This document shows, piece by piece, positions 1 through 64,000 of a stretch of 64,000 nucleotides of DNA. The DNA is from Flectonema sp. DT1601 (taxonomy: Eukaryota), in the NCBI GenBank assembly GCA_964019425.1, contig OZ025791.1, positions 558,001 through 622,000 of the forward strand, read 5' to 3'. The stretch's first letter is position 1. Every line of letters begins with the position of its first letter. The position numbers and the translations under genes were made by a program. The notes under the pieces were generated by a model. It did no database searches. It had not been told where the DNA came from and was given only the letters and a program-made list of their open reading frames with translations.

Positions 1-133
1 TTTTTTTTTTTTTTTTGTGTCCGAGGTCATATGAGTAGAGAAGCTGCACATTATTTAAAAGTGTTGTAAGGCAAAACAAATTATAAACAAGCAATGGGAA
101 ATACGAAGAGAAGATGTGATGGTTGAATAATAA

Positions 134-673
134 TTACCCGTCAAGTGGTTTGTATGACCCACCGCATTTCTGGCAAATTGGTTTTCCGCTAGGATCGTCA
201 TCGTGGTATCTGTCGTTATCTCTCATTCCAGCACCACATTTGCCGCATTTAAAACAAGTCAAGTGAAATTGAACGATTTTTCCTCTCCAAGGGATGTCCT
301 TTGCTTGTCCTTTGATTTCTTGTTGGCAACCCATGCAGTGTTTTGCGATATGATTCTCGTGAGATTTAACTTGACGCCATCCACCAGTTACAGTCTTCTT
401 TGCTTCTTGATCGATATAAGACTGAGAGCATGCAGCATGCATTGGTTTGTCGACACCAGATTTTATTTTATGAATCGCAAAAACACGTTCGCCATTCGCG
501 TCGAGATCGAACTCTTTTGCACAATTATAACATCTAAAACAGTGGGAATGCCAATCCATGTCCATTGCCTCCATTATTTTTTCTCCATCATCAAACTCTA
601 AGTGACAACCACTGCATCTGTCGGTATCACCATTGTGGTCAAATGCATCAACGCTTTTTATTGCACCAGCCAT
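134..673 (-). CDS. Two-LIM-domain protein
   Basis: Two Cys/His zinc-finger patterns: CxxC..WHxxCFRCxxC..HxxC and CxxC..FHxxCFKCxxC..CxxC. Confidence 0.85.
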   Translation of the reverse strand: MAGAIKSVDAFDHNGDTDRCSGCHLEFDDGEKIMEAMDMDWHSHCFRCYNCAKEFDLDANGERVFAIHKIKSGVDKPMHAACSQSYIDQEAKKTVTGGWRQVKSHENHIAKHCMGCQQEIKGQAKDIPWRGKIVQFHLTCFKCGKCGAGMRDNDRYHDDDPSGKPICQKCGGSYKPLDG

Positions 674-2513
674 ATGTTTTATTTACTTATTGGGTTAAGT
701 CTGTTATAAAATAATTAAAAACATTAAATTGATATTTATTTCGATTCATCTTTTATTGTGCATACGCAAAGCAAGAAAATGTTTCTTTTTTTTTTTTTTT
801 TTGCTGTTGTTGTTGTTTTTTTTTGACCATAATAAAGTACAGAAAGCTGAAAGACGGACTCACCCAAACCTTCTTTTTAACTCGTACGATTTACTAAAGG
901 TGTAGAAAAGATTATTTTGGATGAGTAAAAAGAGGTGATTTTCATGTACATTAAACACGCTGAGAATTTAATTAAAAATTCTCAGCGTTTTTTTAAAAGC
1001 ATTTTTTTTTTTTTTTTTTTTTTTTTTTCCCCGTCGGATGTGACATCTATTAATAGTAACGGCTGTCAACCAACTCTTGTTGCTTTGAGGAAAGGGAGAG
1101 GGGGAAAGAAGTGTTTTGCACACCTAAAAAATGGTCGGTTACCCTACCGTCTACTATATAGGCATACTTCAGTAAGTGACACTTTTCAACACCGTTAGAA
1201 CTAACATCTGTACAAAGTAGCAGCAAACTAGTACGCGACACATTGCAAAGGGTCTATAGAAATACGATTCAAAAAAAAAAAAAAAAAAAAGTAAAGTAAA
1301 GTAAAGTAAAGACGCATTGAATGAAGCAATAGAAATAAAAGAATATTCGCTTTTTTTTTTTTTTTTTTTTTTCCTTTTTTTTGTTGTTTTTTCCCCTCCC
1401 CAATTTTTTATTTTCTTTCCAATTGTTCCCGTGCCGCGTTTGCACGTCTTTTTTCTCCAGCACGGTGCTGGAGGGCAATAACAAAGTAAAGAACGAAGTT
1501 GAATAAAACGGTATCAAAGTCATTTTCCGTGAGGTTCACGTTGATGTTTGCCCAACGTTGTTTCACTTCTGGGAATTTATTTCATGCAGAAAAGAGATAG
1601 CTACGCTGTGGCACCTCACTCATTTCGCAATATCTTTCATTCACTTTTATAATATTACAAATATTATATTCTTTTTTGTTTTTTTTGCTGAAAACTTTTT
1701 TTTTTTTTTTTTCTAAAATAAAAAAATAAAAAAAAATAAGTAAGATAATAATAACTGTAATCATGCCATTCAGACGCTGTTGAGGTGAGGCTGAACAATT
1801 GACACACATATTTTTTTTCCCTCCCCCCCTTTCACTTTACTTTATGTGTTGCCATGGTCAACTACCGCCGAACAGTACAATACTACGAAGTGGTGGGGGT
1901 GAAGAAATAGGATTGGGGAATATTGAACGAGAAAATCTCTTTTTTATTTTTATTTTATTGTTGCTACTATTTGCTTTCTCTGAGGAGACATAACTGGTAA
2001 TTACACGAAGAGAGAAACAAGGGGGGGATTTAATACTATACGAAAAGGATAAAGGGGTGTGAAACTTTGACAATGTAAAACAAAATTAATATCAAGTACT
2101 TGACTGAAAAAATATTTGTTAATAGGTGCTAGTCAAAGAAAAGGTACGTTTAGAAAAAAAAAGAAAAATATAAAGGGAAAATTATATTTTTTTTGTCTTA
2201 TTGACCAGAAGACGTTGTCGAATCTGGTTCAGGGACCACGTATTATCAAAAGGGGAGAGGGGGTGTGAAGGAGAGAGAGGAAAAAATAAAAATAAAAAAA
2301 AAAGACCTAACCCAAACAGTAATTACAAGCAAAATGAAACAACACACCACCACGGTTATCTGGGTTTTGTACATGTTGTAAAAACTCAATGATCACTAAA
2401 AACCATGTCTACCTTCAGTAAACACAATCTCGTTTGAGACAGAAACACGGATAGAAAATGGGAATTTTTTTTTTTTTTTTTTTTGAGCGAATCAGCAGTC
2501 AGATACGTTTCAT

Positions 2514-3472
2514 TTAAAGAGTGTCATATCCACTTTTTTCTCTTCTCGGACCACCCTTGCAACTTGCGACCAGACAAACCTGTTGTTTTTAATTAATTTA
2601 GTCTTCTTATTGGTTTTCTAAATTAAGTAAACAAAAGATGAATTATTACATACAATTACTAAAAGTAAAACACCTGCGATAGCTCCCACCATGAGGGGCA
2701 TTTTATCATTTATGTAGCTGTGGACGGCAGTGTAGCAAGTTTTTGTTGAATCTTGGTAGATAAGTGGATTACAAACGACCGGGCACTCCTTCTCAACAGG
2801 TTTGGTCTTGTCGCAGTCTTCGACGTTAGGACCACAACATGCGGTCCATCCTGAGCAAGAAAACGAGTCTTGCATTTTACAAATTGCGTTCTTGTCAGAG
2901 TTAACAGCTGATCTCCAAACATTACCAAACTCACTTGTGAACTTACCCTTGTCGAGTAGGATTACAAACACCATACCTGTAGCCACTAACAGCATAAACA
3001 AGATCATAAACGCTGAGTATGTTCTTAATAGACACTTACTAGCACATGTTCCTACGAGTCCTAAGATAGAGACCAGTGCGATTAAGGAACCAAGTCCAAT
3101 AACACCGTAGAAGGCATTTTTACAGTCCGAACAGACATTTTGCCAAGAACTGTCTTTCATGGCGATGACGGCAAGGGTTACAATACCGAGACCGCATAAT
3201 AAAAAGATAATGTTGAAAATGATGAGAGTAATGTTTGGACAACCACGACAAGCAGATTGCCCCCTTGGCTTTTCAACTCTGTAAGCAGCAGGCTCATGCT
3301 CTTCAAAACCAGTAGCGTTGGTAGACTTAGCTGGAGCAGTCGCCAGTACCTCAGTAATCCAACCAGCTGTTGCGTCCTCCTCTATTGAGTACCTTCTTCC
3401 TTTTGGTGCATCAGATCCTCCCTTGGCACCTCCGTAGTTCGATCCGGCGTACGAGCTAGTTCCGTAATCCAT
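2514..3472 (-). CDS. Tetraspanin family protein (2 exons: 3472-2654, 2579-2514)
   Basis: Four hydrophobic helices and a Cys-rich large loop (FSCSGW..CCG). The GTATGT..CAG intron 2653-2580 restores an in-frame C-terminus VCLVASCKGG..DTL*. Confidence 0.8.
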
Positions 3473-4946
3473 TTTGACTCTTTAAATTTATTTTCTGTGA
3501 AATAAAAAGAAATCAAACACACAAAATAAGAATCCAAACCATCCTCTCATCAGCCCTGTAAATAAATACAATAATCAATAAGGAAGTCGCCATACCAACT
3601 CGTAATTCGTAAATAACGGCAAATAAAGACCAATAGCCACATAGAAACGAACTCTTTTGGAAGAGCTTTCAACAAGCAATAAAGATGCTTTCTTGACAGC
3701 AAAGGTGAGGAGACAAAAGGGAATAAACAAATATTGGAAAAGCAAACCAATCTAGTGCAAATACCACGATAGTAATGTCTTCGCGAGTCGTGCGCTGAAG
3801 ACAGCTGTAGTGGTTAAATTGACAAGAGAGAAGGCTGTTTTGAAAAGAAATTATAAAGGGGAGAAGTAGGAACATATTTAAAAAAAAAAAATAAAAATAA
3901 AAAAAGGCTTTTCCCTTCAAAACGTTCTCACGTTGATGTGATCATTACTCCTATTGAAGAATATAGAAAAGTATGCTTGCGTTTTTTTTTTTTTTTTTTT
4001 TTTTTTTTTCTTATTTCCTCTCCTACTCTCTCCACGCTCATCGCGCGAAAGCAAAAAAAATCCATTGACCAAGAGACTGAAAAACAGCTAATATCAGTGG
4101 ATGCTACAGAGCAATAACGAGTCGCATTATAAATTATTAATCAACGGGAGGGCAAACTACTTTAGGTGCAAAAAGAAATTGGAAAGGGCACCCATAAAGT
4201 AAAAAGTACCTAATAAGACTAAACTAATACAATCAAAGCAAGTTTGAGAAGAAAAAAAAAAGGTATGGCTCTGATCACAAAGGGATAGCGTAGCAAAATA
4301 ATGTTTCAAAAACAATTCAGATTGTCTTTATCCAACAAACTTGCGTACGCAACACAACACATATCGCCAAAGGGGTAATAGACGCGCAATTAACTGAATC
4401 AAAACAAAGATGCACATAGAAAAGGGAAACCGCAACAAAAAGAAATAGTAGGGCCTGTTTAGCAACTACAAAAAAAGAGAATACCTTTTTATTATAATAT
4501 TGTAAAAAACATTAAAAAAAAAAAATATAATTTTTACGCGGAAAAATACAGAAAAAAAAGAGAAAAAAAAACAGAACAACCGCCTGCTGGCAATAATAAA
4601 AGAAAAATAATGACGAGAATAAATTCATTTTTTTTTTTTTTTTATTATGATGTAAGTCATTCTTCAAAGATAATTTTAAAACAACTGCACCCGCTGCTTC
4701 TAGTCTACTAGTTAACAACCACCCAAGGCAGTAAAAAAAAAAAGGGAAAACCTACAGATCCACCCCCAGGTTTGGAGAAACGTATACTACGGTCACGGCT
4801 TTGTGGAACTTTTTTGACCCTTTTTCCAAATCGACAGCCCTCTATTCTGGGCGAAGTTTTTTTCAAATCCGTGATAGCGCAGTGGTGTTGGTGCCGGACT
4901 GAAGGTAGGGGTTGTAGATTAATCTACGTGAGAGGAGTTGCATTAT

Positions 4947-6194
4947 TTATATCAAATCCGTATCGGGTAAGATATCTGTAGACTCAAGAGGACCGTATTC
5001 AGAAGACAGCGCTTCAGAATCAACCTCTGGAACAGCATCAACATTCGGAAGATCTCGAGGTGTTAATGGTGGTTGTTGTCGTTTTCGTGGAAATCGAAGA
5101 GATGTCGTAGCAGCTGAAAGATGAGATAAATGCGACGTCAGCATAGCAAGTTTATTTCCAGATAAAACTGATAATCCTGATTGTATACCTGTTCCACTAT
5201 TACAAGCAACTTCCTCATCAGGTTGACCGGCTAACCAGGGATGCTCTAACAACTCTGAAGACCTCGCACGTTCACGAAAATCCCGAGTCAAACACGCAAT
5301 TAAAAACGATTTTGCTTCTTGAGAAAGTGAATTAGGCAAAGTAAATTTATCATACAATATACCAGCAAACAATTCCTCAGGACAAGGTATTAAATATGAT
5401 GATCGTTGAAATGGATGTTTACCAGTAAGTAATATATAAGCAAGGATTCCTATTGACCAAACATCACAACGTTCATCAAAAGGAGTTCCTTTTCCACCTA
5501 AGTGATAAACTATTACTATTTCAGGAGCGGCAAAGTATGGTGTTCCAGCGATAGCAGTGACATCAGACTTTCCTTTTGTAAATCTTGTCAGAGAACCGAA
5601 ATCGATCAGTTTTATATCAGAGGCCTTTAGACGATCATCAGTGCCAGGTTGTGCTAATAATATATTTGAGGGCTTGATGTCCATGTGAGCAACACCATTA
5701 TTGTGTAGGTGAGTCACAGCCCTAGTTAGTCCTTTTATAATTACGCCAACAGTTTCTTCAGAGTAAAAAGTTCTGCCTGAGAGAGCATAACAAACTTCAC
5801 CACCAGTAAAATACTGATAAATGAGTACTGTTTTTGATTTACATTCGTAAGAGTCGACCATTGCCATGACGTTTTGATGACGCGATAGACTTCCTCCTTC
5901 CAACTCGCTCATTATTTGTTTTCGTTTAACTTTCGTGTCTTTTGTTAAAATTTTTGCAGCGTATATCTTTCCGTTATCGTTCAATCGTTTTCGACAAGCA
6001 ACTACAATTCCAAACTCTCCTTCTCCTATTAACTTTCCCGTTAACTCATACTCTTCAAGAAATTCAGGAACTTCACTGCTAAGTAGCCGGGCATCAATTA
6101 AACCAATATTGTTATGCTTTCCTCTTATGGAAGTGTTTCGTACTCCTCTGGTTGGTCTTCCCCCACCCGGCGGAACTGAATTGCAGCATCCCAT
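4947..6194 (-). CDS. CAMK-group Ser/Thr protein kinase with predicted N-terminal acylation (MGCC)
   Basis: GEGEFG, AAK, HMDIKPSN, DFG, APE and DVWSIG motifs. The start is placed at the ATG downstream of the U-rich CAG acceptor at 6214-6216. Confidence 0.9.
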   Translation of the reverse strand: MGCCNSVPPGGGRPTRGVRNTSIRGKHNNIGLIDARLLSSEVPEFLEEYELTGKLIGEGEFGIVVACRKRLNDNGKIYAAKILTKDTKVKRKQIMSELEGGSLSRHQNVMAMVDSYECKSKTVLIYQYFTGGEVCYALSGRTFYSEETVGVIIKGLTRAVTHLHNNGVAHMDIKPSNILLAQPGTDDRLKASDIKLIDFGSLTRFTKGKSDVTAIAGTPYFAAPEIVIVYHLGGKGTPFDERCDVWSIGILAYILLTGKHPFQRSSYLIPCPEELFAGILYDKFTLPNSLSQEAKSFLIACLTRDFRERARSSELLEHPWLAGQPDEEVACNSGTGIQSGLSVLSGNKLAMLTSHLSHLSAATTSLRFPRKRQQPPLTPRDLPNVDAVPEVDSEALSSEYGPLESTDILPDTDLI

Positions 6195-6533
6195 TTTATT
6201 GCTGCGATGTAATCTGAGAAAAGATAACAAAAATAAAAGATCAAACTAATCTCTCTCAGTCCAAGGAGGAAAAAAATAAGAGATCAAGACATAAGTTTAG
6301 GGAAGTTAGGAAAACAGAAACTCCAACGGAGGAATTGAGAATGAAATGAAACGTTTAAATTATATACAAGAATCGAAATACTATTCATGTGTAGGCTTTG
6401 TAAGCTGCTGGTAAACATTCAACATAAAGGTTTGATGCAAAGACAAACCGTAATAATTAAATTATAAATCTGAAATATTCCTTCAACAGTGAATCAATCA
6501 CTGAGACGTCACCTTAGTTGACAACAATAGATT

Positions 6534-6887
6534 TTAAAGCTCATCTCCCTCGAAACCTGTATAGGTTTCTGAGTATCCCATTGCTGTTACGAACTTCTCC
6601 ACTGATTTTCTATTTCTTGCGGTCCATCTCAGATAAGGATCCTTTAATCCAACGTAGTTCAGAATGTTCAGAGGACCGACTGTTTGAATTATCTGTTTGT
6701 TTGTTGTTGTTTTTTTTGTTTGTTTCTCCCCACACACGCGCAAATGACGCTATAAACATAATACCCAACATACATATTGCGCGCAGACTATAAAAATAGC
6801 GAAACTCACAACAAATTGCATTCGTTGTTTCATTCCATATCGAGGAAGCTCATTTCGGTACGTCCTGCGGTGTTCCTTTGGTGGCAT
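6534..6887 (-). CDS. Small 90-aa single-TM protein (2 exons: 6887-6774, 6692-6534), not assembled by the ORF track
   Basis: Exon 1 is 38 codons (MPPKEHRRTYRNELPRYGMKQRMQFVVSFAIFIVCAQY) and ends at GTATGT. An 81-nt intron ends AACAAACAAACAG. The phase-0 join gives IIQTVGPL...GDEL*. Confidence 0.75.
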
Positions 6888-8891
6888 CGTTACTATCGTC
6901 TGTTTGCTAAGAAAAGCTTTAAAATAGAATAAAATACACTATTAAGGTGATCAGATTGAAATATCTTTTTATTATTCATTTTGTGTCCTGTGAAATCGTG
7001 ACAAATATTTAAAAAAACAAATAACCAGACTATCAAAACAGATGTTGCAAACAGGGTAAGGGAGACGCTCTCCGTGTATTGCTTTATTTCCTTCACAAGT
7101 GTTTTGTTTTGTTGAACAAAACAAAACAACAAGTGACGTACCTAAAGGCACCACTTACTTAGGCAATCCAGGAAAAGCGTTCTTGTGTTTAGATATAAAA
7201 GAGAAGGAAAAACAAAGGAAGGGGAGAAAAAAAAAAAAAAAAAAGGGAATGCGATTTGGAGAGAAAATTAAAGGAATAGGAATAAATAAATAAAATAAAG
7301 TAGGGGGGGGGAAGGGAAAGCGTGATATGAAAACCAACAACAAAGTATGTCCAAGAAATGTTAATCGCGAAGTCAATCAACCCGGACTGACTTGTGTTTG
7401 TAGTCGTGTATAAATAATTCCCACAGTAAATAACCTAGACTATATAATTACTTCCTTTTCGGTTGCTGTTTTTTTTCTTTTTTTTAAAAGTGGTGCATTA
7501 TTCATAAAACAATACCCAACAGAACACACGACAGGTAACTATGAAGACCCTGAAGGTGAGATTGTTAATAATATTAAAAAAAAAGCAACAGCTATCAGAA
7601 CATAAGAATAACGTTCTTTTTTTTTCAGCGGTAACTATGTGTAATATAAAAAAGAAAAAACGGTTGTAAATGGGCGGGTAACTTGATAGAAGGTGGGGGT
7701 AGGGAAAAAGGGGGGGGTAATAATAGAACACTGATGAAAGAGAATTGGGTGGGGAAAAACGCGTAATGAAAACTCCTGAAAACACATTTAAAAAATCGCA
7801 TGCATTCCTTTAAAGCATTTCTCTTACCCGGCTAAGCAACTTGATAAGAGTCTTGATTACTAATTAGTCGATTTCTTTACGTAAAGAATACCGAGTAAAA
7901 TAGCGATTACTTTTGCAATATGGAAGACAGAGTTAGCAAGATGCACAGGGCGGAGTAAAAAAAAAAAAAGGGGGGGGTGAAAAAAAATCAATAATTACCA
8001 CTTATTCATTATCTGCCCATGCGTGAACGCTCCTCGAGTGCGAAACCATTTAAGGTTTCCTAAGATAGGTTTGTACGTTTTCCTCTTTAACTAACTAGCC
8101 TACCATCCGCAATATGTAATTACCTCAGGTAACAACGTCTTTCTCTGAACAGTTGATTTATTGGCTACCAATCAAGGTGTTCGCCACTAGAGAGTTGGTA
8201 ACGGGAGATAGGGAAATACAACATCAAAAGTGTTGAACATTTAATGGGATAGGAGACGAGTGCATTATTTAAATATAAAAAAAAAATAATAATAAAAGAA
8301 GAAGAAGAAAAATTTACTATAATAGAAATCTCCGACACATCAAAATTTTTTCAGAATTAGGGTAATTCTTTTCTCTTGCTCCATGCTAAAGTGATAGCAA
8401 GGTGTCATAAAATAGTGGATCTCAAAACAAAATGAAATCCTTAAATACACAAAAATAAATTGGAAAAAAGAATCAAACGAATCGTGTGAAAAGACTACTT
8501 TAAGGGAGGGGGTCTGGGCGTCACCTTAGAAAAGAGCGACAAAACAGTGTTTGAAGTAACAATTTAACGTCAACGAAGGGGTCGGGATATTGGATAAATT
8601 CTTTTTATGCATTAAATCCACACACGTGAAAGGTCACTGTCATTCTCGGCAGTGGATTTAACAACCCTTGCGGGTATTAGCTATTTTTTTTTACTTTTAT
8701 TCGCTTGCAGTATCTACAATGATACTCACAAAGTATTCTGGGGCTACCTCTTTTGGGGAAGCACTCATCTCACCCTCGCGAACAACCCTCCCGGGTTGTA
8801 ACGAAAAAATGAGACTGCTGTCTGTTTGCACGATAACAGCGACTACATTATTTTAACTCTTAAGAAAGAAAAAAAATAATAACCAAAAGGG

Positions 8892-8925
<34 letters not shown>

Positions 8926-11900
8926 TACATAAAGTCAAAATAATATACACAGAATTATCGTGTTTTTTTAAAAGAAATATAAAGTAAAACAGAAACTGAG
9001 CACACCCACTTGAGGTGACAGTATGATCTGAAGACATCTCTCGGTGAAAGGAACAGGGTAGGCAAGGTTTATATTTGTGTACGTTCGAAACGTACAGGAA
9101 TAATGTTAACGGACATATAAAAAATATAATAAAAAAGAAATCCCTACGAGTACCAATCAAATAAGAATGCAAAATTGCATCTGCTTAAAATAAAAGAAAG
9201 GATTTCGCGAATAGTGCAGCACGAAGTGTAAAGACACTAATAACGTCTGCTATATATCACAACAGCCAATGCAACTAGCACACTATAGAAAGAAAATGCC
9301 CTACTGCTGCTTAACAAATTTCATTGTTAGGCGACCATTGGGTCAAATGCTAAGGTTAGCCTGAAACAAAGAAAACCAAACGACTTCTGTGATAAGGGTT
9401 ATCTGTTGTTGGGAAATTATCTTTTTTTTTTTTCGTTCTTATGCTTGTCATACCAGAACAGACTCGTTGCCTTACGAGAAAACCGGATTAATTCATATAG
9501 TCGTGAGACTCTAATGATGTCACAACTTTTCTTGTAACCCGTGGTAGGCTTTAATAGCTGCGATGGCTCCTTTTTTATGAACTCTTTTTGTGTGTTTGCA
9601 CCAGCTAAAGAAACGCGTTTTTTACTTGCTAATGCACACGGTGATAGACTTAACAAGAAATAAGTGAGAAACAGAACGTATCCGACATGGAATTTTACTT
9701 ACTTTCTATCTGGTGCGAGAACGGATTACCTAACTAGAAAATTCACTTCAAAAAGAAATATAAAGAATGTATACTCTGTTGTTGCTTCGTAGATTTGATT
9801 ATTATTATTATTTTTTTTTTTTTTTTAATTTTTTTTTTTTTCTTCCTTTCTCTTTTTTAAGAAAAGAAAAAACTACAATTAGAAAAAAAAAAAAAAAAAA
9901 AAAAAACATCAAAATAATTACACAACGAAATTGTTATCTGATTCCTATCTTCCTTTAGAGGAAACAGGAAGTCTCAATCGATATGCACCAATGCAAAACA
10001 CAAAAAAAAAAGAAAGAAAAAAAATGAACATTCCAATCAACAATTGCTCACTAACAATAAAAGAAAGAAAGCGATCGCTGCGCAGGCTTTCTGCCGTATG
10101 CGCATTACGGTGTCTGAATAGTTTTGTGTACTTCTTTGATTTACCGATTTGAGGGTAGTGACTGAACACTACATTAATAAAATAAATGAAAAAAAAAAAA
10201 AAAAAAATGATAAAAACCATATTACAATAAAAATTACACCACAAACTGAGAATACAACACATAAATTAAAAAAGAAAAAAGTATTCTTTTGCCGACGCGT
10301 TATATTTATGGCTTCTGAGCACAGAGTATTTTATTTCTTTTATGATTTTATCGGGAAAAAAAAAAAGATTTTTTTTTTTTTTAAAAATAAAAAGCCTAGA
10401 AATCCAGAAAAAGAGTGAACAACACAGGACACCATCCAGAATAAAGCTTAATTTCCCCAAGAATAATCTTTAAATAAAAATAAAATAAAAATTCAAAATC
10501 CAACCCCCTCCTTTTTTTATTATTTTGCTAATGCCGCAAAATAACATAAAAAAATAACAAAATAAAGAGAATACAATACCGGTATGAAGACAGACGGTTA
10601 CCTGGGCTGAGGATTTATCCTTCAGTCTGTGGATAAGATAGCATATGAGATTATTAAAAAAAATGCATTTTCGAGAAAAGAAAAAAAAAAAAAAAAATAT
10701 ATATATAAGAATAGTGAAAACATTAAATAAATTGTTCTGCTGTTTTTAAATTAGTTAGTTTGTTATTTAATCCAACGTTGCTGTACATTATGAGTGCTAG
10801 GTAACTCACAGCAACTAATCCGTTACTGCTTCCGAAGACTCAGTGGATAGTTGAATTAGCTTTCAACTGAAGGAATATAATATAAATAGAAAAATGAAAG
10901 TATCGCTATTTAAAAAAAAGTTTTTTTTTGTCAAGAAAAAAAAAAAAAAAAAACGCACTACTGCGAATTTGTTTGGTTAGATTAAAGAAAAATAAGGGGG
11001 AAAAAAACAAGGGAAAGATTTATTTCTTATTTATTTTTGCTTTTTTATATATAAAAATCCGACAGACCTTCGATGCCTTAATGGACACCATGATTAAAAA
11101 GTTTTTTTTGCTTGTTTGTTTACTTAAATGTGTAATGACATAAAAAAAAGGGGGACAAGGCGTAGCCTTGTCTAATAACAAATTACTGAGGAGGGAGAGA
11201 ATAGAGAACGAGAGACGATGTCAGGAGTAAGACTAGAATCACATTGCTATCTTCTTAGCCACTTTAAGACTATCGTACACGTCAGGTTTTCATCTTTTGA
11301 GTGCTCGCAAATTAGCAAAAACAAGCGAGCCTTCTAATTCATGAATATCAGTAACTGGACACCTCTTGTCTCACCAATATCGTAACATACACAGGGGTAA
11401 GATTGTGGCGACGCAATGGGATACAGACAGGTAGAATTTTCTGTCCACCACAAGGACCACTTGAGTCGCACAAAAGAAAAAAAAAAATGGGGGGAAATAT
11501 AGATATCGTAAAAAGAGATGTTAATTATTAATTTTATGTTTTTTTTTTTTTCTTGTATTCATGCATATCACAAAAGTACAGCCACAATTACAGCCTTGTA
11601 AGATACGTTACAAGTACAGAAGCAATGAAGCAGGCAAATAAAACTGGGCTTTTCACATAAAACACATGTTCACAATTGGTGCAGCAAGAGACAAGTTTTG
11701 ATGGACTCTTTGTCACTGATTTTATAATTCAGTTTAAAAATCTACGCTCGCTATACCCGCGGCGCATGCAACACCTGAATGACTATAAATAATAGGAAAG
11801 TCGAGGACTGGGGTTGTCTTTACGGCAACCTCCCACAGCAAAAATAATTTTTTTTTTTTTTTTTTTGCTTTTTTTTTGATTCTTTTTAATAGGAGTATCA

Positions 11901-14025
11901 ACATCGGTATAACACTCGATTCTATCCCCCGAGGAGACGTATGAAATTGGTAAGGTATACTAAATGCATAAGACCCACCGCCAGTATATAAGTTAGTATT
12001 AGCTATATTTGAAGGGGGGTTATTACAAATAAATAAATCGTATGGATCAAACAAATAATACTAAAAGATTTTTAAAAGAAAAATTTATTCCGACCCCAGC
12101 CCTCTTCAGCGAAGAAAGCTCATCGTGTTTGTCCTTCTCAGCAAAGGGACAAATTCAACATAGTTACTCTCTCATACTATTCAACACGGTCTACTTAGAT
12201 AACAATCAGCTAATGAGTGGTGCTGAGTTATGTTTAGGAGGGTAGATATAAAAAAAATTAAAAAACCGTTTCCACTCAGGCTCAATTATATTCTAAGAAC
12301 GTGTCGAGTCTCATGGCACTGTCACATTAGTTTGTTACATAATAAATCAATCGTCTGCTTACGATATGAGTTTATTATAAGATAGTTAACATTAAATTAA
12401 AAATATTAAAAAAACAAAATAAAAAAGTTATATAAAAAAAAAAACACAATTTGCTCTGCTGTTTCAGAGCCTTAATCTTTGTCCCTCAGGCCTTGCCTTC
12501 ATCAGTAAGTTCTGGGGACTTCATTCTCAAGGTCCATTTCAAACTGATTTCTTAATGTCCATCGGAGCTCCAGGGCGGGCTATCAATCGCCTAATTAGTT
12601 AGTGTGAAGGCTCATATTAAGCAAAGGGGAATTGAATGCTTGAATTTATAAAATACAAACTGTATTGTATCATAAAACGATAATTTAACATCTGTTAAGG
12701 ATACAATGAACTATGGTGATGCTTAACTTAGCCTTTTGAACTAACTATTAGGTTTCGAGTTTCAAGTTAAAGGGGGAATGAAAGAGGGGAAAAAACGAAA
12801 AGCCCGACCACCTTTTGATATAATTAGCTACTTAGTAGTTAGCAAGTCCATCAGACCACCGAGTATCGGTTAAGTAGACACCCAAAGATTACCGGGTAGC
12901 TATTCGAGGGTCTCCAATACTGCGGTAGAAAGTTGAACCTAATCCCAAGGGGATTACTTTATTAGTTTTGACACAGGGCATAATAGATCAAGAGATCTCT
13001 GTAACGACAATGTCTCCACCTTATAACTATAACTGTGTAGCAAACAGAAGACCAAAAAAAAAAAAAGGTTCAACTTCAAAAGGTACTGTTTTTAATTTTT
13101 TTAGTTTGAAGAAGCATCATACGTAATGATAGTATTCAGTATTTGCATTATCGACTAAATAAGAAGAAGAAAAAAGAATGAGGGAAGGGGAAAAAAAAAA
13201 AAAAAAAAGAAGAAAATAAAAACAACTAGCGAGTTAAAATATAAGAATCATAAAAAAAAGAATAAATAAATTCAGGAGCAGCAGAGAAAACTGTCGTAGC
13301 TCCCAGCGTATGACATCGGCTCTACGTAGTTCATTAAACAAAATCTCCATACACAATGTCGGGTATTGGGTTTGTATCACGTTGAGTTTAATAGTTTAAA
13401 AGAACAAGGAGAGAGAGAAGTGTATGTGTCCCAACCGCTGTTTTCTAATAAATACAATCGCGGTTTTTGCAATTTTTGCACTAAAAAAAAGCCAAAGAGA
13501 AACAGGAGAAGAAACAAACAACGAGGATAACAAAAATAAAGAAGATTTGTGAAGACGGAAAAAAAAAAAACAACTGGCAACGACTGTAGGTTAAATTACT
13601 CAATTTTATTATTTTTTTTTTTTTCCTTTCTTTTTTTTTTTTTTTTTTTTTTTTTTTTCGTTCTTCTTAAAGTTCTTTTTTAAAAAACAAAACAAAAAAA
13701 AAAATTCGGCGCGAATCGAGGCTGAAACTGCGGAATAGCAGTCAGCCAAACACAACACAATATCAGAATTGGGGAGAGGCGAATGGTTAGAAAAATTAAA
13801 ATGTTCATTCCGAATGGAAGAAAAAAATTAGTCAGAAATGTGAAATAGCACAAAAGCAACATAATCTCATGCTTTAACTACTTTATTTATTAATCTGACA
13901 GTGACAGTTGTTCTTAATAAAATGAATAAAATAAGGGGAACACCAAGTAAGTCAGCCTTCTCGAAAGAAAAGGATTTTTTTTTTTTTTTTTTGTTAGATG
14001 TTGCTACCAAAAGCAAACTACTACC

Positions 14026-14062
<37 letters not shown>

Positions 14063-14508
14063 CGTTTCCTTTTCCTCCCTTTTGTTTGTTTTTTTTGTTT
14101 TTTTTTCCCTTTCTCCCTATGGGTGATGCCAGCAGTACCTTTGCATAGATGTATAAAGCTACCAAAAGCTCATCTTTTTCTACACTACTCACACTCAGAG
14201 TTGACTGCCTAAGGGCGAATGCTATTAATATTCCTATGTCGAAGTACAAGAATAACCAATACAAGAGTAGAGTACCAATGGCGTTACTCGTTTTCGAAGG
14301 AATTTTCGGTGGATAACAAACTAATTTTTTCGGTGACTAGTTGCCAAAATGTTCTTTCTTTGTTTGTATTTGAAGTATCCACATTAATTAATTATAGCTT
14401 CTTAAGTGGGTTGGTACCTCACCGTTGCTAGTGATTCGAGGTTTAAGGGAAAGGGGGAGCAGACCTCAACCAATACCCAACGAGCCTCTATTCTCAGAGC
14501 TCGTTGAA

Positions 14509-14542
<34 letters not shown>

Positions 14543-14880
14543 ATCAGAAAATAAGGAAACAAAGTGCTTGGAGAAAACTGAAAATACGTGCAGTATGAGT
14601 GCTGCAGAAGCGGGGGGGGAGAAAAAGAAGAAAGAATACTAAGAAAGATGCTAATAGACTTTTGCAAAGAAGATCTTGAAGACACGAACGCGTGTTAATT
14701 TGAACTAAACATTTTTTTTTAAAAAAAAGAATGTTCAACTCTCATGATCAGAAATCTTCTTTCCATATTTAGAGTGGAAGTTATAATTATTTTATTTTTT
14801 TAATTCTTTTTTTTTATTCTTTTTTTTTTTTAATAAAAAGGTCTAAGTCCATAAAGAAAACGAGAACAACACCAATAGTA

Positions 14881-15447
14881 CTAGTCAATAAATAACGGTG
14901 TCAGTGGTGTCAAAGGCGGCTCTGATTCCAAGCAAGAAGTAGCTGGTGACGGTGCTGGACTAAAATTAATAGAAGTAAAATCCGGAGCATCATTCACAAA
15001 GAGCTCCCAATCGAGGTGACCAAGATATGATTCTTCGATTCGGTTGATTTCTTCAAGTGTTATCCCTCCAATATTAGCATAATGCTGTAATGAAAGCCTC
15101 ATGTCATCGAGATACTTTGTAGCTACCATAAAGGCTGCAAGAGTAACACGGTGAATGTTAAGACTAGTCAGTTGTACCCTTGCCGAAAATCTCTCTAAGT
15201 GTGTAGTCATAACATCGAAGACACCAGGGCTACATCTTCCGTATTTACATATCCTGACTAGAAAATCATGAACGCTAAGCTCTGCCACCCATCGACCATC
15301 TAAATCAGTCGTCGGTACCAAACCTTTCTCTCTTAACAAATCCCCTTCATAACAAGCTTCCTGAAGCATTTCAGCGAGATGCGGAAGTGCCGTGTGAAAT
15401 GATGGATTATCAGCAACTTCTACAAAACTTCTCTTATTCGACACCAT
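14881..15447 (-). CDS. PHO80/U-type cyclin
   Basis: Cyclin box: FLVRICKY..CSPGVF..LTSLNIHRVTLAAFMVATKYLDD..YANIGG..EINRIE..LDWELFV. Confidence 0.88.
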   Translation of the reverse strand: MVSNKRSFVEVADNPSFHTALPHLAEMLQEACYEGDLLREKGLVPTTDLDGRWVAELSVHDFLVRICKYGRCSPGVFDVMTTHLERFSARVQLTSLNIHRVTLAAFMVATKYLDDMRLSLQHYANIGGITLEEINRIEESYLGHLDWELFVNDAPDFTSINFSPAPSPATSCLESEPPLTPLTPLFID

Positions 15448-16689
15448 TTTGTGTATTTTAGGATGGCTGAGAGATAAGAGAAAACTTACATAACAAATCA
15501 ACCAAATAGTGAACTAAATACTAATGACCTGTACATCTCTTAACACAGGAAGAGGACTGGGTAAATGCATTGAGCATGCAGTTACTTTTAAGCATGAAAA
15601 TGCTTAGTAATTACAGCATGCCGTACTTGATAGAGAAAGTGGACTTTAGTTCAGTTTCTCGTTTTTTTTTTTTTTTTAAAGAACAATGGGACTCATATCG
15701 TAACGATGGAGTTGGTCAATAATCTTTTGTCTCTATTTATCAGTGTACTAATATTAAACAGAAGTGAAAAAAAAAAAAAATTTAAAAAAGAAAAGGAAGA
15801 AGACAACAGCGAGAAGATTCGCTGCCGACAATTACATGGATTTTTCTTTTTTTTTTTTTGCATTCTTTTTTTTTTCTTCCCCGTTTCCTGGTTAAACATC
15901 ACTGCCACAAGGTTTAAAATTATTGATTAAAAATAATCGAAGCCTCACTAAAAAACTATCTCACACTTAGTTCTTGTTTGTGCAACAGAAAGTAGTTAAT
16001 GTCAACAAAATGGGACAAAAACCATTCAGATTGGCCTTGTATTTCGCTGAACGCAGACAGAGAATCTTGTCGCACGGGAAAACAAATCATAACCATTAAA
16101 AAATAAGGGTTTTATCTGAATAGTTTTTTCTCCGACTACGTCGGTACAACACATCAGGACGGGTAAAGCAAATTTTTGTGTGCAAACAATCCGTGCAAAC
16201 TTCTTATCAAAGTGTAAAAGAAGAAATCAACTTATTCTTTAGAATTTTTTTTTTACCAGTTTGTCTGCCAAGACCCCATCTTTGCTTTGCAAAGGTGTCT
16301 TCATGACTGATAGCAGACGTGTTTCGCGAGAAATCGCATTTACACTCTCAGCTGTGTTGGCTCAGGTGTGTGTTCCCAGAGGTACAAAATAACAAGGGGA
16401 AAAAATCTCTACCTCAAATTCGGCAAGTTCGATTCTGGGTGGCGGATTTTTTAACTACAGACCAAGGCACTTTTTTTTGAAAAGAGTTGGCGGTTTCGGA
16501 AACTTTTGTTCGGATTAGAGGTTTTCCCAAAAGCAAAATAATCGAGAGGGAGATAATTAACAAAATACAAATAAAGAAACAAATAAACCAAAAAAAAAAA
16601 AAAAAAAAAAAAAAGTAATCAAAATAAGCAGTTACTCTCTAACTAACAGATTTGGAGTCTACTTCAGCTGGAAAGAAGAAATAGATCAA

Positions 16690-19600
16690 TCAAGAAGATG
16701 GGGTAGCTGCTAAGGGATTTCTGTCTGATATCGCTGTGCTGCTGGACGTTGACTGACTTATACTTCTGCTTTCGCTTTTACGATCTTTCGGGTGTACAAA
16801 TGACACAACAGATTTCCTTCTTGCTTGTTTTTCTGCGACAGGAGAAGCTTGTCTTCGATTGCGACGGATCGATGAACTGAAAACTCCGCTGCTACTAATT
16901 CTACGAAGGGAATCAGCCCGAGCTGGGTTAATCGGATTTGCAAATTTTTGATACGGAAGTGGAACGTCTGTATCTCGCAGCATTGCTTTCCGTTCTTTAT
17001 GTCCCCTCCATATCTGTTGAATTCTAATTGCAGCAAACGAAACAGCAACAATTCCACACCCAACAGGTCTATTTGGGAATAAGAGATCCCATCTTTTTGA
17101 TATAATATTTAAATGCTTTGACCAAGCAGGAGATGCAACATCTGTTCGAAGTTCGTTCATTTCTCCAATAATACGACCATCTTCCATTGAGAGACTCCAT
17201 GTTAGTGCTAACATTAGATCGGAAAAGTGAACTGTGCTGTCTTTTGTTTCACGTAATCGTCTCCAGACATGTGCTGCTTTGCGTTTGTTGACTTGAATTG
17301 CTTCTGAGTGATGTTCTTGTGAAAATCCTAAAGGAGGACCAACGACTTGCATTAGGACAGGTAGTTTTCCAGTTTGAATCATCCACTGTCCTTCTTTTTG
17401 TTCTCGTTTTAGAAATTCGGATATAAAATGATCGACTTCTTCTACTATGAGAGGAGCGTTTGATTCATTGAGCACTTTGTCATATCCTGATAATATGATC
17501 GCGATCAGTAAATTCAAAACAACAAACATTACAATACATATGAACGTCACGAAGTATATAACTGCAAACCAACTATTCGGACAATCACCCATCTGTTCAG
17601 AGCAGTACGGAGGTGATACTCTCCTGCAATCAGCCATAATGCACTGCCATTCTTCACCAGTACTAAGACGAAATAAGAGAAGCATTGCATATCCAAATGA
17701 AGAGAAGTTTGCATGAACAGAAATACACTTTCCAGGAATAGCCATTCTACCGAACATATTAACACCTATAACAGCATACAAGAAATACAACAGTGAGAGC
17801 AGTCCAGCAACATTAACTAAATCAGCTAAGGAAAGCCACAGAGTTCGAAATAAGTTTTTAACTCCTTTGGCTCCTCGTACTACTCGTGTGATTCGTATAA
17901 GTCGTAGGACTCTAAATACTGATGTGACGACAGGGAAAGAATCATTAACCCCTCTTAATAAGTGACCAGCAACTGATGTAATTACAACAACGAAATCGAA
18001 TCGATTCCATCCGGCGACAAAATAAATCTTTCCATGAGACAATACTCTCAACAATAACTCTATAACATATGCGACGACGAATCCTTTATCGATTTCTTCG
18101 AGAGCTCGTGTGTACGTCTCTGGTTGTCCTTCGTGTTCAGACCCAATCAGAAAAACATTAAGTGCTATGATTACATAAACGCATCGATCAAAATAAGGAT
18201 GAACACACAGTCTTCTTGCAGCTTTAGACGCCCACCAATTCAATACTGCTTGTCTCTCATTAAAGGCTCTATTCGAACCTGATAGCGCAACTTGTTGTAT
18301 TCTGACCCATTCTTTCTGAACGGGTGATAGAGCGATTCCGATATTTTTCAATTCTTCCTTCTCTTTTGCTTTGTAGTAATGCTCTATGAGTACACCTATG
18401 AAGAGGTTAACGATGAAGAAAGAACCAAAAACAACGAATACGATAAAATAAACAGCCCAGAACGGTTGATTATTCTTTTTCGGAGCACGTCCAGGTTCGG
18501 TTCCGTCCATGCCAAGGTGCATCACTTGAACCCAACCTTCGAGAGTACTCATTTCGAATAGCACAAGAAGTGCTGCACCTACATGATTGAAATTTGAAGA
18601 AAACAACTCCCAAGTACCAACACCATCATTCAGACAGTCCTCTTCTGTTTGTAGTTCAGGGAGATCTCCCCAAGTGTGATGAGTGCACGCATAGAATTGA
18701 CCTTTGAAAATATGAACACCAAGAATTGCGAATATTACAAAAATAAGACCCGTCACCAACCCTATATGAGCTATTGGTGCCATCCCTGATAAAAGTGCTT
18801 CTATAACTAGTTTCATACCGATGGACTTGTTTATGAAACGAAGTGGACGAAGTGTTCTGATCATTCTAAATAATCCAAACTGACGATCATTTACAATAGT
18901 TGAGACAGCTGATAACACAACAATTAAGAAATCTAATTTATTCCACGGATCTCTTCTTAGGTACGCATCAGGGTGAAGAACAAACCCATACGCTAATGTT
19001 CTTAACAGAGCTTCAGCTGTAAAACAGCAAAGGAGAAACATATCAATCGCTTGAAGAGCTTTTGGAATATCTTCATCAGGAGCAGCTATTGGATTATACA
19101 TCGCAAGAGATACTGTTGAAAGACTAATCAAAAGTATAATAAGTACCTCAAAGTATGGATGCTCAACTAGATTCTTAAAGAATACTCTGACAGTATTCGT
19201 ACTAGAGCAAAGAAACAACGCTCGGTAGGTACGTTGTCGAGCAACAGGTGCTTTAGTTGGAACTATCACAAAACTATCTGTTTGCTCAGCGCTACTAGTC
19301 ATATGATATAGTGCACGCTCTTCTTGAGAAGATAGATTCCTGCTTAGAGGCGTGTGGTTCCCTTCTCCTTCTTCAGCAGATAAAAGTGTGAAAGGAGCAC
19401 TCTTTTCTTTCTCAATGGTCGGTTTATTTTCACTAACTTGTGTTTCGCTCTTCACTCGAGTAGCTGAATCCCCAGCAGAGTCGGAAAACTTTGATTCATT
19501 CATTTTTAAATGATCAATAGCAGGTCGACATCTCTGAAGAGGATTTTTCACTTCCAAATCACTCAATTCTGAGGCGACACTTTCGCGGGATTCTCTCCTT

Positions 19601-22600
19601 TTGGACTTCTTTGATTTCTTAGGTACAGAATTGTCACCTTGCAGAGGATTCAAATCACGTGATGATTTTCTTTTACTTTTCTTTGACTTGCTGCCTCGAC
19701 GTGAAGTCCTTGGCTCACCTGAAGCACCACTGCTACGTGATGTACGCCTTTTCATCTTTTTATCTTTAGTATCTAATTCGATGCTGTCACGAGATGATTT
19801 CCTCCGACTCTTCCTAAGTGTTTTGCTGGTTCTGCGAGAAGAGCGTGGCGATGATTCGCCTGTCGAAGAAATACTACCGGCTCTTGATGAACGCCGTTTA
19901 CCCTTTCTTGGTGATTTGGAAGTGATGCTACTTTCACCGAATGAATTTGCTCTTTTTGAAGACGTTTTACTGGCTGGACTTGAGCATTGGGTTTTCATTG
20001 CTGAAGGCAGCTCAAATGACTTTGAGGAAGCAGAGCTGCTATGTGATGATCCATCTCTTTTTCTACTTTCAGAAGATAGACTCAGTTCTGAAAGCCCACT
20101 TCCTTTTCGTAAATCCTTTGCAGTTGGTGACACGGCATCACTAGATCGTGTTGAAACAGAGCTGCGAGATGACATTCGTTTTTGTCTTCTTGGAGATGTC
20201 GCGTCGATGCTGAAATCTGACAGACGTGAAACTGCTGGTGATATTTCATCATCAGATCGAGATGAAAGACTTCCTCGATTCTTTAACCATTTCCCCCCTC
20301 CTGAGATCGGATCATTAAATCCCAACCCCCCATCATCTTCACAGAATTGATTCTTCGGTTTCTGCTGTGGTTGGACTGGTGACGCAGGTTCAACGTTTAT
20401 ATTATCTTCAAATTGCTCGTCGACGATACTCTCCTCATCTGTTGAGTCTTCTGTTTCTAAAACTACGTCCGTTTTCTGAAATTCATTAACTTGATATCTA
20501 TCTGGGAACTTTGTTTCACTAAATGAAACAGTTCTATCTAAATATTGTGATGCTTCAGATCTTGGGCTTTGAACAGAACGAGAACCTCCAACTCGTAGTA
20601 TACTAACAGTGCTCATTTGTTTACGTGGGGGTTCGTGAGTAACATAAGCATCTTCGCTATTATCATGTAAGGTTGCTAAATTTAATGCTCCAGTTGAAGT
20701 TACAGGGACGTCAGCTAGTTGAGGTAGCTTTGGAATGTTCGTGTTGACTGGTTGAGGTTGTTGATAACAACCTGACTTTATATTATCCGCACGACCTACG
20801 TTCGGAATTGTTGGTATTTTGAATCTTTCATCAGAAAATTCCATCAACGAATTAAATCTACTCTCCGGTTGTGAATCCCAAACCACTCCAATCGGAGCTT
20901 CTTCTTCCCCGACAGTCAACATCTCCGCAAGCATTCTAAGACAATTTGTATCTGCCTCGTCAGGAGGTTTTTCTTCACAAACGAAATCACAATTATTAAG
21001 CAACACAGCGATAAAAAGGTTTAGAACTATGTAGTTTCCGAGGATGAACAGCGATACGAAATAAAGTGAAAACAAAACTGGATTTCCGCGAGAACGCATA
21101 CCGTTATACATAATAGTATTCCAGTCCTCAGCAGTTATAACTTGAAAGACTGTTAGAAGAGCCCATCCCAAGGTATCGAAATTCTCACGAGGTAGATTCT
21201 CACAAAAATCATCAGAACTATATTCATATTGCGATGAGGGGAGGAGACCACAAAAACGAGAACCAAACAAATGCATTCCAAGTTGTGCATAAATTACTAA
21301 AACTAAAGCCAACAACAAAGTCAAAAACATAACTCCCTGAAGAGACTTTCCAATCGCTGTAATGGTTAACCACATATTCGGAAATTGCTTTGCTAATTTA
21401 AAAACTCTAAGTAGTCGAAAAGCTCTAAAAACACTTATACCAGACCGTTGACCATCTCTCTGATGTGACAAGATGACGATGTCAAGAAGAGAAGTCAAAG
21501 AAACAAACAAATCGAATAAGTTATTTCTCGATCTGATGTATTTTTTAATTGGAAATGCTGTCAGTTTTAGTAGAACTTCAGCAACGAATATGGTTGTGAA
21601 TACAATGTTTGACGTGTGATCTATTTTTTCAATTTCCGAAGGCTGCTTGTGGTGAACGGATGCCATGACTATCGTGTTGAGCACAATAGTAATAGTTATG
21701 AAATGGTCAAAGAATTTATTGGAAACAACCGAACGAAGTTTTTCTCGAAGACGACCAAACACATGTTGATAAGGAGACGCACCACCCTCACTTGATAACC
21801 GTTTCTGTAATGTTACTGGACCTAACTGAGATGAGTCTTGAACTTGAATGACTGAAACCGTTTGTTCGAGTTCAGCTTCCCTGGTACTAAAGAATATCGT
21901 ATTTATGGTGACCAGTGCTAGATTTGATACAAAAAACGATCCAAACAATATAACCAACACGAAAAAGATAGCAGCGCTCGCATGGGATGAATCCATAGCA
22001 TTGTACATCACTGATACCCATCCTTCCATAGTCACTAATGTAAACATTGTTAGAATCGAAACTCCCAAATTATCAAACGACGTTTGACCATAATTAGGAT
22101 TATCAACTGTAACACAACTATATCCCCAAGGACAATGGTATCCAAATGAAACAGTCGCTCCAGGCTTACATGTTCTACTTGGGTCATCAAGAAGTGTTAT
22201 TTTTGCGTTTAATGTCAGATCAGGTCGGCATCTATATTTCAACTTTCCATGCCAAAATTGAACAGCAACAATCCCAGTAACAACAACAAAGAAGAAATAC
22301 AAACACAAAACATCTGCAAGCTGTCCTAACGATCTCAATAAAACTGTTATGATAAGCTGTAATCCTTTAACATGAGTAACAGCCTTGAGAGGACGGAGGA
22401 CTCGAAAAGTTCGTATCGCTGTCAACCCTACCTGATCATTATTAACAAGTAATTCAAGTGTCATTGTACAACAGGATATCAGAACTATAACAAAGTCTAG
22501 TTTATTCCAAGGATCTCGTATGTATGAATTAGGTTTGGCGTAGAACCCTTGCATATATATCCGAGCGATGGCCTCAAATAAGAATATAACAGTGAAAACA

Positions 22601-22872
22601 TATTCAACGTATTGAAGTGATTTATTTCGAGTAGTTTTGTTAGAAGTGTCTGTTGGATCAATTGCGCAGAGTGCGATGCAATTTAAAGTTATGAAGACGA
22701 GAACGATTCTGTCAAACCACTTTCCGCGAAGGATTCGATGGCTTGGTTGCTGTACAAGTGGCTCACCAAAGTAAGAAGCAAATGACGTTCTTCTCAACGA
22801 AGAATGTCGTAACCGCGAGCTAGTCGCTCTTGCAAACCCCGGCAACTGCTCTGTGAGTTCCGATGCTTCCAT
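16690..22872 (-). CDS. Four-domain voltage-gated Ca2+ channel alpha subunit (EEEE filter)
   Basis: Four 6-TM repeats with Arg-rich S4 segments. Pore loops TMEGW/TAEDW/TLEGW/TGEEW. C-terminal IQ motif IQQIWRGH. First ATG is at 22872. Confidence 0.93.
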   Translation of the reverse strand: MEASELTEQLPGFARATSSRLRHSSLRRTSFASYFGEPLVQQPSHRILRGKWFDRIVLVFITLNCIALCAIDPTDTSNKTTRNKSLQYVEYVFTVIFLFEAIARIYMQGFYAKPNSYIRDPWNKLDFVIVLISCCTMTLELLVNNDQVGLTAIRTFRVLRPLKAVTHVKGLQLIITVLLRSLGQLADVLCLYFFFVVVTGIVAVQFWHGKLKYRCRPDLTLNAKITLLDDPSRTCKPGATVSFGYHCPWGYSCVTVDNPNYGQTSFDNLGVSILTMFTLVTMEGWVSVMYNAMDSSHASAAIFFVLVILFGSFFVSNLALVTINTIFFSTREAELEQTVSVIQVQDSSQLGPVTLQKRLSSEGGASPYQHVFGRLREKLRSVVSNKFFDHFITITIVLNTIVMASVHHKQPSEIEKIDHTSNIVFTTIFVAEVLLKLTAFPIKKYIRSRNNLFDLFVSLTSLLDIVILSHQRDGQRSGISVFRAFRLLRVFKLAKQFPNMWLTITAIGKSLQGVMFLTLLLALVLVIYAQLGMHLFGSRFCGLLPSSQYEYSSDDFCENLPRENFDTLGWALLTVFQVITAEDWNTIMYNGMRSRGNPVLFSLYFVSLFILGNYIVLNLFIAVLLNNCDFVCEEKPPDEADTNCLRMLAEMLTVGEEEAPIGVVWDSQPESRFNSLMEFSDERFKIPTIPNVGRADNIKSGCYQQPQPVNTNIPKLPQLADVPVTSTGALNLATLHDNSEDAYVTHEPPRKQMSTVSILRVGGSRSVQSPRSEASQYLDRTVSFSETKFPDRYQVNEFQKTDVVLETEDSTDEESIVDEQFEDNINVEPASPVQPQQKPKNQFCEDDGGLGFNDPISGGGKWLKNRGSLSSRSDDEISPAVSRLSDFSIDATSPRRQKRMSSRSSVSTRSSDAVSPTAKDLRKGSGLSELSLSSESRKRDGSSHSSSASSKSFELPSAMKTQCSSPASKTSSKRANSFGESSITSKSPRKGKRRSSRAGSISSTGESSPRSSRRTSKTLRKSRRKSSRDSIELDTKDKKMKRRTSRSSGASGEPRTSRRGSKSKKSKRKSSRDLNPLQGDNSVPKKSKKSKRRESRESVASELSDLEVKNPLQRCRPAIDHLKMNESKFSDSAGDSATRVKSETQVSENKPTIEKEKSAPFTLLSAEEGEGNHTPLSRNLSSQEERALYHMTSSAEQTDSFVIVPTKAPVARQRTYRALFLCSSTNTVRVFFKNLVEHPYFEVLIILLISLSTVSLAMYNPIAAPDEDIPKALQAIDMFLLCCFTAEALLRTLAYGFVLHPDAYLRRDPWNKLDFLIVVLSAVSTIVNDRQFGLFRMIRTLRPLRFINKSIGMKLVIEALLSGMAPIAHIGLVTGLIFVIFAILGVHIFKGQFYACTHHTWGDLPELQTEEDCLNDGVGTWELFSSNFNHVGAALLVLFEMSTLEGWVQVMHLGMDGTEPGRAPKKNNQPFWAVYFIVFVVFGSFFIVNLFIGVLIEHYYKAKEKEELKNIGIALSPVQKEWVRIQQVALSGSNRAFNERQAVLNWWASKAARRLCVHPYFDRCVYVIIALNVFLIGSEHEGQPETYTRALEEIDKGFVVAYVIELLLRVLSHGKIYFVAGWNRFDFVVVITSVAGHLLRGVNDSFPVVTSVFRVLRLIRITRVVRGAKGVKNLFRTLWLSLADLVNVAGLLSLLYFLYAVIGVNMFGRMAIPGKCISVHANFSSFGYAMLLLFRLSTGEEWQCIMADCRRVSPPYCSEQMGDCPNSWFAVIYFVTFICIVMFVVLNLLIAIILSGYDKVLNESNAPLIVEEVDHFISEFLKREQKEGQWMIQTGKLPVLMQVVGPPLGFSQEHHSEAIQVNKRKAAHVWRRLRETKDSTVHFSDLMLALTWSLSMEDGRIIGEMNELRTDVASPAWSKHLNIISKRWDLLFPNRPVGCGIVAVSFAAIRIQQIWRGHKERKAMLRDTDVPLPYQKFANPINPARADSLRRISSSGVFSSSIRRNRRQASPVAEKQARRKSVVSFVHPKDRKSESRSISQSTSSSTAISDRNPLAATPSS

Positions 22873-23029
22873 TCTACTACACGTCACCTATCCTATCTCA
22901 TTAACAAAAAACCTTTACATGCTCATATAACTTTATATTCTCTGTAGACAAATAAACTGATATTGGTATTTCAAACTCCTCAAACAAAGAAAACAAAACA
23001 GAACAAAGAAATACAAACGAATCCATAAT

Positions 23030-23977
23030 TTAGTACATTGGTTTAAAGTTTGAACAATCAATATCAACAGCAATATCAGAGTGTGGGAATGTCTGTTTTT
23101 GTGGTGTGAATGCGTCGTCAACGACCTTTGTATCGGTGGCGGCATCTGTTTTAGTAACAAATAAAGGATTTATACTATTGCTGAACTGTGGATCTGTTGC
23201 TGGGGTTCGAATGCTTGTATACTGAGGTTTATTCAAAGCAACCGATGAAGTGTCAGCATCACGATTCTGCTCACTGAGCTCAAGATAACGTTTATTGCGT
23301 TGTTCTTGAGAGAGACGTTCAACTGATTGCTCAAAAGATTTCGTAAAGTCGAAAGCTCTTGGAGGAGCTCTGTTGTGAATTGTTATATTTGATTGCGCTA
23401 GTTGAAGTGTCTCAGAGTTGTATACAGGAAGACCTGCCCATACTTGACGACCATGAAAACGCTCTTGAAGATAAAACCACCAATCATCAAAGTCTTCAGT
23501 AGTAAGTGCTTCTAAATCAAGTGTTTGAGATTTAGTTACGATTGAAAACGAAAGTTCGACTCTCTTGTCATCAGAAAGCCTACTATGAGCTGTGCTAACA
23601 GGTCCTAATTGGATTGCTAAAATGTCTCTGAATGAGATCTTATGATCAGTCGCTTGTAGATTTCTATCTAATTGTGATCGTGATCCGATATCTTTCCTAG
23701 AGACTCTAACTTCTTCATTTCCTAAACCTACTCTCTTCAGTTGTTTCTTAGCACTACCAAAGGCATATTTCCACATAACCATTCCCTGTTTTAGTCGCTT
23801 CTCTCGAGCTTCTCCTTCGTCTTCTCCTTCGTGATTTCCCAACTTCTCAGTTTCTATATAAGTCATGGCAAGTTTCTCTCCTCTATTACGACGATGATTT
23901 CTAGCCAAAAGAGCTAACCCAACGACCCCCAACAACAAAAACAGAAGCGACAGAAACGCGACGAACCAACCCGGCAT
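23030..23977 (-). CDS. N-terminal TM anchor plus PLC-type PH-domain protein
   Basis: Hydrophobic N-terminal helix. PH-like motifs LKQGMVMWKY..ISFRDILAIQLG..SFSIVTKSQTLDLEA..FDDW. Confidence 0.7.
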   Translation of the reverse strand: MPGWFVAFLSLLFLLLGVVGLALLARNHRRNRGEKLAMTYIETEKLGNHEGEDEGEAREKRLKQGMVMWKYAFGSAKKQLKRVGLGNEEVRVSRKDIGSRSQLDRNLQATDHKISFRDILAIQLGPVSTAHSRLSDDKRVELSFSIVTKSQTLDLEALTTEDFDDWWFYLQERFHGRQVWAGLPVYNSETLQLAQSNITIHNRAPPRAFDFTKSFEQSVERLSQEQRNKRYLELSEQNRDADTSSVALNKPQYTSIRTPATDPQFSNSINPLFVTKTDAATDTKVVDDAFTPQKQTFPHSDIAVDIDCSNFKPMY

Positions 23978-24594
23978 TGCTCAGTCAAGTGCTGTGTGAA
24001 AAATATGGTTTTTTGAAAGGTTTTCAGTAGAGTGATTGGTGGGTAGCTTCAATCAGGATAATAATGTGGACTTCCTGTGTAAAATAACTCACTATTCATG
24101 CGAAAAGACATCTTACCGCGACAACAAACCTGCACTGAGCACTACGAGACACTTTGTAAGTGTGTTTTCATTCTTGTTTCTATTTTATCTTTGTAGATTT
24201 TTTTTTTTTCATCTTTTTTTTTTTTTCCATCATTTCGGGGGGAACTTCTTTTTTTTTTTTTTTTGCTGCAGTGCACTAACAGCCAACACTATTTATGAAG
24301 TAACTTGATATTGTAATTAAATATAAAGCAACTTGAAACTGGCTAAAACTAAATTAAGGTTCGGCCAAACCTGGTTGCCATGTAAAAAGACCGTGGGAAG
24401 GGGAGAATCGTATTTCTTTTATTTACTAGAAGTCGCTGATCAGTCCAAGAGTGAAATATTCCTTTTGCAATTCAGTTACCCAGCTCAGTTAGGATAGGCA
24501 ATAAGGATTAGCTGCTCATGAATACTGCAATTTTCGCAACAGGACACTACTTGTCTGTAAATACCCCTTTGATGTCACGTTGGAGGGTAGCTGC

Positions 24595-26932
24595 TTACCA
24601 GGATGCTTGTTTTCTGTATGGATGTTTTTTTTATTATTATTTATTTGAAAACGCTTTTTGTAAAGCTCACATTGTTGTAATTAGTAACATACCCCATGCC
24701 ACTCAAGACTGATCTACTTTCCGATAGTAAGTCTTTCAGGCGGCTCTCGGCTTGGGCCTGCCACTGTTCGTCTACTCGTGACTGTGTTTGTTTTGTTCTT
24801 GCAGTACTAAATTAGCAAAGCAGATATGACATAATGTATTACACATACCGAATCAAAGTATTGAGAGAGCCCAGTCTTTAACTCTGTCGTTGCCTCACTT
24901 GGAAGTCTTGATATGACGGTATCAGCTTTTGTTATCATATCCTTTGTTAAAGACATTAATGTATCTCTTTCATGTTTGAGAATGATGTTCAAAGTTCCTT
25001 CTAATTGTTTCTTTATTTCAGCATCAAGAGTTGTTTGTAATGCCTGTTGTGTTTATATTAAATTATTGACCCTACACATACACAGAAGTACTTGAGTATA
25101 CAATTACATACATCTTTAAGTGCATCTTGCTCAGAGTTTGATACTTTTGGATGAAATACACCAGCTGATACCTGTTCCTTGAGTCTTAGAAGTCCCGGTT
25201 CGCTCAATAAACTTTGAATAGTTCTCTTTAACTTGGTTTCCATTTCCTTAGCTTCTGCAAGCCTCTGCTTGTGAGCCTTGTCAGCAAGTTTGTTGTATTC
25301 GTTCTGTTTGTTGTTGTTGGCGTTGTTGTTACTTCTGTAATAAAAATGTTGAATAAGAAATATAAAATATCATACGATTGATTCATCAGCTACCTTACGA
25401 AGTTCTGTAGAAGTAGTCACTTGAATCTCTTTGAGTTTGTCTTGCTCTTGATTCGATGATTCCGCGATGAGTGCGAGAGCCTGTTGGTTAGTTTTAACAA
25501 GCTCTTGTTCTGCCTGATGATTGTAGTGTTTTTGAAGTTCGTGAGATTCAGAAACTTCCACCTCAAGTCTGTTGAGACGCTCTACGAGATCTTTGTGGCA
25601 TTCCAACATCTTCTTACAGGTTTCTGAAACAGCTTCCGTAGTCACCTTCAGTTGCTCTTCAAACTCTGGTGGGATTTGCTCAACTGACGCCTTGTTTTGA
25701 AGAGTTTTATTTTCTTCTTTTAGTTGACTGTTCTCACGTTCTAATTCCTTCACACGAGCGGTAAGCTCATCGAAGGATGCTGTTTGAGATGCAAAGTGCT
25801 CCTTTGGCATCACCATTCCAGAATATGGTATGTCATGAAGAGCGAAGCCTTCAGTATGACGAGCAGATATCCGAACACCATTACTGTCTGAGTAAGCCTC
25901 TAAAGATACAACGTGCCCTAAATGATCACCACAGTTGTAGTGATTGATTGACTTGACTAAGCAGCCATTATCAGTTGCGGTACTTAGTCTTAGCACTACT
26001 ACTTGTGATTTATTCTTTGAACCAATCACTACAACATCTCCCTTAGCTGAGACACAGAATAATTCAGAAGCATCGATACCAGATAGTGTGATTTCTTGTT
26101 TTCTCCATGCTCTCCAAACTTTTTCCTTTGGCTTTATAAGATAAACTGTCACCGTTGATTTGGTTTTTGACCAGACAAGAACGACGTGACTCATGACTAC
26201 CTTATCGTCGTGCATTGCAGGTAGTATACGAACAGCAGTAATTTCAGAATCTTCTGGCTTCCAAGTACACAATTTTGACAAGTCAGAAGCGTCAATTGTG
26301 ACAAGAGAGTTGTCCTTACCAATAGCAACGAAAACCTTTCCGTCAGTTGATAAAGAGAGATCAATAGGTGCTAAGTTGAGATCAACTTCAGTAAGTACGC
26401 AGTGTAACAGAGCTTCTTTGTAGGTCATGTTGGTCTTTCCAGCCTCAATCCCAGCTGTGACATTTATATCAAGAATGTTTCCATCACTGTTTAATACAGC
26501 TAATTTAGTATTGTTCTTATCGCAGTGGGCTTCAATCTTTTTCGCTCCATTTTGAGGCATCATAATTTTGAATTTTAGTTCAGCATCTCCCTCAGGTTTG
26601 TTTAAAGAGTATACAGCGACACATCCGAGGGAGGTTCCTGGCTGTTTGTCTTTCACGAGAATAGCGAATAAGTCTTGTTTTCCGTTTATACTGCACATGT
26701 CGCTTACGAAAGCTTCACTAGCTAAGAATCCTAATGGTATACGAGACCGATGGCCGTTAGTAAGATGAACTCTAAGCTGTGATTCTTGATCTAATATATA
26801 GGCATCTTTCACTTTCATGTGTGCTCTACGAAACTCACTACCTTGAATCGATGATGTAACTACTACATATGGTTTTGTCTCATGAAGATTTGAATCCTTC
26901 AAGGTATACTGCAGATCGTCATTACACGTCAT
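24595..26932 (-). CDS. Beta-propeller-like plus coiled-coil protein, possibly EDC4/VARICOSE-like (multi-exon)
   Basis: The 520-aa ORF continues in frame through introns 25375-25304, 25111-25044 and 24848-24782, then a donor at 24692. The last exon is uncertain. The family is suggested only by architecture. Confidence 0.55.
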
Positions 26933-27659
26933 TGTGTGTCGATGCTGGAAAAAGATAAAACAGAAATATTTAAACTACAAAGTAAGACTTAGGAATGACA
27001 ACTCGAATATATATGAGATTAGTGTTTTTTTTTAAATTTAATTTAAATACCCATATATGAAAAAAAAAGCTAAATGTAATGCGCATTCCTCATTTTAAGA
27101 AACAAAGAGAGAAAAAGAGAGAGCCAAAAAAAAAAAAACAGAAATCCTGGTGAGGAATTTCTAAAAATAACTGACAATCACAGCTGACTCATAAAGAAAT
27201 AATCTTTAATGTGCTGCATAGTTTGTCAAATTAAGAACGTTCAGTCACACTCAAGTAATATTTAAATAAAGAGATAGAGAAGCCATATTATATTGTATTA
27301 CATATTGTGCTTCACTGATACAGCTAAACTAAAAAGTTAATCTTTACAGCTACGGGGGGCAGCAGCAATAAAAAAAGTAGATAACAAATAACGGAAAAAA
27401 AAAAAGAAAAAAGAAAAAAACAGTGATAACAATTTTGTTTTGTGTACAAAATCAGTTGTCACGTAACGTCATATATTTCGTATTTTTGGCTTATTGTCCG
27501 GACTGTTCTTGCCAGACGTAACCGACCACAGGAAGAAAGAAGCATAATTATACAAGTGAGTTGGTTATAAAGAAAATAGTTTACTAGTAACCGTTGACCA
27601 TTTTGAGTTAGATGTGGAAAAAAAATTGTATAATTATATGTGAGAGGTTTTTTAGGGGT

Positions 27660-28529
27660 TTACAACTTTGCCCGCTTGCTGCATCCTGGTGCGATAATCT
27701 CTCCGCTGTCTCTCTTGCGAACAGCTTCCTTAAACCCGTGTTGTTCTGATTCTCTTTTAAACCACATTCCTTCAGGGGAGTGGCGAGAGACACCATCAAA
27801 GAAGGTTGATAAGATCTGAGCAGTTGGTAGCCCTTGTTGGTCAACAGATGAGTTTATAACAACTTTGTGCATTAATAATTGATTACGAGGAACAGCTGCT
27901 ATGTTAGAGGCTAACTTAGCGACAGTACTATCAAGTTCAACTGGTGTAACAGATTGAGTGATTAGTCCCCAGCTAGCAGCAGTTTCACTTGAAATTAGTT
28001 GACCAGTAAACATCATTAACTTCGCACGTTCTGCACCAATACGAGTTAGCCACATGGCAGTGGTTGGTACTCCCCAGACTCTTGCTGGTGGGTATCCGAA
28101 TCTAGCTTCAGTTGAAGCAATGACTAAATCACAACACAAAGCGATATCAGAACCACCTGCTACACAAGGTCCATTAACTTTTGCGATTGTTGGTTTGTTA
28201 CTACGCCACAGTGACATGAAGTCATCTGTGTTTCTCTTCATCATTCTGTAGTCGATTGTAGGATCCCATGGCATGTCTACTTGAACACCGGAATTACCTC
28301 CCTTTGCTTGAGCAAATGCTTTCAAATCATAACCACCACAGAAACCTTTTCCAGCACCAGTCAATACGATAACATTCACATCGTCATCATCGTTTGCTAA
28401 TTCTACAGCTCTTCTTATCTCTGATGGCATGTACATATCGATAGCATTAAGTCTCTCTGGTCTATTTAATGTTATGGTTGCTATCCTTCCTTCAGTTTCA
28501 TATTTAATGCTCTTGAATACGTTTGACAT
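27660..28529 (-). CDS. Enoyl-CoA hydratase/crotonase family protein with C-terminal PTS1 (AKL)
   Basis: ITLNRPERLNAI, FCGGYDL, KPTIAKVNG..AGG motifs; the protein ends SKRAKL*. Confidence 0.92.
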   Translation of the reverse strand: MSNVFKSIKYETEGRIATITLNRPERLNAIDMYMPSEIRRAVELANDDDDVNVIVLTGAGKGFCGGYDLKAFAQAKGGNSGVQVDMPWDPTIDYRMMKRNTDDFMSLWRSNKPTIAKVNGPCVAGGSDIALCCDLVIASTEARFGYPPARVWGVPTTAMWLTRIGAERAKLMMFTGQLISSETAASWGLITQSVTPVELDSTVAKLASNIAAVPRNQLLMHKVVINSSVDQQGLPTAQILSTFFDGVSRHSPEGMWFKRESEQHGFKEAVRKRDSGEIIAPGCSKRAKL

Positions 28530-28832
28530 TTTTTTTTGTCGCTTTTGTTTTTATTAAGTCAGAGGCTGAGAAATATAAATAATAAAGAAGCCGGAAAAAA
28601 CAAGCAAAACTTTCGTCAGAAACTGGGGGAGAAAATGTGATTAGTTATTTATTTCACAAATATTAATAACTGTAGTAAGATAGAATAGAAAAAATGAGAC
28701 GGACGTAATGTCCAACAAAACACCAAATCGGCGTGAAATAGGATGAGAGATTGCCAACAAGTAGACAAGTAATTTGTTATGAGAAATAAAAACATCGAAT
28801 TCAATGAACTCACGCGAACTGTAATAATTAAT

Positions 28833-28868
28833 ACATACTTGTACCCCTTTAAAGGGGTACAAGTATGT
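28833..28868. repeat. Perfect 36-bp palindrome
   Basis: ACATACTTGTACCCCTTTAAAGGGGTACAAGTATGT equals its own reverse complement. Confidence 0.95.
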
Positions 28869-29103
28869 TAATATTACTAATAAATAAACAAAAGAAGGTT
28901 ATGACACAATAAGAGACTGGAGATAGCACGAGAGCTCTCTTTGCGAAAAAAACAGTTTTTTCTTTTTTTTTTTTTGAGAAGGTCGGAAGACGAGAGTTGC
29001 TAAAAGGCAACAACCCGCATGAAAGATAAGAGCAACACGAGGGATTGCTTTCAGAATTAATACAAAACTTAGTTAGTCTTGTAAGTCATCGTATAAAAAC
29101 ACT

Positions 29104-30381
29104 TCACACATCAACAGGATTCGCTTCAACAACAATAGTAAGCGTACCCTCAATAGATAAGAATCCTTGTTTCAGTAGTCGTTCTCGTCGAATAAACCTC
29201 CTCCAACCCCAACCAGCTGATCTCCAACGAGTGTCCGTCGATGCAACAGAGCGGATCACAGAGAGTTCACACGATGTTTTATTCACAATTTGAGCATTGT
29301 ACTTCGCAGGCGAATCTGAAGATTTATATGCCCCGAATGTGAGAAATCCGTTTGTATTTCCATCTCCATAGGGATACAAACGACATGTCCAAATGTCACC
29401 ATTTGAATCCGGAAAAGAAGGAGACTCGATGAACCTCTCCATCCTTGAAGGAAAGTTTTGAATTTTCCAATTTAACGAACCAACATTACCACTTGATATG
29501 GCAGTCCTCTCTGTAGGAGAATCTATAGAAGTCATATTTAGTGGTTGACAGAATAGTTGTGTTTGTTCATTCGAATCTAATATAGAGTCTTCAGATAAAC
29601 TAATGGATAAGTCAGCAATACTACTACTAGTCTCTAACATCTTATCTCTGAATTGAACTACCATTGTTTCTAGCTGTTTACATCTTTTAAAAAGAGGATG
29701 TCTCGTAGCAAACATACAACTCTGATAGTGAGACCCCATCTCCGAGGCTGATCCCTTTTTCGTACAACCGAGATGTTGATAAGAACAACTAACACGATTA
29801 TGAGAACATTCTTTAACATGAACTGATAATTCTTTTAGAAGTAGTAGCTTCCCACAACCAGTATTAGGACAAGGTACTGAAAGGCGAGAGCAATCTTTTT
29901 GTAAATGGTCTTTAAGTTTAGTTGACTGAACTGGGACATTACAAAGAAGACACGGTCGAACAGAGTCAGCGCACTGATTTTCGTGAGCAGATAAATCTTT
30001 TGAAAGCACTTCCTTATCGCAATATTTACATATCTTTAGACTATAATCCTGAAGGCAATCTGTTACATGGTTTCCTAACCTTTCTAATGTGCCTGTCCAT
30101 CGACAGCTGACTTCTTCGTTTGGACAACACACTTCAAGTTCTCGAATCAACTCTTTTCGAGTGATGTCAACGTATAGTCCGGTCTTTAAACTCTTTCTAC
30201 AACATGGACACGATTCTAACCCAGCAACACAATCCCTGCAAAAACCGTTTTGACAATACAAGTGAAAACAAGCATCCTTTATTATAAGAAAGCAGATAGG
30301 ACACTTCAACTTACTCGGAAGGGTATCAAAATTAACAAACAGATCCTCAGGGTAGCCATCAGGGAAAAGTATATCCGTCAT
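29104..30381 (-). CDS. TRAF-like protein (RING, TRAF zinc fingers, MATH)
   Basis: RING CPIC..FCRDC..CPCCR, repeated C/H TRAF fingers, and MATH motifs WKIQNF..WTCRLYPYG..GWGWRRFI. Confidence 0.88.
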   Translation of the reverse strand: MTDILFPDGYPEDLFVNFDTLPSKLKCPICFLIIKDACFHLYCQNGFCRDCVAGLESCPCCRKSLKTGLYVDITRKELIRELEVCCPNEEVSCRWTGTLERLGNHVTDCLQDYSLKICKYCDKEVLSKDLSAHENQCADSVRPCLLCNVPVQSTKLKDHLQKDCSRLSVPCPNTGCGKLLLLKELSVHVKECSHNRVSCSYQHLGCTKKGSASEMGSHYQSCMFATRHPLFKRCKQLETMVVQFRDKMLETSSSIADLSISLSEDSILDSNEQTQLFCQPLNMTSIDSPTERTAISSGNVGSLNWKIQNFPSRMERFIESPSFPDSNGDIWTCRLYPYGDGNTNGFLTFGAYKSSDSPAKYNAQIVNKTSCELSVIRSVASTDTRWRSAGWGWRRFIRRERLLKQGFLSIEGTLTIVVEANPVDV

Positions 30382-30582
30382 TACAACGAGTGTGATATGA
30401 AGGGAGGGGGCTAATAAAATATAAAACTAACAACAACCAAATGATGTTATACGAGTGTGCATATATTAACCTGATTAAAGGAATTATAATTGTAAAGAAG
30501 TATTTTCAGCATTTTTTTTTTCTTCTTCTTCTCACTTCTAGAAAGTATTACTCGTAAGATGTGTAAGTGTCATCAGCTGAAG

Positions 30583-31818
30583 TTATAATTGAAAAACAGA
30601 ATTCATCTTAAAAGGCTTCGAGCCGCTTAGTTGAGGATTTTGAGTGAAGTCAAGTTGGTCTAAAACCTCACGTAGTCCGTAGAGTAGTTCGCTGTATTTA
30701 ACTGTCTTTCCTCGTTCTTCTATTGATTTGATTAAAACAATAAAAGCGGTAGTTAGAGCCCCACCTGCTCTACCTTTAACAGCAGATCCGATGAAGGAGT
30801 CGTGTGGACGAAGACGAGCATTGGCTTCTCTTTCGTTTCGGACTGCAAGTGATGATCGTCGTTTTGTTGTGTTTACAGATCTCTTTTTTGGTCCGCTATA
30901 CCAATTAGTAAACCAGTCTTCTCCATCATCCATTGATGCTAAGAAATCGTATTCTTCTTTTTCAGTTGGAGGTCTTTCATTTGCGTTCAATGGTAACAAG
31001 TCTTCTTCTGTGAATGTTATCGGAGGGTTGTCATCAAATGCTGAAGTAATTTCTCGAACATCTGTTGTGTCAGCTGATGTTTCTTCATCAGCACATCCAC
31101 TTAAAAGTAAAACATCAGCATCACAAAGTCTATTTGAATAATCATAATTAGTTAAAGGTTGTAAAGTATCTTCATATTCATCAATGGATTCTGTTTGAGA
31201 CATTTTACGTCTTTCTTGCATAGTTTTCCAGCTGGTTTTTGAAGGGCAGAGACCGAAAGGTAAATCTAAACCAGTACCTGAATGACAACAGTCCATTACA
31301 GCTGTTAGTCGACAACCAGCTGGTAAAGGTTTAATAAGGATCTCAAACATAACGTCATCAACAATCTGTCCTTTGATACGGTGATCAGACGGGAGGATGG
31401 TCTCGTCCAAACCATCAACTTCATCTCCGTCGGTGTCCTTAACTTGACATCCGTGTCCTGCAAAGAAGAAGAACAGACTATCACCAGGCTTTGCTCCATA
31501 AACTAACCATTTCATTCCTACTAAAATATTAACTCGGTTTGCAAAACTACTTGTTCCTTGGTGTTCAGCCTCGTCTGTTAACATTCGAACATCAGAGAAT
31601 CCTTTTCCTTCTAAAAACTCTCTCATTCGCTTAGCATCACTGACACAACCATCTAACTCAGCCTTCCCTTGTCCGTAATAATTAATTCCAATTATCAAAG
31701 CACGTCTTCTAGCATCTTTAGGTACAGAAACTAATACAGTTGGTGAAACCATACTCACTACTTCTCCATTTGGATGAGTTCTACGTGGTGGATCACACAG
31801 GTCGAGGACATTACCCAT
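30583..31818 (-). CDS. Metacaspase (peptidase C14)
   Basis: RALIIGINY, catalytic GHG and DCCHSG, SGCADEETSAD, GGALT, QNPQLS. Confidence 0.93.
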   Translation of the reverse strand: MGNVLDLCDPPRRTHPNGEVVSMVSPTVLVSVPKDARRRALIIGINYYGQGKAELDGCVSDAKRMREFLEGKGFSDVRMLTDEAEHQGTSSFANRVNILVGMKWLVYGAKPGDSLFFFFAGHGCQVKDTDGDEVDGLDETILPSDHRIKGQIVDDVMFEILIKPLPAGCRLTAVMDCCHSGTGLDLPFGLCPSKTSWKTMQERRKMSQTESIDEYEDTLQPLTNYDYSNRLCDADVLLLSGCADEETSADTTDVREITSAFDDNPPITFTEEDLLPLNANERPPTEKEEYDFLASMDDGEDWFTNWYSGPKKRSVNTTKRRSSLAVRNEREANARLRPHDSFIGSAVKGRAGGALTTAFIVLIKSIEERGKTVKYSELLYGLREVLDQLDFTQNPQLSGSKPFKMNSVFQL

Positions 31819-32369
31819 GTGTGTTCTCCTTTTTGGTAATTATCTTTGTTATGTGTAAATAGCTGTGAAGGAGGGTATAAATAATTATTTCTCAGAATGT
31901 ATTCCGATGCGAAGGGGTAAAGCAAGTGCGAGTGTCGTTCCACCGCTTATGTGATGTATGGCAACACTGTTGTGGAAAATACATCTACAAAAAGAATGTA
32001 GCATGTCTTGGATTTTAAAAACATATATTTGCTTGTCAACTTATTTTGCCATTGTGTGGCAATAGTTTACTGTGACAAGAAAGGACTACGTAATGTTCTC
32101 CGGAATTAGAAATTGTATTAAGACGTTGCTCGTTGAAGAACTTCTCCCCACTGCTGGTTCGCGACCAAGGGAACGTTTTTTTTTTTTTTTCGTTTTTTTT
32201 AACTTCTTTATCTTTCGCTTCCTCGTTTCTTTCCTTCTTTCTTTTGTTGCTTTTCTGCCGTTTGTTTCTCGTAATCTTCGAGAGCCGTGCAGACAGGCAT
32301 TATAAACGGACAACACTACACAGCGGAGAATGCCACATGGAGAGATAATACAAGTTGACAGCACACAGT

Positions 32370-33632
32370 CTATGCTAGCCTCGTGAAGTCCTTAACAATG
32401 TTTTTGTGGTGAGATTCTAGAGTTCCTCCTCCAATCTGTTATAGTTAATTGGTTGTGTGGTGTGATATAATTAGGACTCTGTTATCTCAGGAAATCGGAA
32501 AACATACCTCTAAAAGCTTAGCGTCTCTCCAAAGACGTTCGACAGGCATATCTCTGCTGTATCCCATACCTCCGAGAACCTGCATTGCAGCATCGGCCAC
32601 TTCCTTTCCGACAGGTGTTGCGAACAACTTTGCAGCGTCAGTACCAATTCTGTTTTGCTCATCAGCACCTACAGAACGGGCGACTGTGTAGGTCAAAGTC
32701 TTTGCAGCTTCAGTCTTGGCAAATCCTTCAGCGATGTACTTTTGGATTTGACCGAACTCTGCGATTGGCTTTCCAAAGCAACGTCTTTGTTGAGACCAAT
32801 CGAACATCACTTCAAGTGATCTGTCTGCGATACCAACAGACATGGCTGCGAGTGTAAGTCTTTCAAGTTCTAAGTTACGCATCATACACTTAACTCCACC
32901 ACCTTCTGCTCCAATAAGGTTTTCAACTGGTACTTTAACGTTGTTGAATCCTAAGTCACACATAGTAGATGCTCTCATACCACACTTGTCAATCTTGCTA
33001 CCTTGTGTGAATCCTTCGTAACCTCTCTCAACAATAAAAGCGGAGACCTTTCCTTCAACCTTTGCGTAGACAAGGAATATATCAGCATGGGTACCGTTTG
33101 TAATCCAAGTCTTACCACCGTTAAGAATGTAGTGGTCTCCCTCACGTACGGCAGTAGACTGCATACCAAGGACATCAGTACCAGCACCTGGTTCAGACAT
33201 ACCCATGGCACCAATCCACTCACCAGACATGACCTTATCAAGGTAGCGAGCCCTTTGGTCTGCGTTTGCAGCGTTGTAGAAGTTGTTAACGAATAACATT
33301 GAGTGAGCCAGATATGCGAGACAGAACCCTGGGTCAACCTTTGACAGTTCGTGGTGGATGATGACTGCGGCAGTAGCATCCATTCCAACACCTCCATCTT
33401 CTGCTGGGATAGTAATTCCCATCATTCCTAATTCTCCGAACTCCTTTAGAAGCTCAACGTTGAAGTCACCTCTGACGTCGTATTCTCTCGCTTGTGGTTC
33501 AACCTTCTCTTTAGCGAATTTAGCAACGGTGTCTCTAATCTGTTCATGCTCTGGAGTTGGGTTGTAGAGAAAGTCAGCTCCCTTCATGCTGAGAAACCTT
33601 CTCTGACCCGCGGCGAGTGCTGAACGCATCAT
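32370..33632 (-). CDS. IVD: Isovaleryl-CoA dehydrogenase-like acyl-CoA dehydrogenase (2 exons: 33632-32508, 32435-32370)
   Basis: Mitochondrial-type presequence and motifs GAMGMSEPGAGTDV, KTWITNG, LGGMGY. Intron 32507-32436 restores the conserved LEIGGGT. Confidence 0.88.
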
Positions 33633-33839
33633 TTTTATTTTATTTTTTTTGTGCTTGGCAATGCTGTATAAAACATGGTGTAATAATTAACAACCAACCA
33701 ACAGAGATAACTAATTCTAAATACTTAAATAGTATGTCCACATGACGGATGTCGTGGTAGTCTAGTAACGAATATTTGAGAATGGGAAAAAGGGATTATT
33801 TTTTTATTTTTTATTTTTTTAATTATGTTGTAAGCTCCA

Positions 33840-35792
33840 CTACATTCCAATATAAACTGCTCCAAGCATAACCCAAACAGAAATAACATCCTCAGGGTAA
33901 GGAGTTATTTTAATTCGAATGGTATGTCGAATAGTGTCACCTTGCAACTCTAAGATATCACACGTGTGTTTGTTTGAAGCAAAATGAGACATCATCCTCG
34001 ACGGTGATCGATGAGTAAAGTGAACAGGAAATCCAGTAAACAGTCTTCCACTTTGAATACATTGTCTTATTGAAGAGTGAAAAGAATCCATTTCTAAAGG
34101 AACAGATGTAATTTTTTGTAATTCCAATGACCACAATGCCTGAGTCATAATATATGAGATACTTCCTTGATCCCAAGTTGTTAACAACCCTCTCTGATCT
34201 CTGTAGTCTGTGATGCTTTGCATTAACGCTGCTTCCAATTGCTCTTCTATTGATGAAATATCAGTTGGAGTAAATGTCGGAGGTACTATTGTTGGAAGTG
34301 GTTGTTTTTTTACAAGTTTTAACTTTATTGGATTCATACTCTTCCAAAGCCTGTCATCATCAAAGTCAAACGATACTCCATAAATATCATCCACACTTTG
34401 TAATGATGCTACGATTGCTCCGTCAGTGAATGCTGAATGAACATGAGTTAACCCTAACCACGTTGATGGAAATGATCCCCCAGAATCAATGCTGTGTCTC
34501 TCACCGTTCATTGCATTCCATAATATTATTGTGTTTCCTTCTGAAGTTTTATTCTTCGTCATAACTGACATTTGACTTTGTCCAGAAGCATCAGTTCCTA
34601 ATAGTACCCAAGCATCTAATCCGTGACCAAGTAGTAGGGAAGCTAATAGTGTGCAGTGTTCAGGTACATCACCTTTTTTCCGAGAGATAAATGAAAATTG
34701 ATTAAGCCAACCGTCAGTTGCGGGCTTTGCCGGATTCATTGCTGAAACACCTTGTGGATGTTCAACACGATCATCGTCGTAATCGTAAGTAAGTAAACTA
34801 ACAAAACGAGAGCATTCATAAGGAGAGTCAAGTACCCTGTCAGGTCTTAGAGCTGAGACTGTAGCAGTCACAGGTACCATTTGAGTAGAATGTGTTATGA
34901 TATTGGTAAATACTTTTACATTACGAGAAGCAAAAGAAGGACTGAAGGCGTGAAACTCTTGCCACCAACGTCGAGCATAGACTAGAAATTCCCTTTCGGA
35001 TGCAGTGTTATCGCTGTTCTCTGAGTTAATTTGATTTGAGATATCATCTCCTCCAATTGCTGTGTGATATGGAAGTAATTCAAGTTGGAGTTCCATTACT
35101 CCGATTGGGATTTTTAAACCGTGATTTCCTCCTCCCATCTCAACACTGAGAGACACGCTGCCAGACTTTAAACAGTTTCTCCATTCGATTTGATTTTCAC
35201 CAATTAGTTTGTAGTCATCTCTGTGTGAATTGTAACGAAGTAAGACGATGTGAATCTTTTCACTTAATCTCATTAAGTCTCGAGAGTTGTGTCTCTCCTG
35301 ATGTCGAAGCATTCTTTGATATTGTTCAGTAGTACTGTTCTTAGCCAACTCTGTCTCAATATTTATTAAAAAAGAATCATCAAAAGGAGGATCACAACTA
35401 CACTCCGTAGGTTTTGAAGTAAACCTATGAGTTCCAAAATGGATGACTGCTATTAACTTTTCATGTTTAGATGGTTCTGAGTCGAGGTGTTCTAAGAAAG
35501 CTCTTCCCCCGAGTAGTCTAACATGTAAGTATCGGTCATTTGGTCGGAGGGGTTTCTTTTGATTGTCAGATATGTTGTTTTTACTCCCTTTTACAGAATC
35601 GATAAGCCGACTTATGCATCCTCTCTCTTGCACTAAGCTAAGAAGTGTGTCAACGCTTGGATCAGCACCCTCTCTTGCAGTGTAATCAAGTAGTAGTTCT
35701 CTTATCTGACCGTAGACGTTACCATCTCGTAAATGTGCATCAACAATACCTCTCAGTTCGTGGATCTTATCCGGTGGTAGGACGTCCTGCAT
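33840..35792 (-). CDS. CEP76: Centrosomal protein CEP76-like
   Basis: N-terminal C2 region (YLHVRLLGGRAFLEHL), FLVYARRWWQEF, transglutaminase-like GDVPEHCTLLASLLLGHGLDAWV, C-terminal YPEDVISVWVM. Confidence 0.85.
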   Translation of the reverse strand: MQDVLPPDKIHELRGIVDAHLRDGNVYGQIRELLLDYTAREGADPSVDTLLSLVQERGCISRLIDSVKGSKNNISDNQKKPLRPNDRYLHVRLLGGRAFLEHLDSEPSKHEKLIAVIHFGTHRFTSKPTECSCDPPFDDSFLINIETELAKNSTTEQYQRMLRHQERHNSRDLMRLSEKIHIVLLRYNSHRDDYKLIGENQIEWRNCLKSGSVSLSVEMGGGNHGLKIPIGVMELQLELLPYHTAIGGDDISNQINSENSDNTASEREFLVYARRWWQEFHAFSPSFASRNVKVFTNIITHSTQMVPVTATVSALRPDRVLDSPYECSRFVSLLTYDYDDDRVEHPQGVSAMNPAKPATDGWLNQFSFISRKKGDVPEHCTLLASLLLGHGLDAWVLLGTDASGQSQMSVMTKNKTSEGNTIILWNAMNGERHSIDSGGSFPSTWLGLTHVHSAFTDGAIVASLQSVDDIYGVSFDFDDDRLWKSMNPIKLKLVKKQPLPTIVPPTFTPTDISSIEEQLEAALMQSITDYRDQRGLLTTWDQGSISYIMTQALWSLELQKITSVPLEMDSFHSSIRQCIQSGRLFTGFPVHFTHRSPSRMMSHFASNKHTCDILELQGDTIRHTIRIKITPYPEDVISVWVMLGAVYIGM

Positions 35793-36042
35793 CTTGTGAG
35801 TACTCTTTGATTGTAAAATAATTTATAAGTGAAATATTCAAATTTAAATTGGATCTGGTTTTTTTTGTGTTTTTATCTGTTACTTTGTGAAAAAAAAAAA
35901 AAAAAAAGGAAGGAAAAAAAAAAAAATAGTAGTTTAAAAAGAAAATCGATTCCAATAAACATCAAGTAAGAAGGAGAAAAAAAAGACCACAAGCAACATG
36001 CTATTACTGAATACGGAGAACCGTATTTGTTGTAGTACTCCA

Positions 36043-36882
36043 CTACTCCACAGGACTTGCTTCAAATGATGTGAAGTTCTTTTCCTTAACCCATGGAGGT
36101 CTTAGTGCGAACATTAAATGACTATCCTCCGTCTTTATACCCCATCCTTCGTTTACTTTACGAAGGTCGTATCTTTCTGTTAATGAACTTCGGCGTACCA
36201 TTACATTCATGTATGCTAGTAATCCGTGAGTTGATTTTAAGTTTTCAATGAAGAAGTATATAACTAGTAAGTCTTCAGCGGTAGTGAATATCGTTGGTTT
36301 TAGTTCACTCCAATCTGATGAGAGGACTCGATAAAGATTAGTCATAATATCCGTTAGTAGTGTTCGTGAAGGTTTTGAAAGACTCTTATCTCTACCAGAT
36401 GGAATGAATGGACCTGCGAGGACTTTACGTTCCTCCATCCATTTTCCTCTGAGAGCTTCATCTTTTATTGTGTCAAATGGATCTGTGTCATACGAATAAG
36501 TTCCTTCATATTTCATTGTTGTACTATTCCCTGGAGCAACAAACGGTGCTGTTCCAGCAATGGCTCCGACTATGCTGTGATGTTGTCTTCTTTCACGACA
36601 TTGTAATTCTGAATTCAAATCATAAGGACTCGCACTATATTCAAACTCAGTAAATAAACCTTTATAAGTACCCGCTTTAAACGATTGTGAATTTTCATTC
36701 ACCCTATTAAAATCTTTTTCTAATGCTGTTGGTCCTTTTCCAAGGTCAGATATAGATGTGTATGAACCAGGTGCAAATGCAGCCCTGATTGTCTCGTGTT
36801 GGCATCCCAGAGACGCAGGTAACTTACTCGACAAGTTAGGTTTTGCGTACCCTGGTATGCGCTTTGTGTCAGCCTCAGTCAT
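36043..36882 (-). CDS. Hypothetical protein (279 aa)
   Basis: Long ORF with normal composition and a U-rich CAG acceptor at ~36895. No family recognised. Confidence 0.7.
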   Translation of the reverse strand: MTEADTKRIPGYAKPNLSSKLPASLGCQHETIRAAFAPGSYTSISDLGKGPTALEKDFNRVNENSQSFKAGTYKGLFTEFEYSASPYDLNSELQCRERRQHHSIVGAIAGTAPFVAPGNSTTMKYEGTYSYDTDPFDTIKDEALRGKWMEERKVLAGPFIPSGRDKSLSKPSRTLLTDIMTNLYRVLSSDWSELKPTIFTTAEDLLVIYFFIENLKSTHGLLAYMNVMVRRSSLTERYDLRKVNEGWGIKTEDSHLMFALRPPWVKEKNFTSFEASPVE

Positions 36883-37156
36883 ATTGCAGACACTCTGAAG
36901 AAAGTAAAAAAACAGTAATTGACGAACAGACTTCCCTAACTGAGTTTATCAACACAGAGAAGGTGTACACACATCATAGTAATAGTAACCTGTGATGTCA
37001 ACATAATTAATAAATAGTACAAACAAGATTATTACTATGAGAATATCCTACCAATATGGTAATCTAACATAACAGATACTTTTATCTAAGAGGGGGATCT
37101 TGGAGGTGGAAAGATCCACATCTCCATCGACTATTAGTAGGAAGTTAATCATCAGG

Positions 37157-40100
37157 TCAGGCACACTGCAGTAGTTCTTGAAGTTTGCGGTGCTTTTCTT
37201 CCATGGCTGTGGCTTTTTCTCGTAACATGATAACCTGTTCTTGTAACGTTCGGTTTCTAACTTTGTCTGACTGACTTACTTCTTGTAAGCTAGCGAGTGC
37301 TATGGACTCCTGTTCGAGTTGTTCTTCAGCACGTTGTCGGTTGCGTTTCTCCTTTTCGAGAGCCTCTGCAACTGTCATGACCTTCTTTCTCATGTCAGAC
37401 TTTATTGATGAGATTTGAGAGTTTAGATTTTGATTTTCATCTTCAAATTTAGTCAGCCGCTCTCGTGACTTTCTCAACTTACCAGCTAGAGTATCCGTCT
37501 CAGAGTCGTATTGTTCTCGAAGACCTTCAAGTTCTCTTTTGTAAGAAGAACACTTCTTCTCTGATTGTGAAACTTTTTCTTTCGAAGACTTCTCAAGTGA
37601 TTTCATTGAGTCTTTTAAATTATGTTCAAGACGTGAATTTGTGTCTTCTGCTGCTTCCAGTTTTAAGTGCAATGCGTCGATGTCGTCTTTTGTAATGTCA
37701 ATCTCGTGTAGTAGATGCTCAATAAGTCTCTCTTTCTCACTTAAGAATCTTTTTTGTTGATCGTATTCGGACGCTAGCCGAGAGATTCTAACTGAGAGTT
37801 GTTCTGAACCTGAAATAGTACGAACAGAATTGATTAGTGATAATACCTCAGTTTCGATAATAGAGATGTCACTTACTGTTGATAAGTCGAGTGCTACAGC
37901 TATTTGATTAATTATTTTTTTATATCTTTCAGATTCCTTTTTAATTGTGTTGGCAGTTTCCAAGACAGAATTTCCAAAAGCGGTTTTCAATTGTGAGAAC
38001 TCCTCGACGATGTCAAGAGCTGTATTCAGATTGAATTGAACACCGATGTTTGAGTTGTTGGCCAACAGACAAATTCGCTTTGAAATGGTAAACAAAACTT
38101 CAACAGTTTTCACAACACTACCGTCATCACATTGCAAGATAGATGTTATCTCTGATAGTTTTATTGCTTTATCTTTTGTTTCTGTTTCTGAACTGAGGAG
38201 AGTGCGTAAGTTAGTCTGTAAGTCACACGAATTTGTAAACCTGTCTTGCATATCTCTCACAACACCATGAACTGCGATTATACAGTCAAACAGACTAGAG
38301 TCTCTGTTGCTCGACAACTGTTGTTGCCCGATGCACATCCGATACGTTGCCTTAGATATATTAAGCATTTCACTCAGGTCATTTGAATTGTCAAAACCAA
38401 GAATAGTAGTAAAAGATTTGTATTTCTGTTCAAAGGTGATTAGGTTTTCAATTTTAGAACACAACAACTGTACCGATTGTTCTGATAGGAGTGAACTAGC
38501 TGATGAATAGAACTTCTTGTATGATATCAATTCATTTATTGATGATAAAAGTACTTCTTCTGATACTTCAGTGAAAGGTTCTGAAATAATTAGTCTGCTC
38601 ATCTGATCTAATTTGTTTTCAATTTCCGTAACTCTTGCTCTCATTGTAGCCGTACGTTGTATGTGAGATATGTTGTCGTGTGTTGTTGACTTTAAGTTTA
38701 TTATACTTTCTACTATTTTTTCAAAGTGAGCTTCTGTTGAAATTCCGTCACCTTCCGGTGCTACTTTTAGTAGTTCGCTGATGGCACGAAGCTGTTTGTG
38801 GTGGACTGCTGCTGTATTTTTTTGTCGGTTGTAAGACTGTGAAATTTTTGTTAGGGCTCGTTCGTACTTTTCGTGAACGGATTGGAGGTCTTGCTGATGT
38901 TTTGTGTGAAGTTCTTCAGATAGTTTTTGAAGTCCTGTTCTCATTTCTGAATCCCACGATGAAGCGTCAGTAGAGTATCGCTTTCGTAAGTCGAGTCTCA
39001 TCTGTTCGTAGTCCATGTCACGTCTTCTGAGCTCATCAGTTATTGCGGATAGTTGCATTTGAGACTTGTGTTTATCATTCTTTAAAGATCCTATTTCTGA
39101 CTCCTGTCTCTCTGTTTTGGATCGAAGCTCTGCTTCTGTTTTCGCAATCGTTTGATTTTGTTTTCTCAATTCCTCAACAACAACTTCATAGTGAGCTGTT
39201 TGTTGTAACTTAGCCAATGACGTCTTTAAATCAGATACTTCTCTCTGAAGGTCGAGACACTTGGAAGTGATTTTTGTTGTTTTGATTTGCTCAGCCTGAA
39301 CCGCTTCAGAAATGCGTTTGTTAAAAGCAGCAACAACAGCAGTTGATGTTATCTGATTAGATATTGGGATGTTTAGCTGGTTTGATATGTCTTCTTGAAA
39401 TTGATCAGAGTATCGAACTGTTTGTCTTAACTTTGACACCGTCTCTGATACCTCATCAGCAGTACAGTTGGGATGGAAAATTTCACTCATAACTGAGCTC
39501 AATTCATTATGTCTATTTATGAACCCATCAAGTGTACTTAGTAACGATTCCATTGAACAATTACCAACCCCAACTACAGACTTAATGTGATCAATTGATG
39601 ATCGAGTTAGAGATTCTGACTCTACGAGTTCTTTCAATCTAACAGCAGCCTTACTAATAACTGATGGGAGGTCAGCTGATACATCAAATCGTATGAACGG
39701 TTCAAGTTGTTGTAATGCTGTTTGACAATTGTCAGAGAAATCAGACACTAATTGTGATATTGATTGCAAATCCCGTTTTTGCCTCGCAGACTCACTCTGA
39801 TGAGGAACTAAACTACCAATTGTTGAGAGCACCTTAGAAGCAAACGTCTGCAAGTGACCAACATGTGATTTCAGTGTCGTAAATTCACTGCAAATTTCAC
39901 TCAGTGAAGTAGGCAGATCGACATCTGACAGGTTGCGATCATTACACAGCTGCTGAATATTTCCTTTTAATCTACTGAGAATAGATGCTGTTGACGTATT
40001 CGCTACACGCGATTTCAAGAGCGATGATATTATAGGAAGAATTGTCTCGTCAGTGGCGCTTAATTTCTGTTTTACAATATCATACTGTGCTAGTGCTCTA

Positions 40101-40831
40101 TGAGAAAGTGATAACCTTCGAGAAGCTTCCTTGACTCTAGTTGTTATAATAGGATTGTTGTTGTTTTCGGAAGGAGTTTCTTCTGTGCTTTCTGCTGGTT
40201 CACTGCGGGAATCAGTTTGATGGATTTGATCATCAGCCCATTCGTATTGTAGAAGTTGAGGGTTCGGAACCCTTCTCTTAACCGATACTAATTCTGAATA
40301 GTCTAAACTGACAATGGAAGGACACAATCGTAAAACGAGTGCCTTATAAGCATCTATTAAACACACTGGACACTGTCGTTGTTTTTGAACCGTTTGAAAA
40401 GCAACACTATGCAAATTCGATAATCCTTGAATTGGGAATATATTTTCTATTTGATTACCTTCAGCTTCAAGTTCTTGTAAGTTAACCAATGATGATAGTC
40501 CTTCAATGTGTGTGATTGCGTTGTATGATATAACAAGTCGTTTAAGATTTGGAGACCATTCAGAAGCTGTTGATATGTCGGATATTCCGTTATTTGAAAT
40601 ATTTAAAGTTTGCAGTTTTTGCAAATCACCCAATCCAGAAATGTTATTTAACTTGTTGCTACTGATATCTAATTCTGTTAAGTTACTGAGAGCCGTAGTG
40701 TTTTCAATTGTTTGTATAAGGTTCATGTGGATGTTAAGAACTTTAATCTCATCGACGTTCTCTCCTATTTCAAACATAGACTCAATTCCCTTGTCATAAA
40801 GTGTTATTGTCATTCCCGTTTCGGTATTCAT
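37157..40831 (-). CDS. LRR plus long coiled-coil protein (LRRCC1-like architecture)
   Basis: SDS22-type LRRs (LNIHMNLI, LDISSNKL, LNISNNGI) with an LRR cap, followed by extensive heptad-rich sequence. Confidence 0.8.
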   Translation of the reverse strand: MNTETGMTITLYDKGIESMFEIGENVDEIKVLNIHMNLIQTIENTTALSNLTELDISSNKLNNISGLGDLQKLQTLNISNNGISDISTASEWSPNLKRLVISYNAITHIEGLSSLVNLQELEAEGNQIENIFPIQGLSNLHSVAFQTVQKQRQCPVCLIDAYKALVLRLCPSIVSLDYSELVSVKRRVPNPQLLQYEWADDQIHQTDSRSEPAESTEETPSENNNNPIITTRVKEASRRLSLSHRALAQYDIVKQKLSATDETILPIISSLLKSRVANTSTASILSRLKGNIQQLCNDRNLSDVDLPTSLSEICSEFTTLKSHVGHLQTFASKVLSTIGSLVPHQSESARQKRDLQSISQLVSDFSDNCQTALQQLEPFIRFDVSADLPSVISKAAVRLKELVESESLTRSSIDHIKSVVGVGNCSMESLLSTLDGFINRHNELSSVMSEIFHPNCTADEVSETVSKLRQTVRYSDQFQEDISNQLNIPISNQITSTAVVAAFNKRISEAVQAEQIKTTKITSKCLDLQREVSDLKTSLAKLQQTAHYEVVVEELRKQNQTIAKTEAELRSKTERQESEIGSLKNDKHKSQMQLSAITDELRRRDMDYEQMRLDLRKRYSTDASSWDSEMRTGLQKLSEELHTKHQQDLQSVHEKYERALTKISQSYNRQKNTAAVHHKQLRAISELLKVAPEGDGISTEAHFEKIVESIINLKSTTHDNISHIQRTATMRARVTEIENKLDQMSRLIISEPFTEVSEEVLLSSINELISYKKFYSSASSLLSEQSVQLLCSKIENLITFEQKYKSFTTILGFDNSNDLSEMLNISKATYRMCIGQQQLSSNRDSSLFDCIIAVHGVVRDMQDRFTNSCDLQTNLRTLLSSETETKDKAIKLSEITSILQCDDGSVVKTVEVLFTISKRICLLANNSNIGVQFNLNTALDIVEEFSQLKTAFGNSVLETANTIKKESERYKKIINQIAVALDLSTVSDISIIETEVLSLINSVRTISGSEQLSVRISRLASEYDQQKRFLSEKERLIEHLLHEIDITKDDIDALHLKLEAAEDTNSRLEHNLKDSMKSLEKSSKEKVSQSEKKCSSYKRELEGLREQYDSETDTLAGKLRKSRERLTKFEDENQNLNSQISSIKSDMRKKVMTVAEALEKEKRNRQRAEEQLEQESIALASLQEVSQSDKVRNRTLQEQVIMLREKATAMEEKHRKLQELLQCA

Positions 40832-41187
40832 TTTGTTAAGGATGTTTGTTGTTTTGTTTGTTTTACATCTTTTGTATTACTGTTTAGAGAGGAATAGTTT
40901 TATATTTTTGACTAAAAAGAATTAAAGGCAAAACACAAAACAATTGTTTTTGTAGAGGTTTAGAAGAGGCAAGGATGGATAGAGTGTAGTACGTAAGTTT
41001 ATTCTGAAGGATTTTTTTTTTTTTTTTTTTTTTCCCCTTTCCCACCACAAACAGTATTACTGTCTGATGGGAAGTAGTAGCAGAAGCCTCTCGACGATCG
41101 ATTATTATTTGTAAATACGACCTGCTTTACAGCAGCAAGTATCACAAAAGGATTACAATATTCTCAGAACAGCGCAGTAGGACAGGC

Positions 41188-42270
41188 TTACATGATGACG
41201 CATTTGAAAGCGCAAAGGTGTTTCTTTACTTCCGGCCTGCTTGTGTACACTGCTTCGTTTGACTGCAACATGTTAGAATCTGGAGGGAAGTCAAGAAATA
41301 ATCCAATCATACACCTTCTGTATGCCAAATCACTCGCTTCGGAGTAGGCGCAGTTTCCAATTTCATTTTTTATGGTTGGATCAGCTCCCACAGTAGACAG
41401 GTATTCTACAACTCGACGAGCACTATTTCGGGATGCGAAGAACAGAGGAGTATTACCAGCATTGTTTATACAGTTTACATCTGATTTACTTGCTAAGACC
41501 TTAACACATCCTAACTGACCCCTGCTTGCTGCAAAATGTAGAGGTTGCAATCCAACGTTATTGCAAGCTGAGGCATTCCCTCCTTCTGACAAGAGGTATT
41601 CCAGTACTCGTAGATTTCCTTCTTTGGAAGCAGAGTGGATGGCTGTTTCTCCGCTTTTAGACTTTGTGTTCATATCTACTGAATACTTCTCTACAAGTAA
41701 TTGTGACAGTTCTAGGCAATCACCTACCATTGCAGCTGTCAGGTTGAGAGCATTTCCTGATGAATGTACTACCGTCGGGTTTGCGCCAGCATCAAGTAAC
41801 ACTCGTAAAGTAGGCTCGTCTTTCACAGTTGGAATGAAATCCGTTGCTCTGTTCGCAGCAACAGCAGACTCAAGACGGTCAAAAAGAACTTTCAAACTTC
41901 GTATCGCCGACAATGAGATCGCAGATAAAAAATATGAGTTCGTCAGTTCTATTTCAGTTTCTAAGATGAGTTTCAATGCGTCGACTCTTTCTGATCTTAT
42001 AAATGAATTAACGTCATAAGGAGGAGTGATACCTCGTTCTTCTAGTTGTTGTGCAGCATAATACTTTTTGCTTATATAAACTGTTAGTTCATCCCCACCT
42101 GAGAGAGCAACTTCTTTCAGTTTATCGCCCGCAAAGTGGATCTCAAAACCCCCAACTTCGAGGCCAAGCTCCTCCGCAATCTTATTCTCAATGTCTACTA
42201 ACGCGTCACCAGCTTCAACAAATATAACTTCTTGCGTTGCATCCCCTGACAGTGAGACGAATATTTCCAT
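41188..42270 (-). CDS. Ankyrin-repeat protein with ubiquitin-like N-terminus and CAAX box
   Basis: ANK motifs GETAIHSA, QPLHFAA, GNTPLFFA; the protein ends CVIM*. Confidence 0.85.
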   Translation of the reverse strand: MEIFVSLSGDATQEVIFVEAGDALVDIENKIAEELGLEVGGFEIHFAGDKLKEVALSGGDELTVYISKKYYAAQQLEERGITPPYDVNSFIRSERVDALKLILETEIELTNSYFLSAISLSAIRSLKVLFDRLESAVAANRATDFIPTVKDEPTLRVLLDAGANPTVVHSSGNALNLTAAMVGDCLELSQLLVEKYSVDMNTKSKSGETAIHSASKEGNLRVLEYLLSEGGNASACNNVGLQPLHFAASRGQLGCVKVLASKSDVNCINNAGNTPLFFASRNSARRVVEYLSTVGADPTIKNEIGNCAYSEASDLAYRRCMIGLFLDFPPDSNMLQSNEAVYTSRPEVKKHLCAFKCVIM

Positions 42271-42998
42271 CCTATTTATTTATTTTGCGACGATGCTTTT
42301 TTATGTAATAATAAATAAGAATCGGGCTATGCGTCCCCCTACTTGGGTTATAATATTTTGCCTGTTTTAAGAAATAAAACTTTTTGTTGATTTTGGTTTT
42401 GGTTTTCAATTTGGAATTTGCAAGTCGCATATAATTTAGGTATCCTTAAAAATTTATTTTAAAAAAAAATGCGAAAAACAAAAAAACAAAAAAATAAATA
42501 AATTTGAGATTGAGCAAGAGATAATAATTTCAAAAAAAAAAAAAAAAACACTCCGCACAATGCGTTTTAGCTGACTTTTCTAAAGGTATGTATTTTTACT
42601 TATTTCATTTAATTAATAAATATCAAAAGGATAAGAGACCAGTACTTGAAACATATTTATTAATATTTATTGGCGACGTAACTATCACTAAGCATTCGGT
42701 GACGTTAATCGCTTTTTTTTTTTTTTTTTTTTTTCCTTTCTTTTTCTTTCCTATAACATTACAGAAGAGATACTAACACAGAACAGATAAAACGGAGCTT
42801 ATTTTTGTTACTTTTTTTTCCCCCTCACCAGCAACAGAACGCGAGTGTCTATGCTCAATGTGCATTCTTTTACTTGGTTTTTCTTTAAGTTTCTCTCTAT
42901 TTGTCTTTTTTTTTTTTTTTTTTTTTTTTTTGTTGGACAAGATTCATGCCTTTTTTTTTCAATTCGAGTTGTGTTCGTAGAGATGGATGTTTGCTATT

Positions 42999-44785
42999 TT
43001 AATAGTCATACATGCGGTAATCGTCGTATGCTGGGTAGCCGACATCAATAGAAGGATCACTGATATTCCAAAGTTTGACTGTTTTATCACGTGAACCAGT
43101 CACCAGTTTTGTATCATCAAATTGTAAAGAAGTGATCCAGTGGTTATGCGCTGAGAGAGTTTGCACTTTTTTCCAAGTTCTAAGATCCCATATTTTAATT
43201 ACATTGTCAGCACCTCCCGATATTAATTTTGTATCATCATAACTGAAGCAGATTATTCCTTTGTTTGTTTCATCTGAACTATCACCAGCTTGAACTGATT
43301 TTATTAATGAATATCGGTCTCTACGATCCCATAGGCAGATTGTGTTGTCCAGAGATCCTGAGAGAATCTTTGCGTGGTCGAATTGGAGACAAAATACTCC
43401 CTTTGAGTGTCCTCTAAGTTTGCAAATGCAAACCGGTGACTGACCAATATCCCAAACTCGAATACTATTACCAGCACTACCACTAACAACAATCGATCCG
43501 TCCATCTTTACACAACTTACTGATGTTCGGTGTTCTTTTAGAGAACATAAATGCTCTCCACTTTCAACGTCCCATAGTCTGACTGTTTTGTCGCTTGAGC
43601 CACTTACTAGTTTGTCTCCTGTGAATTGAACACACCAAACTTTATCACCGTGACCTGATAATGTTTTGCTACATATATTTGAACCTCTTTCCCATATCCG
43701 AATCGTACTGTCGAGTGATCCAGACACAACCTGTGTTGGGATTTGTGTGAGTAAAAACATAATTATAAAAAAGTAACTTTCATAATTTAAAAAAAGAAAA
43801 TACCTTTTCGTCATCGAATTGCAGGCATGTCACAGCGGATGTGTGACCAGACAAAGTTGATTTTAGTTTGAAAGTTTCTAAGTCCCAAATTCCGATTTCG
43901 TGATTGGTGCCGGACCCCGTCATTAGTTCGGTACTATCAAATTGAATACAATGGATTCCGTTATTCTGACTTAGAATCTGCTGATCAGTGATTGTTTTCC
44001 TGTTGCTAATTATTAGTGTTTTAATGCAAGCTTTTATATTTAAAAAAATATAAAAAAAAATAATAAAAATAATCATACTTCTTATGCCCATTTGTTAACC
44101 AATCTCTTTCCGAATTTTGTTTCTGAAAGAATGTTCTCCTCCACCAGAGGCGACCATGTTTTATAAGAGTACCGTCGATTGATTGTTTTGATTGACGTTT
44201 CAACATCTTCTCTCTTGCGTCAGTGTATCTAGGCCATACATCAACGCAGAGATTTCTCCAAATGAGCATCGAACAAGATTGCCATCTCCAATGTATACAA
44301 ACTTTTTCCGCTGCAAGAATTGAATCGGGTGATAAATACGAAAATATATTTTCGAGAATTTCTTTTGGAACTTGTCCAAGTCTATGAACTGGAACACAAA
44401 CAGCTTTATCAGGAAGGACAGACTTCAGTTGGTCTAATAAGGCGTCTGTTGATATCGCTCCATTTTCATCTAATTGAAGATGAAGATGAGGATTAGGACA
44501 ACCACCATGTAGTATTCCCTGAAGCATTGATTCTAATGCAGTCACTGCTGTTATTCTATATGTCGGTTCATTTCCAATTCGTAAAAACTCCCGAAAGCTC
44601 CTTGTTTCTGATAAAACATCAGTTCTAGTTGGAGGCTGCGTTTCACAAGTTCCTTCTCTCAACCAACTACCATCATTATTGCACACAACCGGCGGCGATA
44701 GACCTGCCGGACTTCCCTTACTCCTCGGGGTATCAGAACCTTCAGAATCGAATTCTTGACTCCATTCTGCTGCAGGGCAGGTCAT
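42999..44785 (-). CDS. F-box/WD40 protein (3 exons: 44785-44079, 43999-43804, 43730-42999)
   Basis: F-box (VPKEILENIFSYL..VCIHWR) and about 7 WD40 repeats, joined in frame by GT-AG introns 44078-44000 and 43803-43731. Confidence 0.9.
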
Positions 44786-45298
44786 CCTTCTTTTGCCTCG
44801 TCAGCTATTTGGTTTCTTCGTTAGCTTGTTATTAAAATGCCTCTTAATGAGAGATATCTGGGGGACTAACCCCCCACCTCCAAAGAGGTAAGACTGTTGA
44901 GGGGAAATTAAATAATAAAATTATACACCTGCCTAACCTCTAAAGCGGTTTACCCTTCCAGCTAAGTGACGGCATTTACTGTGAAACTGTTACAATTTGA
45001 GTGAGAGACACTTTATGTTACAAACTTATTTAATGAGAAGTTACCGAACGAAGAAAACCCCTTCGGGGTAGTGACACTCTAATCATAAAGAAAGCACACT
45101 ACGTAAGACATAACGTATAGATTTGTTCGGATTTGATGTGTCGTTGAGTTACAGCAGATGCTGCTGGAACTGACAGTGACCTTACTGTTACAGTAAAGAG
45201 AACCCAAATTGGTTCCTCACTAACGTTTTCAAGAGAGTCACAGTTGTCACAATACTTGAGATTAAAGAGCTTGTCACACAATATTATAATAAAGGTGA

Positions 45299-46419
45299 CT
45301 ATGCTGCTTCTGCTTCTGTTTGTTTTTAATTCACTTTTGGGTCTGTTGCTGGAAGACTTTCTTACTAAATTTTAAAAAAGAAAATCCATACCAACATCAT
45401 CATCATTAATGTCATCTCCTGCCAATGCCTTAATAGCATCATCACCAATTGGATCGTTTGACTCTCCAATATCGTTGGTGGCTAGAGGTGCTCCAAAACC
45501 TGTTAGTAGTTTAGTAATTGTTATTTATAATTAAAGAGGAAAACGATGGAACGAATAACATACTTGTCCACTCTGTGTAGTTAGTGCCGTGGCGGATATC
45601 AACATTCTTCGGATGTCTCCAGTAGTGTTTTATAATACGAGTATCTGGATCTTTATCCCAAGGCATTATCCACCAACCTCCTTCTGACTCGTGAGTTTTC
45701 CAGAATTTCGCAAACGGAGAAAACTCTTTAACCTCAGCAATAGCCTCCTTGTGAGGGTTTCCGTCACTTCGGATCTTTTCGAGTGGTTGCTCAACGTGTT
45801 CGCTGTAAGTCCAGTCCCGGAGAGTGTCAAGTTTTCCTTTAAGGAAGTTCCTATCACATTCCTTAACGGTGGAAAATCCAAGCCAACGTGCCTGATTTAA
45901 AGCGTACAATGCCACGTCAGGACACCCCACGCGAAGGCAAGCGTCCATGTAAGATGTAAAAACATCGTGTTCAAGATGTACGTTGAAGAACTGTCGATAG
46001 GCGCGAAACATTTTTGTTGCATATCCGAGATCCTTAGCGGTAGAGACTTGGGTTATTGCCGTGTCTAAGAGTGAGATTGGTGGGATTGAAACACCTCTAC
46101 GAGACCAATGAGACCATAAGTAATTAGCTGTAAATCCGAGATATATTTGTTCAGTTAGTGTCTCGGGTTCGAGTTCAAATATTTTTTTCTCAGCAAATTT
46201 TTGTCTCATCCACATTGGGTGTTCTACCTGTCCGTATGGACGTCGATAACTAAAGTCAACTACACCTCTCCATGATTGGAATAATTCCTCGTTTTTCCTC
46301 GTAGTTGCATCATCTCTCTCATAAACCCTCCACATTATAGGTCTGTTGGGAGTCGTTACGTAGTCTTTCAGCCATGCTTCTCGCCGTAAGCCGAGTTTCC
46401 CTCGCTTTAATGAGGACAT
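45299..46419 (-). CDS. PPR-like helical-repeat protein, probably mitochondrial (3 exons: 46419-45564, 45499-45392, 45315-45299)
   Basis: PPR-like segment DVFTSYMDACLRVGCPDVA. Two GTATG..CAG introns give an in-frame acidic C-terminus. Confidence 0.55.
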
Positions 46420-46978
46420 ATTGTGACTGAATTAGATAATATTTAACGAAAATAATTACTTCCTCTTTCGTGCTTACATAAGATTCTTGTTTTCTATAAA
46501 TTTAAAGCTCAACGTTGTTACTCATAACATTTATAGACAAGTTACAATAAACATTCGCACGATGACCAGGAGTGGTATCTCCCGATCCTTTTTTTTTTTT
46601 TTTTTTAACTATAGTTTCTTTTTCACTTTTTCACTTTTTTTTTTTTTTTTTGTTCCTTTTTCCCCTTTCGGTTCTTTCTTCTTCCAGTCACACTACGAAT
46701 CGAGTTAGCTGCCAAACAATTACGTGTGCTGTGCAGAATTCCAGTCGTATATCGTGCTGGGAGACTAAAATAGAAAAAATAGCACTTGCTACAGCAAGAA
46801 TTACAGACGCGTTGGGGTGTTTGGGGCGGAAAACTGCGTGACACAAGCAACTACTATTAGTTTTTTTTTTTTTAAATTTTTTCACCGTTGCTCAAGATAA
46901 TAATATAAAAAAGAATAATGCACCGGCTTGCCCGCACACAATTTATAATTTACAGGATGTTTAGCTAGAGAATAGCAT

Positions 46979-47644
46979 TTAATGCTTCTGAACGTGGAAG
47001 AAGTCTTTACAGCAATCAGTAACAAACTGACTAGCAAGTTCCTGAAGAAGTGGATGCTTAACAACAGCAGCGTGGAACTCGTCATATGAAAGGGATCCGG
47101 TTTTTGAGACATCAGCTTCTTCAACTACTTGTTTAACCCACAATTTAAGTTTAGCACCATCCTTAACCCATTCAACGTCAACTGACCCGGGAGTGAAATG
47201 ATCAAGATTGAGAACTCCAGACATTGAAGAAATCGCCTCAAGCATTTCATCTTCTGTAATTCTATCATCACCTGCCAAGTTGTACATTTCAAAGATGCAC
47301 TCCAGGGAGTCTCCTAAATTACCGGTTGCAAAGACTGAGATTCCTGAGCAGAACTCTCTAAAGTTTATCTTACCCTGGTTGTCACGATCCAAGGAGTCGA
47401 AAAACGATTCCAAAAAACGCCAATCAGCAGCATGAAACTTTCCAGCCTCTGAATCGTCGTTGGTGTAAACCCCGCTTTCCTTCAACGCAGCGTAAAACTG
47501 TTCCTTGCTGATCGTCCATTTAGCTTCTGAAATGTCTCTGAATCGATGATGAAGTCTCTTAATCTGAGTCTTTGTCAGGTGGGTATCATTTTTTAAGTGA
47601 CCCAACGTCTTCATGTCAATCCTCTTTGGCATTGTGTTTCCCAT
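46979..47644 (-). CDS. Myristoylated EF-hand calcium sensor (calcineurin B/NCS-like)
   Basis: MG start after the U-rich acceptor at ~47668. EF loops DRDNQGKINFRE, NLAGDDRITEDE, DVSKTGSLSYDE. Confidence 0.88.
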   Translation of the reverse strand: MGNTMPKRIDMKTLGHLKNDTHLTKTQIKRLHHRFRDISEAKWTISKEQFYAALKESGVYTNDDSEAGKFHAADWRFLESFFDSLDRDNQGKINFREFCSGISVFATGNLGDSLECIFEMYNLAGDDRITEDEMLEAISSMSGVLNLDHFTPGSVDVEWVKDGAKLKLWVKQVVEEADVSKTGSLSYDEFHAAVVKHPLLQELASQFVTDCCKDFFHVQKH

Positions 47645-48365
47645 TTTAAACTTGTCTAGGCTAAGAACTGAAAAGGAAATAAACAGTTGAAAAAGAGACA
47701 CAAGTCTGTGGCAACTCACAGTGCCGCTTACATATTTGGTTGTCATTTATTTATTAAACTTTTATTAGAATAATGAAGTAACACAGTAACATTTAATACA
47801 TCAATGAGCCCGTTGTAATAAATCAACGAGTTGGTACTAGTGTGCGGCCGCAAAAAAAAAAGTCAAATTAGTAAAGTCAATTTGGAGAAGACAGGCAAAC
47901 CGTCCCTAACTACGATGAGAAGTATATGGGAGGAGCTCAGCCAGTTTTTTTTTTTTTTTTTTTTAAATCCACAAAAAAAAACAATAAGGGAAATTTGCTT
48001 CATGTGCAAATGGTTATTTGAATCAAGAAAATAAAAGAAATAAAATAATAATAATAAAAATAGCGAAATATTCGTTTTTTCCTTTTTTATCTTTTTTTTA
48101 AAAAAAAGAGAGAGGTTTTTTTTTTTTTTATCTGTGAGTACTTTTTAAGAAAAGAACGCAAAGTAATAACCTTTTAGGTTTTTTTTTCCCTCTGTTTGTT
48201 TTTTGTTTTTGTTTTCTATTTTTTTTTTTTTTTCCTTCTTCTTTTTGCAAGGAAACAGTAGTTGTTATTTTCTTTTCTTTTTTTCCTCTCATAAGAAATA
48301 TAAAACACTCAGCATAATTTGAAATGGGTCTATGCCTGACCGTATACATTGTGGAAGGTAAATGG

Positions 48366-50878
48366 TTAGAAAGTGTTGTTTACATTTTTTCTGCAACGAG
48401 CAGCTCCCGCAGCAACTTGAGGGTTGCTCTGTCCTCTTGAGATTATAGCATTGTAATCGTCAAGCGCCTTTTGCCATCTTTCAAGTCCTTCGTATGCCAT
48501 TGCTCTTCTGAGAAACGCTTTTACGTTGTTTTCATTTACAGCCAGTGCCTCTCCACAGTCTCCAATTACCTGCTTGTATGATGATGACTGAGCATGGCAT
48601 GTAGCTCTGTTTACAAAGTATGTTGCACGGTCAGGGTCATTCTCGTCGGAAAGCTCAATAGCTCTTGTGTAGTAGGAAATCGCGTCTTCGTATGCTCCGT
48701 TCTTGAAGTGGCTGTTGCCCATCAATTTAGCCTATTGTAGTAGTTAGATTTCTATATTTTTAAACATCACCAGGAAAGACTATCCAGTGGGTAAACCAAT
48801 AATACATACCTCGTTGGCACTCTTGCAGCTTCCAGGGTTGGCCTTGGTGTTTCTATCCTTAATCTTTGAACGTACTTCAGTCAAACTATCACCAATGTCT
48901 CTGTAAGTTTATTAACATCATTTCAAACAATTGGAAAAGTTACTAAATTAATACTTAGAAGGTACATACTGGTTGGTTGGCTCAAACTTCAAGGCCAGTG
49001 AATAATTCTTCTCAGCATCATCGATGCTTCCTTTTGCGAGAAGTGCAACAGCCTTTCTAAAGTAACCCTTAACCCATTCAGGTCTACATCTAATGCATGT
49101 GTCAGCATCAGCAATCTGTTTTAATAATTTCGCCGACAGCGCACTCGGAAAACAATTTCGCTGCTACAGTGGGAAGCTAATTAAACGAGAAGGATATTTC
49201 AGTTCCCTGTGTTGACATCAGTGCGAGAAACAACGAGAGGGTCTTAAGCTCCGTTAAATGCTTCTCGCTAATAAACACGGACCAGGGTTATGATCATCAT
49301 TAATTAGGAAAGGGTGGCATCGAACAGAAGAAGTGATGTCTCTCAAGGGACAAAACAATAAGATCTCGCCAAGCATCCGTGGCATGCAACTCACAGTAAT
49401 TAGGGCTGCCACCCGGTGTTGCCGGCTGTAAGAAAGATTAATAATAAAACTCTCCCACCCCACAGCACACGGAAACGGTTCTGCTGCGACGACAGCGTAG
49501 GACGGTGGGAATAATATTGGAACACGTACAAGGGTACAGCTCCAGGTTGTGGAAGGAAGAAGATCTCGCCAAGCATCCGTGGCATGCAACTCACAGTAAT
49601 TAGGGCTGCCACCCGGTGTTGCCGGCTGTAATAAGGATTAATAACAAAACTCTCCCGCCCCGTTTCACCCCACAGCACACGGAAAACGATTTCTGCTGCG
49701 ACGACAGCGTAGGACGGTGTGGAAGCTAATTACACGAGAAGGGTATGTTTCAGTTCCCTGTGTTGACATCAGTGCGAGGAACAACGAGAGGGTCTTAAGC
49801 TCCGTTAAATGCTTCTCGCTAATAAACACGGACCAGGGTTATGATCATCATTAATCAGGAAAGGTTGGCATCGAACAGAAGAAGTGATGTCTCTCAAGGG
49901 ACAAAACAATAAGATCTCGCCAAGCATCCGTGGCATGCAACTCACAGTAATTAGGGCTGCCACCCGGTGTTGCCGGCTGTAATAAGGATTATTAACAAAA
50001 CTCTCCCGCCCCGTTTCACCCCACAGCACACGGAAAACGATTCTGCTGCGACGACAGCGTAAGACGGTGTGGAAGCTAATTACACGAGAAGGGTATGTTT
50101 CAGTTCCCTGTGTTGACATCAGTGCGAGGAACAACGAGAGGGTCTTAAGCTCCGTTAAATGCTTCTCGCTAATAAACACGGACCAGGGTTATGATCATCA
50201 TTAATCAGGAAAGGTTGGCATCGAACAGAAGAAGTGATGTCTCTCAAGGGACAAAACAATAAGATCTCGCCAAGCATCCGTGGCAGGCAACTCACAGTAA
50301 TTAGGGCTGCCACCCGGTGTTGCCGGCTGTAAGAAAGATTAATAACAAAACTCTCCCGCCCCGTTTCACCCCACAGCACACGGAAAACGATTCTGCTGCG
50401 ACGACAGCGTAGGACGGTGTGAATAATATTGGAACACGCGCAAGTGTACAGCTCCAGGTTGTGGAGGGAAGAAGATCTCGCCAAGCATCCGTGGCATGCA
50501 ACTCACAGTAATTAGGGCTGCCACCCGGTGTTGCCGGCTGTAATAAGGATCAATAACAAAACTCTCCCGCCCCGTTTCACCCCACAGCACACGGAAAACG
50601 GTTCTGCTGCGACGACAGCGTAGGACGGTGGGAAGTTAATTGAACAAGAAAGTCAACAGCCTGCTGGAAGCTAATAATGTTTTAAAACAAAAATAAACAC
50701 ATACCGCGTCATCGTAATTTTTCAACTGAATATGACAAGCTGCCTTGTTTGAACTAATAGTTCCAATGTTTTCACTATTTGGCTCACAGAGCTCTATGGC
50801 TTTAGTGTATTGTTCAATAGCTTCCTTAAATTGCTTTTTCTTAAAGAAGTCATTTCCCTTGGCTCTGAGGTCATCCAT
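48366..50878 (-). CDS. Two-TPR-domain (STI1/Hop-like) co-chaperone (4 exons: 50878-50705, 49115-48970, 48900-48810, 48731-48366)
   Basis: TPR clamp motifs KGNDFFK..YTKAI, WVKGYFRKA, GNSHFK..YTRAI, KAFLRRA. The frame is preserved across introns 50704-49116 (1589 nt), 48969-48901 and 48809-48732. Confidence 0.88.
49195..49304 (-). ncRNA. C/D box snoRNA, U18/snR18-like (copy 1)
   Basis: Box C ATGATGA (49300-49294), guide TGGTCCGTGTTT antisense to conserved LSU AAACACGGACCA, internal GCGAGAAGCA/TGTTTCTCGC stem, C'-like CTGATGT, box D CTGA (49202-49199). Confidence 0.85.
49361..49428 (-). ncRNA. Candidate single-hairpin AGA-box RNA H1 (other array-1 copies start at 49561, 49912, 50262, 50473)
   Basis: About 68 nt: lower stem GCCGG/CTTGGC, internal loop, upper stem GTGGCA/TGCCAC, then G-AGA-NNN. 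Confidence 0.6.
49648..49719 (-). ncRNA. Candidate single-hairpin AGA-box RNA H2 (other array-1 copies start at 49999, 50349, 50560; a deleted copy at 49448)
   Basis: About 71 nt: lower stem CCGTCC/GGGCGG, internal loop, upper stem TCGCAGCA/TGCTGTGG, then G-AGA-NNN. Confidence 0.62.
49746..49855 (-). ncRNA. C/D box snoRNA, U18-like (copy 2)
   Basis: Same boxes and guide; C 49851-49845, D 49753-49750. Confidence 0.8.
50096..50205 (-). ncRNA. C/D box snoRNA, U18-like (copy 3)
   Basis: Same boxes and guide; C 50201-50195, D 50103-50100. Confidence 0.8.
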
Positions 50879-52018
50879 TGTGAGTGTTTTACTACTGAAG
50901 AAATAGCAATTTATTAGAGTCCGATAATTGCATTGAAATGGTCGCTTCTAAGACACATAAAAGCGATGTTTTTTTCAAGTATTCAGACCTGGAAGAAATG
51001 GGGTGAAACAAAAAAACAAAAAAATAAATAAATAAAGAAATATGTTTAAACTCAACACAAGAAAACGAAAGGATAAGAAAACATGTATATAAAACCTTAG
51101 AGTTAATAATAAGCAGTTATTGTTCTTTTTTTTTTTGTTATTTTGTCATTTTTTTTTTTCCCTCTCAGAAAGATTTTTCTTTTCCCTTCTTTTTTTTCCA
51201 TTTTCAGTACGAAGTTATCAAACAAACAATGTAACCAAATTCAACTTTACGGTTCATTCTCATTTTGTTTTTTTGTTAGTGGAAAGGTTTCATACTTCGA
51301 GAAAAGAAAAAAAGAAAAAAAAAAAAAAATCGTAACAGAGATTATCGAAGGAAACTAGGAAAGTCTACTCGTCCTTTCTTTCACGTGATAGAAATGAAAT
51401 CACATGCGTGCCTCCGTTAAGATAATGTGCAGTTCATCATTGTTTGAGCAAACGCAGAACTTGCTAACAATAAAAAAAAAAAAAAAATAATAAAAAACAC
51501 GCAAAAAAAAAAAACAGCTACTATGCACAGCGGTTAGAAAAAATAAAATAAGAAAAATCAAGTGTGAAGTTAGAAGGTACAATTAAGAAACAGAGCACAA
51601 AGCCGCATCTGCAAGACAGAAAGAAAACTTCCGCGGAAAGAACAAAAAAAGAAAAAAACTTTCCCCTGCCACACGGTTCGATGTTTCTTAGTCCATCACT
51701 TGTTCACGATAAAACAGTAGCGAAATAGAAAAAATGGTACATTGAGGACACCGAATGCCCTTCAAAAAGAAAAGTACTTATGAGTTTTAATTATGAACAT
51801 AAACGTTTTGGGAACACAACAATGCCCGATAATGAGAAAAAAAAATGGAACGCAGCCATCCGTGAGTGAATATCACTTGCATTGACACATATGAGTAAAA
51901 AGATCAACACAGCAGTCAACCTAATAATTGGTAACAGGGTGTAACAACCTGACCAATTAAAAAAAATTAGCACGATAGCAGAAGTTAGATGAGTATACCG
52001 TTAACATTGTGAGGGATG

Positions 52019-55006
52019 CTAACCAGTACCGAATTTACGTTGCCACAAAATGACACATTGAAGTGAAACTGCGAATCCAACGAGGGTACACCAAAATAGT
52101 GATGATATTAAATTAGCCTGACCCTGCGCTATCGACGTCACTACAGACAACTGCTGTGCCGGATCTGAAATACCTGAAAACTTATCTAAAGCAGCAATCA
52201 CAGCATCACACGAAGACGAATCAGATTTTACAACAGAAGATATGTGTGTTGATAATTCTGTGATACTTGTTATAGCAGTTACCGAGGCACTTGATAAAGA
52301 CCACAATAAGTACCAACAATAAAGTAAAATAACAAAAAACACAATCGGTAAAGACTCCACCACAACATCAATATGAGAACTACTTGTAGGTGACTGTTCA
52401 ACTACTGGTTCTGGGATACTAATTTCTTCAGTTTCTTCTACTGATGAGGAAGAGTTCCCCAGACGAGAGCAATACTGTTTTGCCAAGGCACAGAAAACTT
52501 TGTACGCCGCGTTCAGTTCAGTAGTAGCCGTACTATCGACAGCTGATTTCATCATGAAACTCTTTAAAAAGTTAATGTGTGCAATCACATCAACATCACA
52601 CTGTGACGTCGACTTGTTCTCAGTTACAGAAAGCACAACTTCTATTCTAAAATTTTCACCATACATTACCTCAGGAGTTTGTGAACAGAAATGAATATAC
52701 AACTGAGACTGAGTCATGGCATAGCGCTGGTATTCAACGTATTTTGTATGTTTGCTCCAGGGTGCTTGGATAACCGTCAGGCAATCAAACTTTCTACTTC
52801 CACAGCCTGGTCCAAAAGAATCCCAATTAGGGATGGATACTGGTTGTGGGTTTTCTTTGGTACCTCCGTATTCCCCTCTCTTCTTATGATACTCAACTAA
52901 GAACGATGGTTCAGAAAATAGAGCTGAAAAAACCGAATTGAGACTTCCAGGAACGGAAACAGATAAAAGTTTTTTTCCCTTCGAAAGAACTGTAGATGCG
53001 GGTAAGAATTTATCATTTATAGTGCACTCTGAGAATAGTTGATGCATGTCGTCAAGGTCAGTCTCAGTGAATGAAACTTCCTTAGCTGCAATTGGTTCTT
53101 TCAGTGATTGTCTTTGCAATTGTTTTTGTTGTTTTTTTGCTTCACGTTCCTCATGTTCGTTGCGAACATCAGCTACTGTTTTCCCTTGTAATGATAGCTT
53201 TACATTCCAAAGCTTAGAAATTAAAGAAAAAGCTGCATCTCTTTGAATAAATGCCGTAAACGTATAAACATCACTAACCGTCGTTATGACTATCGCATTG
53301 AGGAACATTAAATCTTTTTTTTTTGTAATTTCTAAGATTTCCATCATATCAAGTTGGATAGACTGCTGCAATAACGGACTCACAAAGAAAACATGAGAGT
53401 CTGTTAGGGACATTCTGCCCAGACGATCAATCTTATTTTTTGCCTTATAAGAACATTGATAACTCTCAACGAGAGTGGCATTTTCAGGACAGTCTGCAAA
53501 TTCTCGTCGAAGATCACTCATTTTATCAACTTGACTACTTCTCACAGGTGTATTCGGTGCTGGTATTGGAGAACAGGCGTTTATCGGAGACCGAGCAGGA
53601 ACTGGTGAGTCGGTTGGCCGTTCTCTTGGTGGAGTTTGTTTTTTACTAGATGAACGAGGTGTTTCCGGTTTTGAAATAATATTTTCATCCAACTGAGTTA
53701 TTTTTTTCGATTCTTGCTTTGATAAGATATCAGCAGCAGCAATCGCTGCTGCTGACTTCGTAACTGGAGGTCGACCGAATTCGGGATCACTTGGAGAACC
53801 AATTTTATCATCACTTATTACACTGATACTGTTATTCATACTCTGAGGGAGTGATTCAGTTCCGACTGAACTGTGATCTGCTTCTTCTTCTGATAAAATT
53901 CCATTATCGAGGGATGTTTTCTTTATTGTTATCAGTTGATTTAGCAGTTGTAATATCTCAGCAGAATCTCCTAAAAAAGCTGTAAACTTGTGTTGCTCTT
54001 CATCTCCACTCGCTGTTACATATTTTATTATAATACACTCCATCAATAATACCTTCTTCTTTGTAGCAGAGCGAAAAGAACTAAAGTCCAGTACAACAGG
54101 GTCACACATGATACTATAAAAACAAAGTTTGTTATGAGTGATATAGAGCCTTCCATGGTGGGGAAATCGTTTTACATATGAACATTGGTAATCATTAATT
54201 AATCGTTCGCAAGGATGAAGACCAAATAATTTGTGGATGCCTTTGTCTTCGATGTTTTCTTCTTGCGCGAATGTGACGGTAGTTACTGGAGTTAAGGGAT
54301 CGTAGGATGAGAAGTCTTTGTCGTTTATTTTAAGAATACGTCTTCCAACATAACAAGAGCCTCCTGACATCTCTGCTATTGAGTTCTGCTCAACTTCATG
54401 AAGTAGTGTTGGGTCTGATTCTAAGAAAGTAAGACCTGTTTTACTTAGCGGTTGTGGATCAGAAATCGTAAGCATACCAGTCACTCCGATTATCTCCTCA
54501 TCAGAGTAAGTGTATCGACGATTCCATCGTCGACGGCGAACACAGTCAGTAGCAGATTTCTTTTTAGGATGAAAATTCATCCACCAGTCACCTGCATATT
54601 CCCAACCTTCTTCACCTGTAGCATCCGCCTCAGCTTCCCAATCGCTTATCCAAACACAGCCTTCTGGTAAGGATATTTGATCTCTTGTTTGTGGTTTTCT
54701 ATTTTTCCAATCGCCGACCCATTCAGTGATATCTGTCGGCAGTCTCTTAGCATTCCATCCCATCAGTGGAAACCATCTTTGAGTTTCGTAGACATATCTC
54801 GTTTCAATTATTTTCGCTGATTTCTTTGATTCTTTTAAAGCTTCTGTCATCTTATCAATATCTTCTTTACTGGACATCAGATTGTTGAGATCGTCTTCAG
54901 ATAAAGACGCCATTTGTGAAGCATTATGAAAACCTTTCTGTTCGAGTAGTTCTGTGTAGGCTTCCAGTCCATTTGTTGCCAACAACTCCTGCAGTTGAGA
55001 ATCCAT
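52019..55006 (-). CDS. SAM-DysF-(PDZ-like)-GRAM-GRAM-VASt membrane protein (Aster/LAM-like lipid transfer)
   Basis: SAM-like N-terminus; DysF YETQRW..GWEYA..VRRRRW; two GRAM domains (YQCSY..GR); VASt (TPEVMYGENF); C-terminal TM helices. Confidence 0.82.
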   Translation of the reverse strand: MDSQLQELLATNGLEAYTELLEQKGFHNASQMASLSEDDLNNLMSSKEDIDKMTEALKESKKSAKIIETRYVYETQRWFPLMGWNAKRLPTDITEWVGDWKNRKPQTRDQISLPEGCVWISDWEAEADATGEEGWEYAGDWWMNFHPKKKSATDCVRRRRWNRRYTYSDEEIIGVTGMLTISDPQPLSKTGLTFLESDPTLLHEVEQNSIAEMSGGSCYVGRRILKINDKDFSSYDPLTPVTTVTFAQEENIEDKGIHKLFGLHPCERLINDYQCSYVKRFPHHGRLYITHNKLCFYSIMCDPVVLDFSSFRSATKKKVLLMECIIIKYVTASGDEEQHKFTAFLGDSAEILQLLNQLITIKKTSLDNGILSEEEADHSSVGTESLPQSMNNSISVISDDKIGSPSDPEFGRPPVTKSAAAIAAADILSKQESKKITQLDENIISKPETPRSSSKKQTPPRERPTDSPVPARSPINACSPIPAPNTPVRSSQVDKMSDLRREFADCPENATLVESYQCSYKAKNKIDRLGRMSLTDSHVFFVSPLLQQSIQLDMMEILEITKKKDLMFLNAIVITTVSDVYTFTAFIQRDAAFSLISKLWNVKLSLQGKTVADVRNEHEEREAKKQQKQLQRQSLKEPIAAKEVSFTETDLDDMHQLFSECTINDKFLPASTVLSKGKKLLSVSVPGSLNSVFSALFSEPSFLVEYHKKRGEYGGTKENPQPVSIPNWDSFGPGCGSRKFDCLTVIQAPWSKHTKYVEYQRYAMTQSQLYIHFCSQTPEVMYGENFRIEVVLSVTENKSTSQCDVDVIAHINFLKSFMMKSAVDSTATTELNAAYKVFCALAKQYCSRLGNSSSSVEETEEISIPEPVVEQSPTSSSHIDVVVESLPIVFFVILLYCWYLLWSLSSASVTAITSITELSTHISSVVKSDSSSCDAVIAALDKFSGISDPAQQLSVVTSIAQGQANLISSLFWCTLVGFAVSLQCVILWQRKFGTG

Positions 55007-55976
55007 TCAGTGTATAGAACTTCTGTTTGGAAGGAAAGTTTTGTTTTAATTACAGAAGCCCTTTAGTGAAGGTCTTTAGTCTTATTTGAGAAAATAAAAC
55101 CAAAGTCATAAATAACTGAACAACCCATTTTTTTTTTTTTTTTGGGAAACGGAGAGTGGCTTTCCAGGTTAAGGATTCTGCCACAAGACGCTTGATCAGA
55201 AATAATGGTCGCTGACAACAGACAAATGTTGAGAGGTAAGATGTGCAAAAAAAAAAAAAAAAGAAGTAAGGGAGAGAGAGAGAGAGAGAGAGAGAAAAGA
55301 AATTTAACGATCTCAACAAGAATACCGAAGAACAGTTGGCAAGAAAAAGGGGATGCGTATTTTATCTAACATGGGAAAAACGAAATAACAGAAAAGACAA
55401 CTATTAAATATGTCACACATCAGAGATCCAATAATCCAACTTAACAATAAGAGAATCAATTGGTACTTCTGATACTAAACTAAACAAGAGGGAGGGTTAG
55501 AAAGTAACTGTTGACGGGGTACGATTAAAAACTGCTTTCTGGATATCTTTGTCACAGTGGACAAAGTACCAGAACAATCTCGATACCTACGGTGATAGGT
55601 CAGTTAAGTATACGACAAGAAAGCTACAAACAGAAAGAAGAAAAAGAAAAGGGAAGAAAGAAGCAAGATCCGGGTGGTTTTCATCCCGTTAGAGCGATTT
55701 GAATTATGAGAGCGGGGAGAGAAAGTGTGTATGTATGTGTATGTATCTTGTTTTAGTTAGTCTTTTTTATAAGAGCACGTAAACTATAATAGAAAGACGC
55801 ACAACACAGTCGTATTTAAGACAACATAAGAATATGAATGGCGATTGATATCTTAAATCTATTCTTATCTTGACTTTTAACGATAAATAATAAGAAGAAA
55901 AACAGATTTATAAGTGAAAAGACCGAACAGCGATTAATACAAATGAAAAAAAACAAAAAAAAGATATATTTCAATG

Positions 55977-56864
55977 TTACCTAACAGCCATGACTATTGA
56001 GGTTATTAAAAGAATAGTTGCGCTAATTACTTTTCTGGTATCTTCATCAACACCACTGAGAATGTTGGGTCCAATGCAGGCACCAGAACAGGTCCCAACA
56101 AAGAGTGAAGGTACAAGTGGACGACAGACGTTTCCGAGTGACCAATGAGTCGCAAGTGAAGTAGCGGAAGTTGGAATCATTGACAGTAGACTAGTTGAAG
56201 TTATCACCTGCCATGGAGCAACCTCAGCCATACTCATAAAAGGAACAACAACAGAACCTCCAGCAATACCCAACAAACCAGATGCTGTACCAGCAACAGC
56301 AGCAAGTACAATGTGAAAAGCTATAAACCCACTCTGCGTCTGAGTGAATATCTGCAATTTACTCTTCTCTCCATTTTGACTTCCCTTAACAAACACTCTG
56401 TAGTATACTACACAACTTGATGTTAGTAAGAATACGGCAAATAGTTTTTTCAAAACTGTTTGACTGATATGTTGACTGTACTGAGCTGCTAAGTAACCAA
56501 ACCCTGGAGCTATACCTCCAAGGATCATAATAGGAAGAACTGAAACAGTACACTGTGCATTCATGTATGTTGAGAAACCACCAACAAAAAGAGTAGAAAG
56601 GGCACAGACAAGAGAAGTACCAACACACTGTTTGTGAGTGAGACCTAGTGTTGCAGCCAGTAGTGGTACACAGAATGGTCCACCTCCTAGTCCTGCCATG
56701 GATCCCAATAAGCCTGTAGCAAATCCAACACTACCTCCTCCTACAACTTCACGGAATCTATCATTCTGGATAAACTGCGCTCTCTGTGGAATTGAAACTT
56801 GGGCGCTGTGGTTTCGAACTGCGCGAAACCAACGAACAGGTGGACGTCTTGGAGAGAGACACAT
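55977..56864 (-). CDS. TauE/SafE sulfite-exporter family membrane protein
   Basis: Duplicated GxxGxGGG..VP motifs and GTSL/STSL; Arg-rich, mitochondrial-type presequence. Confidence 0.85.
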   Translation of the reverse strand: MCLSPRRPPVRWFRAVRNHSAQVSIPQRAQFIQNDRFREVVGGGSVGFATGLLGSMAGLGGGPFCVPLLAATLGLTHKQCVGTSLVCALSTLFVGGFSTYMNAQCTVSVLPIMILGGIAPGFGYLAAQYSQHISQTVLKKLFAVFLLTSSCVVYYRVFVKGSQNGEKSKLQIFTQTQSGFIAFHIVLAAVAGTASGLLGIAGGSVVVPFMSMAEVAPWQVITSTSLLSMIPTSATSLATHWSLGNVCRPLVPSLFVGTCSGACIGPNILSGVDEDTRKVISATILLITSIVMAVR

Positions 56865-57444
56865 GTTCGTTTTGTGTAATCTGAAAGAATGTTAATAAAT
56901 ATCACAATACGGAAACAGGCAAGCTGACAAACTTTATAACTTGAAACGAACCACAAAACAGAAAAACATAACAATAAATGAGGTCTAAGAACGTGACTGA
57001 GGTTATTGATTACAATTCAAAGTGAGTAGACTGACGCTCTCTATTCCATTTTTAAGTTTATTGACTCTTTCCAAAAAACCATTTTGAATAAGAATCAGCC
57101 AGCCGTCGTATTTATCACAAGAAAAATAAATAAATAAATCAAATCAAATCAATAAATCGTAAGGACATTAAATAAATAATGGTTCATCGGGCTAAAAAAC
57201 TTAAACTAAGTAGAGATATCAGACCTGTCTTATATTACGGTTAGTAGGTTAGTATTGACTAGTTAGCGGGTCAAACAAGCCTCCGGCCAGTTTAGTGGAA
57301 GCTCATTCACAGTAACTATTAAAATATAACAGAAAAAAGGAACATAACTGAAAGGATAAAAGGCAGGTTTGAAATCCGCTGAAATTTGGATTTTTTTTTT
57401 TAAAAAAAACCCAAATTAAAAACAGTAAAGTGAAAACAGAAAAT

Positions 57445-59532
57445 CTATTGAGTCGTGTCAATAATTTCTAAATCGACATCTGTTGCTGTTCTCTCCCCAG
57501 TTGATACTTCTCCCCAAGCAACTCGAGCAGCGGATGGATGAGAGCCGCTGGTTGATGTTCTGGCACCGATATCCTCTCTGTCAGTTTTATAGAATTCAGC
57601 GTCTTGATCAACAGTCGAATATCTCTTACTGCGTTCAGTGTCTTCGAGTGCAATACGAAGCTTCTCAGCTTCCAACTGTCGAGAAATAATATCAGCAAGT
57701 GATTGCGGAGCAAAGTGTTGGGAAACATCAGAATCACTATCTTTAAAATAAAGAAATATCAACGACTTACTAAATGTTGATATGGTCCCGATAAGTAAAG
57801 AAGCAATAAAGAAACTACCGACCCACATCGCAATCAGCGGAAACACAGCATACCTAATCTTAGTATCTGTCTTAACAGGAAAGTTAAATTCTCGTAACAG
57901 AACCCAACAAGAGAGTGTTGAAACACTTGGTATGAAGAACCTCACAAGTGAATAGCATGTTTCGGTTGCGAATATTATTGGACCCAGAAGTGCTTTGTGT
58001 GAATAAGATAGCCTTTTAGCCATACAACCTGCTTCAAAGTAACTAACACCACTAACAGCAATAATTACGTAATTAGCGCTATCGATTGGAAGCATTTTTG
58101 ATCCCTTACAACTACTAATCAAATCGTTGAACCATCCAAATAATGTTGAGCAGGCTGATCCTAGTAAGAGGGAACCCAGATGACTGATAAAGGCTCCTCC
58201 TCCTTTGGTTTTTATTCTTTTTGTATCAGAACTTAGAATATCCTCACTGTAGTACCAACTAGAAACCTGAACAGACATTGCCAAACAAGTACTACACCAT
58301 ACGAAGTTTATCACCCAAAGAGCACCCATAAAATTATAAAGCTGCCATAGCTGACTTGTATAACTAAATTCACTGGTAGTGATATTATAAAGCCCTGGGG
58401 TATACGTTGGAATTACACCATTACTATAAACAGGATCAGTAGAGGAATTCATAACCGCTGTGTGTGTTAATATTACTTTATCTCCATGAGACCCAATCAA
58501 CAACATCATAAAAGCAGCAATACCAATCACCAACAGAATTGTTATGCAAGAGCATAGTGAAGTAGTAGCAGGAATCAGTGAAGATGTGAAACACTTTGCT
58601 GATACCTCAGCAACTTCAGTGACAGTAGCGGTTGCTGCTTTACGTAGGACTATCACCATTAAGAATAAATAGGCTACTAGACCTCCAACACAAACGAATC
58701 CGAACACCATTACTATTGTACGCACAGCACTTGATATTGGAGTGAGGTCATCATCAGCATCATCGTAGTAAACGTAAGAACGATAAGCAGAGCCAGCTAA
58801 TACTAATAAGTTTCCAGTTATCGCAATAGTGAAAGTAACGAAAGCATTGACTTGAAAACCAATTGAAAATAAAACTGACAACAAAAAAGAACAACCAACA
58901 GCAGCAGCAACGGTATATCGAGCTGCTGAAATTTCAGTCAGACCAGTGAGAACGATACCACCGAAGAATTGTTCGGTTTCAATAGTTTCGGATTCTAAGT
59001 TAGTGATGGCAACGTTAACACCTGTTGGAGTACATCTGTAGAGAACATCTGATGAGCTGTAGTCAGATATGAAGCAATCACCTGATTGTGATAATATCTC
59101 ACCAAGTGTTTGATTATCACCACATCGATATTCCAATACTCCACCAACTCTTAAATTAATACAACCTCCTGTTGGGATAGCTCTGAGTTCTTCAGATGTT
59201 AATCCCGAAAACTCTTTTCTGCAGACTGTACTTCCAATAGCTGGACAGGTTGAGACACACATCTTTAGCAGTACTTGAGTCTTGTCAGGGATGTAAACGA
59301 TATCACTAGATGGGTGTTTGCTCCCTCCACATGTATCGCCGTTGTAGTCCTTTGGGAGAAGAAGATCGCCTGCATTGCTAGACCAGACTTCCCACACAAT
59401 AAATCCCCAGCCACCCAAAAATAGTAAAAATATTATTACCAATCCAACATCAGTACACTTTCTTCTCTGAACGATATGATGTTGTTGTTCGTCGGGGGCG
59501 TCATCTGCGGTCTCGTGGCGTGACGAGATCAT
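57445..59532 (-). CDS. Choline transporter-like (CTL/SLC44) protein
   Basis: RKCTD, PKDYNGDTCG, CVSTCP, multiple TM helices, NYVIIAVSGVSYFEA. The ATG directly follows a CAG at 59533-59535; the exact start is uncertain. Confidence 0.85.
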   Translation of the reverse strand: MISSRHETADDAPDEQQHHIVQRRKCTDVGLVIIFLLFLGGWGFIVWEVWSSNAGDLLLPKDYNGDTCGGSKHPSSDIVYIPDKTQVLLKMCVSTCPAIGSTVCRKEFSGLTSEELRAIPTGGCINLRVGGVLEYRCGDNQTLGEILSQSGDCFISDYSSSDVLYRCTPTGVNVAITNLESETIETEQFFGGIVLTGLTEISAARYTVAAAVGCSFLLSVLFSIGFQVNAFVTFTIAITGNLLVLAGSAYRSYVYYDDADDDLTPISSAVRTIVMVFGFVCVGGLVAYLFLMVIVLRKAATATVTEVAEVSAKCFTSSLIPATTSLCSCITILLVIGIAAFMMLLIGSHGDKVILTHTAVMNSSTDPVYSNGVIPTYTPGLYNITTSEFSYTSQLWQLYNFMGALWVINFVWCSTCLAMSVQVSSWYYSEDILSSDTKRIKTKGGGAFISHLGSLLLGSACSTLFGWFNDLISSCKGSKMLPIDSANYVIIAVSGVSYFEAGCMAKRLSYSHKALLGPIIFATETCYSLVRFFIPSVSTLSCWVLLREFNFPVKTDTKIRYAVFPLIAMWVGSFFIASLLIGTISTFSKSLIFLYFKDSDSDVSQHFAPQSLADIISRQLEAEKLRIALEDTERSKRYSTVDQDAEFYKTDREDIGARTSTSGSHPSAARVAWGEVSTGERTATDVDLEIIDTTQ

Positions 59533-60012
59533 CTGAATTATTGAAAAAAAGAAAAGATTATTGAGCTTTTTCAAAAAAAAAGAAGAAAAAAAAAACAGCC
59601 ACGTCACTTATATCAGCCTGGATCTTGTGTCCCTGTCATAATCTGAAAAAAGAAAATATAATCATTAGGGATGAAAACCAAAATAGTAGTTAAATACTTA
59701 AATGGTTACTGGTTGCTAATCGGTCCTTATCACTGAAGGAGCAATTTGAGGGAAAGGGTTCTCATTGTTATTATTATTATTATTTTTCTTTCTCCTCTCT
59801 CGTCGTTTTTTTTTTATTTATATTTTTTTTTTTCCTTCCTTAAGAGAAGAATTCACTACTCTCCACAGTCACTAAGTCATGTCACCCGTCTATTATATTT
59901 CTGTTCTTGTTTTACGCGAATAGAAGTTTTGCTCGGCAGTGCCAATTATTTCTAAAGGGGTAAAGCTGTGCAGTCAATGGTACATACGAGAACATTGTTC
60001 TTGTTGTACATT

Positions 60013-60047
<35 letters not shown>

Positions 60048-60832
60048 GACATAAATAAATAAAAACACTCTCAGTCCAGAATGTTTACTTTTTAATTTCT
60101 TTCTCCTTTTCATTTTGTTGGTTAAAACTATGAATAAAGAAAGCACTGCAAGCCATTATTGTTCTAGTCAACGTTGGGTACCAAAGAAGACTAAACAGAA
60201 GGGCGGACAGATGGCAGGGAACCAGTTCCACTCTGCAGATCGTTACACCGAATCTATTCATAGCTTTACCCTTACAGACTGTATTGCTATGTTAAGGTTT
60301 TTTTTTTCTTTTCTTTAATGTTTCAGTAATGCGAAACAGTAGTCGTTTTTTTTTTTTTTTTTTTTTTTTGCCACGATTCACGATAAAGAATTCTTCAATT
60401 AATCTCAGCACCGGGTGGCGGCTTAAAAGGTACCAGAGAGAGAGTTAGGAGACGGGAGAGAGATACGAGGGGACAGTGCTAAATAATCAGTTTTGATTAT
60501 GAAACAGACCTGAGTACACGTGCATAACTCATGCGGACAACAGTCATAAATGTGTGCTTTCCGGGGCATAATAAAATGCACCCCAGAGCTCCTTTATCAT
60601 GTTTTCAACGGCAACCAATATATAAATAAGTTTAGACTTAGTTTAATACAAGGGTTGCAGTCGTGGATCTAAAAACACACATTTACAGTCACCCAACCAA
60701 CAGAAGCAAATAAAAGAAATCTTTAACTGCGAGAAACAATTGCAAGAAGTAATATTCCTTTTTATGTCGAATAGACCCTGTCAGTAGCTGCAATGATTGT
60801 ATAAATCTTTGAGTCGCGAAAAAAAATAAACT

Positions 60833-63800
60833 CTAGTAAAATTCTGAGGTGAGGGATGGATCTGGCTTTCCAATAGCAAACACATCAAAACCAACCTCAC
60901 GAAGGGTGCTAGCGTCTAGAATCGCTCTCCCATCGAATAAAAACGCTGGTTTTTTCATCTTTGCGTAGATGTCCTGAAAGTCAAGAGTCTGTTTGAGTTG
61001 TATTACACAGTCAAAGAGATAATAATAAAAACAGATAAGATTAGATAATCGCATACCTTAAACTCATCCCACTCTGTTAACACAGCAATAGAGTGCGCAT
61101 TATTACAAGCATCGACAGCTGAGCTTTCAACCTTCACGAGTTGCTCAACTCTAGCTCTGACTGAAGGATCTTCAATAAACGCTGTGAGGTCAGCAATGAT
61201 CTGCTCTCTTGGAACCTGTTTTTAATAATTTTATTCAACTACACTTGTTTCATGAATCTAATAACCCTCACTGGTAAAATACGATTACTCTGCATAGGAC
61301 GCTCAGAGACACTTGCCATCTCTTTGGGGATGCCGCAAGGATCATTGACGACGGTCCCGATAACACATGCAGTTGTATTGTTAGGTCTGCTGTCAAGGGT
61401 AAATCGAAACTTAGTAGCAGAGAAAGCGCCGAAGCAACGAGGGTGCTAGAAAGTCGGACAGAGGCAACCTTTTCTGGAGTGGGTCAAAAGTTTGAATCAG
61501 TTGCCAGGCACAGGATAAACACGGCTGAAGAGATGGGGTCGAGTCGATAAGAACGACCGTTGAAGATTTCACGATGAGACAGCAGCTACAGCAACAACAA
61601 ACCGAGACGGTAATGCAGTCTTTAATGGCGGACTCGTTTCACTAAAAACACGGGTAGCAAGGCAAGAGACACAACCTCAGCAACAAGAAGCAGTGAAGAT
61701 GCCGATGTCACCGCCACTATCAAACAAAAAAAGAAATGAGGTAAAACAGATATTTCAGTTCCCTGTGTTGACATCAGTGCGAGAAACAACGAGAGGGTCT
61801 TAAGCTCCGTTAAATGCTTCTCGCTAATAAACACGGACCAGGGTTATGATCATCATTAATCAGGAAAGGTTGGCATCGAACAGAAGAAGTGATGTCTCTC
61901 AAGGGACAAAACAATAAGATCTCGCCAAGCATCCGTGGCATGCAACTCACAGTAATTAGGGCTGCCACCCGGTGTTGCCGGCTGTAAGAAAAATTAATAA
62001 CAAAACTCTCCCGCCCCGTTTCACCCTACAGCACACGGAAAACGATTCTACTGCGACGACAGCGTAGGACGGTGTGGAAGCTAATTACACGAGAAGGGTA
62101 TGTTTCAGTTCCCTGTGTTGACATCAGTGCGAGGAACAACGAGAGGGTCTTAAGCTCCGTTAAATGCTTCTCGCTAATAAACACGGACCAGGGTTATGAT
62201 CATCATTAATCAGGAAAGGTTGGCATCGAACAGAAGAAGTGATGTCTCTCAAGGGACAAAACAATAAGATCTCGCCAAGCATCCGTGGCATGCAACTCAC
62301 AGTAATTAGGGCTGCCACCCGGTGTTGCCGGCTGTAATAAGGATTAATAACAAAACTCTCCCGCCCCGTTTCACCCCACAGCACACGGAAAACGGTTTCT
62401 GCTGCGACGACAGCGTAGGACGGTGTGAATAATATTGGAACACGCACAAGTGTGCAGCTCTATGTTGTAGAAGGAAGAAGATCTCGCCAAGCATCCGTGG
62501 CATGCAACTCACAGTAATTAGGGCTGCCACCCGGTGTTGCCGGCTGTAAGAAAGATTAATAACAAAACTCTCCCGCCCCGTTTCACCCCACAGCACACGG
62601 AAAACGGTTTCTGCTGCGACGACAGCGTAGGACGGTGTGAATAATATTGGAACACGCACAAGTGTACAGCTCTATGTTGTAGAAGGAAGAAGATCTCGCC
62701 AAGCATCCGTGGCAGGCAACTCACAGTAATTAGGGCTGCCACCCGGTGTTGCCGGCTGCAATAAGGATTATTAACAAACTCTCCCGCCCCGTTTCACCCC
62801 ACAGCACACGGGAAACGATTCTACTGCGACGACAGCGTAGGACGGTGTGGAAGCTAATTACACGAGAAGGGTATGTTTCAGTTCCCTGTGTTGACATCAG
62901 TGCGAGGAACAACGAGAGGGTCTTAAGCTCCGTTAAATGCTTCTCGCTAATAAACACGGACCAGGGTTATGATCATCATTAATCAGGAAAGGTTGGCATC
63001 GAACAGAAGAAGTGATGTCTCTCAAGGGACAAAACAATAAGATCTCGCCAAGCATCCGTGGCATGCAACTCACAGTAATTAGGGCTGCCACCCGGTGTTG
63101 CCGGCTGTAATAAGGATTAATAACAAAACTCTCCCGCCCCGTTTCACCCCACAGCACACGGAAAACGGTTTCTGCTGCGACGACAGCGTAGGACGGTGTG
63201 AATAATATTGGAACACGCACAAGTGTACAGCTCTATGTTGTAGAAGGAAGAAGATCTCGCCAAGCATCCGTGGCATGCAACTCACAGTAATTAGGGCTGC
63301 CACCCGGTGTTGCCGGCTGCAATAAGGATTATTAACAAACTCTCCCGCCCCGTTTCACCCCACAGCACACGGAAAACGGTTCTGCTGCGACGACAGCGTA
63401 GGACGGTGGGAATAATATTGACTGCTAGCTAAAAATTAGCAAACTCATGTGATACATACCTTAGGATCGTAAATGTGAACAAATGCTCCCTCTTCAATTA
63501 AAGTAGCGCAGATACTAATAGCACAAGTTTCACGAGTATCACCTGTATCCTTTTTGAAAGCAAATCCCAGAATAGCAATCTTCTTGCCGGATACGGTGTC
63601 GAACATAGTTTGGATCATTTTTTGTGCGAATCTCCTCTTCTGGTACTCGTTGATGTCGATAACGGACTTCCAGTACTGAGCGACCTCTTCAAGACCAAGA
63701 CACTCAGATAGGTAAACAAGGTTTAAGATATCTTTTTGGAAACATGATCCACCAAAACCAACAGAGGCTTGCAAGAACTTTGGTCCAATACGAGTGTCTT

Positions 63801-64000
63801 TACCAACAGCACGTGCGACTTCAGAGACGTCAGCACCAGTTGCTTCACAAACAGCGCTGATAGCGTTAATTGAACTAATTCTCTGAGCTAAGAAAGCATT
63901 AGCAACTAATTTAGAAAGTTCTGAAGACCAGAGATTTGTTCTAATAATTTGTGAGTCAGGTACCCAACTTCTGTAGACTGATGCTAACTTCTCAACAGCT
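60833..64000 (-). CDS. UGDH: UDP-glucose 6-dehydrogenase, 5'-partial (exons >64000-63460, 61215-61057, 60988-60833)
   Basis: [41 protein letters not shown]. Introns 63459-61216 (2244 nt) and 61056-60989. Confidence 0.95.
61751..61860 (-). ncRNA. C/D box snoRNA, U18-like (copy 4)
   Basis: C 61856-61850, D 61758-61755. Confidence 0.85.
61917..61984 (-). ncRNA. Candidate AGA-box RNA H1 (other array-2 copies start at 62267, 62479, 62691, 63040, 63252)
   Basis: Same hairpin plus AGA as in array 1. Confidence 0.6.
62004..62074 (-). ncRNA. Candidate AGA-box RNA H2 (other array-2 copies start at 62354, 62566, 62777, 63127, 63338)
   Basis: Same hairpin plus AGA as in array 1. Confidence 0.62.
62101..62210 (-). 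ncRNA. C/D box snoRNA, U18-like (copy 5)
   Basis: C 62206-62200, D 62108-62105. Confidence 0.8.
62874..62983 (-). ncRNA. C/D box snoRNA, U18-like (copy 6)
   Basis: C 62979-62973, D 62881-62878. Confidence 0.8.

Follow-up and report, generated by a model that had tools for sequence, protein, structure and literature searches.

Near-identical arrays of predicted guide snoRNA genes in long introns of two unrelated genes of a diplonemid

A study by Moore and Russell from 2012 is said to describe polycistronic snoRNA clusters in Euglena gracilis, and work by Chen et al. from 2008 is reportedly the one cited for snoRNA clusters located in introns. Intronic clusters also occur in Drosophila and rice, and the H/ACA guides of plants and algae are generally of the two-hairpin type. 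The AGA guides of trypanosomatids are single hairpins of 57-91 nt with no H box, in which a stem I of 5-8 bp follows an A or C, the AGA box lies 1-3 nt past the stem, and the pocket anneals to 3-9 nt on either side of a U located 13-16 nt from AGA; single-hairpin guides were also reported in Euglena (PMC2613932). Further marks of this class are a mature 3' end located 3 nt past AGA, stability that depends on Cbf5, and pseudouridine at the target. Trypanosome pre-snoRNAs are trans-spliced and polyadenylated, and the nuclease cutting these precursors was called unknown in 2011 (PMC3273796). Multi-snoRNA clusters within one intron, expressed from a polycistronic precursor, are described for plants, Chlamydomonas and Ostreococcus (PMC7671301, PMC11028025). 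Movement of snoRNA genes between introns of unrelated expressed genes, via retrotransposition or DNA-level duplication, is documented as well (PMC3511168). For diplonemids, no description of guide snoRNAs was found in the literature searched, including the D. papillatum genome paper (main text and 7 supplementary files), and the word snoRNA has no occurrence in the main texts of that paper and of the 2025 diplonemid intron paper.

The window analysed here is a stretch of 64,000 nt whose proteins have their nearest named relatives in the diplonemid Flectonema neradi. Two of its genes, coding for a TPR protein and for UDP-glucose 6-dehydrogenase (UGDH), each contain a long intron with GT...AG borders, at the coordinates given by the first-pass annotation (Table 1). 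Full reading frames of both genes are regained once these introns are spliced out. Alignment with transcript-derived F. neradi proteins gave 91.5% over 284 aa without gaps for UGDH (P0121) and 80.3% over 259 aa for TPR (P0128), where the only gap is one of 1 aa; neither long-intron junction coincides with a gap, and the TPR orthologues P0128-P0130 are uninterrupted at the intron 1 junction. Frame restoration and gap-free junctions together indicate that both long introns are real. The 14 other introns measured, short ones picked by hand, have 61-79 nt, and the statement that only two introns are long is confirmed in part. Both genes appear undamaged, with orthologues that are expressed; neither is a ribosome-biogenesis gene, which counts against the snoRNA reading. 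A contig-called protein from the R. humris cluster (P0014) departs into an intron-like tail at the UGDH junction residue. The position of the UGDH intron is thus likely shared with Rhynchopus and likely older than its array.

Table 1. Features of the two host genes and their arrays (positions counted from the first nucleotide of the window)
Feature	Position	Strand	Remark
TPR gene exons	50878-50705, 49115-48970, 48900-48810, 48731-stop near 48366	-	258-aa product
TPR gene intron 1	50704-49116	-	1,589 nt, GT-AG; frame restored on splicing
TPR array	49218..50632	-	13 modules, order ABABCABCABABC
TPR array, module A	50560-50632, 50349-50421, 49999-50071, 49648-49721, 49448-49509	-	last copy defective, 11-nt deletion
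TPR array, module B	50473-50540, 50262-50329, 49912-49979, 49561-49628, 49361-49428	-	
TPR array, module C	50119-50201, 49769-49851, 49218-49300	-	
Module A relic	49128..49171	-	decayed; ends about 12 nt from TPR 3' splice site
UGDH gene intron	63459-61216	-	2,244 nt, GT-AG
UGDH array block	61749..63420	-	15 modules, order ABABCABABABCABC
UGDH array, module A	63338-63410, 63127-63200, 62777-62849, 62566-62639, 62354-62427, 62004-62076	-	last copy with stem II change
UGDH array, module B	63252-63319, 63040-63107, 62691-62758, 62479-62546, 62267-62334, 61917-61984	-	
UGDH array, module C	62897-62979, 62124-62206, 61774-61856	-	
Module A representative	63338..63410	-	single hairpin ~70 nt with AGA box; basal stem of 7 bp
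Module B representative	49912..49979	-	68-nt single hairpin, AGA box
Module C representative	49769..49851	-	box C/D, 83 nt box to box, hairpin before box D
Frameshifted ORF fragment	61309..61716	+	antisense to host, adjoins UGDH array; 81-93% aa identity in pieces

Both introns hold a tandem array, with periods of 212 and 350 bp, and all 28 modules are in host-sense orientation. The two arrays are 94-98% identical in blocks (97.2% over 892 nt at best), in agreement with the earlier description of near-identical arrays of 13-15 modules. The introns had further been described as largely filled by them; this holds except for the UGDH intron's terminal ~550 nt, which are non-array sequence. Within the window, the best match of the unit outside both introns was no better than E 0.22. 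An intronic snoRNA cluster requires at least two snoRNA genes per intron in host sense, compared with 13 and 15 predicted modules here. Folding energy is unremarkable (z of +0.38 for A, -1.21 for B and -0.18 to -0.54 for C), and the case for the modules rests on boxes and target complementarity. Searching the whole window against Rfam at the gathering threshold gave no match; weak matches to snoZ155 and SNORD78 (48864-48928) lie partly in an exon and partly in a short intron, and were put down to chance. Two sequencing runs, from one sample of one study, each yielded a 207-nt contig corresponding to 49229-49435 at a depth of 2.3. These contigs carry 2 differences from the window, both of which are majority alleles; as they are perhaps not independent of the window, they were excluded from the evidence.

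Targets were sought in five probe-selected diplonemid LSU sequences from metagenomes, i.e. in the rRNA of relatives rather than of the organism itself, and sites are numbered according to one of them (L107). Module B is predicted to target U933 of the LSU with a pocket of 6+8 bp at 14 nt from AGA. The pocket pairs at 14/14 positions in all five diplonemid sequences and at 11/14 or fewer in 34 other eukaryote rDNAs; the target base is U in the former (5/5) and A in the latter (34/34). With the stem set by hand, the score of B was matched by none of 150 shuffled rRNAs on each of two operons. Stem I, as read from the sequence, has 5 bp including two G-U pairs, with an A before the stem and a 1-nt gap to AGA; length, stem I, pocket and distance to the target U all agree with the trypanosomatid consensus (PMC2613932). 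These features strongly support the prediction of B as a single-hairpin AGA pseudouridine guide. An AUCCG-UA site considered for B was dropped, as better pockets were present in diplonemid rRNA. Ten unassigned eukaryote rDNA loci displayed no conserved target for A or B, none of 13 loci from an rRNA motif scan of viral contigs was rRNA, and a 17-mer of module B was absent from all 129 loci collected.

Module A (70-74 nt, single hairpin) has a stem I of 7 bp preceded by an A and separated by 1 nt from AGA, within the trypanosomatid rule. Its predicted target is LSU U1287, with 6+6 bp at 16 nt from AGA, and the fit is found in three of the five diplonemid sequences and fails in two. The score of 11.5 on L107 was reached by 5 of 150 shuffles, and that on L082 by 147 of 150. 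The L107 score lies above that of every AGA-hairpin candidate outside the introns (65 candidates, at most 10.5); an antisense candidate within the TPR intron scored 12.0, which places the score of A within reach of chance. The top of the pocket carries one bulged base followed by an 8-bp stem, where the rule calls for an unbroken stem II immediately on top of the pocket. The assignment of A as a predicted AGA guide for a second LSU site has moderate support. A site near the LSU 3' end was dropped for A in favour of better pockets in diplonemid rRNA. Two of the 11 A copies look defective, one because of an 11-nt deletion (49448-49509) and the other because of a stem-breaking change (62004-62076).

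Module C has boxes C and D at its ends and, according to the Rfam alignment, a terminal stem of 3-4 bp; box C/D RNAs are defined by a short terminal stem and a guide of 10-21 nt before D or D'. Its 12-nt guide lies ahead of a degenerate D' box, and its complement is present in all five diplonemid LSU sequences. The guide aligns base for base, in the family register, with the consensus guide of SNORD18. The fifth paired base predicts 2'-O-methylation of LSU A719, the U18 site; yeast U18 guides Am649 and Cm650 of the 25S rRNA (PMC5699541). Complementarity of a 12-mer to rRNA shared by two operons was observed for 6/6 C copies, versus 0/11 for the window's remaining C...D box pairs. By chance, a 12-nt rRNA complement located anywhere arose in 1,196 out of 20,000 shuffled versions of C and in 57 of 723 window tiles. 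Box C, the guide with its register ahead of D', and box D are as in SNORD18/U18; C differs in being about 20 nt longer, in an internal hairpin before box D and in its D' (AUUA). C' was not recognised, the region folding as a hairpin; non-canonical C'/D' boxes are also a feature of yeast U18. The SNORD18 check proposed earlier did not yield a family match, since C scored 23.9-25.3 bits (E 0.07-0.17) against a gathering cut-off of 41 bits for RF00093. C was filed as a U18-like box C/D RNA set outside SNORD18 membership. Its size was corrected from ~110 nt to about 90 nt for the predicted mature RNA, given a box-to-box span of 83 nt. A small-subunit target for the D-box side, from a 10-nt match in L034, was rejected (sequence in 0/68 probe-selected loci), and no good alternative was found for that side in the rRNA loci examined.

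The tandem periods, the lack of Rfam matches, the ordinary folding energies and the transposon-like debris next to the UGDH array would all fit with the unit being a satellite or non-autonomous transposon that resembles snoRNAs by chance. This explanation is largely refuted by the lineage-matched 14/14 pocket of B on a diplonemid-specific U. The presence of box C, box D and the guide of U18 speaks against it as well, and so do the array borders: no terminal inverted repeat over 5 nt and no exact flanking (target-site) duplication was found there. It is considered extremely unlikely. The pairing to diplonemid rRNA backs the earlier distinction of three module kinds, one C/D and two single-hairpin AGA.

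Genuine snoRNA genes could also be silent or poorly processed passengers, duplicated from a cluster that functions at another place in the genome. The two defective-looking A copies, the decayed relic and the debris in the UGDH intron fit with such a state, and the long introns of D. papillatum often house transposable elements (PMC10161547). Against it, B and C display a single variable column each, in 11 and 6 copies, respectively, all modules follow the host sense, and the hosts appear intact, with expressed orthologues. In favour of the snoRNA reading, variable columns are rarer in modules (10/224) than in spacers (18/179; Fisher p = 0.03) after removal by hand of the columns inflated by the 11-nt deletion, and without this removal (24/224 in modules, p = 0.87) no difference is seen. 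Overall, passengers are rather improbable.

With 97% identity over 892 nt at a distance of 11 kb, the second array might be an assembly error duplicating one locus. The order of modules, though, differs between the arrays, and the unique flanks run on into correct splice sites. Moreover, the B-to-A spacers show four fixed differences between TPR (2 copies) and UGDH (3 copies), and an A-to-B spacer variant is confined to the UGDH array (two copies). Such locus-specific variants make a mis-assembly highly improbable.

The last 100 nt of the TPR intron scored 99 in local alignment with spacer plus A, part of which is adjoining spacer, versus at most 33 for 300 shuffled sequences. In the UGDH intron the block edges are sharp, and they match best the unit with which the TPR array ends. 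The decayed edges suggest that the TPR intron was the donor and likely the older host. Beyond the array, the UGDH intron consists mostly of the decayed remains of part of a multicopy ORF, likely a transposon piece, for which no known family was found (no Pfam match in 3 frames for the tail, best Pfam E 0.15 for the multicopy ORF proteins P0136/P0137, uninformative Atlas matches of 0.77-0.78). Carriage of the array by this transposon was judged unlikely because decay has gone much further in the fragment than in the arrays, and because the TPR intron lacks it. The block does not resemble a non-autonomous DNA transposon or an introner, lacking terminal inverted repeats and a clean duplication, and the UGDH intron was likely pre-existing. 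Of the mobile cassette proposed at first, the duplication of one cluster between hosts stands; one duplication alone does not make a mobile element. A mobile cassette would be expected as many copies dispersed over unrelated introns, compared with two loci in the window.

Taken together, the two long introns probably carry tandem arrays of snoRNA genes. The three modules would code for a pair of AGA pseudouridine guides and a U18-like methylation guide, all predicted to act on LSU rRNA. The introns, the arrays, their boxes, the complementarity to rRNA and the variants specific to each locus were observed; we infer expression, cutting, modification, and the direction and mechanism of copying. 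The array would be transcribed with its host and spliced out with the intron; endonucleolytic cutting in the A/U-rich spacers would presumably release the RNAs, which would then be trimmed to protein-protected ends. Unequal crossing-over likely enlarged the array in the TPR intron, and a single copying event at the DNA level likely brought a multi-unit block into the pre-existing UGDH intron 11 kb away; each array would since have been reshuffled and partly homogenised. Alternatively, the RNAs may not derive from a lariat: an internal promoter, or the opening of unspliced pre-mRNA by spliced-leader trans-splicing and polyadenylation, would make their output compete with the host mRNA. Trypanosome pre-snoRNAs undergo trans-splicing and polyadenylation (PMC3273796), and the UGDH-specific B-to-A spacer, with a pyrimidine run and an A/C-rich AG, resembles a 3' splice site and was flagged by the intron scan. 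The UGDH array, however, begins 40 nt from the 5' splice site, a distance that would hardly accommodate a promoter, and the TPR spacers have no acceptor-like variant, which renders this route improbable.

Compared with known systems, the predicted intronic arrays share with trypanosomatid clusters the mixture of C/D and AGA guides, the short spacers and the head-to-tail repeats (PMC3273796, PMC2613932), and the predicted guides share the single hairpin, the AGA box and a predicted target U 13-16 nt away. In contrast, trypanosome clusters are trans-spliced, polyadenylated polycistrons of their own in nearly intron-free genomes, whereas cis-spliced introns of protein genes are used here. Euglena gracilis, of a sister euglenozoan lineage, likewise has clustered multi-isoform guides; an intronic position is absent from the available description of its clusters, unlike the arrays here. 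Plant and algal clusters are similar in having several snoRNAs per host intron; the arrays here stand apart by their single-hairpin AGA RNAs, by 13-15 modules per intron that are nearly identical, and by a cluster that two unrelated hosts have in common. What the first-pass annotation called a hybrid system is supported as a euglenozoan-type reiterated mixed cluster in cis-spliced introns; intronic and polycistronic organisation together is no new system, since plants and algae are known to have it (PMC7671301, PMC11028025). Similarly, copying between introns likely happened here but is not new (PMC3511168); it was described for single snoRNAs, as opposed to a multi-gene, multi-unit block. Each ingredient is therefore known, namely repeated mixed trypanosome clusters, plant and algal intronic clusters and snoRNA movement between introns, and their combination was not found in the literature searched.

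The two arrays would capture a recent move of a whole cluster between hosts, and an intronic precursor of 13-15 units, in which single copies can be told apart by their variants, would offer a compact substrate for the question of the snoRNA-precursor nuclease. In a bolder and unlikely scenario, whole snoRNA polycistrons of diplonemids, and perhaps euglenids, would travel genome-wide as intron cassettes, freed by a euglenozoan route coupling cis-splicing to internal cleavage or to spliced-leader trans-splicing at spacer acceptors; if true, they would stand as the so far missing step between snoRNAs hosted by introns and the trypanosome clusters, which are repeated and free of introns. If the arrays are confirmed, single-hairpin AGA guides would extend to a third euglenozoan lineage, a diplonemid-specific LSU pseudouridine would be predicted, and a trypanosome-type repeated cluster could live within cis-spliced introns.

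By sequence affinity, the source lineage of the window is a diplonemid. At the 90% level, the UGDH protein clusters with a protein from the Flectonema neradi transcriptome; its next named relatives belong to Namystynia, Diplonema, Rhynchopus and Lacrimia. All long protein-coding ORFs resembling real genes are encoded on one strand, the layout that a polycistronic unit of a diplonemid would be expected to show. Both long introns were found at the coordinates proposed in the first-pass annotation and have GT-AG ends. Splicing them out restored a TPR protein of 258 aa and a C-terminal part of UGDH of 284 aa, which aligned without gap across the long-intron junctions with transcript-derived proteins of F. 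neradi (80.3% identity for TPR, 91.5% for UGDH). A contig-called UGDH of the Rhynchopus humris cluster (P0014, from an ENA contig) breaks off at the same residue and continues as an intron-like tail. Because this tail starts at the same UGDH codon, the intron likely occupied this position before the array was there. The claim that all other introns are short was partly checked, on 14 hand-picked short introns, which measure 61-79 nt. The terminal bases of the two long introns are nearly alike, and the window has comparable A/T-rich strings in other places; the likeness may reflect chance or an acceptor consensus.

Features of the window discussed in the text
Feature	Position	Strand	Remark
Long intron of the TPR gene	50704-49116	-	
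Long intron of the UGDH gene	63459-61216	-	
Edges of the UGDH array block	63420, 61749		sharp
UGDH-specific B-to-A spacer variant	63233-63251, 62672-62690, 62460-62478	-	pyrimidine run, A/C-rich tract, AG
Fragment of the 448-aa ORF family (P0136/P0137)	61309-61716	+	frameshifted, antisense to host, adjoins UGDH array
Segment complementary to module C	61246-61268		23 nt near the UGDH 3' splice site; 74% complementary to box C region
Nearly alike intron ends (15 bases)	49116-49131, 61216-61231	-	
Long ORFs resembling real genes	134-63999	-	
Voltage-gated channel-like ORF	16690-22887	-	2,065 aa, named by eye
Metacaspase-like ORF	30583-31839	-	named by eye

As had been proposed, the arrays are near-identical and follow the host sense: all modules are in host orientation and blocks are 94-98% identical between the introns. 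The modules, two predicted single-hairpin AGA guides (A and B) and a candidate box C/D RNA (C), are arranged as ABABCABCABABC in the TPR intron (n=13) and as ABABCABABABCABC in the UGDH intron (n=15). No other copy of the array unit better than E 0.22 was detected in the 64-kb window. A single variable column was observed in module B (11 copies) and in module C (6 copies); module A is more variable, and two of its 11 copies look defective. Only after hand removal of columns inflated by one deletion were the modules less variable than the spacers (10/224 versus 18/179 columns, p = 0.03), which is weak evidence for selection on the modules. Folding energies of the modules were not unusual; when 26 AGA-hairpin candidates were ranked by energy per base, the 11 copies of module A came first, with the lowest values. 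A search of the window with Rfam gave no match at cut-off.

Since the window contains no diplonemid rRNA genes, metagenome contigs were scanned with a published Diplonemea probe (PMC7970053). The scan delivered 68 loci, diplonemid by probe only, of which five extend into the LSU and two are whole operons. Two of the 68 (L104 and L106) are not diplonemid-like rDNA according to upstream sequence and tree position, and L106 gave no Rfam rRNA match. For the module B site, 34 unassigned eukaryote rDNAs spanning it, out of 48 loci, served for comparison. A eukaryotic LSU rDNA motif is present in an estimated 510 stretches of bacterial or archaeal genome records; of 48 such stretches (L014-L061), six were checked, and all six are eukaryotic rDNA and hence contamination.

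Module B provides the strongest evidence for guide function. Its predicted pocket is of the textbook form in all five diplonemid LSU sequences: it has 6+8 bp and an upper stem of 4 bp, and the target U (U933 in the numbering of the diplonemid LSU L107) lies 14 nt from AGA. None of 150 shuffled rRNAs on each of two operons matched its score. The target base is U in 5/5 diplonemid sequences and A in 34/34 unassigned eukaryote rDNAs, with which only 8-11 of 14 pairs form. Such a match to a lineage-specific uridine would be hard to obtain by chance. The adjoining base presumably corresponds to yeast pseudouridine 776. The latter is among the sites tabulated in PMC5699541.

Module A is probably a guide as well, and its target is less certain. 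The predicted pairing (6+6 bp, 16 nt from AGA, at U1287 of L107) was obtained with three of five diplonemid LSU sequences and failed on L082; on L107, 5/150 shuffles matched its score. None of 65 AGA-hairpin candidates outside the introns did so, and one antisense candidate inside the TPR intron outscored it.

In module C, boxes C and D lie 83 nt apart. Its 12-nt guide aligns base for base with the SNORD18 consensus and is complementary to 5/5 diplonemid LSU sequences, the fifth paired base being A719 of L107, the predicted site of ribose methylation. None of 11 other C...D box pairs in the window carries such a guide, and in controls a 12-mer rRNA match was found anywhere in 6-8%. The module scored below the cut-off of the SNORD18 family, and it is called U18-like. 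The D' box is degenerate; the C'/D' boxes of yeast U18 are likewise non-canonical (PMC5699541). The D-box side folds as a hairpin, and no good target was found for it; a small-subunit target predicted for it failed in 68/68 probe-selected loci. Separately, the segment complementary to the 5' end of the UGDH C modules is probably due to chance. Both arrays are real, and they are well supported as snoRNA arrays.

Differences in module order, together with locus-specific spacer variants, among them four fixed B-to-A spacer differences, argue for two genuine loci that were homogenised later. A decayed remnant of module A lies at the 3' end of the TPR intron, and borderline remnants, whose score of 32 equals the highest among shuffles, lie at the intron's 5' end. 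The edges of the UGDH block best match the last TPR unit, and the block is flanked by neither a terminal inverted repeat nor a clean target-site duplication. The history is most simply read as one copying event at the DNA level, from TPR to UGDH, the direction being inferred. The ORF fragment adjoining the UGDH array is likely a transposon remnant that predates the array copy and did not serve as its vehicle. Its multicopy family, a 13-member cluster with a proline- and glutamine-rich middle and no Pfam family, gives the impression of an unannotated transposon ORF, possibly gag-like.

The analysis itself concerns sequence anatomy and complementarity; the steps of RNA release are those that snoRNA biology would suggest. 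The arrays would be transcribed with the host gene, and the introns spliced and debranched. Endonucleolytic cuts between units would then be required, because end-trimming alone would leave one long snoRNA-ended RNA, as PMC11028025 describes for an intron with two snoRNAs. The cut RNAs would be trimmed to ends protected by Cbf5 or fibrillarin particles. In trypanosomes, the precursor nuclease is described as unknown (PMC3273796). Release by trans-splicing is an alternative to be taken seriously: the UGDH-specific spacer variant resembles this genome's 3' splice sites and could be a cryptic or trans-splicing acceptor.

Repeated mixed C/D and AGA clusters are standard in trypanosomes (PMC2613932, PMC3273796), as are intronic snoRNA clusters in plants and algae (PMC7671301, PMC11028025), and movement between introns is established (PMC3511168); the system is therefore not new in kind. 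The primary Euglena and Chlamydomonas work is known via citations, and an earlier Euglena report of a euglenozoan-type AGA and C/D cluster in cis-spliced introns is possible; in the literature covered, no report was found of such a cluster or of a diplonemid guide RNA.

Follow-up and report, generated by a model that had tools for sequence, protein, structure and literature searches.

The locus considered here raises the question of whether a short repeated element is a genuine relative of the U18/snR18 box C/D guide and, if so, from what kind of transcript it is released. In the window (the whole 64,000-nt stretch of DNA that was analysed, to which all coordinates refer), the C/D element, the arrays harboring it and both host genes lie on the minus strand. 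Since the U18 guide is universal and its trypanosomatid orthologs have been mapped, finding such a guide is expected: taken by itself, the element is likely an ordinary, ancient U18-type guide predicted to direct the methylation of one rRNA base. Its context, missed by the first-pass annotation, is that of one unit of mixed arrays residing in predicted diplonemid introns. Overall, with a probability of roughly 0.8, the 105-nt element represents a U18/snR18-type C/D guide of a probable diplonemid, predicted to direct 2'-O-methylation at the Am649-equivalent position of the LSU rRNA and likely released from predicted host introns together with two candidate single-hairpin pseudouridine guides.

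The LSU rRNA of diplonemids is unfragmented; the rRNA of their sister groups is fragmented and heavily modified. The locus offers three candidate guides with testable targets in this lineage with an unfragmented LSU.

Structure and Family Assignment of the C/D RNA

A C box (RUGAUGA) near the 5' end and a D box (CUGA) at the 3' end are present in all six copies of the element. The order of boxes reported in the first pass (C, guide, ATTA, hairpin, CTGATGT, D) was borne out, as was the presence of a hairpin in the D'-C' gap, with the coordinates collected in Table 1. The window contains six exact occurrences of the guide 12-mer, whereas the expectation, allowing one mismatch, is 0.29, and none of 100 shuffles reached six. 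Likewise, the combination of a C box, a 12-mer antisense to rRNA and CTGA was encountered six times in the window and never beyond the two arrays, and a single occurrence of this architecture appeared in 3 of 100 mononucleotide shuffles. The 114-nt stretch harboring the RNA is characterized by a folding z of -2.68; its terminal stem comprises 2-3 pairs only, and in the lowest-energy fold a part of the D-side spacer is paired with the bases preceding the guide.

Table 1. Features of the snoRNA arrays and of their predicted host genes (positions in the 64,000-nt window).
Feature	Position	Strand	Remarks
U18/snR18-type box C/D RNA, copy 1 (the copy annotated in the first pass)	49197-49301	-	boxes, guide, Rfam, fold
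C box ATGATGA, copy 1	49300-49294	-	
Guide TGGTCCGTGTTT, 12 nt, copy 1	49284-49273	-	
D' ATTA, copy 1	49272-49269	-	degenerate
D'-C' hairpin, copy 1	49268-49223	-	
C' CTGATGT, copy 1	49221-49215	-	
D-side spacer, 12 nt, copy 1	49214-49203	-	
D box CTGA, copy 1	49202-49199	-	
C/D RNA copy 2	49748-49852	-	TPR intron
C/D RNA copy 3	50098-50202	-	TPR intron
C/D RNA copy 4	61753-61857	-	last unit of the UGDH-intron array; private variants common to the copy at 49301
C/D RNA copy 5	62103-62207	-	UGDH intron
C/D RNA copy 6	62876-62980	-	UGDH intron
Hairpin B, 67 nt, single hairpin ending AGA + 3 nt	49361-49427	-	one of 11 copies; predicted pseudouridine guide
Hairpin B, 5' ends	63318, 63106, 62757, 62545, 62333, 61983, 50539, 50328, 49978, 49627, 49427	-	
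Hairpin A, ~70 nt, single hairpin with internal loop, ending AGA + 3 nt	49648-49718	-	one of 11 copies; candidate pseudouridine guide
Hairpin A, 5' ends	63407, 63197, 62846, 62636, 62424, 62073, 50629, 50418, 50068, 49718, 49506	-	
Hairpin A copy lacking 10 nt of the 3' pocket strand and lower stem	49448-49506	-	likely dead
TPR-gene intron 1, GT-AG, 1,589 nt, predicted	49116-50704	-	array A-B-c-A-B-d-CD-A-B-d-CD-A-B-c-A-B-d-CD
UDP-glucose 6-dehydrogenase (UGDH) intron, GT-AG, 2,244 nt, predicted	61216-63459	-	array A-B-c-A-B-d-CD-A-B-c-A-B-c-A-B-d-CD-A-B-d-CD, plus ~535 nt of unrelated sequence
Host gene 1, 258-aa TPR protein	48366-50878	-	exons 50878-50705, 49115-48970, 48900-48810, 48731-48366
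Host gene 2, UGDH 3' part	60833-63999	-	exons ...-63460, 61215-61057, 60988-60833; extends past the window edge

The internal boxes are less regular: the G of the GA pair is missing from D' (ATTA), and C' (CTGATGT) is off consensus at two positions. The C'/D' motif harbors an A-U in place of one of the two G-A pairs, a replacement tolerated by some kink-turns. The geometry of the hairpin is compatible with a C'/D' kink-turn, since the first pair of its stem comes immediately after ATTA, and its 3' arm gives way to a 3-nt bulge and then to GA, which supports ATTA as D'.

The comparison with the U18 covariance model, proposed in the first pass, gave a divided result: SNORD18 (RF00093) ranked best, with identity over the C box and the entire guide, but its score of 25.3 bits (E 0.023) was under the gathering score of 41; at gathering thresholds, Rfam yielded no matches in the window. 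Nevertheless, the boxes, the guide, the target register and the best Rfam match agree on the U18/snR18-like identity, and the RNA is best regarded as a probable functional homolog of SNORD18/U18 and, by score, not as a member of the Rfam family. With SNORD18/U18 and yeast snR18 it shares the C box, the short gap and the same 12-nt guide before D', as well as the predicted LSU site. Unlike SNORD18/U18, it is ~30 nt longer owing to the D'-C' hairpin, possesses ATTA as D', scores below the family threshold and occurs in six copies inside mixed arrays. Vertebrate U18 is intronic. Yeast snR18 is intron-encoded according to a statement in PMC9351541.

Close parallels come from trypanosomatids, the sister lineage of the host inside Euglenozoa. 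There, TB10Cs2C2 and LM/LD/LA33Cs2C2, as listed in entries of the supplement to PMC13487219, carry the same 12-nt guide and a likewise non-canonical D' (CAGA), and target Am746/Am681. These RNAs are ~70-80 nt long and devoid of the long hairpin seen here; the same entries include several trypanosomatid C/D RNAs exceeding 100 nt, so the extra length is not unusual for the group.

Mixed Arrays in Predicted Introns

The two arrays are assembled from five types of units: hairpin A (11), hairpin B (11), spacer c (5), spacer d (6) and the C/D RNA (6). This repeated mixed snoRNA cluster is predicted to sit within introns of two unrelated protein genes. One of them encodes a TPR protein whose homolog in Diplonema papillatum carries the source name 'Stress-induced-phosphoprotein 1'; the other encodes UGDH. 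Removal of the introns leaves open frames in both hosts, the TPR exons joining in frame to 258 aa. The TPR homologs comprise 258-263 aa, and three of the four tested align on both sides of intron 1; all five tested dehydrogenases continue residue by residue across the UGDH intron.

According to the mechanism proposed, the host pre-mRNAs would be cis-spliced, and the intron RNA would be cleaved within the spacers, its fragments then being trimmed down to individual RNAs. Such processing would proceed as in the polycistronic clusters of trypanosomes and plants, by analogy with known snoRNA pathways. The freed guides would then load fibrillarin or Cbf5 complexes.

The most durable alternative accepts the guides as real and posits for them a transcription start of their own in or upstream of the intron, as in trypanosome-like polycistrons, the intronic position being incidental. 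It is favored by the distance from the array end to the 3' splice site, which is not fixed (~535 nt in UGDH and ~80 nt in TPR). Both arrays, however, lie on the sense strand of the host and begin 52-75 nt past the 5' splice site, leaving scant room for a promoter, and both are wholly intronic, while the remaining three introns of the two host genes span just 68-78 nt. An independent start is hence regarded as unlikely, if worth keeping in view, and release from the host introns is preferred.

Two observations concern the non-guide parts of the introns. Spacer c (49510-49565, minus strand, and four further copies) forms a small hairpin (z = -3.9) without a box motif, which could be a processing signal. 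The tail of the UGDH intron (61216-61750, minus strand) comprises ~535 nt outside the repeats, whose plus strand contains two frames of 90-94 codons uninterrupted by stops; it yielded no Pfam family and occurs just once in the window.

Among the named relatives of the UGDH exon, the best are from Namystynia (87%), Diplonema, Rhynchopus and Lacrimia. In a tree of 17 UGDH proteins, the enzyme of the window is joined to nine diplonemid-type rows (97/96) and falls within neither the Namystynia/Hemistasia nor the Diplonema/Rhynchopus/Lacrimia group. The host organism, a marine protist, is, judging by these protein relatives, likely a diplonemid. Elsewhere in the window, a 302-aa protein (45514-46419, minus strand) without a Pfam domain was noticed; it has only eight relatives (63-70% identity), and the readable names among them are all diplonemid.

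Comparison with Known snoRNA Clusters

As described in the pertinent part of PMC2613932, trypanosome clusters consist of mixed C/D and single-hairpin RNAs, are repeated and sometimes have a second site on the same chromosome. The arrays reported here resemble them in the mixture of C/D and AGA-box RNAs, the short spacers, the tandem or partial repeats and the second copy on the same chromosome. They differ in that the repeated cluster lies wholly within predicted introns of protein-coding genes. Trypanosomatids possess cis-introns in just three genes, as stated in a passage of PMC11613528, so an intronic location of their clusters would not be expected. Euglena clusters, polycistronic according to a secondary statement, are of the mixed single-hairpin AGA-box type as well. 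The snoRNA clusters of Chlamydomonas and plants are, per the relevant portion of PMC7671301, polycistronic and nested in host introns as here; in contrast to them, the present arrays contain euglenozoan single-hairpin guides, reach 14 and 15 RNA units per intron with three RNA types, and are present as an entire block in each of two unrelated host genes separated by 11 kb.

Neither diplonemid snoRNAs nor intronic snoRNA clusters in Euglenozoa were found described in a search to which most of the subscription literature, including the papers on Euglena snoRNAs, did not contribute, so this counts as weak evidence of absence; the main text and seven supplements of the D. papillatum genome paper contain no mention of snoRNAs. 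Within this scope, the intronic placement of a trypanosome-style cluster was not found reported for Euglenozoa. Diplonemids combine trans-splicing and cis-introns, and the locus suggests that such a lineage hosts euglenozoan-type clusters in its introns.

Predicted Target of the D' Guide

The guide was described in the first pass as perfectly antisense to a conserved LSU motif, and this claim held: it forms 12 Watson-Crick pairs, a number reached by none of 300 guide shuffles (best 10), and the motif is exact in all 16 diplonemid-probe rDNA loci extending to the site. These loci were fetched not via the target motif but by a published diplonemid SSU probe (PMC7970053 table), which retrieved 83 loci, 58 of them in an rRNA context; the 16 LSU-reaching loci fall into 14 clusters when the 400 nt upstream are grouped at 90%. 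Three of the probe-retrieved loci possess, according to Rfam, one continuous LSU and a 2,060-nt SSU. Among the 41 loci covering a second diplonemid probe, it was exact in 28, had one mismatch in 3 and two mismatches in 10, the latter being no better than other eukaryotes; a minority of the loci (L065, L101, L112 and their kin) is less surely diplonemid.

The fifth base upstream of D' ATTA pairs with the A of AAAC[A]CGG. In yeast, the table in PMC8307265 lists m1A645, Am649 and Cm650 of the LSU, the latter two being guided by U18. The supplement entries of PMC13487219 give m1A677 and Am681 for the Leishmania LSU, with LM33Cs2C2 as the guide of Am681, and position 746 for TB10Cs2C2 in T. brucei. 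The 4-nt offset between m1A and Am, common to yeast and Leishmania, indicates the equivalence of Am649 and Am681. Thus, the first-pass assignment of D'+5 to the site of snR18/U18 was upheld, the register by the geometry of the hairpin and the equivalence by the m1A offset. In the mechanism proposed, the hairpin starting directly after ATTA and closing on the 3-nt bulge and GA would set D' against C' in a kink-turn geometry; this placement would fix the D'+5 register, and fibrillarin would methylate the A of the motif.

Another register (the Cm650-equivalent or a neighbour), or a role mainly as a chaperone of pre-rRNA with a weak C'/D' that binds no core proteins, might be considered, given that ATTA lacks one G of the kink-turn pairs, that yeast U18 is assigned to both A649 and C650 (PMC8307265 table) and that TB10Cs2C2 is assigned to several adjacent T. 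brucei positions, 744-747 (entries in PMC13487219). On the other hand, a stem that starts at the base after ATTA and is followed by the bulge and GA fits the ATTA register only, and with the next D'-like word, four bases ahead of the box would stay unpaired. This possibility is accordingly deemed improbable, and methylation of the Am649-equivalent remains the preferred prediction.

With the SSU V4 region, the D-side spacer forms 9 pairs in 21 of 42 loci, and 10 of 300 shuffles attain as many. SSU V4 may be the target of a second guide, weaker than the first and located upstream of the D box; this is a lead only. In the sense direction, the D-side spacer (49199-49216, minus strand) also shows similarity to a conserved stretch of the SSU.

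Single-Hairpin AGA-Box RNAs

The consensus of euglenozoan single-hairpin guides given in the corresponding part of PMC2613932 includes a stem I of 5-8 pairs, an AGA box 3 nt from the end, a target U located 13-16 nt from AGA and 3-9 pairs per side. Hairpin B conforms to it, with a 5-pair stem I, the U at 14 nt and 6 + 8 pairs, the pocket having been picked post hoc; its upper stem adjoining the pocket counts only 3-4 pairs. At a site in the LSU, 14 nt from AGA, 8 + 6 pairs are formed in 11 loci and 8 + 4 in three. All 14 matched diplonemid-probe loci have the target U, versus 0 of 37 other eukaryotic loci, in a count whose pattern misses locus L077, where the general eukaryotic form of the site is found at the contig end. 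With the pocket fixed after seeing the best match, 1 of 300 shuffles reached the score; in an open search 1 of 40 did, and the antisense control attained 12.5 vs 13.5. Hairpin B is predicted to be a guide for a diplonemid-type LSU uridine.

Hairpin A fits the AGA-box type structurally and has a clean internal loop. Its best site (4 + 6 pairs at 14 nt) was reached by 17 of 300 shuffles and lay below the shuffle mean in the open search.

Several other candidates were rejected. The first guess at an SSU target of hairpin B had no metagenome matches, and the diplonemid-probe SSU differs there. A target of hairpin A near the LSU 3' end pairs over 9 nt on one side only, by inspection, and a role of this hairpin as an SLA1-like guide on the spliced leader was discarded, also by inspection, upon a misfit of the 5' pocket. 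A weak Rfam match between hairpin B and an H/ACA family of Drosophila (E 3.8) was treated as chance. No conserved target for the D-side guide, hairpin A or hairpin B emerged among 50 non-diplonemid rDNA loci, which were chosen by the target motif and so carry no evidence on its conservation.

Variation Among the Copies

The first-pass annotation had stated that the boxes and the guide are invariant while the spacers vary. The former are indeed identical in all six copies, but the spacers are nearly invariant too: 3 of 109 columns differ among the copies, just one of them (C/T in the hairpin) between the C and D boxes, along with 2 of 59 positions in the 59-nt spacer upstream, and four copies are identical across 195 nt. 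With one differing position between the C and D boxes, the invariance reflects recent duplication and carries no selection signal; the argument for conservation drawn from the copies is invalidated by near-identity over the whole unit. By their sequences, the six copies evidently represent one recent duplication and not six independent witnesses.

Other units are more diverse. Hairpin B differs at 2 of 70 columns; the figures are 31 of 101 for the hairpin A unit including spacers, 10 of these stemming from a single deletion, and 9 of 55 for spacer c.

These figures bear on the view that the arrays constitute a tandem repeat derived from snoRNAs, most of its copies being dead, with the working U18 gene elsewhere in the genome. 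Compatible with it are the near-identity of the copies, the hairpin A copy with a 10-nt deletion, a decayed A-like remnant (49167-49141), the degenerate D' and C' and the Rfam score under the threshold. Yet every C/D copy retains an intact C box, D box, guide and register, hairpin B is much less variable than the A unit with its spacers or spacer c, and it fits a diplonemid-type rRNA site. A dead repeat is very improbable, and functional guides are preferred.

Origin of the Two Arrays

The order of units differs between the TPR and UGDH arrays, and spacer c exists in array-specific variants (three UGDH vs two TPR copies), an indication that both loci are real and that homogenisation has acted within each. 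It is very unlikely that misassembly accounts for the copy number or for the second array: the units are 97-100% identical and read coverage amounts to one 207-nt repeat-unit contig of depth 2.3 in each of two runs of one sample, which is uninformative as to expression, but unit order and spacer c variants are array-specific, each array has intron flanks of its own and the array-bearing contig measures 761 kb.

The final C/D copy of each array carries private variants common to both, and a common origin of the two array blocks appears clear from their sequences. Both introns also have in common an acceptor of 15-16 nt (49116-49130 and 61216-61231, minus strand), found twice in the window vs 0.01 expected, with the pattern read off the two sites themselves and A-rich acceptors being the local norm; it may mark a common origin of the introns, whose 5' ends align poorly. 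The hairpin A remnant mentioned above (minus strand; 27 nt, 81%, E 0.055) is situated just upstream of the TPR acceptor, hinting that the TPR array is older or was formerly longer.

In the scenario proposed, tandem duplication and a recent block copy into a second gene would have raised the dosage of the guides. More broadly, it may tentatively be suggested, at somewhat less than even odds, that diplonemids moved a trypanosome-style repeated snoRNA polycistron into cis-spliced introns and that the cluster travels as a unit, recently copied (as a whole intron, or as the block and its acceptor) between unrelated genes. The movement of mobile snoRNAs between host introns is known from the literature (a section of PMC3511168). 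Were this to hold, the locus would represent the first diplonemid snoRNA cluster on record and an instance of a whole cluster caught on the move, and possibly an instance of intron gain. The near-identical arrays in different hosts provide a direct test of the movement and homogenisation of snoRNA clusters.

Other Observations

No tRNA genes were found in the window. In viral contigs, nine chance matches to the LSU motif were encountered, none of them rRNA, and no U18-like pattern. Fifty contigs filed under bacterial or archaeal genomes (L010-L059) carry the eukaryotic LSU motif, and ~490 are estimated in the collection; the three checked are eukaryotic rRNA, and L024 is kinetoplastid-like by inspection. 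Judging from these sequences, they are probably contamination in public assemblies. On the plus strand of the window (33466-33478), a 13-mer complementary to SSU rRNA and preceded, 108 nt upstream, by a C-box word lies opposite a coding frame and is likely due to chance. Two minus-strand frames stand out by inspection: an uninterrupted frame of 2,065 codons (16690-22887) resembles a four-domain voltage-gated cation channel, and a frame of 418 codons (30583-31839) resembles a metacaspase.
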